Source of the DNA: a virus
Taxonomy: Duplodnaviria; Caudoviricetes
Virus record (IMG/VR): IMGVR_UViG_3300027763_000080
Location: 1 to 50,833 of that record
DNA: 50,833 bases
Strand: one strand, 5' to 3'
A program made the translations under genes and the position numbers. Below, piece after piece: positions 1-50,833 of this stretch. The notes below the pieces were generated by a model that was given only the letters and a program-made list of their open reading frames with translations, searched no databases and was not told the origin of the DNA. Position 1 is the stretch's first letter; the number at the start of each line of letters is the position of its first letter.

Positions 1-109
1 GTTAAAAACCTACCCTTAAAACAATGAATGAATAATGAGAAAGTAAAGCTATAAACTCCCCAATAATCGAATAACCATAACAAATATATAAAAAATTTGT
101 TACAATGAA

Positions 110-805
110 TTATTTTACGACATCTTTTAAATCAGATGTAATAATATCCATAGCACCATCAACTCCTAAGAATTTTCTAATATATGTTGCAGTTGTTGAA
201 TTTATTAATCCAGCTAATTGGTCAGGAGTGTATTTAGCACTTCGAGCTAATTTACCATCATTACCTCCTCCACCTGTATTGTAATGAACAATGATTCTAT
301 CCATGTGTATTAAACCTCCTGACATACCCCAGTCACCAAATTCTTTTTTACCTTGAAAAAGAGAATCGGCATATTGTCCGATGTATATTGAACCAATTAA
401 AATATTTAACTCTGGATCTAATTGTTGAGCTGCGGTAATTGGTTGAAAATTACCATTAGCATCCCATTTAACACCTTTTCTTTTTAGAATTTCCTTTTCT
501 TTATCAGACATTCTGCCAAGTTTAAATTCATTTGATAAAACTTTATTGGCATAGCCTTCATTTCTATTCCATTGCATAATTCCAGCAGTTGCACCATTTT
601 GAACAGGTTTAATATTACTTTCAACTGTAGCAAAAGCTGTTAATATCTCAACAGGAATATTTGAAGTTTCAGATGCTTGCTTAAAATATTTACCATATTT
701 ACCCCAACCTGTACTAATAACATCTTTTATTCCTTTTCTACTTCCCCAAGACGCGGGAGATTTTAATTTTAAATTAGGTATGCCTAATGAACCTGTAGTT
801 GCCAT
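110..805 (-). CDS. Lytic transglycosylase (SLT/lysozyme-like fold)
   Basis: Motifs FATVES (catalytic Glu), GIMQ, LDPELNILIGSIYI and HYNTG in the SLT order. Confidence 0.7.
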   Translation of the reverse strand: MATTGSLGIPNLKLKSPASWGSRKGIKDVISTGWGKYGKYFKQASETSNIPVEILTAFATVESNIKPVQNGATAGIMQWNRNEGYANKVLSNEFKLGRMSDKEKEILKRKGVKWDANGNFQPITAAQQLDPELNILIGSIYIGQYADSLFQGKKEFGDWGMSGGLIHMDRIIVHYNTGGGGNDGKLARSAKYTPDQLAGLINSTTATYIRKFLGVDGAMDIITSDLKDVVK

Positions 806-807
806 AA

Positions 808-963
808 TTAATTAGTTCTATAAATTGATATTTTTCTATCGTCTTTATCTGGATTTCCTGATTTTAATCTACTTTGATTGTATAGCCAGTAACCTAAATA
901 ACTTAATCCCGCAACACCAATAAGTGCTCCGATTATGATGAGTGCTTTATTTCCTTTTTTCAT
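808..963 (-). CDS. 51-aa membrane protein (not in ORF track)
   Basis: MKKGNKALIIIGALIGVAGLSYLGYWLYNQSR...; one TM helix; ends 2 nt before the transglycosylase start. Confidence 0.7.
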   Translation of the reverse strand: MKKGNKALIIIGALIGVAGLSYLGYWLYNQSRLKSGNPDKDDRKISIYRTN

Positions 964-996
964 AAAAAACCTAAATTAATGATAATTAATCATATA

Positions 997-1004
997 CAAA
1001 ATTA
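997..1004 (-). promoter_or_regulatory. Bacteroidota-type -7 promoter element TAATTTTG
   Basis: Matches TAnnTTTG, 33 nt upstream of the minus-strand start at 963. Confidence 0.5.
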
Positions 1005-1064
1005 TGCATTCAAATCAAAGACATCTTGCATAAATAATTATTTATTCTGTACACCTCGCACTTG

Positions 1065-1122
1065 TATATTTGTATAAATATCGAATAAAAATCAAATCCT
1101 ATTATTTTTCTACTTACATTTG
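1065..1122 (+). promoter_or_regulatory. Two Bacteroidota-type -7 elements (TATATTTG 1065-1072; TACATTTG 1115-1122)
   Basis: TAnnTTTG matches in the divergent intergenic region upstream of 1144. Confidence 0.55.
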
Positions 1123-1143
1123 TGAACATAAAGTGTTTTGTAA

Positions 1144-4100
1144 ATGGCAAAGAAAATCGAAACAAATGATGGTAAGAAAGGCGGATGGCTTGTAGGTAAA
1201 AGACATTACGATGAACAAGGAAATCCATTAGGAGGTATAAAAGCAGTGGTAACAGACGCAGGTAACAAACCCGTTGAGTTAGAAGGTGGTGAAGTTATTA
1301 TTAATCGCGAAGCATCAAAAAAATACTGGAAAGAATTATCTCGTATTAATCAATCAGCAGGTAATGGCGTTGCAATAGGACCACCTGAAGGTGCAGATGA
1401 AGACCCAGATGAATATTCAGATGGTGGGAACATCATAGAATTTAATCCTAATCATATTCCAAACAAATGGATTGTTAGTTACGCAAAAAAGATTAAAAAA
1501 TCATATCCGGATATTTGGAAGTTAGGTGGTAACATTTTTGGTAATGAAGCATTCAATAATTTAGAACGTGTTTCAGAACGCGGGTATTGGTTGGATTCAG
1601 AAAAATGGATGTATATCAAATGGCGTTCATACGTTGCAAGACATATTCATGATTTTAGAATTGAAGGTGTAGTTGCGATGTTGAAATGGTGTGATAAGGT
1701 TGAAAAAGGATGGCCTTATATGAAACAACTAATTGAAGAGAAAATTGCTAAGAAAGGTTGGAAACATAAACAAGCATCTAAAATGGATGATGGTGGGAAT
1801 GTAAATAATAACACCATAAAAGTTTCAAAATACATTTTAGAAAGACATCCGAAAAAAGGAGATATTTTTGAAGGTGGTAAAGCAGATGGTTACAAGATTG
1901 TAGGAATTAAAAAATTAAAAAAACATTATGGCATTATTTACGAAATTTTACTATTAGACACGAAAGCAAATGATAATGGGGGTTTTAATAGAAGAATTGT
2001 TGGTTATACACCTCAAACAAAAAAAATCAGTGATTTTAACCAAAGTTTTTTAACGTCAACAAAAGGTAAATATTATACAGTATGGTCAGATTCTGATATA
2101 GATGGGCCCATAAGTACTAAAATGAAAGAAGGCGGTAATGTAGTTACATACAAAGACAAATACAACACCAAATACAAGTATAAAAAAGGTGAATCGCATA
2201 GTTTAGAAGAAATATCAAAAGATACAGGCGTTTCAATGAAAGGTTTGCAACAGATTTACGATAAAGGAATTGGCGCATACAAAACAAATCCAAAAAGCGT
2301 AAGACCTAATGTCACTTCAAAAGAGCAATGGGCAATGGCAAGAGTTTACAGCGCAGTAATGGGTGGTGATGCAGCTATCGTTGATAAAAATGAATTGAAG
2401 ATGAATAAAGGAGGCAAAGTAGGTCAAGAAATTACATGCATAAAATGTGATTGGAATTGGAACACGAATAAGTCAGAGGAATTTGATAAATATGTTTGTC
2501 ACAATTGTGGTACTGATAATTCTAGAATATATGCACCTAAAAAACTTAAAGGTGGTGGTAATGTCGAATGGCAAAAAGCAAGAATTGGTGATAGTGCAAG
2601 AGTTGTTTCTGAAAACAAAATGGGTGTAATTGTAAAAGATTATGGTCGTAAATTCCACTTGAAATTTGTTGATGGAACAGAAAAAACTTACGATGCTGAT
2701 GAACTTGACTTCTATCGTTTAGATGAAGATGAATACGCAGGTGGTGGTTTAATAACTACTTACGGAGGTGAAGCAAAGATTGGTGATAAAGGTCAATTGC
2801 AAACGCGAAAAGGTAGGATTGATATTCAAATTACGAACATTACAGATAAGTGGGTTATTTTTAACGATTTAACTGAAGGTGGTAAAAGAAAAGATTCACC
2901 ACGCGATAAATTCATTGAAAATTATAGAGGAAATGCACCTCTTGGTTCGGCTGTAACACCTGCAACATCAGTTCAACCACCAGCAGATATTTACGAACTT
3001 AAAAAATCTATATTTGCGCCTGATTTATACAATACTAAAATAATTGTAGATACTCCTGAGCAATCAGCAGCTTTTCAAAAAATAGCAATTGAATTAGGAA
3101 TTACTTGGGGACGTGGTATTAAAACAATCCAAAATACAAATGGAAAATATTTGTATGTAGATGATGAATTTGGTGCCGGCGAACAAATACTTGGTTTTGA
3201 TAAAGATACTCCTCCTGCTAAAGATTTTTACGAAAATAGGCCAAGTAAAGAATTATTCTTTGATGATTTATTTCAATTGAAAGGAACAACGGGTAAACAA
3301 ACGTTTAAACTTAAACGTGAAATAACTGCAAGTGAATTATTTGATACAAAAATTAATTTGTTATCAGAAGACGAATCAAAAGCTTTTCAAGAATTAATTT
3401 TAACATTAGGGTTTAACTGGAATGGCAAAAATATTGTACAATATATCGACAAGCCATTTTTATTCCTTGATGATGATTTTAGTATATTTCACTCAACTGA
3501 TAAAGGTCACTTTTCACAAAGAAAAAACAAAGAGATATTCTTCAAGGATATTTTCGAAGTAATAGAAACACCTACGACACCTAATAAACCAGTTCACGAA
3601 CTTGCAAATTATCGTATCAAAACAGAACAAGAGTTTATTGATGAGTATGGTTTTAATTGGAAAGAAAAAGTAAGTTGGTCATCAAAAGATTACATGAACT
3701 ACTTATTTGGCGAAAAACTTACAGATATTGTAACACCAGATTTATATGATACTGTTCTTGATGGTGTCAAAGGATATATGAGTTTTAAGACTAATTATTC
3801 AAGAGAAACTCAAGATGATACTGAATGGGTTATCAATTCTAAAATGTATAAGTTTGACCCTATTTTATTAAAACAAAACGTTGAAACAAATTTAGGTAAA
3901 GTACCAACACACAAAGAAATATCTGAAGTAAAAACAGAAAGAGAATTAATTCATGATGAATATAATGATATTGTTTTCTTGATTGAAAATACACCAGGAA
4001 CAGATTCAGAAAATATGCTTTCGTTAAAAACGCAAGCGAAAGAATTGAAAGACAAACTTGATGCACTTGATTTAGAATTGAAAAAGAAAAATGAAGGCGA

Positions 4101-4899
4101 ATTTAATTTATTAGACGAGTTATTCAGTGCATCATCAGTTAAACCACAAGCAAGGTATGATTTAAAACCTTACAATGATGGATTTGCACCTGATGGACAA
4201 CCAACTGCATTGCCGAAAAATATTTATGATTGGACAATGACTGAAGAATTTCAAAATTGGTTTGGTAACTTTACGTTAGCATACAATTACAGAAATTCAT
4301 CATACGAAAATGTTCCATGTTCGGTTGTTGTAAGTAAAAATTACGAGCCATTAGTTGTGTATCATGGAACGGGAGCAGAATTCTCATTCTTTAAATTTGA
4401 TAGATTTCCCGCTATGTACTTTGCAGAAAATGAAGCATACTCAAATTGGTTTGCGGAAATGAAAGGTCAAGAACAAGGAACACAAGGTTACGTATATCCA
4501 TTCTTCTTGAATATTAGAACACCATTGGATTTAACATATTTTGAAATTAATGATGTTTCACCAGATGATTTTATTGATTGGATGTATTTACAGACAGGTC
4601 TTGATGCTGATGAACTTAAAATCAATAAAGCGTTAACCGACCCGAATAGAAAATTCAAAGCATGGATGTATTTACGAAATAGCCCCGAAATGTTGCAAGT
4701 GCTGAAAGATAAGAACGTTTGTGATGGAATTGTGTATTACGAAGATAATCCATCAGTAGATACAAACTCTGACGCATACAAAACGAAAGCATACATTGTT
4801 TTCAATTCAAATTCAGCAAAAATCGCAGAACCAAGCAGACATAAATTAGCTATTTCAGCGATGAGAAGTTTTTATTTAAAAAGAGGAGGTAAATTATGA
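1144..4899 (+). CDS. Polyvalent multidomain protein with C-terminal ADP-ribosyltransferase-like (ART-PolyVal) domain
   Basis: C-terminal FQNWFG...PLVVYHGT...MYFAE...VYPFFLNIRTP...DGIV...YIVF; DUF5824-like GLQQIYDKGIGAYKT...EQWAMARV; CxxC...CxxC zinc ribbon; SH3-like segment; domains separated by (M/L/Y)xxGG. Confidence 0.75.
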   Translation: MAKKIETNDGKKGGWLVGKRHYDEQGNPLGGIKAVVTDAGNKPVELEGGEVIINREASKKYWKELSRINQSAGNGVAIGPPEGADEDPDEYSDGGNIIEFNPNHIPNKWIVSYAKKIKKSYPDIWKLGGNIFGNEAFNNLERVSERGYWLDSEKWMYIKWRSYVARHIHDFRIEGVVAMLKWCDKVEKGWPYMKQLIEEKIAKKGWKHKQASKMDDGGNVNNNTIKVSKYILERHPKKGDIFEGGKADGYKIVGIKKLKKHYGIIYEILLLDTKANDNGGFNRRIVGYTPQTKKISDFNQSFLTSTKGKYYTVWSDSDIDGPISTKMKEGGNVVTYKDKYNTKYKYKKGESHSLEEISKDTGVSMKGLQQIYDKGIGAYKTNPKSVRPNVTSKEQWAMARVYSAVMGGDAAIVDKNELKMNKGGKVGQEITCIKCDWNWNTNKSEEFDKYVCHNCGTDNSRIYAPKKLKGGGNVEWQKARIGDSARVVSENKMGVIVKDYGRKFHLKFVDGTEKTYDADELDFYRLDEDEYAGGGLITTYGGEAKIGDKGQLQTRKGRIDIQITNITDKWVIFNDLTEGGKRKDSPRDKFIENYRGNAPLGSAVTPATSVQPPADIYELKKSIFAPDLYNTKIIVDTPEQSAAFQKIAIELGITWGRGIKTIQNTNGKYLYVDDEFGAGEQILGFDKDTPPAKDFYENRPSKELFFDDLFQLKGTTGKQTFKLKREITASELFDTKINLLSEDESKAFQELILTLGFNWNGKNIVQYIDKPFLFLDDDFSIFHSTDKGHFSQRKNKEIFFKDIFEVIETPTTPNKPVHELANYRIKTEQEFIDEYGFNWKEKVSWSSKDYMNYLFGEKLTDIVTPDLYDTVLDGVKGYMSFKTNYSRETQDDTEWVINSKMYKFDPILLKQNVETNLGKVPTHKEISEVKTERELIHDEYNDIVFLIENTPGTDSENMLSLKTQAKELKDKLDALDLELKKKNEGEFNLLDELFSASSVKPQARYDLKPYNDGFAPDGQPTALPKNIYDWTMTEEFQNWFGNFTLAYNYRNSSYENVPCSVVVSKNYEPLVVYHGTGAEFSFFKFDRFPAMYFAENEAYSNWFAEMKGQEQGTQGYVYPFFLNIRTPLDLTYFEINDVSPDDFIDWMYLQTGLDADELKINKALTDPNRKFKAWMYLRNSPEMLQVLKDKNVCDGIVYYEDNPSVDTNSDAYKTKAYIVFNSNSAKIAEPSRHKLAISAMRSFYLKRGGKL

Positions 4900-6062
4900 T
4901 TTTAGATAAATCAAACTTAACAGTTAATAAAGTAGGTGCTAGAACAGAGTATATTTACAAATATCCATCTGATGATAAAAAAATACTCATTTCTTTATTT
5001 GCAGTTCAATTAGCAAGTGGTATTTCATTTATTGTAGACAAAGTAGTTGAAGATTTAGAAGGTAATGTCATTACCAAATCAGAAGATACTATTTTTAACA
5101 CTGATGATTTAAAACAAGCGTGGGAAAAGTTTGAAGATTTGTTCGAAGAAACACAAAAACAAGAAAACCCACAACAAGGAGGAGAGGAACCAGAAGTTCA
5201 AGTATTGATGGTCACAGTTGAGAAAAATGGTAAGTCATTTGTTTTCTTATTGAAACAAGATAACACACAAGAATTAGCATTAGAAATGAATATTGATAAT
5301 TATGATGTTCAAAACACTAAACCAAAATTTGCTGAACTTGATTTCACAAATGACCCTAATCTATCTGAACCATTTAACACTAAATGGAATTTAGCATTGG
5401 TTGATGATGTGAAATATGAAGATGCATCAAATGATAGTACAACGTTTATTATTGCATTAGAATCAGTTAATCAACCGGGACAACCGGGTGGAACAGAAGG
5501 ACCCGAACAAGAAGGTGAACAACCTCAACCGGGTGAACAACCTCAACCGGGTGAACAACCTCAACCGGGCGAACAACCTCAACCGGGTGAACAACCTCAA
5601 CCTGGTGAACAACCTCAACCGGGTGAACAACCTCAACCAGGCGAACAACCTCAACCGGGTGAACAACCTCAACCGGGCGAACAACCTCAACCGGGTGAAC
5701 AACCTCAACCGGGTGAACAACCTCAACCGGGCGAACAACCTCAACCAGGCGAACAACCTCAACCAGGTGAACAACCTCAAAGAAACCCAGATGAAACTGG
5801 GGGCGATTTAAGCGGTGGTCAAAGTGAATCACAAGGTGGAGTTCAAAATGTTGATTATAAAGGTGCAATTCAACAATTATCAGAAGAAACAGGTTTATCT
5901 CCTGATGATATTGAATCTTCATTAAGGACTGAAAGAATATTTGATTCTTTTTTAACTTTGAATAATGTAAATGTAAATGAACTAAAAAATAAATTCAACG
6001 GGTCTGATTTAACAAGAAATCAATTCGTAAAACAAATGGTAAGCGATTTCAAAAATATATAA
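4896..6062 (+). CDS. Acidic protein with long (GEQPQP)n linker
   Basis: 388-aa ORF coupled to upstream gene by ATGA overlap; immediately upstream of AAA+ ATPase. Confidence 0.8.
   Translation: MILDKSNLTVNKVGARTEYIYKYPSDDKKILISLFAVQLASGISFIVDKVVEDLEGNVITKSEDTIFNTDDLKQAWEKFEDLFEETQKQENPQQGGEEPEVQVLMVTVEKNGKSFVFLLKQDNTQELALEMNIDNYDVQNTKPKFAELDFTNDPNLSEPFNTKWNLALVDDVKYEDASNDSTTFIIALESVNQPGQPGGTEGPEQEGEQPQPGEQPQPGEQPQPGEQPQPGEQPQPGEQPQPGEQPQPGEQPQPGEQPQPGEQPQPGEQPQPGEQPQPGEQPQPGEQPQPGEQPQRNPDETGGDLSGGQSESQGGVQNVDYKGAIQQLSEETGLSPDDIESSLRTERIFDSFLTLNNVNVNELKNKFNGSDLTRNQFVKQMVSDFKNI
5514..5780 (+). repeat. 18-bp coding tandem repeat, about 15 copies (ggtgaacaacctcaaccg), encoding GEQPQP
   Basis: Directly visible; variation only at synonymous third positions. 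Confidence 0.97.
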
Positions 6063-6063
6063 C

Positions 6064-7452
6064 ATGGATAAGGAAAAACAAATAGAAAGATTACAAGCAA
6101 TCATTGATAAAAATGCAAACCCACAAGCTGTTGCAAGTGCGCAATCTCAATTGAGAATGCTTGAAACAGAAGGTAAAGTTGCAATTCACAATCAATCAGC
6201 AGGTGTAACACAAGACCCAGATGCACAAGCAATTCTTGATGCATTGAACAAAGCTATTTCAAAAGGATTTACAAGTGGGGTAGATGTACGTAAAGAAATT
6301 GAAGATGTGTTGAAAGCACGTAAAATCAATGAAACTGATTTATCTGATAGTTTACGCGCATTAATTCAAAGCAGTCGTAAGATTGAACTTACAATCACTC
6401 AACTCAACGCACAACCGAAAGTAACATCAACAACTGATGCATTTTTGCAAAAGCCATTAACTCAAATGTTGTTGAGTGATATGAGAGCTAGAAACAATTC
6501 ATATTTATATGGTGCTGCAGGTACAGGTAAAACATACATGGCAGAAGAAATTGCTAAATTATTAGGTTGGGAGTTAATTACTGTGAACTGTTCACAATAT
6601 ACATCGCCTCTTGATATTTTAGGTGGTCAAACGATTGAAGGATACCAAGAAGGTCGCGTATCAATGTCGTGGGAAAACGTGATTTATGAATCTGACGGAA
6701 GTGCAAGACGAGTAGATGGTGTTGTTTTGTTACTTGATGAGTTACCAAAAATTGACCCGAATACAGCAGGTATCATGAATGATGCATTAGCGAAGGTTAA
6801 AAACTTTTCTGAAAACCCAGCAACTGGATTGTTAATTAGACCTTCAATCAGAAATGGTAAAGGTGTGCAATTATTCCTACAAAATCTTTTTGTTATTGCA
6901 ACAGGTAACGTTCCGTTAAATACGATTGACCCCGATTATGAAGCGAACTTCAAACAAGATTTATCTTTACAAGACCGTTTTGTAGGTTCAACATACAAAA
7001 TTGGATATGATTATCAGTTTGAATACAATGTAATTATGTCGGGATATGCTTTCATTTGGATTTTCCTTATTAAAGTACGTGAAGCAATCGTTGAACTTCG
7101 CGCACAATCACAAGCATTCGTTTCAATGCGTATTATGATTAATTCAAAAGAAACATATCGCACATATAGAGATGTAATGGATGAAATTCAAACAGGAAAA
7201 GCTAATTTGATTTCAAGTCCAAAAACATTGGTTGATACAATGGATGAATTCTTCAACCTATTCAAACCCGCTCAAAAAGAATCAATTATAACTATGGTTG
7301 ATTATGATGGTTTCAAAAAAATAGTTGCAGAGAAAAACAAAATGCCATACATTCATTCAGGTATGAAAGTTGCAAATGATTTCAACACAGCATCTGAAAT
7401 TGCAGAAGCACAAACATTGATTACAAAATATAAACAATCTCAATCTAACTAA
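6064..7452 (+). CDS. MoxR/CobS/CbbQ-like AAA+ ATPase
   Basis: Walker A GAAGTGKT, Walker B LLLDE, ATGN sensor, LQDRF arginine finger; N-terminal helical extension. Confidence 0.85.
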   Translation: MDKEKQIERLQAIIDKNANPQAVASAQSQLRMLETEGKVAIHNQSAGVTQDPDAQAILDALNKAISKGFTSGVDVRKEIEDVLKARKINETDLSDSLRALIQSSRKIELTITQLNAQPKVTSTTDAFLQKPLTQMLLSDMRARNNSYLYGAAGTGKTYMAEEIAKLLGWELITVNCSQYTSPLDILGGQTIEGYQEGRVSMSWENVIYESDGSARRVDGVVLLLDELPKIDPNTAGIMNDALAKVKNFSENPATGLLIRPSIRNGKGVQLFLQNLFVIATGNVPLNTIDPDYEANFKQDLSLQDRFVGSTYKIGYDYQFEYNVIMSGYAFIWIFLIKVREAIVELRAQSQAFVSMRIMINSKETYRTYRDVMDEIQTGKANLISSPKTLVDTMDEFFNLFKPAQKESIITMVDYDGFKKIVAEKNKMPYIHSGMKVANDFNTASEIAEAQTLITKYKQSQSN

Positions 7453-7455
7453 AAG

Positions 7456-9123
7456 ATGGGTGTATATAACCACTGGTCAGACGCGCAATTATATGGGTGG
7501 GCTTTAGATACCGTAGAGGAATTTAAAGAATATTATGATTCTCAAAAAGGAAATGGTTCATTTGATGCATACGTACTCAGGTATAAAAATGATATTTATG
7601 ATAGACGTCTTTCAAAATTATTTGAAGGTAATGCAGTGAATTTTAATTTAGGTGGCGAAAATGATAAAAGTAAATTAGAATTTACAGATAGACCAATTGG
7701 TGTTTTTGATTTCAGTTTAGCTTCACAACAGTTATTTCGTGTACATGAATTTTACAGTGAGCAATTAAAAAACGACCAACCGAATTTATTTGATAGTTAT
7801 AATGTTCCAAGTGGTGTTGTACCTAATTATTATGTTAATAAGGTAGTAATTCAAGGGGTAAATAATTTTATTTATAAAGACGATAAAACAGGCACAGAAT
7901 ACATTTGTGTTCGTAGGCAAAAAGGATTAACTAAACTTTTACAAGAACAACCTAACCTTCAAACAAAAATACAAGAGGGAACTGGTTTGATTATACCTTC
8001 AATGCCAACGAATAAAGTAAAGTTCGCATCAAAAACTAAAAAACCATACTTGAAATACAAAAGACAAGGTGGTAAGGTTCGTTATGTCGAAATTTACTCA
8101 GCTCATTATTATACTAGAATGAGCGATGATTTCTCTTTCGCTGTAAGGCATATACCTATGTTAATGGCAGCTGAATATCTTGAAAAAATGGGTACATTGA
8201 CTAAATTGTATGTTACACGTTTTGTAATTGCAGCAAACTCACCTAAACCAAAGAAAAAAGATGTTTTAACTGGAACTACTTTACCTCTGTATGATGAATG
8301 GGTAAAATATAATCAACCAAATAGTAGTTATACGATTATGCCTATGTGCGTTAAAGAATATGGGCAAGAAATTGATAAAGCAAGGTTTTTCGCAGTAGGT
8401 TCAAGGTCTTATATAGATTTATATGAGCATGCAGTTTATAATATGCGATTTCATGAATTAGCATCAGGTTCTTTGAACATAGGAGGAAATCCAGATTGGA
8501 CAGAAAAACAATATCAAGAAGGTTTTGAACGTTTCAGACAGAAATATGCACAATATTCAGAAAAAGGTATTTGGAAAGCAAAAGAAGTTATACCACAAGG
8601 TTTAATATATTTTCATGATTTACCTTTGAATATAAAATGGGATGATTTCAAAAGTCAAACTTTAAGGGCATTTAATAAAACTGATATTTCAGAATTGATT
8701 AAAAATGAACCTTCGGTAAATAAATGGTTTGAAATGTGGATGAAAATATCTGCATTTACAATCAAAGACAAATTTGATATTTTTAACTCAAATAAACCAT
8801 CTAAGGTTTATCGCGATATTATCAAACAACAACAATCAATTCTTCAAGAGATTGAATTTTTGATTAGAGTTGAAAAAAACACACGTTTCCAAGAGGTATT
8901 GACTGATTTTTTAGCATTTGTAAAAGTTCCTTTACAATATAATGCTTACGGTAATACGGTTAGTGTGGGTTACTCTTATGAAAACCCAATCAAATACATT
9001 ACAGAGAAAATCAATGAAATGACAATTTTTGGTGGAGGAGGTATTTTTGCAACACCACCAGAACAGATTGAAAAGCGGAATGAAATAGCTGAAAAGCTAA
9101 TTGAAGAACTAACTAAAATATAA
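7456..9123 (+). CDS. Hypothetical protein, possible CobT/vWA-like partner of the AAA+ ATPase
   Basis: 555-aa ORF directly after the MoxR-type ATPase; no clear MIDAS motif, so the function is positional inference only. Confidence 0.45.
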   Translation: MGVYNHWSDAQLYGWALDTVEEFKEYYDSQKGNGSFDAYVLRYKNDIYDRRLSKLFEGNAVNFNLGGENDKSKLEFTDRPIGVFDFSLASQQLFRVHEFYSEQLKNDQPNLFDSYNVPSGVVPNYYVNKVVIQGVNNFIYKDDKTGTEYICVRRQKGLTKLLQEQPNLQTKIQEGTGLIIPSMPTNKVKFASKTKKPYLKYKRQGGKVRYVEIYSAHYYTRMSDDFSFAVRHIPMLMAAEYLEKMGTLTKLYVTRFVIAANSPKPKKKDVLTGTTLPLYDEWVKYNQPNSSYTIMPMCVKEYGQEIDKARFFAVGSRSYIDLYEHAVYNMRFHELASGSLNIGGNPDWTEKQYQEGFERFRQKYAQYSEKGIWKAKEVIPQGLIYFHDLPLNIKWDDFKSQTLRAFNKTDISELIKNEPSVNKWFEMWMKISAFTIKDKFDIFNSNKPSKVYRDIIKQQQSILQEIEFLIRVEKNTRFQEVLTDFLAFVKVPLQYNAYGNTVSVGYSYENPIKYITEKINEMTIFGGGGIFATPPEQIEKRNEIAEKLIEELTKI

Positions 9124-9127
9124 AAAA

Positions 9128-9451
9128 ATGAGATTATACAAAGCACAAGAGTTAGAGTTAAAAGGTTTGATGTTCAGATTGAGTCAGTACGAAAAATCAG
9201 GAAATGGTAAAATATATAACATTGGCGTTATGACTAATTCTGATTTTCCTACAGATATATTTGTGCAATACGAATCTACTGAAGTCAATAGTTTGGCTCC
9301 TGTTGTTGAATCTAATTTGTATCAAATAACACAGAACGGTATGTTAATTAATTTCAAAGAGTTTTTTCCTAATCCTTTTGAAAAATATGCATTCTTAGGT
9401 CGTTGTTTGGTTGAAAACATAGAGAACATTGAAATTATAGACAATCAATAA
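9128..9451 (+). CDS. Hypothetical protein
   Basis: 107-aa ORF in operon with A-rich start. Confidence 0.7.
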   Translation: MRLYKAQELELKGLMFRLSQYEKSGNGKIYNIGVMTNSDFPTDIFVQYESTEVNSLAPVVESNLYQITQNGMLINFKEFFPNPFEKYAFLGRCLVENIENIEIIDNQ

Positions 9452-9458
9452 GTCATAA

Positions 9459-11180
9459 ATGGAAAATACAAAAGAACAAGTTGTAGCTGAATGGAAAGCT
9501 GTTAACGAACCAAGATTAAAGGAAATAAAATCAGCAAATCCAGATTTATATTCTGCGATTAACCTTGCTTTGAATTTCTTAAACAAAAAATTAGGTGGTG
9601 ATGAATTACCTGTTGAAATTGAAGAGGTAGTTGAAACAGAACCTACAAACACAAAACAATGGAAGCTAGATGATTTCAAATATAGTAAAATCATAGTTGA
9701 TACACCAGAAAAATCAAAAAGATTTCAAGAATTAGTTTTAAGTTTAGGTGCTGAATGGGTAGATTATGATGTGGAAGATGAATCGAAAAAAAAATTAGTC
9801 AATAATACTGATGAAAAATATTTAGCTTTAAATAATTATGGCGCTCTATATTTTTTAAGTCAAGAAGCCTGGGAAGATAGTGATAAAGAGGAAAGAATTT
9901 ACGAAGAAATATTCCCAAATGTAAGTGAAACAAAACAAGTACAATTATCTGATTTTTACAATACGAAAATTTATTTTGATACACAAGATAAGTCAAAAAA
10001 ATTCCAAGAACTTATTTTTAGCTTAGGTGGTTTATGGGCAAATGGTAACAAAAGGGTATTTGATTATAAATACATTTTTGTTGATGATGAGGGAATATTA
10101 TCAAAAACCGAGTCTTCATCATATTTTACACAAGATTCGAACAGAGAAATATTCTACGATGATATTTTTCCAAATGTAAGTGAAACAAGTGTTTGGCGTT
10201 TTAAAACAAGAGAAGAGTTAGATGCAGAGGGTATTGGAGGAACACTTGGGATACCTCAATCTAGTTTTGATTTATTTTTAGGACAACCTTTATCTGAAAT
10301 TTATTCAAAAGAGAGATTTAATAATTTAGCTGAAGCAGTAGAAGCATTAGAAAATGATAGAGTTGCTTTAGGTCAAGCACAATGGGCAATCAATTTAAAA
10401 TATTTTACTAAAAACCCATTACCAAGCAAATCAACATCACAAGAAGTTGGATATACATATACAATACCTATTGAAACATATCCATCTAAATTAAAATTTT
10501 CTATGATTAATTTTAATTTTGAACCAAATATAGGAGATAGAAAATCCCCATCTCAATCAGCAGGTTCTTTAAAAAGAAAAGCAATGAGAATGACTAAATC
10601 AGATGATTATGTTAATATGATTCTTGAAACTAAATTCAAAGGTAATGATGGGAATTGGTATTCAATAAATGTTGCTAAAGGAGGAACGTGGACATGGAAA
10701 GAAACAACTCCACCTCCTGCACAACCTCAAACGACTACATCTACTGCATCATCTCAACCTGCACCAACAACTACAATCAAAAAAGAGTGGAAACCAGAGG
10801 ATTTAGTGGGTAAGAAGTTAAATTGGAATGGTCGCGAGTATGATGTTATTAAATTCAAACGCAACAATCCTAAATACAAATCTTATACGTTAAGAACACA
10901 ACAAGGTACAGAACTTGAAGGTAAATTAACAATTGGTGCGATTAACAAGTTACTTAATGATGAATTTGTAAAAGGAATCACAATCGTAAAACCTGTACAA
11001 ACATCAACACCTGAAAACGATTTTCAATTGCAATTAAGTAAAATGACAAAAGATAAACTTTACGCGTTATACAGCGAAACATTAGATGCAAAACAAGAGT
11101 TTAATGAAGATGATGATGAATACAATGAATTAACTATTCAACTAGTTGATATTGAAAAAGAAATAAATAATAGAAAGTAA
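9459..11180 (+). CDS. Multidomain protein sharing repeated domains with the 1144 polyvalent protein
   Basis: Two KI.vDT.e.S..FQel...LG..W domains also present twice in ORF 1144; RKSPSQSA...KGNDGNWY...W motif. Confidence 0.75.
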   Translation: MENTKEQVVAEWKAVNEPRLKEIKSANPDLYSAINLALNFLNKKLGGDELPVEIEEVVETEPTNTKQWKLDDFKYSKIIVDTPEKSKRFQELVLSLGAEWVDYDVEDESKKKLVNNTDEKYLALNNYGALYFLSQEAWEDSDKEERIYEEIFPNVSETKQVQLSDFYNTKIYFDTQDKSKKFQELIFSLGGLWANGNKRVFDYKYIFVDDEGILSKTESSSYFTQDSNREIFYDDIFPNVSETSVWRFKTREELDAEGIGGTLGIPQSSFDLFLGQPLSEIYSKERFNNLAEAVEALENDRVALGQAQWAINLKYFTKNPLPSKSTSQEVGYTYTIPIETYPSKLKFSMINFNFEPNIGDRKSPSQSAGSLKRKAMRMTKSDDYVNMILETKFKGNDGNWYSINVAKGGTWTWKETTPPPAQPQTTTSTASSQPAPTTTIKKEWKPEDLVGKKLNWNGREYDVIKFKRNNPKYKSYTLRTQQGTELEGKLTIGAINKLLNDEFVKGITIVKPVQTSTPENDFQLQLSKMTKDKLYALYSETLDAKQEFNEDDDEYNELTIQLVDIEKEINNRK

Positions 11181-11199
11181 AAATTATTAATTTTAGAAC

Positions 11200-13077
11200 A
11201 TGTTAAGAAGCACAGCAATCACAAAAGAACTTGCAGTTATTGAACGCAAGTTAAGCGAAACAACAAACGAAACGTTGAAAACCGCTTTAAAGAAGAAACA
11301 AGCACGTTTAAAAGACGAGTTGAAGGATGCATCAAAATCTGCACCACAACTTGCAAAAACGTTATTGGCACAACGCGCACAAATAAAAGCGTTACCAAAA
11401 TCAGATTTCAATGATTTAATTCGTAGGTTATCTAAAAAACCCGAATATTCATTTTTGAAAACGATGGGTAAAAGTACAATTAGAACAGACCTTGAACGTC
11501 CAGCAAAACCTGTTGGATGGAGATTTAAAGGTCGTGGTAATTATGATAAACCTACAATGACTCAAATTGCGAAAGGTAAGAGAAATGGAACGGTATATCG
11601 CGAAGTGCGACCAATTCGTTCAGATGTTAATCTTGCGGTTCGTTTAGAGAAAGGCGGTGTTGTAGGTCAAGAAATTGTAATTGATTACCAAGGTGATGAA
11701 TACAAAGGAGTTATTGCACAAATAACAGATGAGGGTGATTACATTGTAGATATCGAAAATGGACGTACAGTGTTAGCTGAAAAGAATATGGATGTTATTT
11801 CATTAGGTACTATGAAGAAAAAATCTATGCCAAGTGAACGTAAAAAACGTTTTGGATTATTTGAAGATGGCGGTAACATTGAAGAAGAAAATAACGAGAT
11901 GTTACATTCACAAGCAGTTGAAGCAAAACATCATGTTGAAGAATTACACAAAGTATTAACAAGTAAAACAGTTGTTGAACCTTGGGTAGTTGCAAAAATG
12001 GAACGCGCAACAACAGATTTGTCTGATGTCACACATTACCTTGATGGTGAAAACAAAGCAGACATGAAAAAACCTATTTACAAAAATGGTGGTCGATTGA
12101 CAGATGCACAACAAGCGAAGTTTGATAAAGTTATGCATGAATGGAAACAAGGTAAATTGCATTCAGGTTCTGATAACGGACCTATCGTAACTGACCAAGA
12201 CCAAGCAATTGCAATTGCATACGCAGAAGCAAGAGGAATGAAGAAAATGGCGTTTGGTGGAATGATTGATGAAAACAATGTTTCAACAGGTGGTATTTTG
12301 AGAATGGAAGAATTGGCTCCAAATGAAACACTTGATGAATTTATTAATAATGCAAAATACATTGTTAGTTCATTAGAAGATGAAGGTTTCGAAAAAGATG
12401 AAATATATACTTTCCTTGCACACATGATGATTAGAAACACAGGTGTTAAAATGTCAGAAGGTGGATCTTTTGCAAATAAAGTAATGAATAGAATTAAAGA
12501 AACCAACGATGATAGGAAACCAGGTTCGCAAATTATTTGGGTAAATGATACAAGCAGAAACACAATTTATTCAAATCCAACTTACAAATACGTAAAAGAA
12601 AATATCGGAGAAGTTGTATTTAGATTTGACGGAACACTAGCGCGTAAAGATTTTCGTTTAGAAGTTTTTGATAAAAATTCACAAAAAAGATATCCTGAAA
12701 ACATTATTAAAACATTCACTTCAACTAAAAAAACAAAAAAGGATGCAGTTGAAGATTTAAAACAAAAATCTGAAAACTGGTTACAATCAAATGAAATGGC
12801 TAATGGCGGTGGAGTTGATGCTATGTCAACAGTAAACGAAATTGCTAGACTATCAGGATTAAGAGCTGTTGCTGTTGCTGAATGGGGTGATAAGAACAAT
12901 ATCAATCTTAGTATGATTTTGAAAGATTTAAAATCAAAAAAAATCAAAGGTGCAGATTTGATGACTGCAATTGTTGGTAAACCAGGTAACAAATACTCAA
13001 AAGAGTTAATTGGTAAATATGCAAAAATGGCTACCGGTGGTTCAATGTCAGGATGGAAACACAAAGGCAATTGCTAA
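11200..13077 (+). CDS. Second GG-punctuated multidomain protein, includes a DUF6496-like domain
   Basis: KFDKVMHEWKQGKLHSGS...QAIAIAYAEAR; seven [MLFY]xxGG separators; basic N-terminal region. Confidence 0.7.
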   Translation: MLRSTAITKELAVIERKLSETTNETLKTALKKKQARLKDELKDASKSAPQLAKTLLAQRAQIKALPKSDFNDLIRRLSKKPEYSFLKTMGKSTIRTDLERPAKPVGWRFKGRGNYDKPTMTQIAKGKRNGTVYREVRPIRSDVNLAVRLEKGGVVGQEIVIDYQGDEYKGVIAQITDEGDYIVDIENGRTVLAEKNMDVISLGTMKKKSMPSERKKRFGLFEDGGNIEEENNEMLHSQAVEAKHHVEELHKVLTSKTVVEPWVVAKMERATTDLSDVTHYLDGENKADMKKPIYKNGGRLTDAQQAKFDKVMHEWKQGKLHSGSDNGPIVTDQDQAIAIAYAEARGMKKMAFGGMIDENNVSTGGILRMEELAPNETLDEFINNAKYIVSSLEDEGFEKDEIYTFLAHMMIRNTGVKMSEGGSFANKVMNRIKETNDDRKPGSQIIWVNDTSRNTIYSNPTYKYVKENIGEVVFRFDGTLARKDFRLEVFDKNSQKRYPENIIKTFTSTKKTKKDAVEDLKQKSENWLQSNEMANGGGVDAMSTVNEIARLSGLRAVAVAEWGDKNNINLSMILKDLKSKKIKGADLMTAIVGKPGNKYSKELIGKYAKMATGGSMSGWKHKGNC

Positions 13078-13084
13078 AAATGAT

Positions 13085-13092
13085 TAAATTTG
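13085..13092 (+). promoter_or_regulatory. -7 element TAAATTTG
   Basis: TAnnTTTG match 18 nt upstream of 13111. Confidence 0.45.
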
Positions 13093-13110
13093 AAATAAAA
13101 AACAAAGTAT

Positions 13111-13662
13111 ATGGAATTTAGGTATAAAAAATTGATGGAAGAAAACGATTTACGATTAAATCAACTTCCAGAGGATGCACAAACAGGTGTTGAAGAACTT
13201 AACAAAGTTTTACGCGCTGTTTCCATGCTTGAACGTAAAGGTAAAACTGTTTCATCTGCAACTGTGAAAAAAATTGCAGCGATGGATAAGTGGGTAACAT
13301 ACGAAATATTGGATTATCTGCATGATACAGACAACAATGATGATGATATGCCTATTGATGCCGATGATGTGTTAGATGACTTAGAAAATCAAAATGCAAA
13401 AGGTTCAGACAACAAAGTTTCGAATAAGAAAGATGATGTTGCACAACCTGACCAAATTGGATTGAGAATTGAAGAGGAATTGGATAGATTGATGGAATCG
13501 GGTAAAACATCATACACAATTGATGAACTACGAAGCAGAGCAAAAAACACGTACAAGGAATTGTGGGATAGTTATGAGGAAAACGATAAAAACGGAATCG
13601 TAACTACAAAATATTCTTTGCTTGAAGATAGTAACAAGAATTTTAATTTAAAATTAAACTAA
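13111..13662 (+). CDS. Acidic hypothetical protein
   Basis: 183-aa ORF with good start context. Confidence 0.75.
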   Translation: MEFRYKKLMEENDLRLNQLPEDAQTGVEELNKVLRAVSMLERKGKTVSSATVKKIAAMDKWVTYEILDYLHDTDNNDDDMPIDADDVLDDLENQNAKGSDNKVSNKKDDVAQPDQIGLRIEEELDRLMESGKTSYTIDELRSRAKNTYKELWDSYEENDKNGIVTTKYSLLEDSNKNFNLKLN

Positions 13663-13665
13663 CAA

Positions 13666-13833
13666 ATGATTAAACATTTTAACACAGCATTAGGAACAAC
13701 TTCAGGAAGTGGTTCAGCGGGTTCAAAAAAAGGTGGTGCCTTGATTTGGATTTTAGCATTAGGTGTGGTTGTTTTCGCTGGATACAAATTCATTGAAAAC
13801 AGAAATCGCATCAAACAAGTAGAACAAAATTAA
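13666..13833 (+). CDS. 55-aa membrane protein (not in ORF track)
   Basis: MIKHFNTALGTTSGSGSAGSKKGGALIWILALGVVVFAGYKFIENR...; single TM. Confidence 0.7.
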   Translation: MIKHFNTALGTTSGSGSAGSKKGGALIWILALGVVVFAGYKFIENRNRIKQVEQN

Positions 13834-13841
13834 TTAGCGAC

Positions 13842-14033
13842 ATGACCATAGACATACTTCAAGAAAAAAAATTAAAATGGATTATTGCAGGATTAGGTGC
13901 ATTAGGAGGTATTGTTGCAATGTTAGTTTATCTTGACCAGAAAAAACATAATGAAGTTCAAAAAGAATTATTTGCATTAGACAAAGAAATAAAATTGTTG
14001 CAACTTCAAAAAATGAAAAACGGTCAAGCATAG
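13842..14033 (+). CDS. Small membrane protein with coiled-coil tail
   Basis: WIIAGLGALGGIVAMLVYL TM segment. Confidence 0.75.
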   Translation: MTIDILQEKKLKWIIAGLGALGGIVAMLVYLDQKKHNEVQKELFALDKEIKLLQLQKMKNGQA

Positions 14034-14096
14034 TTATTAACATTTCAATGTTGAAAAATATCTAATTAATTTATTTTGAATATTAAAATGTGCTTG

Positions 14097-14104
14097 TATA
14101 TTTG
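14097..14104 (+). promoter_or_regulatory. -7 element TATATTTG
   Basis: Within cttgtatatttgta (14093-14106), identical to 1061-1074; upstream of 14132. Confidence 0.6.
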
Positions 14105-14131
14105 TACAATAACTTTTAAAAACAAATAAGT

Positions 14132-14365
14132 ATGGAAACAAACAATGAATCATTCGAAAACAAAACTAACTTAGTTTTACTTCACTTGCAAGAGAAGAAA
14201 ACAATTACTTCATGGGAAGCAATTCAATTGTATCATGCAACTCGTTTATCTGCGATTATCTTTATCTTAAAAGAACGTGGACATTTAATTACCACTGAAA
14301 TGATTTTTGAAAAAAGAACGAGATGGGCTGTGTATCATTATGCAGGTACTAACGTTCTGCAATAA
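14132..14365 (+). CDS. Winged helix-turn-helix DNA-binding protein
   Basis: ITSWEAIQLYHATRLSAIIFILKERGHLITT, a pattern typical of small phage wHTH proteins. Confidence 0.75.
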   Translation: METNNESFENKTNLVLLHLQEKKTITSWEAIQLYHATRLSAIIFILKERGHLITTEMIFEKRTRWAVYHYAGTNVLQ

Positions 14366-14376
14366 TTCAAAAGTGC

Positions 14377-14697
14377 ATGGCTGTTAACATATCAAATTTT
14401 ACAGGTTACGAAGATTCATGTGAAGTCATATTCACAAATTCGAAAGGTGAATACATAAAAACATTTTTCTTAGAAAATCTTGAATTAGATTTGTTTATCA
14501 ACCAACAAAAAAATCACGCAGTAAAAATTACAGGTTACAAGTGTGTTCAGTATGATGATTTAAAATCAGGTATGCCGAACACACTATCTAATCATGAACT
14601 TGTTTTGATTGAAACACAGATGATAAATCTTATTGACTGGGAATTATGGGAACAAGAAAATGAATTAGATGTAGATGACTTTATGTACAACGATTAA
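14377..14697 (+). CDS. Hypothetical protein
   Basis: 106-aa ORF in operon. Confidence 0.65.
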   Translation: MAVNISNFTGYEDSCEVIFTNSKGEYIKTFFLENLELDLFINQQKNHAVKITGYKCVQYDDLKSGMPNTLSNHELVLIETQMINLIDWELWEQENELDVDDFMYND

Positions 14698-14708
14698 TGT
14701 TTTAACCC

Positions 14709-14924
14709 ATGAATGCTAAATTGTACAACACAATTCTAAATGCTATCCCATTGTATGTAAACGAAACATACTTAGAACGTGCAGATAGAGAATTAATCGC
14801 AAAATCAATTCATGATTCTATGAATGTTGGATGCGAACACAAATGGGTTACTTTAAAAGAAGTAAAAATCATTGACCCGAAAGTATGTTCAACATGCGGT
14901 GAGTTGAAATGTACGCATAATTAG
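14709..14924 (+). CDS. Small protein with C-terminal zinc-binding motif
   Basis: CEHKW...CSTCG. Confidence 0.65.
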   Translation: MNAKLYNTILNAIPLYVNETYLERADRELIAKSIHDSMNVGCEHKWVTLKEVKIIDPKVCSTCGELKCTHN

Positions 14925-15002
14925 TCAAGTAATACGTAATGTGAAAATGGTATCACACCCTATATGGTTGTATTGTTGCGGGTTCGAATCCTGCCTTGAC
15001 TA
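14923..15002 (+). ncRNA. tRNA-like element (intact acceptor stem and T-arm, non-canonical D/anticodon region)
   Basis: AGTCAAG(14923-29)/CTTGACT(14995-15001) perfect 7-bp stem; T8-A9; GCGGG-TTCGAAT-CCTGC T-arm; no clean 7-nt anticodon loop. Confidence 0.6.
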
Positions 15003-15287
15003 CAAATCTTTTTGAATATCAAGTATGGTCGCAGTCGTGTACCATCTATCATGCTTTTTTCTTGATGAGAGGTAATATTTAACAACAACCTTATCATTCA
15101 ATGCAAAATCAGATGAAACCTCATCAAATCGTTGCTTTTTAGTTACAAAACTAATATTACGAGTGTTCTCATGACCAACTTGTAAAACGATATTACAGAA
15201 ATCCTCAGAATCATTCATTTCATGAATAATACCCTTGACTTGGTTAAAGAATAACTGTTTGTCATTCTTTATAACTGAATTTTCCAT
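15000..15287 (-). CDS. OB-fold / SSB-like protein (DUF3127-like)
   Basis: VKGIIHEM...NDKVVVKYYLSSR...RWYTTAT pattern. Confidence 0.55.
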   Translation of the reverse strand: MENSVIKNDKQLFFNQVKGIIHEMNDSEDFCNIVLQVGHENTRNISFVTKKQRFDEVSSDFALNDKVVVKYYLSSRKKHDRWYTTATILDIQKDL

Positions 15288-15301
15288 ACTACCTATTTTA
15301 A

Positions 15302-15383
15302 CAAAAATAACAATTCAATTTTTTGAACAAATAATTTGAAATATTTACGTTATGTCGATATACAAAATATTTGTTTATTTTTG
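15302..15383. promoter_or_regulatory. Divergent promoter pair: TATTTTTG on minus (15302-15309) and plus (15376-15383)
   Basis: TAnnTTTG matches facing ORFs 15287(-) and 15406(+). Confidence 0.5.
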
Positions 15384-15405
15384 TATATGAGTATTATGTC
15401 ATTAT

Positions 15406-15861
15406 ATGAGCAAAGAAAAAGACATTGAGGAGTTATTGAAAAACATCCAAGAAGGATTAAAAAACTATACTGTTAGGGAATTAAACGAAGCAATCGTTTC
15501 TTTTCTCAACAAAAAAGACGATAAAACTCAAGAGATTTATTACATCTTAGAGATAGTCAGCAAGGAATTTAACACGAATATTCGCACATTAAAGAAAAAA
15601 AATGTACGCGGAGACATCAGTGAAGCGAAACAACTTGCATATTGTCTACTGCATTTTAATTTAGGTTTATCAACGAGATATATTGCAGATAAAGTATTTA
15701 GTAATTGGCATTCGGTAGTTCATCAAGCGATTGTAAGACATAAAACAGCCGATATGAATTTAAAACCAGATAGATTGTTTATTGAAAAATATGAACTACT
15801 AAATCAAAAATTCATAGAAAATTTTGCAAACGAAAATAAAAATATAGAGTATGAGCATTAA
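15406..15861 (+). CDS. DnaA C-terminal (domain IV)-like HTH protein
   Basis: ILEIVSKEF...LKKK...ISEAKQLAYCLL...LSTRYIA...HSVVHQAI. Confidence 0.65.
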   Translation: MSKEKDIEELLKNIQEGLKNYTVRELNEAIVSFLNKKDDKTQEIYYILEIVSKEFNTNIRTLKKKNVRGDISEAKQLAYCLLHFNLGLSTRYIADKVFSNWHSVVHQAIVRHKTADMNLKPDRLFIEKYELLNQKFIENFANENKNIEYEH

Positions 15862-17044
15862 GATTTATGCAAAAAAAGGTAAGCGCAATTACAAGGAAAT
15901 GCGCATGATTCAAGAGATTCAACCAATCATTGATAAACGCCTACAAGGTAACCCAGAAGCTGCTGAAAGTTTTGTTCCTGCATCAAATTACGATGAATTA
16001 GAAGCAATGCATCGTATGTATGCGGTTCAAGATACAGAATTTGTAGAAATAAAAAATAAGGATATGGCAAAGGAAAAGGATGAAGAAGTCAATTTCTCAA
16101 AAGGAAATGAAGATTATTTTAATGATGTTGATGATGATAGTACGTTTATTGACCCGTTCAATCGTCAAGAACCAACAACTTATGATTACACGTTAGAAGG
16201 TGGTTTACAAAAAGATGACATGATTCAGAAAGGTCCACCTAGAAGTGATTTTGCTGAACCTCTTTCATTCGATGAAGCGTTTCAATTACCAGATGATGAT
16301 TCAGAGGAACCGGTTGAAAAAACACAACAAGGGAAAAATGATGATTCACAAAAACAACAACCTAATCAAAAACGTGAACGTAAAGAACCTTTAAACCCAT
16401 CGTTTGATGAAATGTCCGGGTCTAAACAAAAGAAATCAACGAAGAAATTTGCAAAATATATCGTTGAGGCTGTTTGTGCATTAGCTGAAAAAGGATTCGT
16501 TTGGTATGCAAACAAAGATATCAATGATGCGAAATTAGCAGAATACGAATTGTCAGGTGAAATGAACCTTTCAATACTTGTAACACTTGAAAATGGTCAA
16601 GATGCAACTGTTAAACAATTTTTTCAACAACAATGTCTTGCAGCAGAACAATTAGGTAAATTTGAAGAGGAAGAGAAACGCGACATGAGTGAAGCGCTTG
16701 CTGAGGTATTCATGGAAAAAGGTATCGCCCCTACTGCAACTCAAGAACTTATGATAATTGTTGGAGGTGTTTTAGTGAAAAAAGGCGCAATATTATTATC
16801 TTTGAAATCTCAAACGAATAGTTTGTTAAGTCAATTGAGAATGATGAATGATGGACAACCACAACAACCACAATATGAACAACCGCAACCACAACCTCAA
16901 TATGAGCAACCAAAAGCACCGGTAAATCAAGTGTATTCAGAAGCAAATGGAGTACCAAATACAACAGTTGAAGAATTACAAAATGAATTAGTTGCTGATG
17001 ATGATATGTTAGAAATTGAGCAAGTTGTTGTAACAAAAGAATAA
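15851..17044 (+). CDS. Acidic protein preceding the packaging ATPase
   Basis: 397 aa; late hydrophobic segment (LMIIVGGVLV), Q/P-rich tail. Confidence 0.75.
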   Translation: MSIKIYAKKGKRNYKEMRMIQEIQPIIDKRLQGNPEAAESFVPASNYDELEAMHRMYAVQDTEFVEIKNKDMAKEKDEEVNFSKGNEDYFNDVDDDSTFIDPFNRQEPTTYDYTLEGGLQKDDMIQKGPPRSDFAEPLSFDEAFQLPDDDSEEPVEKTQQGKNDDSQKQQPNQKRERKEPLNPSFDEMSGSKQKKSTKKFAKYIVEAVCALAEKGFVWYANKDINDAKLAEYELSGEMNLSILVTLENGQDATVKQFFQQQCLAAEQLGKFEEEEKRDMSEALAEVFMEKGIAPTATQELMIIVGGVLVKKGAILLSLKSQTNSLLSQLRMMNDGQPQQPQYEQPQPQPQYEQPKAPVNQVYSEANGVPNTTVEELQNELVADDDMLEIEQVVVTKE

Positions 17045-17047
17045 TTT

Positions 17048-17896
17048 ATGGCAAAGGAAGTTAAAAATAAAGAACGCGCAGCGGGTATGATGGTCACCAC
17101 TGGTGTACAAGGTGTAGGTAAAACCTATCAGAACATGTATATCATTAAATCATACGTTGCAGATAAATTCTTCAACAAAGTTAGGGGAAGGAAATGTCTT
17201 ATCATGGATACGAATGGTGAGTACACAAAAGAACAATTTGCGCGTAATGATATTGAAAACTTCAACCCACGAGTTATTGCTTTGCGAGATATTCCCGAAT
17301 GGAGTTTATCGGATATAGTTGAATGTAGACGTATTGATGCAAAGAACCTTTCTATACCTGAAAAGAAAAAGGTATTAGAATACATCATTCGTTATTACAA
17401 AAATGGTTTACTTGTTGTTGAAGATATCAACACCTATATCTTGAATGTTACGCACATGGAGGAAATTGTAGGGGGATTGGTAAACTTACGTCACCGAGGT
17501 GTAGACATGTTAATTTCATATCAATCACTTCGCGCAGTTGAACCTCGTATGTATTCAAATTCACGTTGGATGCGTTTACATTATCAACAAGATAATGTGA
17601 ATGATATTAAAGGTAAAATCGCAAACCTAGCATTATACAAAATTGCTGAAATACTAGTTAAGACAAGATACTACAATCAAGATAAACGATTCTTTGTGTA
17701 TATTCATTGTTTTGAAAATAAGATTGAAGGTAAGTTCACGAAAAAGGAATTTTTGGATGCATGTGAAAAGTATTTGAATATCAATAAACGCGAATTAAAG
17801 GAGTATGTTGAAATGAATGGTACGAGTAAACCAGAAGCTATGCTCGTATTACAAAAACAATTTTACGAACAGTTTTACGGTAACACAAATAAGTAG
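17048..17896 (+). CDS. Genome-packaging ATPase, A32/P9-like (FtsK-HerA superfamily)
   Basis: N-terminal Walker A GVQGVGKT, Walker B LLVVED, LRHRGVDMLISYQ (Arg-His plus conserved Gln); 282 aa with no nuclease domain. Confidence 0.8.
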   Translation: MAKEVKNKERAAGMMVTTGVQGVGKTYQNMYIIKSYVADKFFNKVRGRKCLIMDTNGEYTKEQFARNDIENFNPRVIALRDIPEWSLSDIVECRRIDAKNLSIPEKKKVLEYIIRYYKNGLLVVEDINTYILNVTHMEEIVGGLVNLRHRGVDMLISYQSLRAVEPRMYSNSRWMRLHYQQDNVNDIKGKIANLALYKIAEILVKTRYYNQDKRFFVYIHCFENKIEGKFTKKEFLDACEKYLNINKRELKEYVEMNGTSKPEAMLVLQKQFYEQFYGNTNK

Positions 17897-17899
17897 ATT

Positions 17900-18118
17900 A
17901 TGCAAACATGGTTAATACTTTTTGAAATTTGGACAACATTAGCGTTCATTGGTTTGATTCTGATTTATTTTAGAAACGATGCTTATTTAGTATTTGAGGA
18001 TTGGAAAACGATAAAAAACAAACAAAAACCGATTCAACTGATTTTTACACTTTTTTTGGTTTACTTGATTTTGCCATTTTCAATTCCATATAGCATTTCG
18101 CATATTACAAAGAAGTGA
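17900..18118 (+). CDS. Two-TM membrane protein
   Basis: Two hydrophobic stretches in 72 aa. Confidence 0.7.
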   Translation: MQTWLILFEIWTTLAFIGLILIYFRNDAYLVFEDWKTIKNKQKPIQLIFTLFLVYLILPFSIPYSISHITKK

Positions 18119-18381
18119 TGGAAACAATCCAAAATGAAAATATTGAATTGCAAATGAAAAGTATATTCAATTTGCAAAATATTCAAGAATGTCTGCAATT
18201 GAAAATTCATTTGATGAATTGGAATTTGAACTCAAAGAATGAATATGAACGTAATGAAATAGATATACAACGTATTCAATGCGAAATATCTATTGCAAAA
18301 ATTAAAAAAGCGTTAGCTGAAAAGAACAAAGAATTACAGGATTCAATGCAGATTTACGCATTCGCATTAAAAAATGAATAG
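18115..18381 (+). CDS. Hypothetical coiled-coil protein
   Basis: 88-aa ORF, translationally coupled. Confidence 0.65.
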   Translation: MMETIQNENIELQMKSIFNLQNIQECLQLKIHLMNWNLNSKNEYERNEIDIQRIQCEISIAKIKKALAEKNKELQDSMQIYAFALKNE

Positions 18382-18383
18382 GT

Positions 18384-19016
18384 ATGTTAGAAGAAATAGC
18401 AGTATGCATTGTAACGAATGAAAACGCAATTGAAACGCAATACGTAATTGAAAACCTTAAAGAGAAAACCAAGTGTAATATAAATATTTACACAACGCAA
18501 TACGAAAATTCATTGTGCGATTCTGTAAACAGTTTGTTGACTCAAGTAAAAGAACAAATATGTGTATTGTTTCCTGCAAACGCATTGGTGGATAACAATT
18601 GGTGTGAGGATTTACTTTTTAACATAAAAAATGTTGCAAACCCAGGAATTGTAGGCATACGACATGGCAAAGAGAAATTAAAACTTTCGCCTGTGCTTTT
18701 CACAAATGATGAGTTGATGAATGTTTGGGTTGCAGAAAATAACATCATTGAAGGCATTATGATGTTTCACATGAAACATCTTACAGAACAAATGGGTATG
18801 TTTGATAAATTATTTGACCATACGGGTTTTCAATATGCAGAGTTTTCATTAAAGTTCGCTTTTTCGGGTCTAACGAATTTTTACATACGTAAACAGACAT
18901 TCATACCACTTGAAATAGAAAATGAAGCTCTGTACCCAAAGAAAACAAAAGATGGCGTATTTTTAATTAACGAATTTGTAAAAGCAAATATTGACTTCCA
19001 TGGAACTGAAAATTAA
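18384..19016 (+). CDS. GT-A/GT2-like glycosyltransferase (divergent)
   Basis: IAVCIVT start, SVNSLL, ALVDNNW, GMFDKLF...G...AEFSLK; DxD motif degenerate. Confidence 0.5.
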   Translation: MLEEIAVCIVTNENAIETQYVIENLKEKTKCNINIYTTQYENSLCDSVNSLLTQVKEQICVLFPANALVDNNWCEDLLFNIKNVANPGIVGIRHGKEKLKLSPVLFTNDELMNVWVAENNIIEGIMMFHMKHLTEQMGMFDKLFDHTGFQYAEFSLKFAFSGLTNFYIRKQTFIPLEIENEALYPKKTKDGVFLINEFVKANIDFHGTEN

Positions 19017-19683
19017 AGAATATGATTTAGATAAGCGGTGGGAATTAAAACGAGATTCGATTTATAACCTACGCGATAAAATTGATAGGTTGAAAAGAAA
19101 ACTAAAAGCTGATTTATATTCATCAGATGATAAAACACGCCTAACTGCACTTGTTGTTAGAATTATGATGTTAACATCAGAACGTGTAGGTAATTCTGAA
19201 TCTGCGAAAAATGGTCATTTCGGGGTAACTGAATTTAAACGCAAACACATTACTGTAGATAGAAACACAGTCACATTGAATTATGTGGGTAAGAGTGGTG
19301 TTGAACATGAAAAACAATTCACAGACGTCACATGTGCGATGATGTTACGCGATTTAATGAAGCGAAATGATTCATTTGTATTCGTTACGAAAGATGGTTT
19401 TAAAATCAAAGCAGACAAAGTAAATCGTTATTTGCATAAGTTTGATGCAAAATCAAAAGACATCAGAGGATTCAATGCAAATAGGTTGATGGTGATGGAA
19501 TTAAAACGCATAGGTAAAGTAAAAGACGAAAAACAACGCGCGAAAGTATTTAATGAAGCATTACGTAAAATTGGCGCAAAAATTGGACATGGACCTGCAA
19601 CATTAAGAAAACAATACCTGTTACCTGAAATTGAAGTACAATTTTACAAACATGGTTCGATAGGAAGAATTAAAATTGATTAA
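19000..19683 (+). CDS. Type IB DNA topoisomerase, catalytic domain only
   Basis: ERVGN (Arg), YVGKSG (Lys), SKDIRGF (Arg), IGH...RKQYL (His, Tyr nucleophile). Confidence 0.85.
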   Translation: MELKIKEYDLDKRWELKRDSIYNLRDKIDRLKRKLKADLYSSDDKTRLTALVVRIMMLTSERVGNSESAKNGHFGVTEFKRKHITVDRNTVTLNYVGKSGVEHEKQFTDVTCAMMLRDLMKRNDSFVFVTKDGFKIKADKVNRYLHKFDAKSKDIRGFNANRLMVMELKRIGKVKDEKQRAKVFNEALRKIGAKIGHGPATLRKQYLLPEIEVQFYKHGSIGRIKID

Positions 19684-19694
19684 AACAAATAGAT

Positions 19695-20288
19695 ATGATA
19701 GTAGATACATCAAAATTAAGTTCAACACTTACACCATTGTGTGAGATAATGATTAATCAAGGTAGTGATAAAGGTGGCGGTTGGCACAATTACACATTGG
19801 TTTACAGTGAGTTATTCACAGGCATTAAAAGTAAAGTTCGAAATGTTTTTGAATTAGGAATAGGTACAATTAATTCAGGTGCATCTATAAAAGGTTGGAA
19901 AGAATATTTCAAGAAAGCAAAAATTTATGGTGCAGATATTGATGAAAACATTCTATTTGAAGAAGAACGTATAAAAACGTTTTATTGTGACCAAACATCA
20001 CCTGAAAGTATTGCGCAATTGTGGTCAAATTTTGAAAATGTAGAATTTGATTTCATTTTAGAAGATGGTTTACATGAATACAATGCAAACATCTGCTTTT
20101 TAGAGAATAGTTTACACAAAGTGAAAAAAGGTGGGTTTTATGTCATTGAAGATATTGTAGTTAATGATATTAGAAATTACCTAAATTACTTCGAAAATTG
20201 CACATTAGATTTTGAAGAATATCAACTAATTGATTTAGACAATCCAGGCAACAAACAAGACAACGTTTTAGTTGTAATTAAGAAATAA
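19695..20288 (+). CDS. Class I SAM-dependent methyltransferase (sugar O-methyltransferase-like)
   Basis: SDK..HNY, FELGIG, GADID, CDQT, EDGLH, GGFYVIED. Confidence 0.8.
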   Translation: MIVDTSKLSSTLTPLCEIMINQGSDKGGGWHNYTLVYSELFTGIKSKVRNVFELGIGTINSGASIKGWKEYFKKAKIYGADIDENILFEEERIKTFYCDQTSPESIAQLWSNFENVEFDFILEDGLHEYNANICFLENSLHKVKKGGFYVIEDIVVNDIRNYLNYFENCTLDFEEYQLIDLDNPGNKQDNVLVVIKK

Positions 20289-20290
20289 AA

Positions 20291-20602
20291 ATGATAAACC
20301 AAATAAGGAATGAGGTTCATGAAATTTTAGAAATTCATTCGCCAACAAAAATTGAAAAGTTATTTCGCGGAATGCAATGTAATTACTTTACAGAAATAGA
20401 CGCGCATGGATATTCAATTACAGAGGATTGGGAGGATTGTTTTGAAATTGAACAAAGTATTACGAGATTGATTTTAAAATATTGGAGAGGTAATTCTGAC
20501 TTTTTATATAACTTCAATAAAGCATTTGGTGTAACAGATTCATTAACAGTCAAAGAGGTTTCGATTTTCTTTGTGCAAGAATATATGATTGATAATATTT
20601 AA
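20291..20602 (+). CDS. Hypothetical protein
   Basis: 103-aa ORF in operon. Confidence 0.65.
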   Translation: MINQIRNEVHEILEIHSPTKIEKLFRGMQCNYFTEIDAHGYSITEDWEDCFEIEQSITRLILKYWRGNSDFLYNFNKAFGVTDSLTVKEVSIFFVQEYMIDNI

Positions 20603-20617
20603 CAAAAACAAATAAAC

Positions 20618-21055
20618 ATGGAAGTACAAACAGTAGAACAGGAAGATGTTCCAAATCAAGAACAACCCGTATTAGTTCACCCGAAAGTAATACCACCTCG
20701 CGTTCTTTTAGAAATTTTAGTGTATGGGACATTTGAAGAAGGAACAGATGCAAAAGAATCAGATGCATACAAAAAAGCAATCGAACTTCAAGACCAAATT
20801 GATAGATTGCGTGGGAAAGATAAATTTCGTGTACGCATCTTATGGAAAACGTTAGAAGGTGAAATGACACCTGAAAAAGAAATCGAAATGCAAGAATGGT
20901 TGATTGAAAATTCTTCGTGTAAATACTATCTTTTTGCAGCATCATTCTGGGGCATTGAAGCATTTTATATTAAAGACAGACTCAAAATGATTCAAAAATT
21001 TGAAAAAGAATTAGCCATTTTTAAAGAATCAAAAATTGAATTAAAACGTAAATAA
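20618..21055 (+). CDS. Hypothetical protein, possibly a degenerate GT2-like fragment
   Basis: LLEILV...LQDQI...VRIL...LIENSSCKYYLF resembles a GT2 N-terminus but lacks DxD. Confidence 0.5.
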   Translation: MEVQTVEQEDVPNQEQPVLVHPKVIPPRVLLEILVYGTFEEGTDAKESDAYKKAIELQDQIDRLRGKDKFRVRILWKTLEGEMTPEKEIEMQEWLIENSSCKYYLFAASFWGIEAFYIKDRLKMIQKFEKELAIFKESKIELKRK

Positions 21056-21057
21056 GT

Positions 21058-21471
21058 ATGAAAACAGAAACACCTTACATGAAGAAGTTGCAAGAAACAA
21101 TGCAACCGATGAGAGATTTATTAAGTTCATACAAAGAACGTTTGAAATTTATTGAAGAGGAAAAAGATTCTAAATCTTTACGTGAACAAAACGAAGATAA
21201 AATATTGAAAATCAAAACTATTCAAGAAATAGATGTATTGGAAAAAATCTTGTTTCAGAAAAATCAATACTTCGAAAATTATTCCCGTCAATTTGAATTA
21301 GATTTAGCATCTGCGAAGAAAAACTTTAAAGAGGTAGTTAAAAAAGCATGGGTTAAAGCAGAGAAGAATGAAGTTTTGATGAATTTAATGAAACGCGCAA
21401 ACTTTAAAGAGGCAGATACAAATGATGAAGTGTTAGTCATTATGTACAACAAGTTGAAAGAATACGTTTAG
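21058..21471 (+). CDS. Helical/coiled-coil hypothetical protein
   Basis: 137-aa K/E-rich ORF. Confidence 0.7.
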   Translation: MKTETPYMKKLQETMQPMRDLLSSYKERLKFIEEEKDSKSLREQNEDKILKIKTIQEIDVLEKILFQKNQYFENYSRQFELDLASAKKNFKEVVKKAWVKAEKNEVLMNLMKRANFKEADTNDEVLVIMYNKLKEYV

Positions 21472-21473
21472 TC

Positions 21474-22220
21474 ATGAGTGTATTTCCAAAAGTATTAGTT
21501 GCTGCACCAACAGCATCTGCAAAGAAATATTGCTTTGAGGAATATTTGGATAACATCATGCAGTTTAAGTATCCTAATTTTGAAGTAAAACTTTTTGATA
21601 ACACGAATGATGGCGGTTTGTTTACTGCGTACATGAATGATTATTACAAAGACAAATATGGTGATGATAAGAAGTTCGAAGCAATAAACACACTTCAAAT
21701 ACATAATTTCAAATCAGAAAGTGTTATTGCAAAAATGGCTTTATCACATAACGATTGCCGGGATTATACATTGAAATTCAAATATGACTACTTGTTGCAT
21801 TTAGAAACAGATTTATTCCCGCCTGATGATATTATAGAAAGGTTGTATTGTGAAATGAAACCAATCATAAGCGCTTTATATTATGTAGATAATGGTATTT
21901 ACAGAAAACCTATGATTCAACGCACAGTAAATCTTGCACCAAAATTCATTAGTTCAATGAACTTTATGGCAAATGAGGATTTATGTTTTTGCGATGGAAC
22001 GGTAAAAAAAGTAGCACATGCAGGATTAGGATGCATTTTGATTTCAAAATTAGTTCTGGAAAAAGTGAAGTTCAGATATATTGAAGGTGTAAACAATCAC
22101 CCAGATACATATTTCGCGGAAGATTGTGCGGCAAACAAAATTCCAATCTTTTTAGACACATCAATTGTAGTACGACATGATAATTCACCATGGGGTGTTT
22201 ACGGGTTAGATTATAAGTAA
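21474..22220 (+). CDS. GT2-like glycosyltransferase
   Basis: KVLVAAPT, FDN, YDYLLHLETD, GLGCILI, DTYF, IFLDTSIVVRH. Confidence 0.75.
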   Translation: MSVFPKVLVAAPTASAKKYCFEEYLDNIMQFKYPNFEVKLFDNTNDGGLFTAYMNDYYKDKYGDDKKFEAINTLQIHNFKSESVIAKMALSHNDCRDYTLKFKYDYLLHLETDLFPPDDIIERLYCEMKPIISALYYVDNGIYRKPMIQRTVNLAPKFISSMNFMANEDLCFCDGTVKKVAHAGLGCILISKLVLEKVKFRYIEGVNNHPDTYFAEDCAANKIPIFLDTSIVVRHDNSPWGVYGLDYK

Positions 22221-22221
22221 T

Positions 22222-22395
22222 ATGGAAGAAAGAAAATCACCTGCTGAATTTTTACAAGATTATGGGATAGAAATGCAAAAAACTACCCTTGTATGTTGCA
22301 TTGATGATGTAATGAAACAACCTAGTTTGAGCTATTTAATGAATGAATATGCTAATTATGTCTTAAAACTACATTTGGAGGAAAAATCAGAATAA
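22222..22395 (+). CDS. 57-aa hypothetical protein (not in ORF track)
   Basis: MEERKSPAEFLQDYGI...; starts 1 nt after upstream stop. Confidence 0.6.
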   Translation: MEERKSPAEFLQDYGIEMQKTTLVCCIDDVMKQPSLSYLMNEYANYVLKLHLEEKSE

Positions 22396-22421
22396 AATAA
22401 ACTATACATTAAATGTACACG

Positions 22422-22456
22422 AAGCACCCTTACTTAATTGTATTGGTGCTTTTTTT
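22422..22456 (+). terminator. Rho-independent terminator
   Basis: AAGCACC/GGTGCTT stem followed by T-run at operon end. Confidence 0.7.
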
Positions 22457-22504
22457 ATGCATTTCTGTACAACATATTTAAAAATCAACGTTCTAATTGA
22501 TTAA

Positions 22505-22512
22505 TAAATTTG
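22505..22512 (+). promoter_or_regulatory. -7 element TAAATTTG for the structural operon
   Basis: TAnnTTTG after terminator, upstream of 22539. Confidence 0.5.
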
Positions 22513-22538
22513 TTTCATAAACTTTTAATATAAAAGAT

Positions 22539-22643
22539 ATGTTTACGAAAGAAACAGGAAAACAATTTTTAGTAGTGCTTGCAGCAGTTATGGTTGGTTT
22601 AGCAGTACACCAAAGATTTGTTGCTCCACGAATTAAAAAATAA
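22539..22643 (+). CDS. 34-aa membrane protein (not in ORF track)
   Basis: MFTKETGKQFLVVLAAVMVGLAVHQRFVAPRIKK. Confidence 0.7.
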   Translation: MFTKETGKQFLVVLAAVMVGLAVHQRFVAPRIKK

Positions 22644-22828
22644 TTCAAGGAAAGCAAATCGCCATAGCGAGTAAAAGTCATATTGAACTCGTTGCGTTTT
22701 AGAAGATGAAAATAGATGCGTTTTGAAATAGACGAATTTTTATTAGTAGCATGGAACACAGAAACTTTTCGAAGTAACAATATGAAAAAGGCAATTAACT
22801 AAATTTTTAACAACAAAAACTTCACAAA

Positions 22829-23566
22829 ATGAACTCAGTAGAAAAAGAACTACACGGTTACATTAATGGAACAGAGAGAATGAGCGGATTTGACTCATAC
22901 GATTCATACGAAGGAAACATGTCTTATTTCGATAATGATGATATGTCTTACTTTGACAATGATGATATGTCTTACGCTTCAGGACCAAACGCATCTTCAA
23001 TGGTGTCTGACCCATACGTAATCCAGTACCAAAACACGACAACTGCAGCAGTAACAGCTGTATTATTCGGATTCAACGATTATATTTCTGCAACTAACTA
23101 CGGTAACCCTGCAGCAGTAGTAATTACCAACTTACAAGGTGGTACTTACGGTCGTTTAGTAACACAATCGAACAACAAAGCGTTCAAAATTGGTAAATGG
23201 CGTTTCCAATCAACGACAGCTTCTCAGTTATCTCAAACGTTAACTTTGAACCACGTTGATGCGAATGGTAAACAATATTCAACTCCGTTGAACTTGTCTA
23301 TCGCTCGTGATGCTTACCAGCAACAATCAGACATCTTAGATGTAACTAAACCAGTTACAGTAGATGGTAACACATACATTACTTTTGCTTTGGCAGGGTC
23401 AGCTGTATTTGTTATCTCTATGTTCCCAGTAGAGGTTATGTCTTCGAAAGCTGCATTGAACGGTGGTCGCTCATTGAACATGGCTCGCGCTCCGCGTTTG
23501 TCAGGTAAAAATGTTGCTCCAGTAATCATCCAAACTGCTCAAGCGGTTAAAGGAATTACAGGATAG
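22829..23566 (+). CDS. Candidate major capsid protein (beta-rich, jelly-roll-like) with acidic N-terminal repeat
   Basis: Strongly biased high-expression codons (TTC, AAC, TAC, CGT, ATC); flanked by long leader and strong terminator; beta-strand pattern; (MSYFDNDD)x2 N-terminal repeat. Confidence 0.6.
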   Translation: MNSVEKELHGYINGTERMSGFDSYDSYEGNMSYFDNDDMSYFDNDDMSYASGPNASSMVSDPYVIQYQNTTTAAVTAVLFGFNDYISATNYGNPAAVVITNLQGGTYGRLVTQSNNKAFKIGKWRFQSTTASQLSQTLTLNHVDANGKQYSTPLNLSIARDAYQQQSDILDVTKPVTVDGNTYITFALAGSAVFVISMFPVEVMSSKAALNGGRSLNMARAPRLSGKNVAPVIIQTAQAVKGITG

Positions 23567-23588
23567 TCATCTATTCAACCTACATATT

Positions 23589-23625
23589 AAAGGGCAGGGT
23601 AATATTATTTGCTCTGCCCTTTTTT
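23589..23625 (+). terminator. Strong rho-independent terminator after the capsid candidate
   Basis: AGGGCAG/CTGCCCT stem followed by TTTTT. Confidence 0.85.
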
Positions 23626-23657
23626 AATAACAAATACATTCACTAAAAAACAGAACC

Positions 23658-23786
23658 ATGGCAAACGAATATTTCACAAAAATGAACAAAGCACGTAAAG
23701 AAGGTGCTAAGTCTTTTACTCACAATGGTAAAACGTATGTGGCAACAAAGACAAAAACAGGAATGATTGTTTACAAAGCGAAATAA
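23658..23786 (+). CDS. 42-aa basic protein (not in ORF track), possible DNA-binding core protein
   Basis: MANEYFTKMNKARKEGAKSFTHNGKTYVATKTKTGMIVYKAK. Confidence 0.7.
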   Translation: MANEYFTKMNKARKEGAKSFTHNGKTYVATKTKTGMIVYKAK

Positions 23787-23793
23787 TAACTAT

Positions 23794-24279
23794 ATGAGTT
23801 CGGATAAAAATAAACTTAGGAATGGTGGTCAAGAGATAACACTCATGACTGTTCTTGCTAATGAAGCAACGGGTCCATCTCGTAAGATATTAAAGGAATA
23901 TGGTCAATCGGATGCTAAAAACTATAAAGACCTTGAAGTAAAACTTGCTGAGTTATATTTTAACACACAAGATAAAGTGGCACTTGAAAAAAAGTTAGCT
24001 GATATTCATCCACATAAGAATTGGATTCTTAAAAATGTAAAGCCTGCTATTGAAGAAACATCAAAACAGGAGCTAGTAGAGGAAGTTAAATCTAATGCAA
24101 CAGGCGATTGCATGTGTCCTCAATGCCAAAATCAACCTTATACAGATAAAAACTTTTTAAACGCAGAAGGTCCTACATCCACAAAAATTGGAATTGAAGG
24201 ATTAATTGTGCCTATGATGTTATTAGGATTATTAGGAATAACGTATGTATTTGTATTAAAAGCTGTAAAAAATCAATAA
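23794..24279 (+). CDS. Tail-anchored membrane protein
   Basis: Start re-assigned to ATG 23794; CMCPQC; SNATG and LNAEG motifs; C-terminal TM. Confidence 0.75.
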   Translation: MSSDKNKLRNGGQEITLMTVLANEATGPSRKILKEYGQSDAKNYKDLEVKLAELYFNTQDKVALEKKLADIHPHKNWILKNVKPAIEETSKQELVEEVKSNATGDCMCPQCQNQPYTDKNFLNAEGPTSTKIGIEGLIVPMMLLGLLGITYVFVLKAVKNQ

Positions 24280-24281
24280 GT

Positions 24282-24752
24282 ATGAAAGTATTAGTAAATC
24301 AAGACAGTAAAGTTTTAATACCGAACACAGAACATAAAAACTTCACAGAAACAAATGAAGTCATCGGTAAAGAAAATGTATTGTCTGGTGAAATAAAGAA
24401 CGTACAAGGACTTCGTAGAGGAGAACCTTTTACATATAGATTATTTGTAACTAACGATAATAAAATTATTTATTTAAAAAACATAACTCCCATGGAAACA
24501 ACAGAAGTGACATTAGGAGCAGATAGCCAAAGAAGCTCAACTGTAGTTAATTTGATTCCTGCTGAAACATTCAATAAAGTAAAAACAACAGGATTAGTAT
24601 TAGGTGCATTAGCTGGATTTGCATATTGCAAGTACAAAAAATGTGATACAAAGAAAACTGTTATGTACATTTTCGCAGGTGCGTTAATTGGGTATGCATC
24701 AGCATACGTTGTAGATAGAAACAGAAAAGGTACTGTAGTAGCAGGAAATTAA
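24282..24752 (+). CDS. Membrane protein with two C-terminal TM helices
   Basis: GLVLGALAGFAY and YIFAGALIGYASAYV. Confidence 0.75.
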   Translation: MKVLVNQDSKVLIPNTEHKNFTETNEVIGKENVLSGEIKNVQGLRRGEPFTYRLFVTNDNKIIYLKNITPMETTEVTLGADSQRSSTVVNLIPAETFNKVKTTGLVLGALAGFAYCKYKKCDTKKTVMYIFAGALIGYASAYVVDRNRKGTVVAGN

Positions 24753-24772
24753 TAAATCAAAAAAAATTCAAA

Positions 24773-26152
24773 ATGGGAGAATTAAGAATTGTAAAATTAG
24801 GACCAGTTTCTAATGGAACAGAAGCAGTTTCTTTTGAGGATGCTTTCGGATATGGTGTAGGAGGTTATTCATACGCTAATGGTGAAGGTCGTGCAAAACG
24901 TAAAAAAAATCGTTTAGAAAGAATTGAAAATAGACGTGAAATTACTGCCGCAAGACAAGAAGCAAAAGGTGAACGTACAGCTGGTAGAACATCAAACAGA
25001 GAACAACGTGTAGCTGGTAGACAAGCAGTACAAGCACAACGTGTTTCTGGTAGATCTCAATTAGAAATAGCTAGAAAAGACAAACGTTTGACAAAACGTG
25101 AAATGGGTACTGAATCTCGTACAGGACGTAGAACTCAAAGAGCAGACACACGTGCATACAAAAGAGGTTTACGTAACCCTGCTGATTCAGGTTTAGACCA
25201 AACAGTTCCACAAGAAATGGGAGATGCGCCAGCACCAGCGCCAGCACCAACACCAGCACCAGGAGAGCAACAAGAAGGGGGCGGTTATGATGATGGTCAA
25301 GGTTATGATGATGGTGGAATTTCTGGCGAACAAGTAGGTCAAGGAAGTTATTATGGTGATGAAACACAATATGATGGTCCTGAGTATGGTTCTGGAAATG
25401 ATTCAGAAGATATTTATGGTGGGGATCCTGAATTAGACGATGCATACGAACAAGGTTATCAAGATGCTCAAGACGAATTTGATTACGAAGACGTTACAGT
25501 TGACCAAAACTTTGATGGTATTATGGGTGCTGAGGATAGATACAATGAAATGCAAGATACAAATGACATCATTGTAAATCCTACGGTACAAGATTTAGCA
25601 GATAAAACTGTTTGGAACGAGAAATTAATTGAAGCATTAAAATTACAACGTAAAAATGCAACAAGTAATCCACAAGAAATTTCAAAAACTATTTTAATTC
25701 GTGCAAAACGTTTGAAAGATTTGAATGGTGAGTTAGTTGATTATGCTAATGCATGTGGTAATTATTCAAGTGCTGATGGTTCGCCTGAGGTAGTAACAGC
25801 TCGTAAAAGAGAAGTTATGATGGCACGTAAAAGAGCGAAAGCTAAATGTGTTAGACCTAGTAGAGGTAGAGGATATGCAGGTGATGTAACTGCTGTAAAT
25901 GCAGATTTGAATCCAGTAATTGAAAAAAATCGTATTGTAGTTCCTGCTGAAAAATCATCAAATGCAACAGGTACAGGAATTAATGGATTAGATAATGTTG
26001 ATGATTATGATGCACCAGCAATTCGTGAAGTATTTTTAGGAGCTGATGGTTCATTTACAAAAGGAATTGATTTAGGAAGTATTGCAGTTGGTGTTTTACT
26101 TACAGTTGGTTTCATTGCGTTGAACAAAAAATACAAATGGATTAAAATGTAA
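24773..26152 (+). CDS. Tail-anchored protein with Arg-rich, Pro-Ala and acidic Gly/Tyr/Asp segments
   Basis: About 95-aa R/K-rich block, PAPAPAP linker, acidic block, several xADG-type motifs, C-terminal TM plus KKYK. Confidence 0.8.
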   Translation: MGELRIVKLGPVSNGTEAVSFEDAFGYGVGGYSYANGEGRAKRKKNRLERIENRREITAARQEAKGERTAGRTSNREQRVAGRQAVQAQRVSGRSQLEIARKDKRLTKREMGTESRTGRRTQRADTRAYKRGLRNPADSGLDQTVPQEMGDAPAPAPAPTPAPGEQQEGGGYDDGQGYDDGGISGEQVGQGSYYGDETQYDGPEYGSGNDSEDIYGGDPELDDAYEQGYQDAQDEFDYEDVTVDQNFDGIMGAEDRYNEMQDTNDIIVNPTVQDLADKTVWNEKLIEALKLQRKNATSNPQEISKTILIRAKRLKDLNGELVDYANACGNYSSADGSPEVVTARKREVMMARKRAKAKCVRPSRGRGYAGDVTAVNADLNPVIEKNRIVVPAEKSSNATGTGINGLDNVDDYDAPAIREVFLGADGSFTKGIDLGSIAVGVLLTVGFIALNKKYKWIKM

Positions 26153-26154
26153 TT

Positions 26155-26262
26155 ATGTCTAAAGTTCAACAAGAAGATAAAGTATTGTTAGCAATTTACG
26201 CAAGTTTTGCTATTGGATACCTAGCAATGTTCTTTATTAAACTTAAACATTCAAAAAAATAA
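26155..26262 (+). CDS. 35-aa membrane protein (not in ORF track)
   Basis: MSKVQQEDKVLLAIYASFAIGYLAMFFIKLKHSKK. Confidence 0.65.
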   Translation: MSKVQQEDKVLLAIYASFAIGYLAMFFIKLKHSKK

Positions 26263-26267
26263 AATAA

Positions 26268-26933
26268 ATGCTTTACACTGATTTTTGCGATGATTTTAAT
26301 GTATGCCTTAACAAAGGTGATTATACTTCAGCAAATGAAGTCTTAATGCATGAATTAGGTGCAACATTGATTCGTAGAAAGAAAGATTTTGTGCATTTGT
26401 TAAATGAATCTGGTGTACCTGGCGAAATGAGTGATAGTGATTTGGAATTGATTGACAGATTTGTCACTAATGTTCCTTATAACAAAAACTTAATGGTTGG
26501 AGCATCACTTTTAGTAAACATGCAAAACAAAGAAGTAAATTTTGATGGTGATGCAAAATTATCAGATGAAAATGTTAAAAATGGATACCACGTTATGAAG
26601 ACATATTTTATTGATGAAAATTATTCAAATGCAGTAGATCCAGTAACGGCTATTGCAGAAGCAGTTGGACAAGGATTAAAATTAGGTTCTAATGTTCAAG
26701 AAGGTAAGAATAAAAAGAAATATGGTGGTTTAGACATTGCACAAAAACAACAAGAAGCAAAACAAGCAATGATTGCATCTGCATTACAAGCAAAACAAGC
26801 AAATTTAGCTGCAAAACAAAAAGAACAAGAAACTAAAAATCAAACAAAAAAATTAGTTTACATTATTGGAGGTTCATTGTTAGGGTTAATAGTATTAGGA
26901 GTAACAGTTTATCAACTTCGTAAAAAGAAATAA
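26268..26933 (+). CDS. Tail-anchored membrane protein
   Basis: A/Q/K coiled coil, then TM plus RKKK. Confidence 0.8.
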   Translation: MLYTDFCDDFNVCLNKGDYTSANEVLMHELGATLIRRKKDFVHLLNESGVPGEMSDSDLELIDRFVTNVPYNKNLMVGASLLVNMQNKEVNFDGDAKLSDENVKNGYHVMKTYFIDENYSNAVDPVTAIAEAVGQGLKLGSNVQEGKNKKKYGGLDIAQKQQEAKQAMIASALQAKQANLAAKQKEQETKNQTKKLVYIIGGSLLGLIVLGVTVYQLRKKK

Positions 26934-26934
26934 A

Positions 26935-27312
26935 ATGAATATCATAACAGACAAACCAGTTATTTTTTCAAATGCTGAAGGTGCGAATCCAGATGCTATT
27001 AAAGCAGCTGGAGATGTATTAACAGGAATAGGTACAACGCTTGCTGCTCGTCAACGTCCTTTAACAGAAGTTGAACAACGTTGTGGTAAAAAACCAATTG
27101 GTAAAAAACAACGTGCGCAATGGCAAAAATGTGTTGATGCAAATGGAGGTTTAGCAATGCAACCAACAACACCTCCAGCGCAAGAACAACCGATTCCAGA
27201 TGCAAACACTAAACAACCAATGTCAAAAGGAATGAAAATTGGTTTAATTGCAGGTGGAGTTGTTTTACTAGGGATTATTGGATTTGTAATTTATAAATCA
27301 TCTAAGAAATGA
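26935..27312 (+). CDS. Tail-anchored membrane protein
   Basis: FSNAEG near N-terminus; PMSK-TM-KSSKK end. Confidence 0.8.
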   Translation: MNIITDKPVIFSNAEGANPDAIKAAGDVLTGIGTTLAARQRPLTEVEQRCGKKPIGKKQRAQWQKCVDANGGLAMQPTTPPAQEQPIPDANTKQPMSKGMKIGLIAGGVVLLGIIGFVIYKSSKK

Positions 27313-27413
27313 AAAAGGTATTATCAATTTTAGCAGTTGCAGGTTTAGCAGTAATCATTTACAATGAATACAAGAAAGCAAAAGATGCAAAGAAACCAAG
27401 ATTAATTAAATAA
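27309..27413 (+). CDS. 34-aa membrane protein (not in ORF track)
   Basis: MKKVLSILAVAGLAVIIYNEYKKAKDAKKPRLIK; ATGA overlap. Confidence 0.7.
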   Translation: MKKVLSILAVAGLAVIIYNEYKKAKDAKKPRLIK

Positions 27414-27414
27414 T

Positions 27415-27939
27415 ATGGCACAGAAAACATATATAGCAACACACGACTTTAAAGCTCCTTACGTTGAGGTGACAGGAATGCCTCATAACCCACAACAAGT
27501 GAAGTTTAAAACGTTTAGAAAAGGTCAACAATTTCGTGGTGAGTTAAAACATGCAAATAACAAACCTGCATTTATTCTAGCTGAAAACAATGCAATTGTA
27601 GGTCTTGATACAGTAAAAGAAATTGTAACAAAACAAGTAGGTGCAGAAACACGTGCAAATGAAATGAGTGCATTTAATGGATCTGCAAGTGGTGAAACAA
27701 AAAAAGTTTCAGTTCCTACAAATCCAAAAGTACGTTATATTGATGCTATGTTACTTGGTGCATTAGTTGGTGTTGTTGGTGTAGTGATTGCAGAAAAACA
27801 AGGTTGGATTCCAGAACCTGACAAAAAATATAAAATGTATGGTGCATTAGCTGGAGCAGTTGCTGCTGCATATATTGTGTATCGCACATCAAATGGTAAA
27901 CCAAAAGTTCAAATAGTAAACAAACAAGAATTTATTTAA
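27415..27939 (+). CDS. Membrane protein with two C-terminal TM helices
   Basis: Architecture parallels 24282: beta-rich N-domain, MSAFNG linker, 2 TM. Confidence 0.75.
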   Translation: MAQKTYIATHDFKAPYVEVTGMPHNPQQVKFKTFRKGQQFRGELKHANNKPAFILAENNAIVGLDTVKEIVTKQVGAETRANEMSAFNGSASGETKKVSVPTNPKVRYIDAMLLGALVGVVGVVIAEKQGWIPEPDKKYKMYGALAGAVAAAYIVYRTSNGKPKVQIVNKQEFI

Positions 27940-27950
27940 AAATTAGAAAG

Positions 27951-28730
27951 ATGAATATAGTAACAAAATACCCAGTTTTAGTTAATCCGGCGCGACCAGA
28001 CATTAATGACTACAAATTAAATGACCCTAAATTTGATTTACCTGGAGCAATTCAACAAGTTGCAGTAGGTGATTTCGTTATTAAAGGAACAAATCCTGTT
28101 TTTGATAATGACAAAGAGGTAACACAGAATGAATTTATGTATCTTAAAGAACTTGATTCAAATGGTGAAGTATTAACACCAATGGATGAGTATTTGTATT
28201 CTGGAAGAAACTATTCTGATGGAGCATTTGATTTTGGTGAGTTCACAAGTTATGGTGATGTTTTTGAAAATCTTACCGGAGCTGAATTATTGGGTAATCC
28301 ATATTCAAAACCAAAAACAAATCCATTAGGAAAACCACTTGGAAGTGGTTTAACTCCAACAAAAATAACACCTGCACAATTTACCGCAAGTGTGAAAGAC
28401 ATACCAGGAGGACCATCAGCAGCTGAACAAGTAGATAAAGCTAAGAAAGAAGGTAAATTCTGGAATTCTTTAAAAGGTAGTTGGGATAAATTCAAAGTAA
28501 CTGAAAATGGACAAATTATTGTTCAATCAGGAATGGCTTTACTTTTAAGTAAATTAGGTAATGCGGGTACAACAGCTCCAACAACAGATACAGCTCCAAC
28601 AGCAGATGGTAATAGTAATGAAAACCTTAATGGTAAACAACCAATGTCAAAAACAACAAAAACAATTTTAATTGTAGGTGGTGTTGCAGTTTTAGGATTG
28701 ATTATTTTTTCAGTTCTTAAAAAGAAATAA
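27951..28730 (+). CDS. Tail-anchored membrane protein
   Basis: PMSK-TM-KKK end. Confidence 0.8.
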   Translation: MNIVTKYPVLVNPARPDINDYKLNDPKFDLPGAIQQVAVGDFVIKGTNPVFDNDKEVTQNEFMYLKELDSNGEVLTPMDEYLYSGRNYSDGAFDFGEFTSYGDVFENLTGAELLGNPYSKPKTNPLGKPLGSGLTPTKITPAQFTASVKDIPGGPSAAEQVDKAKKEGKFWNSLKGSWDKFKVTENGQIIVQSGMALLLSKLGNAGTTAPTTDTAPTADGNSNENLNGKQPMSKTTKTILIVGGVAVLGLIIFSVLKKK

Positions 28731-28735
28731 GCAGT

Positions 28736-29524
28736 ATGTTTGGTAAAGAATATAATTCTTCAAATAATAAGTTTAGTTTATACATAACTATTACTTGTTC
28801 AGGCGAGAAAAAGTTTCGTGTTTGGGCTGAGGAATTTCAAAAACCAAATTCAAAATATGCTGACAGAGAAATTGTTGTGAAAGGTACACGTACTATTCAT
28901 TTCAATTTTCCTGTATCACCACAAAAGTTATTTATTGGATGTTTAAACGCTGAAAACCCAGGTGATAATGATTTTAAGGTTGAATTAAAAGAAAGTGAAT
29001 TAATCACATACAACGTTTGGTTAGATTCAGACACACGTGATTTTCTTTCTTTAGCAATTCCTTTTTGTCAAGTTAGTGGGTTTACTAAAGCCGCTGATAA
29101 TGGTCGTATTTGGACAACACAAGATAAGTTATTTACGATTAAATATTTTAATGTAATAACAGACCAGAAGTCAGGTCAAGTGATGAACACACCTGCGCGT
29201 ATTGGACATAAGAGTGGTATTATCGAAACAGCGAAAGTTAAGTTTGATAAATACACAATTCCAATGCGTTTGATTATATTATTGCATGAGTTTTCTCATA
29301 AATACAAGAACCCTAAAATTGGTTTGGAAATTAATGATGAAATTGGTGCTGACATAAATGCTTTGTATATTTACCTTGGATTAGGTTTCTCAAAAATTGA
29401 TGCAATTTGTGTCTTTGCAAACGTGTTCCTTAAAGCTCAAACTAAAGGAAACATTGAACGTATGCGTAAGATTATGGATTACATTCAGAAATTTGAGAAT
29501 CAAGAGTTCGCGAAACGCAACTAA
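28736..29524 (+). CDS. Zincin-like metalloprotease (HExxH)
   Basis: IILLHEFSH followed by downstream E..AD third-ligand motif. Confidence 0.7.
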   Translation: MFGKEYNSSNNKFSLYITITCSGEKKFRVWAEEFQKPNSKYADREIVVKGTRTIHFNFPVSPQKLFIGCLNAENPGDNDFKVELKESELITYNVWLDSDTRDFLSLAIPFCQVSGFTKAADNGRIWTTQDKLFTIKYFNVITDQKSGQVMNTPARIGHKSGIIETAKVKFDKYTIPMRLIILLHEFSHKYKNPKIGLEINDEIGADINALYIYLGLGFSKIDAICVFANVFLKAQTKGNIERMRKIMDYIQKFENQEFAKRN

Positions 29525-29535
29525 AAAGGAAAATA

Positions 29536-30612
29536 ATGGAATTATTTGATATTGATGAGTATGATTTAAAAGGTCGCTTGAATCAATTCCTGTATGGATC
29601 TGGTTCTGAATCTTCTTATGAAGATAGTGATAACTTTGATGATTTTGATGAATCAGTTGAAGATATAGATTTTAGTTCATTGGATGGTGAAAATTTTAAA
29701 ACAAATTTCACAAAAGTAAATACTAAAATTCAAAAGGTAATTGTACCTCAGAATAGAAGTGTGATTGTTGAAGGTACTGCAAGGAGAAGATTTAAACGTC
29801 CAGAAGTAAATAAAGCAATTAAAAGAACAAGAGATGTGCAAAAGAGCGCATCTAATGAAGTTTTAAGTAGAAGTAATGTAACTAAACCTTTCACACGCAG
29901 AAAAGTCATTGAAGACATTCCAGTTAAAAAGAATGCTATGATTAGTGGGCGTAACAAAAAACTTATTTCAAAGGTAATTGTACCGAGAGATAGAGAAGTT
30001 ATTGTTGAAGGTATTTCAAAATTCATTTTATCACAAGATAAACGTGATGAAAGAATTAAGCAAATTGGTTACAAAAATGGAAAGAAACTAAAAGAGTTGA
30101 TTTTAGAGATTAATAACGATACAGATATTGATTTCAATTTGAACCTTTTTGACCCTTCGATGCCATTGGATTACCTTTACTCAACTTCACAAAATTTGAA
30201 CAACAGAGTAACCGTAGCTGGTGGTAATGCGCAGTATAGTGATATATTATTTAACTTACTTGCAAACCCACCAATTATACATAGTGCTTATTTTACATTT
30301 TCAGGCCCATCTGGTCAGTTAATTAAACAACAAGCATTGGCGATGAAGTTCATAAATAAAAATATGCAAGGGTATAAGAAAATTGACCCGGTAAACTTAT
30401 CATTGAAAATTGATAACATGCAGACATTTAATTATGTAATTGCATTTGATTTAGAGGATAGTTTGAATAGACCTTTTATTCCAGATGGAATGGATGTAAT
30501 TAATTATACCATTTTTGCAGGAATGACAGTTACTATGGTATATTTTTACGAACAAGTACAAATTAAAGGTGTATTCTACGAAGAAGCACGCGAAAGTAAA
30601 AGATTATTGTAA
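29536..30612 (+). CDS. Second capsid-like protein, C-terminal domain paralogous to 22829
   Basis: Collinear motifs with 22829 (N.T......LF; Y..L; G.....P.NL; D..Q; DG...I); acidic then basic N-terminal extension with duplicated KVIVP..R.VIVEG. Confidence 0.55.
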   Translation: MELFDIDEYDLKGRLNQFLYGSGSESSYEDSDNFDDFDESVEDIDFSSLDGENFKTNFTKVNTKIQKVIVPQNRSVIVEGTARRRFKRPEVNKAIKRTRDVQKSASNEVLSRSNVTKPFTRRKVIEDIPVKKNAMISGRNKKLISKVIVPRDREVIVEGISKFILSQDKRDERIKQIGYKNGKKLKELILEINNDTDIDFNLNLFDPSMPLDYLYSTSQNLNNRVTVAGGNAQYSDILFNLLANPPIIHSAYFTFSGPSGQLIKQQALAMKFINKNMQGYKKIDPVNLSLKIDNMQTFNYVIAFDLEDSLNRPFIPDGMDVINYTIFAGMTVTMVYFYEQVQIKGVFYEEARESKRLL

Positions 30613-30614
30613 TT

Positions 30615-31679
30615 ATGAGCATGTACGCACAACAGTATCAAAACCCATCAAGAATCGTTACAGGAACTCCTGTATTGACAAATGATGATGTCGTTTTGTA
30701 TTGTAACACAAGTACGGGTCCAGTTACAATTAACCTTTTAGATATTCCAAATGATTACTGGATGACTACATGGAAATTATATGTAGTCGATTATTCCAAT
30801 AATGCATCAACAAATAATATTACAATTAATGCTGGAACTGGGCAAACAATTAATGCTCAAGCAAGTGTAACAATCAATTCAAACGGAGGAAGTGTAATTG
30901 TAAGAATATCAGGAAACACAACATTTGTGTGTGAGCCTATTGCAACAACTTTGAATGATACAGGTTGGGTTGATTTATTAGGATTTAGTTGGATTACTTC
31001 AGCGGAGCGAAAACCGCAATTTAGAGTTTATGGTAAGCAAATATTTTTTAGAGGAACGGCTATTGTACCTCTTAGTAACACTGTAGGTGGTGATTTATTA
31101 ATACCAATGACAGAAGTAGGTATTGGTGCTTATTACACGAAAGATGCATACGCTTACGTTTATCAAGGAACCGGAGGATGTTTATTAAATTCAAACGGGT
31201 CTTGTTATTTCAATTTGGGAAATAGTATTTTTCCAAGTGGTTATAATATTTTTATTGATAAATTGTATAATACAGGTTTTCAAATAGCAAATAGAGTTGT
31301 TGCAACTAAAGATGCTAATTCGGGCGTTGCCTTATCTTCTGCAATTAATGTAGTTATAAACCCAACGAATCAACTTTATTTACAAACTTACAAAGATGTA
31401 GAATCTTCACCTTACATTCCAAATGCCGTTAATGGAATTGGTTCTGGAGGCGCAAGACAATTAATTTCAAAAGTAAAATCAGGTCAATATGTTGTTAGTT
31501 GGCAATTAAGTGGAGGAGGATATGCACAAAGTTCAATTAGTAATGTAAACTACACGAGAAACTGGAATATCCCTAGTAACAGCAATCAGTTTTTGTTTGA
31601 TTGCGACCCTGGTGAAGAAACGGAAATTGGAGGATTTCAAGTTAACTTAGATGGACTTATGGCATTTAATAGAATTTAA
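30615..31679 (+). CDS. Spike/fibre-like beta-rich protein
   Basis: N-terminal CNTSTGPVTINL...DYSNNASTNNITI...TIN module common in viral fibres; DTGWVDL junction. Confidence 0.55.
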   Translation: MSMYAQQYQNPSRIVTGTPVLTNDDVVLYCNTSTGPVTINLLDIPNDYWMTTWKLYVVDYSNNASTNNITINAGTGQTINAQASVTINSNGGSVIVRISGNTTFVCEPIATTLNDTGWVDLLGFSWITSAERKPQFRVYGKQIFFRGTAIVPLSNTVGGDLLIPMTEVGIGAYYTKDAYAYVYQGTGGCLLNSNGSCYFNLGNSIFPSGYNIFIDKLYNTGFQIANRVVATKDANSGVALSSAINVVINPTNQLYLQTYKDVESSPYIPNAVNGIGSGGARQLISKVKSGQYVVSWQLSGGGYAQSSISNVNYTRNWNIPSNSNQFLFDCDPGEETEIGGFQVNLDGLMAFNRI

Positions 31680-31696
31680 TAAACAAAATAAAAAAC

Positions 31697-32191
31697 ATGG
31701 CAGTAAATACAAAATTCGCACAACAATCATTTCAAGGTTTACCACCTTGGGCAAAAGGAGTTATTTCAATAGGTGTTCTTGCTGGAGTTGGTTATCTTAT
31801 TTATAGAATCACAAAAAAATTAGGTGAAGAACCTTTACGTGATGCAACAGAAGATAAACAAATTAAAGATGAACTTGAAACAGAAATCAAGAAAACACCT
31901 TTAACTTATGGTACTTCACAATATGCCACTTTTGCTAACAACATTCAAGAAGCAGGTTATGATGTAGGTACGGATGAGGATGCAATTTATGCTGTATTTA
32001 GAAAAATTAAAAACAACGCAGATTATTTAGCTTTGTTAAAAGCATGGGGAAAACCTACACGCACAGTTTATGAATGGGGAATTGGTCGTAAAAAGACGTT
32101 AACTCAATTCATACATAGTGAAATGGATTCATCAGAAATTAAGAAGATAAACACAATTTTAATGAACAACAAAGTTAAATACAGAATATAA
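31697..32191 (+). CDS. Membrane protein with annexin-like GTDE motif
   Basis: N-terminal TM; AGYDVGTDEDAIYAVF. Confidence 0.6.
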   Translation: MAVNTKFAQQSFQGLPPWAKGVISIGVLAGVGYLIYRITKKLGEEPLRDATEDKQIKDELETEIKKTPLTYGTSQYATFANNIQEAGYDVGTDEDAIYAVFRKIKNNADYLALLKAWGKPTRTVYEWGIGRKKTLTQFIHSEMDSSEIKKINTILMNNKVKYRI

Positions 32192-32207
32192 TTAAAAATC
32201 AAATCAA

Positions 32208-32408
32208 ATGAAAAACCCGACAGTTCAAAAAACAGTAAAAATCGCTACAATCGCAGGATCTGCCGCATTAGTAGTAGGAGCAGGAATGCAATTGCTTTCT
32301 GTAAAAAATGTTCGTGAAGGAATTATGCCAGTAATCGCTATTTTAGTTGGTGTGGCAGCGTTCAATTACGCAATGAAAGACAAAGTAGTAACAGTAACAA
32401 AAGATTAA
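32208..32408 (+). CDS. Two-TM small membrane protein
   Basis: Two hydrophobic segments. Confidence 0.75.
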   Translation: MKNPTVQKTVKIATIAGSAALVVGAGMQLLSVKNVREGIMPVIAILVGVAAFNYAMKDKVVTVTKD

Positions 32409-32444
32409 TTAACAATTTTATTAACAACCAAAAACCCAGAAAAA

Positions 32445-32552
32445 ATGTTTGACATTAAAAACCCTAACACGTTCCTTGGAGGACAAAACGTACACAATCT
32501 AATCATCATCGGATTGTTAACTTTTCTTGTAGTTAAACAAGTTAAGAAATAA
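32445..32552 (+). CDS. 35-aa membrane protein (not in ORF track)
   Basis: MFDIKNPNTFLGGQNVHNLIIIGLLTFLVVKQVKK. Confidence 0.7.
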   Translation: MFDIKNPNTFLGGQNVHNLIIIGLLTFLVVKQVKK

Positions 32553-32582
32553 TTATTTACAAACTATTTAAAATTTAAAGAG

Positions 32583-32798
32583 ATGTTAAAAACAGCAACA
32601 GACAAAGTAAAAGCAAACGTAATTGGAACAATTGCAGGAGCAGGATTGACTTATTTCGCAGTTAAAAAATACACAGGTATTTCAAAAACTTGGCAATTAG
32701 TAGGTTTAGCAGTATTAGGTGGTTTAGCAGGTGCTTATGCACAATCGTCTATTAAAGCAAAATCTTCAACACCAAAAGCAGGAACAGTTAAAAAATAA
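32583..32798 (+). CDS. Two-TM Gly/Ala-rich membrane protein
   Basis: GxxxG-rich hydrophobic helices, basic tail. Confidence 0.75.
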   Translation: MLKTATDKVKANVIGTIAGAGLTYFAVKKYTGISKTWQLVGLAVLGGLAGAYAQSSIKAKSSTPKAGTVKK

Positions 32799-32803
32799 TT
32801 ATT

Positions 32804-33688
32804 ATGAACGATAACACTAAAAGATTATTACTTATTGGTGGTTCATTGATTGTTATTGGAGGTGTAGTATATTATTTCTACAATAAATCTAAATCATCTA
32901 AACCAGGAATAGTTGATACCGATGGAGATGGTATTCCTGATTCTGAAGATTCAACTCCAAATGGTGAACCAACAACTATTACTCCTGGTGGAACAGGTGG
33001 TGGTGGAACAGGTGGTGGTGGCACAATTACTACAACACCAACTGCATTGAATACAGTTGAAAAAATTAAAGCGTTCCAGGATTGGATGGATAAAAATCAT
33101 CCTTTATGGATTAAAGATACTGATGGTAAGTATAAAAACTTACGTGTAGGTACAGCTTCTGAACCTAATCGCCATATTGGTGGAAAAGGTTATGGTATTT
33201 ATGGACCTTCAACTAAATCTGCATTTACATTATTTGGTTCAAGTTATTCACCTTCAACAATTGGTGGTGGTACAACTATTCCTGCTGACGTTGAAAAAGC
33301 TATTAGCTTAATTCTTGCTAAAGGAACAGGACCAAAAGTGAAAAGAGAATACCTAGAAATGCGAGATCCAAGTTGGTTAAAATTATGGGCATTTAATCTT
33401 GATAATGATAAATCTGCATTTGTTTGGGGTGGTAAAACATTTAGAACAAAAACAGGTGATGTTGTTTTAGATATTAATCCAATTGAAGTTGCTGTAAAAG
33501 TAAAAGCAAATGGAACAAATGCTTATGAATTTCCAACAACCACATCTCAAAAAATAGGTGTTGCTGGTGGAACTAATGTCGGTAAAGTTCGTGCGGTATC
33601 TTATAATCAAGATGCATTATGGTTTTATTTACCAGACAATGGTGGTAATTACAAATGGGGATTGGCTAATTACTTTGTAAAAGCATAA
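32804..33688 (+). CDS. Membrane-anchored protein with putative peptidoglycan-binding and SH3-like domains
   Basis: N-terminal TM, DTDGDG, Gly/Thr linker, IKAFQDW...GIYGPST. Confidence 0.55.
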   Translation: MNDNTKRLLLIGGSLIVIGGVVYYFYNKSKSSKPGIVDTDGDGIPDSEDSTPNGEPTTITPGGTGGGGTGGGGTITTTPTALNTVEKIKAFQDWMDKNHPLWIKDTDGKYKNLRVGTASEPNRHIGGKGYGIYGPSTKSAFTLFGSSYSPSTIGGGTTIPADVEKAISLILAKGTGPKVKREYLEMRDPSWLKLWAFNLDNDKSAFVWGGKTFRTKTGDVVLDINPIEVAVKVKANGTNAYEFPTTTSQKIGVAGGTNVGKVRAVSYNQDALWFYLPDNGGNYKWGLANYFVKA

Positions 33689-33691
33689 CAA

Positions 33692-34261
33692 ATGAGTAAA
33701 CAAACAGATTTCATCACAAAACACAAAGATGGTGTTATTAAAGCTACTTATGATACTGGGATATTTCCTAGTGTCAAAATGGCTCAAATGATATTAGAGA
33801 GCGGTTGGGGTGCGTCTGCAAATGCTCGTTTAGCAAACAATTATTTTGGCATTAAAAAGGGTGTTGGATGGACTGGTGAAACTATTACATTATCAACACC
33901 CAACGATGCGAAGAAAACCAATGAGTTTCGTAAATACAAAACATCACAAGATTCAGTTGCAGACCATACTTCATTTTTGCAAAGGAATAAAAGGTATGAA
34001 AATGCAGGAGTATTCAATGCGAAAACACCAGAAGAACAAATTCAAGCAATTGCTAAAGCAGGATATGCAGAGGCAAAAGATTATGTACCTAAGGTTTTAT
34101 CTGTTATTAAAAGTAACAATTTGAAACAATTAGATGAAGAAGCCAAAAAGTATAAACCAGAAAATTCTGGTAAAAAAATTGATTCAAAACAAATTATAGT
34201 AACTGCAATTGGTGTTGTTGCTTTATATGTTTTATACATTAAATTAATAAAAAAGAAATGA
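33692..34261 (+). CDS. GH73 (FlgJ-type) glucosaminidase/muramidase with C-terminal membrane anchor
   Basis: AQMILESGWG, NNYFGIK, FRKY, AGYA...Y; TM plus KKK. Confidence 0.9.
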   Translation: MSKQTDFITKHKDGVIKATYDTGIFPSVKMAQMILESGWGASANARLANNYFGIKKGVGWTGETITLSTPNDAKKTNEFRKYKTSQDSVADHTSFLQRNKRYENAGVFNAKTPEEQIQAIAKAGYAEAKDYVPKVLSVIKSNNLKQLDEEAKKYKPENSGKKIDSKQIIVTAIGVVALYVLYIKLIKKK

Positions 34262-34752
34262 AAACAAATTTAGAACTTGATGGTGAAAACATTTCAATTG
34301 AGCAATCATCACCATCTGATATACGTAGAACATTAGACCAGGATGATTTCTATCCTGCTGATGGAAATTATGCAAATGAAGATGGTATTGTAACAATGGT
34401 TGCAGCATCAGCTGCTCAAAACACACCAAACTATTATGACCAGGATAATTTTTATCCGGCAGATGGTAGTGGGAAAGCACGAAGACAAGCAAACAAAAAA
34501 AGAAGACAAGACGCAAGATTTTCAAAAAAAGGTGCAAAAACATCAGAGATTCAATCTCGTGCAGAATTGAATAAAGGATTATCGCAAGATAAGGCATCAG
34601 ACGTTGAATTAGCGAAGGCATTGAAAGGTGATGATACATCTACATCAAAAACAACAGAACCGATGGCTAAGAACACGAAAATAGCAATTGGAGTTGGTGT
34701 TGTGGTGGTATTAGGTGCTATTGCATTTTTCGTATTAAGAAAGAAAAAATAA
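34258..34752 (+). CDS. Tail-anchored protein with duplicated DQD.FYPADG and basic block
   Basis: FYPADG x2, ARRQANKKRR, PMAK-TM-RKKK. Confidence 0.8.
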   Translation: MKTNLELDGENISIEQSSPSDIRRTLDQDDFYPADGNYANEDGIVTMVAASAAQNTPNYYDQDNFYPADGSGKARRQANKKRRQDARFSKKGAKTSEIQSRAELNKGLSQDKASDVELAKALKGDDTSTSKTTEPMAKNTKIAIGVGVVVVLGAIAFFVLRKKK

Positions 34753-34758
34753 TACGTT

Positions 34759-34828
34759 CATACTTATGTGTTAAACTGGTTTTATAACCTTTTAAACACA
34801 GGTAGTATGTGCGCAATTATTATATTTG
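34759..34828 (+). promoter_or_regulatory. Long imperfect hairpin (34759-34809) followed by -7 element TATATTTG (34821-34828)
   Basis: CATACT/AGTATG, TGTGT/ACACA, TTAAA/TTTAA, GGTT/AACC nested arms. Confidence 0.5.
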
Positions 34829-34868
34829 CATTAAGGTATTTTATCTTAATAAGTAAAAAATAGAAATT

Positions 34869-35141
34869 ATGGGTTTTAAAACACAAAGTGTATTTACCGC
34901 AACATTTACAAATACTACATTCGTTCTTACAGAAACAATGGGATTAAGCGTTGTTTCTATCAATTTAATATCAGGAGTTGCAACTATTTTAGGTACAGCG
35001 GCAACACCTGGTGTAACATTAAGTACAGCGGCATTAACAGTAGGTCAACCTATTTTGTTAAACGCAGACAATGGTTATACATTAGGAACAATTACAATTG
35101 ATTCAACAGCGGGTGGAGTATTTCAGGTGATTGCTAAATAA
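34869..35141 (+). CDS. Small beta-rich structural protein
   Basis: 90 aa, T/G/V-rich, first gene of the fibre operon. Confidence 0.65.
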   Translation: MGFKTQSVFTATFTNTTFVLTETMGLSVVSINLISGVATILGTAATPGVTLSTAALTVGQPILLNADNGYTLGTITIDSTAGGVFQVIAK

Positions 35142-35159
35142 CACTTAAAAAATATATAT

Positions 35160-38100
35160 ATGAGTGAATTTGGTTTTCAGTCAGGCGGTGGAGGTGGATC
35201 CGGGCCTGCTTCATGTTGTTGGATAGTACAATGTGGAACGGGTGCATTATCTACAATGAGGATATGTTCATCAAATACAGCTAGTGGTACATATTCAACA
35301 GTTTTTGGTCGATGTAATTCGGTTAGCGGAAATTATGGTGCTGATTATGGGGTCATATCTGGTGGATTTAGGAATTGTTCTAGTAGTTGTTTTGCAACGA
35401 TTAGCGGTGGTGCTTACAATTGTGCAAGCGGTACTTATTCATTTATTGGAGGCGGTGGTTATATTTCGGGTAATGGAAATGTAGCTAGTGGTAGAGCATC
35501 TGCTATTGTAGGCGGTGGTGGATATTTATTTACTAACAACACAACAAGCGGATGTTATTCATTTATTGGTGGTGGTTCGGCTAATTTAGGTTCGGCTAAA
35601 TTTTCTACAATTAGTGGTGGCTTATGTAATACATCTTCGGGTTTTTACTCAACAATTTCGGGCGGATATTGCCATATTGCTTCGGGTATTGCTAGTTTTG
35701 TTGGTGGAGGACACACCAATGTTGCTTCGGGTAGAGATGGAGCAATCACTGGAGGTTCTCAAAATCGTTCGATTGGATGTTGCAGTTTCGTAGGAGCAGG
35801 GTTTAACAACTCGGCTTGTGGAAATGTTTCAATGATTGGAGCAGGTGTGTCAAATACAACTAGCGGTTATAATTCCGTAGTTGTTGGTGGATTTGGAAAT
35901 GCATCTATTGGTTTACAATCTACAATAGTTGGGGGTTTAAAAAATTATAATAATGCATTTGATGGTTTTATTGGTGGAGGTAACTGCAACAATGTTTGTA
36001 ACACAACAAGCGGATGTTTAGCATTTGGTGCTGTTGTAACAGGTGGTGTTGGAAACAATACAACAGGCGGTACTTGGACATTAGCAAGTTGTTGTTTCAC
36101 AGTTGCGCCTACTATTTGTAATGCAGGTCAATATTCTTTCGTTGGTGGTGGTTTTCAAAATAGAGCAACATCAAATAATGCAGTAGTTAGTGGTGGATCT
36201 CAAAATACATCTTCAAATAGTGCCACAACAATTGGAGGAGGATTTAATAATAATACAAGTGGAGGATTCTCAACAATTGGAGGTGGACTTTGTAATATAG
36301 CGAGTGGTTGTGTAGATACAATTGCAGGAGGATGGTCTAATACGGCGAGTTTAGCAAACTCATTTATAGGTGGTGGATGTTTAAATACTACAAGCGCTGA
36401 TGCAACAGGAATTTTAGGTGGTATTAGTAACATAGCATCAAGTGCATGTTCATTTATTGTAGGTAGTAATATAACAACTAACAGAGTGTGTACAACCTTT
36501 GTTAATGATTTAACAATAGTAAGTGCAGCGGCTTGTAGTGGATGTGGTGTTTGTGTTTCAACAAATGGTTTACTTGTTCCTTACACAGCAGGTGGTGGAG
36601 GTGCTGGAATTGTTGTATTAGGAGCAGGAACTACATCTACTTTAAGATGTGGTGCAACAAATACTGCATCTGGTAATTATTCAACAGTATTCGGTCAATG
36701 TAATACTGCAAGTGGTTTACGTTCAGCAGTAGTTGGAGGATTGAAGAATCTAAATAATTCAATTGATGGTTTCGTAGGTGGCGGTAACTGCAACTTTGCG
36801 TGTAATTCAACAAGCGGTTGTTTATCTTTTGGAGCAGTTGTAGTAGGTGGTGTTGGTAACAACACGACTGGAGGTACATGGACATTGGCAAGTTGTTGTT
36901 TTACTGTTGCACCTACAATTTGCAATGCTGGTCAATATTCATCAGTTGGAGGTGGGTGTCAAAACCGAGCCGGTGGAAGAGCTTCAACGGCAAGTGGTGG
37001 TGAAAAGAATGTTTCTATAGGAGATGCGTCAGTAATAAGTGGTGGTAGCTGTAACACTTCATCTGGAACTAATTCAACCGTTGGTGGTGGATTTTGTAAT
37101 AATGTAAGTGGATTTTGGGCAACAATTGGTGGAGGTTGTTCCAACTGCAATGCTGGACAATATAGTTTTATTGGAAGTGGTCAAGGTAATAATGTCGCTG
37201 GTGGTTCAAACAATGTAATTACTGGGGGTCAAAATAATACTCTTAGTTCGCAGTTAAGTTATGCAACTATTGTTGGTGGTGTGCAAAACAATATGTCAGG
37301 TACAAATTCAGCTACTTATTCTGTCTGGCGTCCATATTCATTTATTGGAGGTGGTTTTTTAAATTCAATTAATACATCATTTAGTGGTTGTTATTCTACA
37401 TATAATGCACAACATTTTATTGGCGGAGGACAGCAAAATTTAGCTGGTTATACTGTAAGCTCTGATTATGCTGTATTTTATCCAAATACAATAGGCGGTG
37501 GTCAACAAAATAATTCAACAGGTGTTGGCGCAACAATAGGTGGAGGTTTTGCAAATAATGCTACTGCTCAATTTTCTATTGTAAGTGGTGGATCTAGTAA
37601 TAATGCTAGTGGTGGTTTTTCCGCGATTGTTGGAGGAGATGGTAATGTAGCAAGTAATTCAGGTTCATTTGTAGGTGGTGGAGTTAGTAATACAGCCAGT
37701 GGTTATCGTTCAACTCTAAGTGGAGGGTATAGAAATACAGCAAGTGGTCGTTCATCAAATGTAACAGGAGGTAGATGTAATACAACATCTAGTTATTATT
37801 CAACTATTAATGGAGGTTGTTGTAATTTAATTTGCTGTAATACTTTATTGGCTACTATGGGTTGTGGTTCTGTAATCGGAGGGGGAGGATGTAATACTAT
37901 ATCTAATAAATGTTCAACAATAAGCGGAGGATATTATAATTTATCTAATGCTGTTGACACATTTATTGGAGGAGGTAATTATAATACTACATGTGGTACT
38001 TTTGCTGCAGGACAAACCACAGGAGCAGTTGTTGTAGGAGGTATTGGTAACAACACAACAGGAGGAACTTGGTCTTCATATAATTGTAATTGGACTGGTT

Positions 38101-38459
38101 TTCCAACTCGTTGTACTGCAGGTTGTGTATCATTTATAGGTGGTGGATTTCAAAACAGAGCATCATCGAACCTGTCAATTATCGTAGGTGGTTGTAAAAA
38201 TCAAGTATCAGGAGAGGGATCTGTAATTTTAGGAGGTATTTCAAATTGTGCATTTTCATTATATTCAGGTATTTTAGGTGGTAGTACAAATGTTGTAAAT
38301 CAAGCTTGTTCATTTATTGTGGGTACAAACATTACAGCAGATAGGGTTTGTACAACATTCGTAAATAACTTATCAATTAAATCAATTCCAACTTCATCAG
38401 CAGGTTTACCAAGTGGTGCGGTTTATAGTAATGCAGGTATATTAACAATTATACCTTAA
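35160..38459 (+). CDS. Gly/Ser/Asn/Cys-rich repeat fibre-like protein 1
   Basis: Dozens of approx. 14-aa (S/F)xIxGGxxNxxSG repeats (beta-helix/adhesin-head-like). Confidence 0.75.
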   Translation: MSEFGFQSGGGGGSGPASCCWIVQCGTGALSTMRICSSNTASGTYSTVFGRCNSVSGNYGADYGVISGGFRNCSSSCFATISGGAYNCASGTYSFIGGGGYISGNGNVASGRASAIVGGGGYLFTNNTTSGCYSFIGGGSANLGSAKFSTISGGLCNTSSGFYSTISGGYCHIASGIASFVGGGHTNVASGRDGAITGGSQNRSIGCCSFVGAGFNNSACGNVSMIGAGVSNTTSGYNSVVVGGFGNASIGLQSTIVGGLKNYNNAFDGFIGGGNCNNVCNTTSGCLAFGAVVTGGVGNNTTGGTWTLASCCFTVAPTICNAGQYSFVGGGFQNRATSNNAVVSGGSQNTSSNSATTIGGGFNNNTSGGFSTIGGGLCNIASGCVDTIAGGWSNTASLANSFIGGGCLNTTSADATGILGGISNIASSACSFIVGSNITTNRVCTTFVNDLTIVSAAACSGCGVCVSTNGLLVPYTAGGGGAGIVVLGAGTTSTLRCGATNTASGNYSTVFGQCNTASGLRSAVVGGLKNLNNSIDGFVGGGNCNFACNSTSGCLSFGAVVVGGVGNNTTGGTWTLASCCFTVAPTICNAGQYSSVGGGCQNRAGGRASTASGGEKNVSIGDASVISGGSCNTSSGTNSTVGGGFCNNVSGFWATIGGGCSNCNAGQYSFIGSGQGNNVAGGSNNVITGGQNNTLSSQLSYATIVGGVQNNMSGTNSATYSVWRPYSFIGGGFLNSINTSFSGCYSTYNAQHFIGGGQQNLAGYTVSSDYAVFYPNTIGGGQQNNSTGVGATIGGGFANNATAQFSIVSGGSSNNASGGFSAIVGGDGNVASNSGSFVGGGVSNTASGYRSTLSGGYRNTASGRSSNVTGGRCNTTSSYYSTINGGCCNLICCNTLLATMGCGSVIGGGGCNTISNKCSTISGGYYNLSNAVDTFIGGGNYNTTCGTFAAGQTTGAVVVGGIGNNTTGGTWSSYNCNWTGFPTRCTAGCVSFIGGGFQNRASSNLSIIVGGCKNQVSGEGSVILGGISNCAFSLYSGILGGSTNVVNQACSFIVGTNITADRVCTTFVNNLSIKSIPTSSAGLPSGAVYSNAGILTIIP

Positions 38460-38471
38460 AAAAATATATAT

Positions 38472-40919
38472 ATGAGTGAATTTGGTTTTCAATCAGGCGG
38501 TGGAGGTGGATCCGGTCCCGCATCATGTTGTTGGATAGTACAATGTGGAACGGGTGCATTATCTACAATGAGGATATGTTCATCTAATACCGCAAGTGCT
38601 CCATATACATCAGTTTTTGGTAAATTAAATACTGGTTCTGCATGTTATTCAACAGTTTCTGGAGGATATTGTAATACAGCTTCTGGAATAGCGAGTAATG
38701 TTGGTGGAGGACATACAAATGTTGCATCAGGAAGAGATGGTTCTATTTCTGGTGGATCTCAGAATCGTGCCATTGGATGTTGCTCATTTGTTGGTGCAGG
38801 ATTCAACAATAGCGCTTGTGGAAATGTATCAGCAATTGGAGCAGGTGTTTCAAACACGACATCTGGTTATAATTCTTTTATTGGAGGTGGATTTACAAAT
38901 GCAGCAATTGGTTTACGTTCAGTAGTAGTTGGCGGTAATAAAAATTACAACAATGCTATTGGAGGATTTATTGGTAGTGGTAATTGCAACGCAACTTGTA
39001 ACTCAACATCAGGTTGTTTAGCTTATGGTGCAGTTGTAACAGGGGGAGTTGGTAACAATACAACAGGAGGTACTTGGAGTTTAGCGAGTTGTTGTTTCAC
39101 AGTTGCGCCTACTATTTGCAATGCAGGTCAATACTCATTCATAGGAGGCGGATTTCAGAATTTAACAACAATGTGTTTATCTACAATAAGTGGAGGATAT
39201 AAAAATAAAATAACTGGAAGTGGTCAAATAAACAGCATAATTGGTGGGTCAACAAATACTTTATGTAATAGTTCCTGTTCAATTGTTAGCGGAGGTAATT
39301 TAAACACCATTTGTTCAGTAAGTGGATTTATTGGTGGAGGAGAATCCAACTTAATTAGTAATTTTGGAGGCGCAGGTGGATGTAATGCACTAGTAGGAGG
39401 TAAAGCAAATTATATTTATACGGTAGGTGCATCTTCTGGACATAATTTCCTTGGAGGTGGTGGACAAAATATAGTTTATGCATCTGCATCGGGTGACTAT
39501 GATTATGATTTAGGTTATAATGTTGTTGTAGGAGGTCAATGTAATTGCACAACAGGATACCAAGATAATTTTGGAACTAAAGGTGGTGGAAATTTTGTAG
39601 GTGGTGGAGCATTAAATAAGGCTTGTGGATTTTGTCACGCTATTTTAGGAGGAGTTAATAATAATATTCATAATGGCTCTGGTAGTTTTATCGGTGGAGG
39701 TTCTGCAAATACAATGTCTTGTTTTTGCAGTGCGTATAATGCTATTGTAGGAGGTACTTCAAATTCCATATCTGGTATTACCGGAAACGCTTTTATTGGA
39801 GCAGGTACTTCAAATTCTATAACTAATCCTTTTTCAGTAATAGTTGGCGGAAACGGGAATAGTGCTTCTGGATATGGAGCATTTATAGGTTCTGGTTCAT
39901 TAAATATTGCTAGCGGACGTTTTTCATTTATTGGTCAAGGACTTTGCAATACGTCAAGCGGTTGTCGTTCAGCAATAGTAAATGGAATTAAAAACCTAAA
40001 TAACTCAATAGATGGTTTTATTGGTGGAGGTAACTGCAACTTTGCATGTAATTCAACGTCAGGTTGTTTATCTTATGGAGCAGTAGTAGCAGGTGGAGTT
40101 GGAAATAATACTTGTGCTGGAACATGGTCTTTAGCAGATTGTTGCTTTACAGTTAATCCAACAGTATTTAATGCAGGTCAATATTCAACGATAAGCGGAG
40201 GTTATAGAAATATGTCAACAGGAGCAAGTTCAACTGTTTCAGGAGGTCTTTTTAACCGAAACCGTTCTGCAGAATCAACCATTTCAGGAGGACGCGGGAA
40301 TACAATAACTAGTTGTACATGTAATTCAACTATTGGAGGTGGATTAAATAATTGTATAACAAATGTTACTTGTTGTAGCGTAATAGCAGGCGGTTCTCAA
40401 AATAATATAGGTTTTGATGGTTTTGCTGGTTATTTTGGAGATAGAGTTTTTATTGGTGGAGGATTTGGTAATTTTATATCAAATGGTATAGGAAATGTAA
40501 TTACTGGTGGTTTTTGTCATACTATTAGTGCTGATTGTGGTTTTATTGGAGGAGGTAGACAAAATAATGTTAGTTCTTTGGGTACTGTTGTAGCAGGAGG
40601 ATGTACAAATAGCGCATCAGGATTTTTAAGTAGTATTTTAGGTGGCGGTGGTAATCAAGTGACAAACTGTTATTCTACAATTAGTGGTGGTTATAATAAT
40701 AGCGCAGGATCTTGTTTTTCTGGTATTCTTGGAGGAGTTTGTAGCACTATTAGAAATTCAGATATTAAAACCTTTATAGTTGGTTCTGATATTTTAACAG
40801 ATAGAGCTTGCACAACATTTGTAAATAATCTATCAATTAAAAACATTCCAACATCATCAGCAGGTTTACCAAGTGGTGCAGTTTGGAGAAGTGGTGGTGC
40901 ATTACAAATTGTACCATAA
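38472..40919 (+). CDS. Gly/Ser/Asn/Cys-rich repeat fibre-like protein 2 (paralogue)
   Basis: First approx. 40 aa identical to 35160; shared C-terminus CTTFVNNLSIK.IPTSSAGLPSGAV. Confidence 0.75.
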   Translation: MSEFGFQSGGGGGSGPASCCWIVQCGTGALSTMRICSSNTASAPYTSVFGKLNTGSACYSTVSGGYCNTASGIASNVGGGHTNVASGRDGSISGGSQNRAIGCCSFVGAGFNNSACGNVSAIGAGVSNTTSGYNSFIGGGFTNAAIGLRSVVVGGNKNYNNAIGGFIGSGNCNATCNSTSGCLAYGAVVTGGVGNNTTGGTWSLASCCFTVAPTICNAGQYSFIGGGFQNLTTMCLSTISGGYKNKITGSGQINSIIGGSTNTLCNSSCSIVSGGNLNTICSVSGFIGGGESNLISNFGGAGGCNALVGGKANYIYTVGASSGHNFLGGGGQNIVYASASGDYDYDLGYNVVVGGQCNCTTGYQDNFGTKGGGNFVGGGALNKACGFCHAILGGVNNNIHNGSGSFIGGGSANTMSCFCSAYNAIVGGTSNSISGITGNAFIGAGTSNSITNPFSVIVGGNGNSASGYGAFIGSGSLNIASGRFSFIGQGLCNTSSGCRSAIVNGIKNLNNSIDGFIGGGNCNFACNSTSGCLSYGAVVAGGVGNNTCAGTWSLADCCFTVNPTVFNAGQYSTISGGYRNMSTGASSTVSGGLFNRNRSAESTISGGRGNTITSCTCNSTIGGGLNNCITNVTCCSVIAGGSQNNIGFDGFAGYFGDRVFIGGGFGNFISNGIGNVITGGFCHTISADCGFIGGGRQNNVSSLGTVVAGGCTNSASGFLSSILGGGGNQVTNCYSTISGGYNNSAGSCFSGILGGVCSTIRNSDIKTFIVGSDILTDRACTTFVNNLSIKNIPTSSAGLPSGAVWRSGGALQIVP

Positions 40920-40965
40920 ATGAAAAATAATAATTAATTTTAACAAATAAAATAAAAACATAAAA

Positions 40966-41313
40966 ATGGCAACAGAAACAACTTGGAGTACATTACATAT
41001 TTTCGGATATGGAGAAACTCAATTAATTGGAACAGATTTTAACAAAAAAGTTCCTTCATCAGTTTTAACAACACTTCAACCAGTAGTTGATAACGTTTAT
41101 TCTTTTAAACCAGAAGGTAATACAGCAACGGAACAATACCATGCGATAAACATCTTTAACCACATATTTGCTGATTGGCAATCAGGTCAACAAGGAGTGG
41201 AAGGTTGGAGAACTGAATATACTGAATTAAACGCAACATTGATTGATGCATTAGTAGCTGAAGTTCAAGCTTATGTTGAACCAGTTGTAGTAGAAGAAAC
41301 AGCAAATATTTAA
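40966..41313 (+). CDS. Hypothetical protein (possible fibre accessory/chaperone)
   Basis: 115-aa acidic ORF directly after the fibres. Confidence 0.6.
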   Translation: MATETTWSTLHIFGYGETQLIGTDFNKKVPSSVLTTLQPVVDNVYSFKPEGNTATEQYHAINIFNHIFADWQSGQQGVEGWRTEYTELNATLIDALVAEVQAYVEPVVVEETANI

Positions 41314-41334
41314 TAATTCAAAAAACAAATAAGT

Positions 41335-42216
41335 ATGCAAACAAATGTAATTTTTCAAATTGATGGTGGTATTGGTAAATCAATTATGGCAACTGCTGTA
41401 TGCGAGGCGATTAAAAAACAATACCCAAAAGACCAATTAATCGTTATTACTTCTTATCCAGAAGTTTTCTTGTGTAATCCACATGTAGATAAATGTCTTT
41501 CACATAATAACCTTAATTACTTTTACCAGGATTTCATTGAAGGTAAAAAAGTAAAAACATTCTTACATAATCCGTATTTAGAAACAAGTCACATTCAACA
41601 AGAGTGTCACTTAATCAAAACATGGTGTGAAATGTTTGGTGTTGAATATAACGGTGAAGAACCTAAATTGTATTTAACAAATAGAGAAATTAATTTTTAT
41701 TCCCAACAATTTCAATCAGACAAACCATTATTCGTTATTCATACAAACGGAGGTGGATCTGACCAACAAATTAAGTATTCATGGATGCGTGATATTCCAA
41801 ATCAAACAGCTCAGGAAGTTGTAAACGCATTTAAAGAAGAATACAATGTAGTTCATATTCGTAGAGAAGACCAATTGCCATTGAATGATACAACGCCTGT
41901 AACGTCAGATTTTCGTGCATTAGTAGTATTACTTCAATTGTCTTCAAAACGTCTTCTAATTGACTCTTTTGCACAACACGTTGCGAAAGCATTGGATCTT
42001 GATTCTGTTGTTTGTTGGATTGGTAATAAACCTAGTGTTTTTGGTTATGAGAATAACACTAACATTCAAGCAAATAAAGAAACTGCAACACCTGAGTTGA
42101 AGCAAGCTGTATTCTCAAAATACAACATCGCTGGTAACTTGTTGGAGTTTCCTTATAATGATGAGAAAGAAATATTCAACGTAGAAGAAATCATTGAAGC
42201 TGTAAAAGCACAATAA
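41335..42216 (+). CDS. GT-B/GT9 (heptosyltransferase-like) glycosyltransferase
   Basis: GGIGKSIMATAV..AIKKQYP, NPHVD, IDSFAQHVAKAL. Confidence 0.75.
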   Translation: MQTNVIFQIDGGIGKSIMATAVCEAIKKQYPKDQLIVITSYPEVFLCNPHVDKCLSHNNLNYFYQDFIEGKKVKTFLHNPYLETSHIQQECHLIKTWCEMFGVEYNGEEPKLYLTNREINFYSQQFQSDKPLFVIHTNGGGSDQQIKYSWMRDIPNQTAQEVVNAFKEEYNVVHIRREDQLPLNDTTPVTSDFRALVVLLQLSSKRLLIDSFAQHVAKALDLDSVVCWIGNKPSVFGYENNTNIQANKETATPELKQAVFSKYNIAGNLLEFPYNDEKEIFNVEEIIEAVKAQ

Positions 42217-43049
42217 TGATTGATAAAATATATTTTCAAAGTAGTATGCCAAGGAGTGGTAGTACTATTTTCCAAAATATCATAGGACAAAATCCTGATT
42301 TCTACGTTACTCCGACATCTGGTATGTTGGAATTGGTATTTGGGGCGAGAGCAAATTTTACAACATCTCCTGAGTTTAAAGCTCAAGATGCACAATTGAT
42401 GGAACAAGGATTCATTAATTTCTGTAAACAAGGGATGGAAGGGTATTTCAACGGAATTACCGATAAGAAGTATGTAATGGACAAGAGTAGAGGTTGGGGA
42501 GTTTACCGACCTTTCTTAGAATCGTTTTATCCAGATCCAAAAGTAATCTGTTTAGTTCGCGATTTACGTTCTGTTGTTTCTTCTTATGAAAAGATTTATA
42601 GAAAAAACCCATTGAAACACGACCCAATTCGAGATGATTCGACAGGACGTGGTACAATCGTTCACAAACGTGTGGATGAATGGATGGCTGCAACAAATAC
42701 AATTGGTCGTGCAGTAGAAAGAATTCAAGAAATGATTCGTTTAGGTCAAGATTCAAAAGTTCTTTTTATTCGTTATGAAGATTTGTGTTTGAACCCAGAA
42801 TTTGAGATGCGTAGAGTGTATGACTATTTAGGATTGCCACAATTTGAGCATGATTTTGATAATATTCAACAGATTACAAAAGAGGATGATGAGGTTTATG
42901 GTTTGACTGCTGATTTACACACAATCAGACCTTCGTTAACACTTAATCAACCCGATTTTAAACACGTTTTAGGCGTTGATATATGTAATTGGTTATATGA
43001 TACGTACAAATGGTATTTTGAAAAGTTTAATTACAAGAAAAACTCGTAA
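42216..43049 (+). CDS. PAPS-dependent sulfotransferase
   Basis: 5'-PSB motif MPRSGST, 3'-PB motif RDLRSVVSS, IRYEDL. Confidence 0.9.
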   Translation: MIDKIYFQSSMPRSGSTIFQNIIGQNPDFYVTPTSGMLELVFGARANFTTSPEFKAQDAQLMEQGFINFCKQGMEGYFNGITDKKYVMDKSRGWGVYRPFLESFYPDPKVICLVRDLRSVVSSYEKIYRKNPLKHDPIRDDSTGRGTIVHKRVDEWMAATNTIGRAVERIQEMIRLGQDSKVLFIRYEDLCLNPEFEMRRVYDYLGLPQFEHDFDNIQQITKEDDEVYGLTADLHTIRPSLTLNQPDFKHVLGVDICNWLYDTYKWYFEKFNYKKNS

Positions 43050-43109
43050 TTTTACAACATAACATTAAAAAATAAATAGGCATGATATAAATTGATAATT
43101 TTGATTAAT

Positions 43110-43619
43110 ATGAAATTGAACAAGAATTTAAAGTACGTTTTATTATTGGCAACAGTTGGTGTTACAATAAGTACTGCATTGTGGTTAAAGAAACAATATA
43201 ACAAGTTGATGAAAAACACTTACAAGGTTAAGTCGTTTTTGATTAAAAAAGCCAGTTTAGATGCTGTTACTTTTGATATTGTTTATGCCTATGAAAATAA
43301 TACAGACATAGACATTAATCTTGTTGGTCAAAAATATGATATTTATGTTGATGGTAAGTTCATTACTCAAATCAAAAGTGATGTGCCTGTTGTTTTAAAA
43401 GCAAATGCAGTTTCAGATATTCCATTGACAATTACTGTAAATCCAAAAGATTTATATGCGAAATTTCAAGGCAATTTAATCACAGCATTAACATCGCCTC
43501 AGAAGTTAAAAATAAAAATGGATTCAACATTTAAAATTAAGTTAGGTATCTTCACAATTCCTGTACCTTATCCGTATGAATGGACACAAGGGGTACCTGC
43601 TATTTTAGGTAAAAAATAA
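43110..43619 (+). CDS. LEA_2/WHy-like domain protein with N-terminal TM
   Basis: Start re-assigned to ATG 43110; ENNTDIDINL...YDIYVDG...LKANAVSDIPL. Confidence 0.65.
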   Translation: MKLNKNLKYVLLLATVGVTISTALWLKKQYNKLMKNTYKVKSFLIKKASLDAVTFDIVYAYENNTDIDINLVGQKYDIYVDGKFITQIKSDVPVVLKANAVSDIPLTITVNPKDLYAKFQGNLITALTSPQKLKIKMDSTFKIKLGIFTIPVPYPYEWTQGVPAILGKK

Positions 43620-43643
43620 TATTCAATATAAAAATCAATCAGT

Positions 43644-43877
43644 ATGTTAGGAAATTTATTAGGTAGTTTAATTGATAAAGAGCAAATCACTCACGACACA
43701 ATTCAAACTACATTAGAGAAGTTATCAGAGGAATTAAATTGTACACACAAAGATTTGTTTATCATGATTAAACCGGTTGATGAAACGTTTACAATGAGGT
43801 TCTGGGTTTACAAACTAGAAGAAAAAGGTCCAAAACTAGTTAGAGAAATACCTCTATCAGAAGTTTTGGGTGATTAA
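43644..43877 (+). CDS. Hypothetical protein
   Basis: 77-aa ORF. Confidence 0.7.
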   Translation: MLGNLLGSLIDKEQITHDTIQTTLEKLSEELNCTHKDLFIMIKPVDETFTMRFWVYKLEEKGPKLVREIPLSEVLGD

Positions 43878-43910
43878 TACATGGTAAAACAAACAACTAA
43901 ATAATATCTG

Positions 43911-43942
43911 AGTGCGTACCAACAATGTTGTGTACGCATTTT
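43911..43942 (+). terminator. Hairpin, probable terminator
   Basis: AGTGCGTAC/GTACGCATT stem followed by T-run. Confidence 0.55.
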
Positions 43943-43960
43943 GTGTTTAAATTAATTTAT

Positions 43961-44296
43961 ATGAATACAGAAAATCTTGAATTAGAAAGTCACATCAAAA
44001 AAGCAACACAATACACAAATTTTATTAGTGGAATAGTTGCAGTTATTTGCGCAATGTCTGTTGGATATGGTTTTTATTATAATACATCAGAAACTTTGGA
44101 TGAACACACGAAAGATATAAAAGAGGTTAAACAAGATGTGAATATAATCAAGAATGATATTCAAGCGGTTGATGTTTTCAAAGGTGTATCACAATTTGAA
44201 GTTAAAACACTGGAGGAAAAAATTATGAAGTTAGAAGGTGATGTATCAAAAATGGATGATAAACTTGACCAGATATTATTACAAACGCGTAGATAA
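43961..44296 (+). CDS. TM plus coiled-coil protein (holin/lysis-associated-like)
   Basis: Start re-assigned to ATG 43961; one TM then heptad repeats. Confidence 0.65.
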   Translation: MNTENLELESHIKKATQYTNFISGIVAVICAMSVGYGFYYNTSETLDEHTKDIKEVKQDVNIIKNDIQAVDVFKGVSQFEVKTLEEKIMKLEGDVSKMDDKLDQILLQTRR

Positions 44297-44847
44297 TGAA
44301 AAACATTACTGAAAAACAAAGTAAATTCATTATAGGAGCAGCGGTAGTTTCTTTAATTGTTTTTGTAATTTATAAATTACGAAATAAATTTAATTCTTCA
44401 ACATTCGTTGTTAAAGGTTCTTATACAGTTCCTCAAAACACACCAAACAGACAAGATGCATTACATTCATTTGAGAAAAGAAAATCTGATGGTTTTGGAG
44501 GTAGAATGTCTACTGCTATCAATGCTAAATTAAGAGAATTATATAAAACTGGGGTTAATCCAGATTTATTAGATTTAAAAATAGTTATTGATGGAAAATT
44601 ATACAAAGTAGATTGGGAAGCAACAATAGGACCTAGTAAAGATGGTAAAGCTTATGTTGGTATGTCAACTGTTGGATCTACTGGAAGTAATGCAGATTCA
44701 AGAGCAAAAGGACAAGTTGAAGCTATGAAAAAATGGGTTAAAGGCGCAGATGATTATACATTGACTTTGGATTTCGTGAACAAAAGCCCATACATAAGAC
44801 AATACTTCTATAAATACACTAAACCTAGCGAATATCCCGCGCATTAA
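44296..44847 (+). CDS. Membrane-anchored hypothetical protein
   Basis: N-terminal TM FIIGAAVVSLIVFVIY. Confidence 0.75.
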   Translation: MKNITEKQSKFIIGAAVVSLIVFVIYKLRNKFNSSTFVVKGSYTVPQNTPNRQDALHSFEKRKSDGFGGRMSTAINAKLRELYKTGVNPDLLDLKIVIDGKLYKVDWEATIGPSKDGKAYVGMSTVGSTGSNADSRAKGQVEAMKKWVKGADDYTLTLDFVNKSPYIRQYFYKYTKPSEYPAH

Positions 44848-44860
44848 ATAAACTTTCATT

Positions 44861-45562
44861 ATGCAAATCGAACCAAAAAGTATTCGCGCGATAATTTCAA
44901 CACTAAATAGTAAAGGTTATAAACTTTTTACGCGACCTAATGAATTAAACATTGTTGGTGTGCGTAACAATTCGACACAACCAAATAAGTTTGATGATTT
45001 AATTTATGTTTTTTGGAAAAATAATTCTGGGCAATGGGAAGGTAAATATTTTACCGCAACAACAGATCCAGGAACATATTTCCTTAAAAACCCATTAAGT
45101 ACTTTAGGTGCTGCAATTCTTAAACAAGGTCAATATGTTGATTCTTATGCAATAGATAAACATAGAGGTAAGTACGATGCATTAACTCAAAAAAAACCAG
45201 TTACTGTTATTCGTGATTATGATAGAAATGCTATTCTAGATTTCAATAATGGTAGAGAAGAAACCGGGTTATTTGGCATAAATATTCATAAGGCAGGAGT
45301 TGACTCATCAGATGTTGATAAATGGTCAGCAGGATGCCAGGTATTTCAAAAGACAGCAGACTTTGAAGATTTTATGAATTTAGCGCGTAAGCACAAAGAA
45401 CTTTACGGAAACAAGTTCACATACACCTTGATTGATGAACGTGCATACAATCGCGGTTTAAAACGAAAAGGAACATACTTACTTGCAGGTTTACTTATCG
45501 CAGGTGCATTGTGGGTTGGTATTCGTTCTTACAAAAGAAAATCAATAACAAAATTAAATTAA
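44861..45562 (+). CDS. YkuD/L,D-transpeptidase-like cell-wall enzyme with C-terminal anchor
   Basis: ATTDPG, GINIH...WSAGCQ (His/Cys dyad), C-terminal TM plus basic tail. Confidence 0.65.
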   Translation: MQIEPKSIRAIISTLNSKGYKLFTRPNELNIVGVRNNSTQPNKFDDLIYVFWKNNSGQWEGKYFTATTDPGTYFLKNPLSTLGAAILKQGQYVDSYAIDKHRGKYDALTQKKPVTVIRDYDRNAILDFNNGREETGLFGINIHKAGVDSSDVDKWSAGCQVFQKTADFEDFMNLARKHKELYGNKFTYTLIDERAYNRGLKRKGTYLLAGLLIAGALWVGIRSYKRKSITKLN

Positions 45563-45563
45563 T

Positions 45564-45749
45564 ATGGACACAACACAAGTAGCAAATACACCTGACTTTG
45601 GAGTATTTAATCAATTAGGAAATTACGGACCCATCGGATTAGCTGCATTAGCATTAGGTTATGTAGCATGGTTATTCATTAAAAGACATTTAGCAGAAAA
45701 AGATAGATTGAAAGAAGAACTTTTAGCTAAATCAAAACGTAAAAAATAA
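45564..45749 (+). CDS. Holin-like small membrane protein
   Basis: FGVFNQLGNYGPIGLAALALGYVAW; paralogue of next ORF. Confidence 0.55.
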   Translation: MDTTQVANTPDFGVFNQLGNYGPIGLAALALGYVAWLFIKRHLAEKDRLKEELLAKSKRKK

Positions 45750-45754
45750 TTATT

Positions 45755-46000
45755 ATGTCTTTTGGTATATTTGAAAGTTTAACGCAATATGGTATCCTTG
45801 GGTTTGCAGTTTTGGGCCTGGGTTATTTGTGTTGGATTTTCTTGAATAAATTGATGAAAAGCGAGGAGGATTATCGTAAACGTGTAGAAGATTTAGAAAA
45901 CGAAATTCTTTCAGATATAGATAGTTCATTGAAACAATCAACTGAAAGTGTAAAAAGTTTGAAAGAAACTATATTGATATTCCTATCAAACAAAAAGTAA
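45755..46000 (+). CDS. Holin-like small membrane protein
   Basis: FGIFESLTQYGILGFAVLGLGYLCW plus coiled coil. Confidence 0.55.
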   Translation: MSFGIFESLTQYGILGFAVLGLGYLCWIFLNKLMKSEEDYRKRVEDLENEILSDIDSSLKQSTESVKSLKETILIFLSNKK

Positions 46001-46001
46001 G

Positions 46002-46397
46002 ATGAAAAAGAAGAAACGAATCATTTTAGGTTCTGCAATTGCTTTCATTTGTATTGTTTGTTTACAGGTATTTCATACAGGGCATGGTCACGTTAAAGTT
46101 GTTCAAAAGAACGTTAGTTTAACGAATGAAAACAAAGCTCTGACGAGTGAGAATAAAGGTTTAAAAACAAGCGTTGCGAATTTAGAAGCGAAGAACGAAG
46201 AACTTGTTGAGGATAAACAACAAATGCAACAAATGGTTAGTGCAGTTATAGGTGATTTAGACAGCACAAAAAGTATTGTAAAAAAGATTAAAAAGGAATT
46301 AACAGATGAAAAAAACACTAATGCTCGTATGTCTTCTGGTGACGAGTTTGATTTCCAGCCAATCAAACTACCCGCTGAAGACGGTAATCAAAGGTGA
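46002..46397 (+). CDS. i-spanin-like protein (TM plus long coiled coil)
   Basis: KKKKR-TM-heptads; overlaps next gene by 92 nt. Confidence 0.55.
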   Translation: MKKKKRIILGSAIAFICIVCLQVFHTGHGHVKVVQKNVSLTNENKALTSENKGLKTSVANLEAKNEELVEDKQQMQQMVSAVIGDLDSTKSIVKKIKKELTDEKNTNARMSSGDEFDFQPIKLPAEDGNQR

Positions 46398-46854
46398 TTC
46401 TGTTGTTATCCTAACTGTTAAACAAGCAGATGACATCAATAACATTTTTGAAAGCCAAAAAGCGAAAATAGCTGCATTTAAAAAAGACATTATTGTGCGT
46501 GATAGTATTATTGCTATTCGTGATACGTTGTTATTAGAAAGAGAACGGATAATTGTTAGACATGAGTTTGATTATGAAATAGCAAAACGTTTAGATGTAT
46601 TAGAACAATGGATATTAAATGCATCAATTAATGGTACGTGGATATATTATTCATGGGAGGATACTTTGATTTATGCAGTTGATTTAAGTCAGTATTTAGT
46701 GAAGAAAGATGACATGACTGGAGATATTTTCTTCTATAAGTGTGATGATACATTGGATCCATATAAAGAACAAGACGAACCACACAAAGGTTGGCAAAAA
46801 GACATTATTAAAACCAAACGACCTAAGGTAACAAAGGTCCCAATTAAATTATAA
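46306..46854 (+). CDS. Secreted spanin-partner-like protein
   Basis: Signal peptide ending SQ; YP...VI..D.V.I motif shared with 48665. Confidence 0.55.
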   Translation: MKKTLMLVCLLVTSLISSQSNYPLKTVIKGDSVVILTVKQADDINNIFESQKAKIAAFKKDIIVRDSIIAIRDTLLLERERIIVRHEFDYEIAKRLDVLEQWILNASINGTWIYYSWEDTLIYAVDLSQYLVKKDDMTGDIFFYKCDDTLDPYKEQDEPHKGWQKDIIKTKRPKVTKVPIKL

Positions 46855-46856
46855 AT

Positions 46857-47132
46857 ATGAGAAAGTTATTAAGAGAATTAATTAGTGATGATAATTCAAT
46901 CAACGAACAGGCATTTGTAGGAGTTGTTTCCTTTTTTGCGATGGTATTTGTTTTAACAGTTGATGTTATCACAGGAATATTAGGTAATGAACTAGTAATT
47001 AAAGAATTTATCTTTGATGGATTTATGTTATTAACTTTAGGCGCATTTGGTATCACAACTGCCGGAAGAGTTTTGAGTTTGAAACATAAAAACAAGAAAA
47101 AACAAGAAAACACAGAAGAAATAGTAGATTAA
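46857..47132 (+). CDS. Two-TM holin-like protein
   Basis: Two TM helices, charged C-terminus, precedes endolysin. Confidence 0.6.
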   Translation: MRKLLRELISDDNSINEQAFVGVVSFFAMVFVLTVDVITGILGNELVIKEFIFDGFMLLTLGAFGITTAGRVLSLKHKNKKKQENTEEIVD

Positions 47133-47151
47133 TCATATAAAAAACAACAAC

Positions 47152-47658
47152 ATGCAATTAAGTAAAAATTTAGCACTGGCAGAAGTAACACGTAGTGAAA
47201 CTGCAAAACGTAAAGGAATCAGCAATATGCCAACTCCCGAACACATTGAAAACTTTAAAAAGTTAGCTGAAAATGTATTTCAACCAATACGTGAACACTT
47301 TGCTGTTCCCATTCGTATTAGTTCAGGATACCGTTCAGCTGCATTAAATAAAGCAATTGGTGGAGCAGGTAAAACAGTTAATGGTGTATATGTCCCTTCA
47401 TCACAGCATTGTACTGGTGAAGCTATTGATATTGACATGGATGGAACGTCAATTACAAATAAGCAGGTTTTCGACTTCATTAAGGAACATTTGAATTTCG
47501 ACCAATTAATAGCGGAATTTCCTAAAAACGGTAATCCAGATTGGGTACATGTATCTTATGAATCAACAGGAAAACAACGTAAGCAAATCTTAGTTGCTAA
47601 GAAAGTTGGCTCTGCTACAAAGTACATACCTTACAAATCAGATGGTGATTTACAATAA
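47152..47658 (+). CDS. Peptidase M15 endolysin
   Basis: ISSGYRS, SQHCTGEAID, WVHVS zinc-ligand motifs. Confidence 0.9.
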   Translation: MQLSKNLALAEVTRSETAKRKGISNMPTPEHIENFKKLAENVFQPIREHFAVPIRISSGYRSAALNKAIGGAGKTVNGVYVPSSQHCTGEAIDIDMDGTSITNKQVFDFIKEHLNFDQLIAEFPKNGNPDWVHVSYESTGKQRKQILVAKKVGSATKYIPYKSDGDLQ

Positions 47659-48302
47659 TGGCTTATCTGTATAGACATATTAGACTTGATAAGAACATTC
47701 CTTTTTACATAGGTATTGGTAAAAGCGAATTAAATTATAACAGGGCTTACGAGAAAAATCAAAGGAATCAATATTGGAATAATATTGTAAAATCAATTGA
47801 TTATAAAGTAGAAATAATGTTAGACGATTTATCTTGGGAAGAAGCTTGTGCAAAAGAAATAGAGTTTATTAAATTCTATGGGAAGAATACAAAAAATGGT
47901 TATTTATGTAATATTGCCGATGGAGGAAATGGTGGTTTTTTAAGTGAGGAAATAAATTTAAAAAGAAAAGTAACCTTATTAGGACATATAGTAACTGCTG
48001 AAACTAAAGAAAAAATTAGATTTAAGTCAACAGGCAGAAAAGCATCTGAACAAACTAAAATGAAAATGTCTGAAATTCACAAAAAGAATAAAACAGGAAG
48101 TTGGTTAAATTCAAAAGGTCATGAAAATGGAAGAGCCTTTAAAGTATATCAATATTCAAAAGAAGGTGAATTTTTAAAAGAATGGGAATGTGCTAAATAT
48201 GCATTAGATTTTTATAATTTGAATGCTACATGTATCACAGATTGTTTAAAAGGCAGACAAAAGACAGGCGGTGGTTTTATTTGGAAAGATATTAAATGTT
48301 AA
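47658..48302 (+). CDS. GIY-YIG-type homing endonuclease with NUMOD3/NUMOD1-like DNA-binding repeats
   Basis: YLYRH...FYIGIG...R; ETKEKIR, EQTKMKMSE; VYQYSKEGEFLKEW...GGFIWK. Confidence 0.8.
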   Translation: MAYLYRHIRLDKNIPFYIGIGKSELNYNRAYEKNQRNQYWNNIVKSIDYKVEIMLDDLSWEEACAKEIEFIKFYGKNTKNGYLCNIADGGNGGFLSEEINLKRKVTLLGHIVTAETKEKIRFKSTGRKASEQTKMKMSEIHKKNKTGSWLNSKGHENGRAFKVYQYSKEGEFLKEWECAKYALDFYNLNATCITDCLKGRQKTGGGFIWKDIKC

Positions 48303-48327
48303 CTAACAAAAATATTATTTTTACACA

Positions 48328-48681
48328 ATGAACAACAATAAGTTATACAACATTTTGTTAACTGCTATCTTGGGGTTATGTTTATTCTTTTGGAATCGAA
48401 CAAACACCGAGAAGAACGAATTGAAAGGTTTGTCAAATTTGTATTTGCAGAAGTACAAGCAGAATAGTTTGGAAATCATCGCGAAAAGAGAAAAGCAGAT
48501 TAAATATCTTGAAGCTCAAATTGTGAAGAAACAAACCTTAATTCAAAAGTCGTATGTTGCATTGGATAGTTTGAAACATTTGAAATCCAAAGTGAATGTG
48601 GTTTACGTTAACAAAGTGAAAGATATAAATGATTTTAATTCAAATCAACTAGAAAATTATTTCAATGAAGAACTTAATTAA
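48328..48681 (+). CDS. Second i-spanin-like protein
   Basis: N-terminal TM plus coiled coil; overlaps next gene. Confidence 0.55.
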   Translation: MNNNKLYNILLTAILGLCLFFWNRTNTEKNELKGLSNLYLQKYKQNSLEIIAKREKQIKYLEAQIVKKQTLIQKSYVALDSLKHLKSKVNVVYVNKVKDINDFNSNQLENYFNEELN

Positions 48682-49114
48682 GGTTGTAACATGTGTTTTT
48701 TGCCTTTTGCTTACATCTGATGCGTTTTCACAAGTCAAGACGAGTAAATACCCATCTATTCAAGTTATAGAGTCAGATACGGTAATTATTTTTGATTTAG
48801 AACAAGGGCGTAAACTTGCAATTATCAACGAGAGCAAAAAACATTTAGAACAACTGAATGAGATCCAATTGAAAGAGTTGAATGAAAAAGATTCAATTAT
48901 CATAAATCAGAACGCAATTATAGTTCATGATGATAAAATCAAAAAGGCATACAACGACATTATAGTTGAGAATAAGAATTTAGAAAAACTGTGCCAGGAT
49001 GAGAAATCAATTCTGATGCAAGAAATAAAAAAACAAAAGCGCTACAAATGGTACGCGATTATTGGAGGTATTACAACAACTAGTTTTGTAATGTGGTTGT
49101 CCATCAAAAATTAA
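48665..49114 (+). CDS. Signal-peptide protein with coiled coil and C-terminal TM (spanin-like)
   Basis: AFSQ cleavage site; paralogous N-domain to 46306. Confidence 0.55.
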   Translation: MKNLIKVVTCVFCLLLTSDAFSQVKTSKYPSIQVIESDTVIIFDLEQGRKLAIINESKKHLEQLNEIQLKELNEKDSIIINQNAIIVHDDKIKKAYNDIIVENKNLEKLCQDEKSILMQEIKKQKRYKWYAIIGGITTTSFVMWLSIKN

Positions 49115-49115
49115 T

Positions 49116-49484
49116 ATGAAAGATTCTAGGCATAATCAGTTATTGTTAGCAGTAGGTATTGGATTAATCGCAAGTGATTTAATTCCTACACCTGCAGACG
49201 CTGTTTATTTCAATTACATGCGAAATAACAAACAAAAACTTGAAGAAGGTGAGATAACACCTAAACAATATTGGACGCGTGATGCTTTATCCTATTATGG
49301 TTTAAATCCATTGTTTTGGGCTGGCGTTTTAGGTATTAGTTTTGTTGCAGGTAAATCATACGAACAAAGAAGAAACATATTAATTGGATTAATTGCTGGT
49401 GGTGTGGTTATTGGAGTAATTCATAGAAATATTCGCAAGGATGAAGTAATGTATCAACTTAGAAAGGAAAAAGAGGGTGAATAA
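49116..49484 (+). CDS. Multi-TM membrane protein
   Basis: Three hydrophobic segments. Confidence 0.75.
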   Translation: MKDSRHNQLLLAVGIGLIASDLIPTPADAVYFNYMRNNKQKLEEGEITPKQYWTRDALSYYGLNPLFWAGVLGISFVAGKSYEQRRNILIGLIAGGVVIGVIHRNIRKDEVMYQLRKEKEGE

Positions 49485-49521
49485 ACTAACGCGGTATGCA
49501 ATCGCTTTAAATTAAACACCC

Positions 49522-49617
49522 TCATTTCTTAAAATTTACAAATGCAATGATATAAAAACTTACAAAACAAATTATAATCAACGATATAAATTGCTTCAAT
49601 TCGTAACTAAATTGCAT
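49522..49617 (-). CDS. 31-aa membrane peptide
   Basis: MQFSYELKQFISLIIICFVSFYIIAFVNFKK; TAATG coupling. Confidence 0.5.
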   Translation of the reverse strand: MQFSYELKQFISLIIICFVSFYIIAFVNFKK

Positions 49618-49706
49618 TACAGAAAATAATTTATTAAAACTCCATAAAAACCTATTCCCGCTAAAAAGTATATAAGGTTATTCAACCATTGTGGGTAATC
49701 TTTCAT
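49617..49706 (-). CDS. 29-aa membrane peptide
   Basis: MKDYPQWLNNLIYFLAGIGFYGVLINYFL; ATGA coupling. Confidence 0.55.
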   Translation of the reverse strand: MKDYPQWLNNLIYFLAGIGFYGVLINYFL

Positions 49707-49876
49707 TCTTCTTGTTGTTTATATTCTTCGCTTCTTTGCTTGAACCATTTGTTTGTTTCAACTTCCAATTGTTGATGGAAATAATAAGGTCTTAAACCAT
49801 TTGCTTTGCAATAAAGTATTTTGTTTTTCAAGAAAAAAAGTCTTTTCTCTATTTTCCATGACTTATCTTGTTTCAT
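49703..49876 (-). CDS. 57-aa protein ending KQQEE
   Basis: Coupled at both ends by ATGA overlaps. Confidence 0.6.
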   Translation of the reverse strand: MKQDKSWKIEKRLFFLKNKILYCKANGLRPYYFHQQLEVETNKWFKQRSEEYKQQEE

Positions 49877-49986
49877 TGTTCTTGTTGTTTTTCTTCTGTT
49901 TTAAATATTTCTAATAAAATTGGTATAGAAAATATAGTTATAAAATATTTTCCTATAAATCTTATAGTGCTTCTTCTAATTCTCAT
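49873..49986 (-). CDS. 37-aa protein ending KQQEQ
   Basis: MRIRRSTIRFIGKYFITIFSIPILLEIFKTEEKQQEQ. Confidence 0.5.
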   Translation of the reverse strand: MRIRRSTIRFIGKYFITIFSIPILLEIFKTEEKQQEQ

Positions 49987-49998
49987 CTTAATTCTTCT

Positions 49999-50220
49999 TT
50001 AGTAAATACCTTTTTTAATTATCCATAAAATTTTACCGAAATTCTTTTCAGAACGACTTTCAATTTTAATTCTAAGACTATCCCAATCTTGATTCATAGC
50101 ATACACACATAACTCCATTTTAAATGGTAAACTTAAGTAAAAAGGAATTTTAAAACCAAATTTTCTATATGAATGTCGGTAGTAGGATTTTCTAACAAAT
50201 CGGCTTAAATATTTTTTCAT
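49999..50220 (-). CDS. Basic hypothetical protein
   Basis: Starts within the junction repeat. Confidence 0.55.
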   Translation of the reverse strand: MKKYLSRFVRKSYYRHSYRKFGFKIPFYLSLPFKMELCVYAMNQDWDSLRIKIESRSEKNFGKILWIIKKGIY

Positions 50221-50390
50221 TGTTCTTGTTGTTTAAATGTTTTTACTTCGTCTTTAACTTGTTCATAATAATCATATAGTTTTTCATCGTGATAAACACT
50301 TTTAATTCCTTGTATCTCATCAACTACTTTTGATGCAAGGTCTTTTCCAAACTTATTTATAAAATACTGTGCTTTTTCTTGTGGTGTCAT
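50217..50390 (-). CDS. 57-aa protein (MTPQEKA... type) ending KQQEQ
   Basis: MTPQEKAQYFINKF...YYEQVKDEVKTFKQQEQ. Confidence 0.65.
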   Translation of the reverse strand: MTPQEKAQYFINKFGKDLASKVVDEIQGIKSVYHDEKLYDYYEQVKDEVKTFKQQEQ

Positions 50391-50392
50391 TA

Positions 50393-50632
50393 TTATTTTT
50401 CTTTCATTAGTTCAACACCTTCAAGATATGGTGCTCTATCTAAAGGTAAGTGAGCAATAATCTTACTGCAACCTTTATTATCAGTACCACATGGATTATA
50501 AAGACAATCTTCTACATCTTCATTTGTCCATTTATAAATACCCGCACCATTATATGTAAGGTCATTTACTTTTATCTTCTCATCACTCAATACAAGTATA
50601 TAGTGCTTTGTTTTAATTGTTTCTGTTTTCAT
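50393..50632 (-). CDS. Hypothetical phage protein
   Basis: 79 aa; starts within the junction repeat. Confidence 0.65.
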   Translation of the reverse strand: MKTETIKTKHYILVLSDEKIKVNDLTYNGAGIYKWTNEDVEDCLYNPCGTDNKGCSKIIAHLPLDRAPYLEGVELMKEK

Positions 50633-50833
50633 TGTTTTTGTTGTTTTAGTTCTTCGCCTGTTAATACAAAGTATAAATTTTGAAGTTGGTGTACATAGTC
50701 TATCCTACTAATAATTGAAGTCTTATATCTAAAAAAATTAGGAAGCATTATTTCAAGTTCACTCAAATAGTATGTATTATCAATTTTGTCTTTTTTAGCA
50801 CCTAACTTTATCAGCCATTCTTCTGTTAGTGGA
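50629..50833 (-). CDS. 3' part of Bacteroidota-phage-type protein (PLTEEWL...YVHQLQNLYF.LTGEEL), ending KQQKQ
   Basis: Open frame from window edge; motif recalled from Bacteroidota phage hypothetical proteins. Confidence 0.7.
   Translation of the reverse strand, partial: PLTEEWLIKLGAKKDKIDNTYYLSELEIMLPNFFRYKTSIISRIDYVHQLQNLYFVLTGEELKQQKQ

Follow-up and report, generated by a model that had tools for sequence, protein, structure and literature searches.

A Gly-Gly peptide marks the module joints of two polyvalent-type viral proteins and may act as a load-and-cut signal

The proteases of the adenain, ASFV S273R and Ulp1 type share the consensus (M/I/L)-x-G-G, the capsid targeting sequence of the T4 type is a single N-terminal tag, and tailless viruses of the Helvetiavirae type carry two single jelly rolls in the capsid; we know of neither polyvalent cargo nor a zinc protease in the latter. 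Polyvalent proteins are long chains of unrelated effector domains with variable architectures, for which release by a zincin peptidase has been proposed. An embedded HExxH metallopeptidase is found in 36% of their members and is not obligatory, the virion RNA polymerase of N4 enters the particle without processing, and no joint motif common to such proteins was met, with 0 mentions of ‘glycine’ (accessible part of PMC5512222). Cleavage is described for tape measure proteins: T5 pb2 is cut after R1127 (accessible part of PMC10038345), and lambda gpH is converted to gpH* and gpHC (about 78 and 14 kDa in print) at an unmapped site, by a catalysis stated to be unknown in 2025 (accessible part of PMC12617516). 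The crAss001 protein gp45, a mass-spectrometry-verified cargo, is described as one continuous chain, and ‘cleav’ is unmentioned in the main text (PMC10172136, accessible part).

The window, i.e. the whole analysed stretch of 50,833 nucleotides, encodes two multi-module proteins whose parts are separated by peptides of the form [MLFY]xxGGx(hydrophobic). All 14 motifs reported in a preliminary description exist as given, seven per ORF, and the four ORFs lying between the two genes contain no motif run, only one chance-like match in ORF 7456. The features of the first gene (ORF 1144) are:

1144..4899, plus strand: polyprotein A of the polyvalent type (1251 aa), built of six modules with motif borders, a 714-aa stretch that has no motif but includes ART-PolyVal, and a motif at the end
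1144..1413, plus strand: N-terminal module, highly conserved, opening with a motif copy without the hydrophobic residue
1414..1434, plus strand: motif YSDGGNI
1756..1770, plus strand: GWKHK peptide closing module 2, present in 22/120 family members
1783..1803, plus strand: motif MDDGGNV, where a run X2 contig diverges from the window and continues with a different motif copy and dissimilar DNA
2122..2142, plus strand: motif MKEGGNV
2134..2376, plus strand: DUF5824 module (aa 331-411)
2401..2421, plus strand: motif MNKGGKV
2422..2544, plus strand: Zn-ribbon-like module with two CxxC; weak Pfam zf match
2545..2565, plus strand: motif LKGGGNV
2734..2754, plus strand: motif YAGGGLI
4345..4827, plus strand: ART-PolyVal ADP-ribosyltransferase domain (PF18760, E 7e-11, above the curated cut-off)
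4876..4896, plus strand: C-terminal motif LKRGGKL, directly 5' of the stop

The second gene (ORF 11200) comprises:

11200..13077, plus strand: polyprotein B (625 aa), with a basic domain at the N-terminus, six small motif-closed modules and a GWKHK tail
11644..11664, plus strand: motif LEKGGVV
11860..11880, plus strand: motif FEDGGNI
12079..12099, plus strand: motif YKNGGRL, left edge of an in-frame module loss in a run X6 contig
12112..12234, plus strand: DUF6496 module (aa 305-345), missing motif-to-motif in P0002 and the X6 contig
12247..12267, plus strand: motif MAFGGMI, bounding the lost module on the right
12451..12471, plus strand: motif MSEGGSF
12796..12816, plus strand: motif MANGGGV; the match of another X6 contig ends at 12816
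13027..13065, plus strand: motif MATGGSM and C-terminal GWKHK tail, an ending found in 35/120 family members

Pfam matches confirmed the predicted DUF5824-like domain and also the DUF6496-like domain, the sole Pfam domain of ORF 11200, and the peptide GWKHK indeed occurs in both proteins. Of the proposed Zn ribbon, the two CxxC pairs are visible and the Pfam matches are weak (E 0.004); the suggested SH3-like domains likewise gave weak matches (E 0.005-0.05). The ART-PolyVal domain of ORF 1144 had been overlooked. It lies within residues 538-1244, which are motif-free despite holding several domains. Like described polyvalent proteins (accessible part of PMC5512222), these are virus-encoded chains carrying at least two unrelated effector domains, and family-typical domains, namely ART-PolyVal, Kinase-PolyVal, LPD11, ArdA, RadC, GNAT and ddrB-ParB, are present here or in relatives. 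Judged by sequence, ORFs 1144 and 11200 would act like polyvalent effector proteins. The idea of a polyprotein of effectors thus stands as far as domain content is concerned, which fits many effectors (in relatives, the effector-type modules include ART, Zeta, kinase, ArdA and TopoIB). Polyvalent proteins carry the peptidase within the chain itself, whereas here there is a separate candidate gene and a fixed joint peptide; HExxH strings, counted irrespective of fold, are absent from the two window polyproteins and occur 17 times, scattered, in 240 relatives. Two large polyvalent ORFs of record G007 are without the motif.

In 20,000 shuffles per protein, the motif appeared on average 0.35 times in ORF 1144 (maximum 5) and 0.15 times in ORF 11200 (maximum 4), compared to seven observed in each. 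With overlaps counted, ORF 11200 has 9 GG positions, 7 of which fit the motif; for ORF 1144 the corresponding figure is 7 of 18. Other window proteins gave 8 matches to the loose pattern, single or double, in seven proteins, in hydrophobic segments and Gly-rich fibres. Since the pattern was fitted post hoc, relatives provide a better test: the 119 relatives of ORF 11200 carry a mean of 7.0 motifs (0.21 after shuffling), and the 119 relatives of ORF 1144 a mean of 6.2 (0.26 after shuffling). At 1128 GG sites collected free of any pattern, position -3 is occupied by M in 38% (12.8x background), Y in 21% and F in 20%, and position +3 by V in 32% and I in 23%. The motif profile has A at -2 in 38% of copies and V/I/L/M at the hydrophobic place behind GG in 92%, giving the consensus K-[MYF]-[AEKS]-x-G-G-x-[VIL], conserved on both flanks of GG. 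A profile search of 1620 ORFs from 15 records placed 206 of 221 matches in 36 multi-motif proteins, none of which has a membrane segment; shuffled proteomes yielded 5-19 matches.

Most spacings between motifs (1054/1511) are 41-130 aa, and 69 are back-to-back copies with spacings of 6-8 aa. In 27/118 proteins, at most 15 aa separate the last motif from the C-terminus, and in 5/118 the first motif is equally close to the N-terminus; only 1/240 proteins begins M-x-x-G-G, unlike the T4-type tag. All four Gly codons are in use within the motif, the similarity between copies over 27 nt is just 56%, at least 11 identical bases are shared by only 9% of motif pairs, and third-base identity at Gly codons is slightly raised (0.42 vs 0.33). 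The codons vary while the peptide is fixed, and the constraint therefore acts on the protein. A DNA-repeat origin is weakly supported, and an internal start codon does not account for the motif, as position -3 is Y, F or L in 56%.

The motif marks module joints. Four tests (alignment ends, Pfam edges, architectures and an in-frame module loss) support the earlier suggestion that it is a domain-shuffling joint. Unique alignment ends fall within 10 aa of a motif in 3753 of 5760 cases (65%, against a background of 21%) in one alignment set, and in a second set of 12,169 ends the proportion is 46% against 13%. Motifs seldom fall inside Pfam domain cores, with 6 of 221 located there compared to 41 expected, and domain order is not invariant. 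The 1786 modules form 469 clusters; among 120 proteins each, one family shows 112 architectures and the other 111, and the two families have 14 module clusters in common; 92 cluster pairs were seen in both orders. The DUF5824 module alone occurs in 83 copies in 120 family members, with 28 left and 38 right neighbours. Modules thus swap neighbours and order, and loss exactly at the motif is seen in a close-strain contig (run X6), where DUF6496 is lost in frame, motif-to-motif, with 9 differences over 365 bases. Most of the joints and loose ends listed for the strain contigs lie away from motifs.

The virus is probably an uncultured, tailless, single-jelly-roll freshwater virus of bacteria with Bacteroidota as hosts. 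The genes that bear on its nature, and on the reading of the motif, are:

17048..17896, plus strand: HerA/FtsK-like P-loop ATPase, putative packaging motor (PF01935, E 3.6e-7)
22829..23566, plus strand: putative major capsid protein, predicted single jelly roll; its acidic leader bears a second motif
28736..29524, plus strand: candidate reader, a beta-sandwich and a HExxH...E metalloprotease-like domain, with H184, E185, H188 and E202 invariant
29536..30612, plus strand: paralogue of that putative capsid protein (hhalign E 4.4e-5)

The putative capsid protein gave a confident model with jelly-roll fold matches (best Z 6.1); the known single-jelly-roll capsid of tailless viruses with two such proteins was absent from the top fold matches. 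An Atlas search with the capsid protein had a top score of 0.87, a lead only. The ATPase is 53-84% conserved among relatives and also gives a weak small-terminase match (E 0.001-0.002); terminase profiles matched 0/10 (PF03237) and 0/5 (PF04466) records, all of which may be partial. Two paralogous predicted single jelly rolls, a HerA/FtsK-like ATPase and many small membrane proteins would be shared with the Helvetiavirae type, from which the records here, of up to 170 kb, differ. Searches with the ATPase, capsid and protease sequences found no related phage isolate, and ORF 11200 had one weak match. PDB sequence searches with the protease, capsid protein, N-terminal module and ATPase gave nothing significant. 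A partial literature search, exclusive of supplements, retrieved no description of the Gly-Gly motif or the virus group.

The closest mapped cleavage site is that of T5 pb2, R|AEGGMM, which fits motif positions -2 to +3, so that A-x-G-G-x-hydrophobic lies behind the cut. Arg stands in front of it, where the motif has a hydrophobic residue, and T5 is below the profile threshold. The match to the mapped T5 cut predicts a site for the lambda cut: gpH contains F-ATGG and Y-ATGG where the product sizes would fit, and cleavage after F733 (F|ATGGFT) would give computed products of 79.8 and 12.5 kDa. T5 and lambda make one cut in a tail protein of a tailed phage, whereas here there are 6-17 copies per chain and no sign of a tail. 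The N-terminal module of ORF 1144 (invariant residues G13, G14, L16, G18, H21, G30, G31, E45, E47, G48, E50 and N54; missing in 4/14 records, which are fragments) resembles the C-terminal part of the Cellulophaga phage phi46:1 tape measure protein (E 0.04; HMM domain E 3.4e-5 at Z=1000) and matches phrog_7025 (tape measure; E 0.012). Homology to lambda and T5 was not significant (hhalign E 0.1 and 0.57), and the module was therefore dropped as a universal reader.

Among the 61 window ORFs, HExxH occurs solely in the candidate reader, ORF 28736 (262 aa). Its HExxH and third-ligand Glu are invariant in 95/95 and 9/9 aligned sequences, and a relative is present in 5/5 records chosen by the capsid protein. 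Its best peptidase fold match is M48 BepA (Z 7.8, rmsd 4.3, 120 aligned residues); Q74D82 reached Z 6.6, and an Atlas search gave an M48 entry at 0.79. The fold match is below Z 8, no Pfam match was found, and Foldseek returned nothing at E <= 0.001. Proteins surrounding ORF 28736 bear a second motif, [FYM]-x-x-[AF]-[DENS]-G (62 matches vs about 6 in shuffled sequences), which may be its sole substrate. Distant relatives without this motif would have tied the protease to the GG motif; they retain it.

We favour, with a probability of about 0.45, the reading that the Gly-Gly motif is a load-and-cut mark. Strings of exchangeable modules joined at a shared peptide would be packed into the particle and cut just ahead of A-x-G-G, and the host would receive many small effectors; the predicted zinc protease ORF 28736 is the probable enzyme. 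We infer packaging, cleavage and enzyme, as well as the cut position, which is taken from T5 pb2. As each module would begin and end with the same peptide, any crossover between two copies would keep the frame and give a protein fit for processing, and this would account for the fast shuffling. The absence of ORF 28736 relatives among 50,697 phage records (0 matches) implies that tailed phages with similar sites have a different reader, or that the enzyme is another. The motif-free stretch of ORF 1144, the two ORFs of G007 that lack the motif and the strain joints away from motifs also speak against load-and-cut.

Somewhat unlikely is the alternative that the motif is a binding tag only, by which intact polyproteins would be tethered uncut to the inner capsid, the membrane or a scaffold, perhaps the N-terminal module. 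Conserved C-terminal copies suggest a capsid-loading signal: 14/119 relatives of ORF 1144 share its ending, and a 332-aa protein of record G005 has its sole motif at the very C-terminus. Tandem copies and the conservation of both GG flanks agree with a tag, as do N4 vRNAP, unprocessed (accessible part of PMC5512222), and crAss001 gp45 (PMC10172136, accessible part), a protein with a membrane segment from a tailed podovirus. The latter has motif copies at G263 and G562, just beyond its resolved segments 214-245 and 425-552. One tag would, however, suffice for loading, whereas copies stand between nearly all 50-130 aa modules; the similar T5 site is cut, and C-terminal copies are few (9/1620 ORFs vs 3.1 expected). 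C-terminal and back-to-back copies would release nothing useful, an observation against load-and-cut.

A scenario in which a host protease cuts the motif, or the chain cleaves itself, during assembly or afterwards, as in T5 pb2 and lambda gpH, and ORF 28736 reads the second motif alone, is unlikely. It would accommodate similar sites in tailed phages that lack ORF 28736, the second motif around that gene and a gpH catalysis stated as not known (accessible part of PMC12617516). A single, fixed domain context, however, surrounds the T5 and lambda sites; here, with hundreds of unrelated modules joined by the motif, self-cleavage would rest on seven residues. Moreover, polyprotein genes lie in the neighbourhood of the gene for the ORF 28736 relative in G012-G014.

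Very unlikely is the reading first proposed, in which a cysteine protease of the adenain/Ulp1 type cuts behind GG and leaves modules that end in Gly-Gly. Both systems repeat a short hydrophobic and Gly-Gly code in particle precursors, with two related site types per virus, and here modules precede rather than follow the motif (27/118 vs 5/118), some endings having one or two residues behind GG. A C48 match was found in Bacteroides thetaiotaomicron, so hosts may have such an enzyme. The spacing, however, is shifted by one: the hydrophobic residue, at -3 from the first G, is at P5 instead of the P4 of adenain-type sites, where A/E/K/S stand; in addition, the T5 cut precedes A-x-G-G, the candidate is a zinc protease and the host is bacterial. 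No such protease was found by PF02902 (0/5 records) or PF00770 (0/5; control silent), these records being fragments, one with inverted terminal repeats; the 68 of 74 ORFs of G007 that were scanned contained no clan CE protease either.

A recombination scar or flexible linker that has no reader and owes its spread to DNA exchange would agree with the third-base excess, RecT in G007 and tandem remnants, but is scarcely credible given a peptide that is fixed over varying codons, the few motif pairs sharing at least 11 bases, and its retention across 15 records and at chain ends.

For the splitting of polyvalent proteins, the load-and-cut reading makes the idea testable, as hundreds of proteins have one explicit joint; if true, the motif predicts the bond of the lambda gpH cut (after F733) and suggests that crAss001 gp45 may not be a continuous chain. 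Rather doubtful is a wider reading in which an A-x-G-G-x-hydrophobic code common across virus realms would have begun as a tape measure site, would serve in crAss-like cargo, and would have become, in this tailless jelly-roll lineage, a universal plug-and-play linker by which captured domains could be loaded, cut free and injected; the second motif, on capsid and membrane proteins, would have the same A-x-G core and the same protease. The motif yields about 470 module families at clean borders in unannotated sequence, which are candidate anti-defence effectors, and their source is an abundant virus group (784 protease clusters) with no isolate.

The pattern [MLFY]xxGGx[VILMF] occurs seven times in each of the two putative polyproteins of the window (a complete record of 50,833 bases, without end repeats), ORF 1144 (1251 aa) and ORF 11200 (625 aa), ORFs being named by start coordinate. 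In 20,000 shuffles the means were 0.35 and 0.15, respectively, and seven matches were never reached. Since the pattern had been fitted post hoc, relatives were used as a test. The best 119 of 175 matches to ORF 11200 carried on average 7.0 Gly-Gly (GG) motifs (0.21 after shuffling) and the best 119 of 845 matches to residues 1-600 of ORF 1144 carried 6.2 (0.26 after shuffling), these relatives not being fully independent because the similarity used to find them includes the motifs; the majority of their copies flank modules that the window does not have. The motif reported in the preliminary description is therefore real. A pattern-free count at 1128 GG sites gave M, Y or F at position -3 in 79% and V or I at position +3 in 55%, with the profile K-[MYF]-[AEKS]-x-G-G-x-[VIL]. 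Multi-motif proteins were found in all 14 related virus records, with a motif profile trained partly on kin of these records. No description of the motif was found in the literature listings and abstract openings searched, the supplements of which may bear on the question. Some GG-motif proteins end in a variant of it, Y-x-[IV]-G-G-L, in which a single residue separates GG from the stop codon.

Proteins with terminal Y-x-[IV]-G-G-L (coordinates within pieces of related records)
L029:18077-18745, GG-motif protein
L030:9542-10705, GG-motif protein
L031:8613-9485, GG-motif protein
L103:1858-2727, GG-motif protein
L103:3971-4837, GG-motif protein

The GG motif is a module joint, and the domain shuffling proposed for it was borne out. 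In one comparison, 3753 of 5760 internal ends of pairwise alignments lay within 10 aa of a motif (background 21%), as did 46% of 12,169 in another (background 13%), counts in which related sequences recur and the motif itself lengthens alignments by a few residues. When 240 proteins were divided at the motifs, the 1786 resulting modules fell into 469 clusters, of which 274 were singletons; for the ORF 11200 family the median module length was 71 aa. The families comprised 112 and 111 architectures with 14 clusters in common, and the order of domains is not invariant, 92 cluster pairs occurring in both orders. The motifs lay largely outside Pfam domains: in 30 relatives picked from 238 for domain richness, 6 of 221 fell inside best Pfam stretches against 41 expected, overlapping duplicate families being left out; four of the six were in the N-terminal fringe of DUF5824 and two within real domains. 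Module loss precisely between motifs was also seen. A contig from sequencing run X6 matches 11728-12092 with nine differences and, after four additional bases, rejoins the window at 12247. It lacks the DUF6496 module, with the reading frame kept, and two motifs stand back to back, as in the related protein P0002. A contig from run X2 diverges from the window at 1783 into a different motif copy. Other joints and loose ends, among those listed (24 of 129 and 24 of 167 loose ends), lay mostly away from motifs. The GG motif is missing from residues 538-1244 of ORF 1144 and from two large polyvalent ORFs in the related record G007.

ORF 1144 contains DUF5824 and ART-PolyVal, and ORF 11200 contains DUF6496. 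The modules of relatives (Zeta-toxin-like kinase, Kinase-PolyVal, topoisomerase IB, GNAT, methylase, ArdA, RadC, RelA/SpoT, LPD11) form the repertoire of polyvalent proteins, as far as the available part of PMC5512222 describes it. Residues 1-90 of ORF 1144 are a near-invariant module, detected in 10 of the 14 related records. The module matches the C-terminal end of a tape measure protein verified in particles, that of Cellulophaga phage phi46:1, and there too a GG-motif copy follows the matching region. The topoisomerase IB core, a polyprotein module in relatives, stands alone at 18991-19683, and phrog_17589-like repeats occur both in ORF 9459 (9459-11180) and at 2941-4200, in the part of ORF 1144 that has no motif.

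ORF 22829, a putative capsid protein (56-85% conserved), is predicted to fold as one jelly roll (pLDDT 87.8). Its structural matches are jelly-roll capsid chains with middling scores (PR772 best, Z 6.1; FLiP and phiCjT23, Z 5.5). ORF 29536 is its paralogue; diverged extra capsid-like paralogues lie outside the particle module at G001:103573-105080 and G010:10765-11370, with several in G013. ORF 17048 is a HerA-like ATPase, many small proteins have a membrane segment at the end, and searches of 10 records, all possibly partial, turned up no large terminase. The Uroviricota label of the ORF 28736 clusters in the Atlas and weak tail-fibre, baseplate and small-terminase matches count against the reading of the virus as probably tailless. 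Four cell-wall enzymes indicate a bacterial host.

Cell-wall enzymes of the window
110-805, SLT
33692-34261, glucosaminidase
44861-45562, endolysin-like
47152-47658, M15 peptidase

Genome-bin contigs with the ORF 28736 gene were labelled Bacteroidota in 9 of 14 cases, for which binning may account, and the best-holding sequencing runs were freshwater. The window also encodes two paralogous Gly/Cys/Asn-rich fibre-like proteins of 1099 and 815 aa (35160-40919), whose N-termini are identical, and, at 4896-6062, a protein with ∼17 tandem Pro/Gln/Gly/Glu repeats of six residues each. Between the polyproteins, an arrangement kept in G002-G005, a MoxR-like AAA ATPase is followed by 555-aa and 107-aa ORFs (6064-9451), possibly a chaperone pair for cargo. 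G007 (63 kb, L063-L066) has 127-bp inverted terminal repeats and encodes RecT and an Fe/Mn superoxide dismutase; a scan of 68 ORFs revealed no DNA polymerase.

We consider a load-and-cut mark the most likely role of the GG motif (probability about 0.45). The copy opening ORF 1144 lacks the hydrophobic residue of the motif, which would fit a place needing no cut. T5 pb2 is cleaved after R1127 according to the available part of PMC10038345, and its sequence there, R|AEGGMM, places the bond between positions -3 and -2. Lambda gpH carries F-ATGG (G736) and Y-ATGG (G781); a predicted cut after F733 would give 79.8 and 12.5 kDa, near the 78 and 14 kDa published in PMC12617516, the accessible part of which states site and catalyst to be unknown. 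Two copies, at G263 and G562, and a weak third at G828 occur in the crAss001 cargo protein gp45 (plus-strand ORFs, bases 1-80,000). Thermolysin-like enzymes cleave in front of a hydrophobic residue, and a cut in front of that of the motif is possible as well.

The candidate enzyme is ORF 28736, the sole HExxH protein of the window, with H184, E185, H188 and E202 invariant. Its confident model has two domains; the best enzyme fold matches are M48 peptidases (Z 7.8), and Foldseek gave no match at E ≤ 0.001. A relative occurs in 5 of 5 records selected by capsid protein, the other nine of 14 having been selected by the protease itself, and in G012-G014 the particle module includes the polyprotein genes, close to this relative. 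This putative enzyme may read a second motif alone, [FYM]-x-x-[AF]-[DENS]-G, a pattern fitted post hoc that occurs 62 times in 27,649 aa of capsid and membrane proteins from six records (∼6 when shuffled) and 23 times in 113,663 aa elsewhere. The window has 10 copies (22829-34752), in capsid and membrane proteins and in acidic context; of the 23 proteins in which its strict form occurs, 19 contain a membrane segment. The two motifs appear to have an A-x-G core in common. Both occur in L112:5094-6083, L107:3276-4043 and L029:18077-18745, overlapping in the second, in a capsid leader.

That the GG motif is a tag at which nothing is cut is rather unlikely, and cleavage by a host protease or by the protein itself is more doubtful still. 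A cysteine protease cutting after GG, as the preliminary description envisaged, is improbable: neither a Ulp1 nor an adenain gene turned up in five possibly partial records searched by profile or among 68 of the 74 ORFs of G007, and the motif fails the adenain consensus, its spacing being different. Least probable is a mere scar; the peptide is fixed while the codons vary, so selection acts on the protein, and exchange between copies 56% alike could run via RecT, which G007 encodes.

The GG motif would work like viral maturation codes, and the two proteins carrying it, fair members of the polyvalent proteins, would work as in polyvalent-protein processing.
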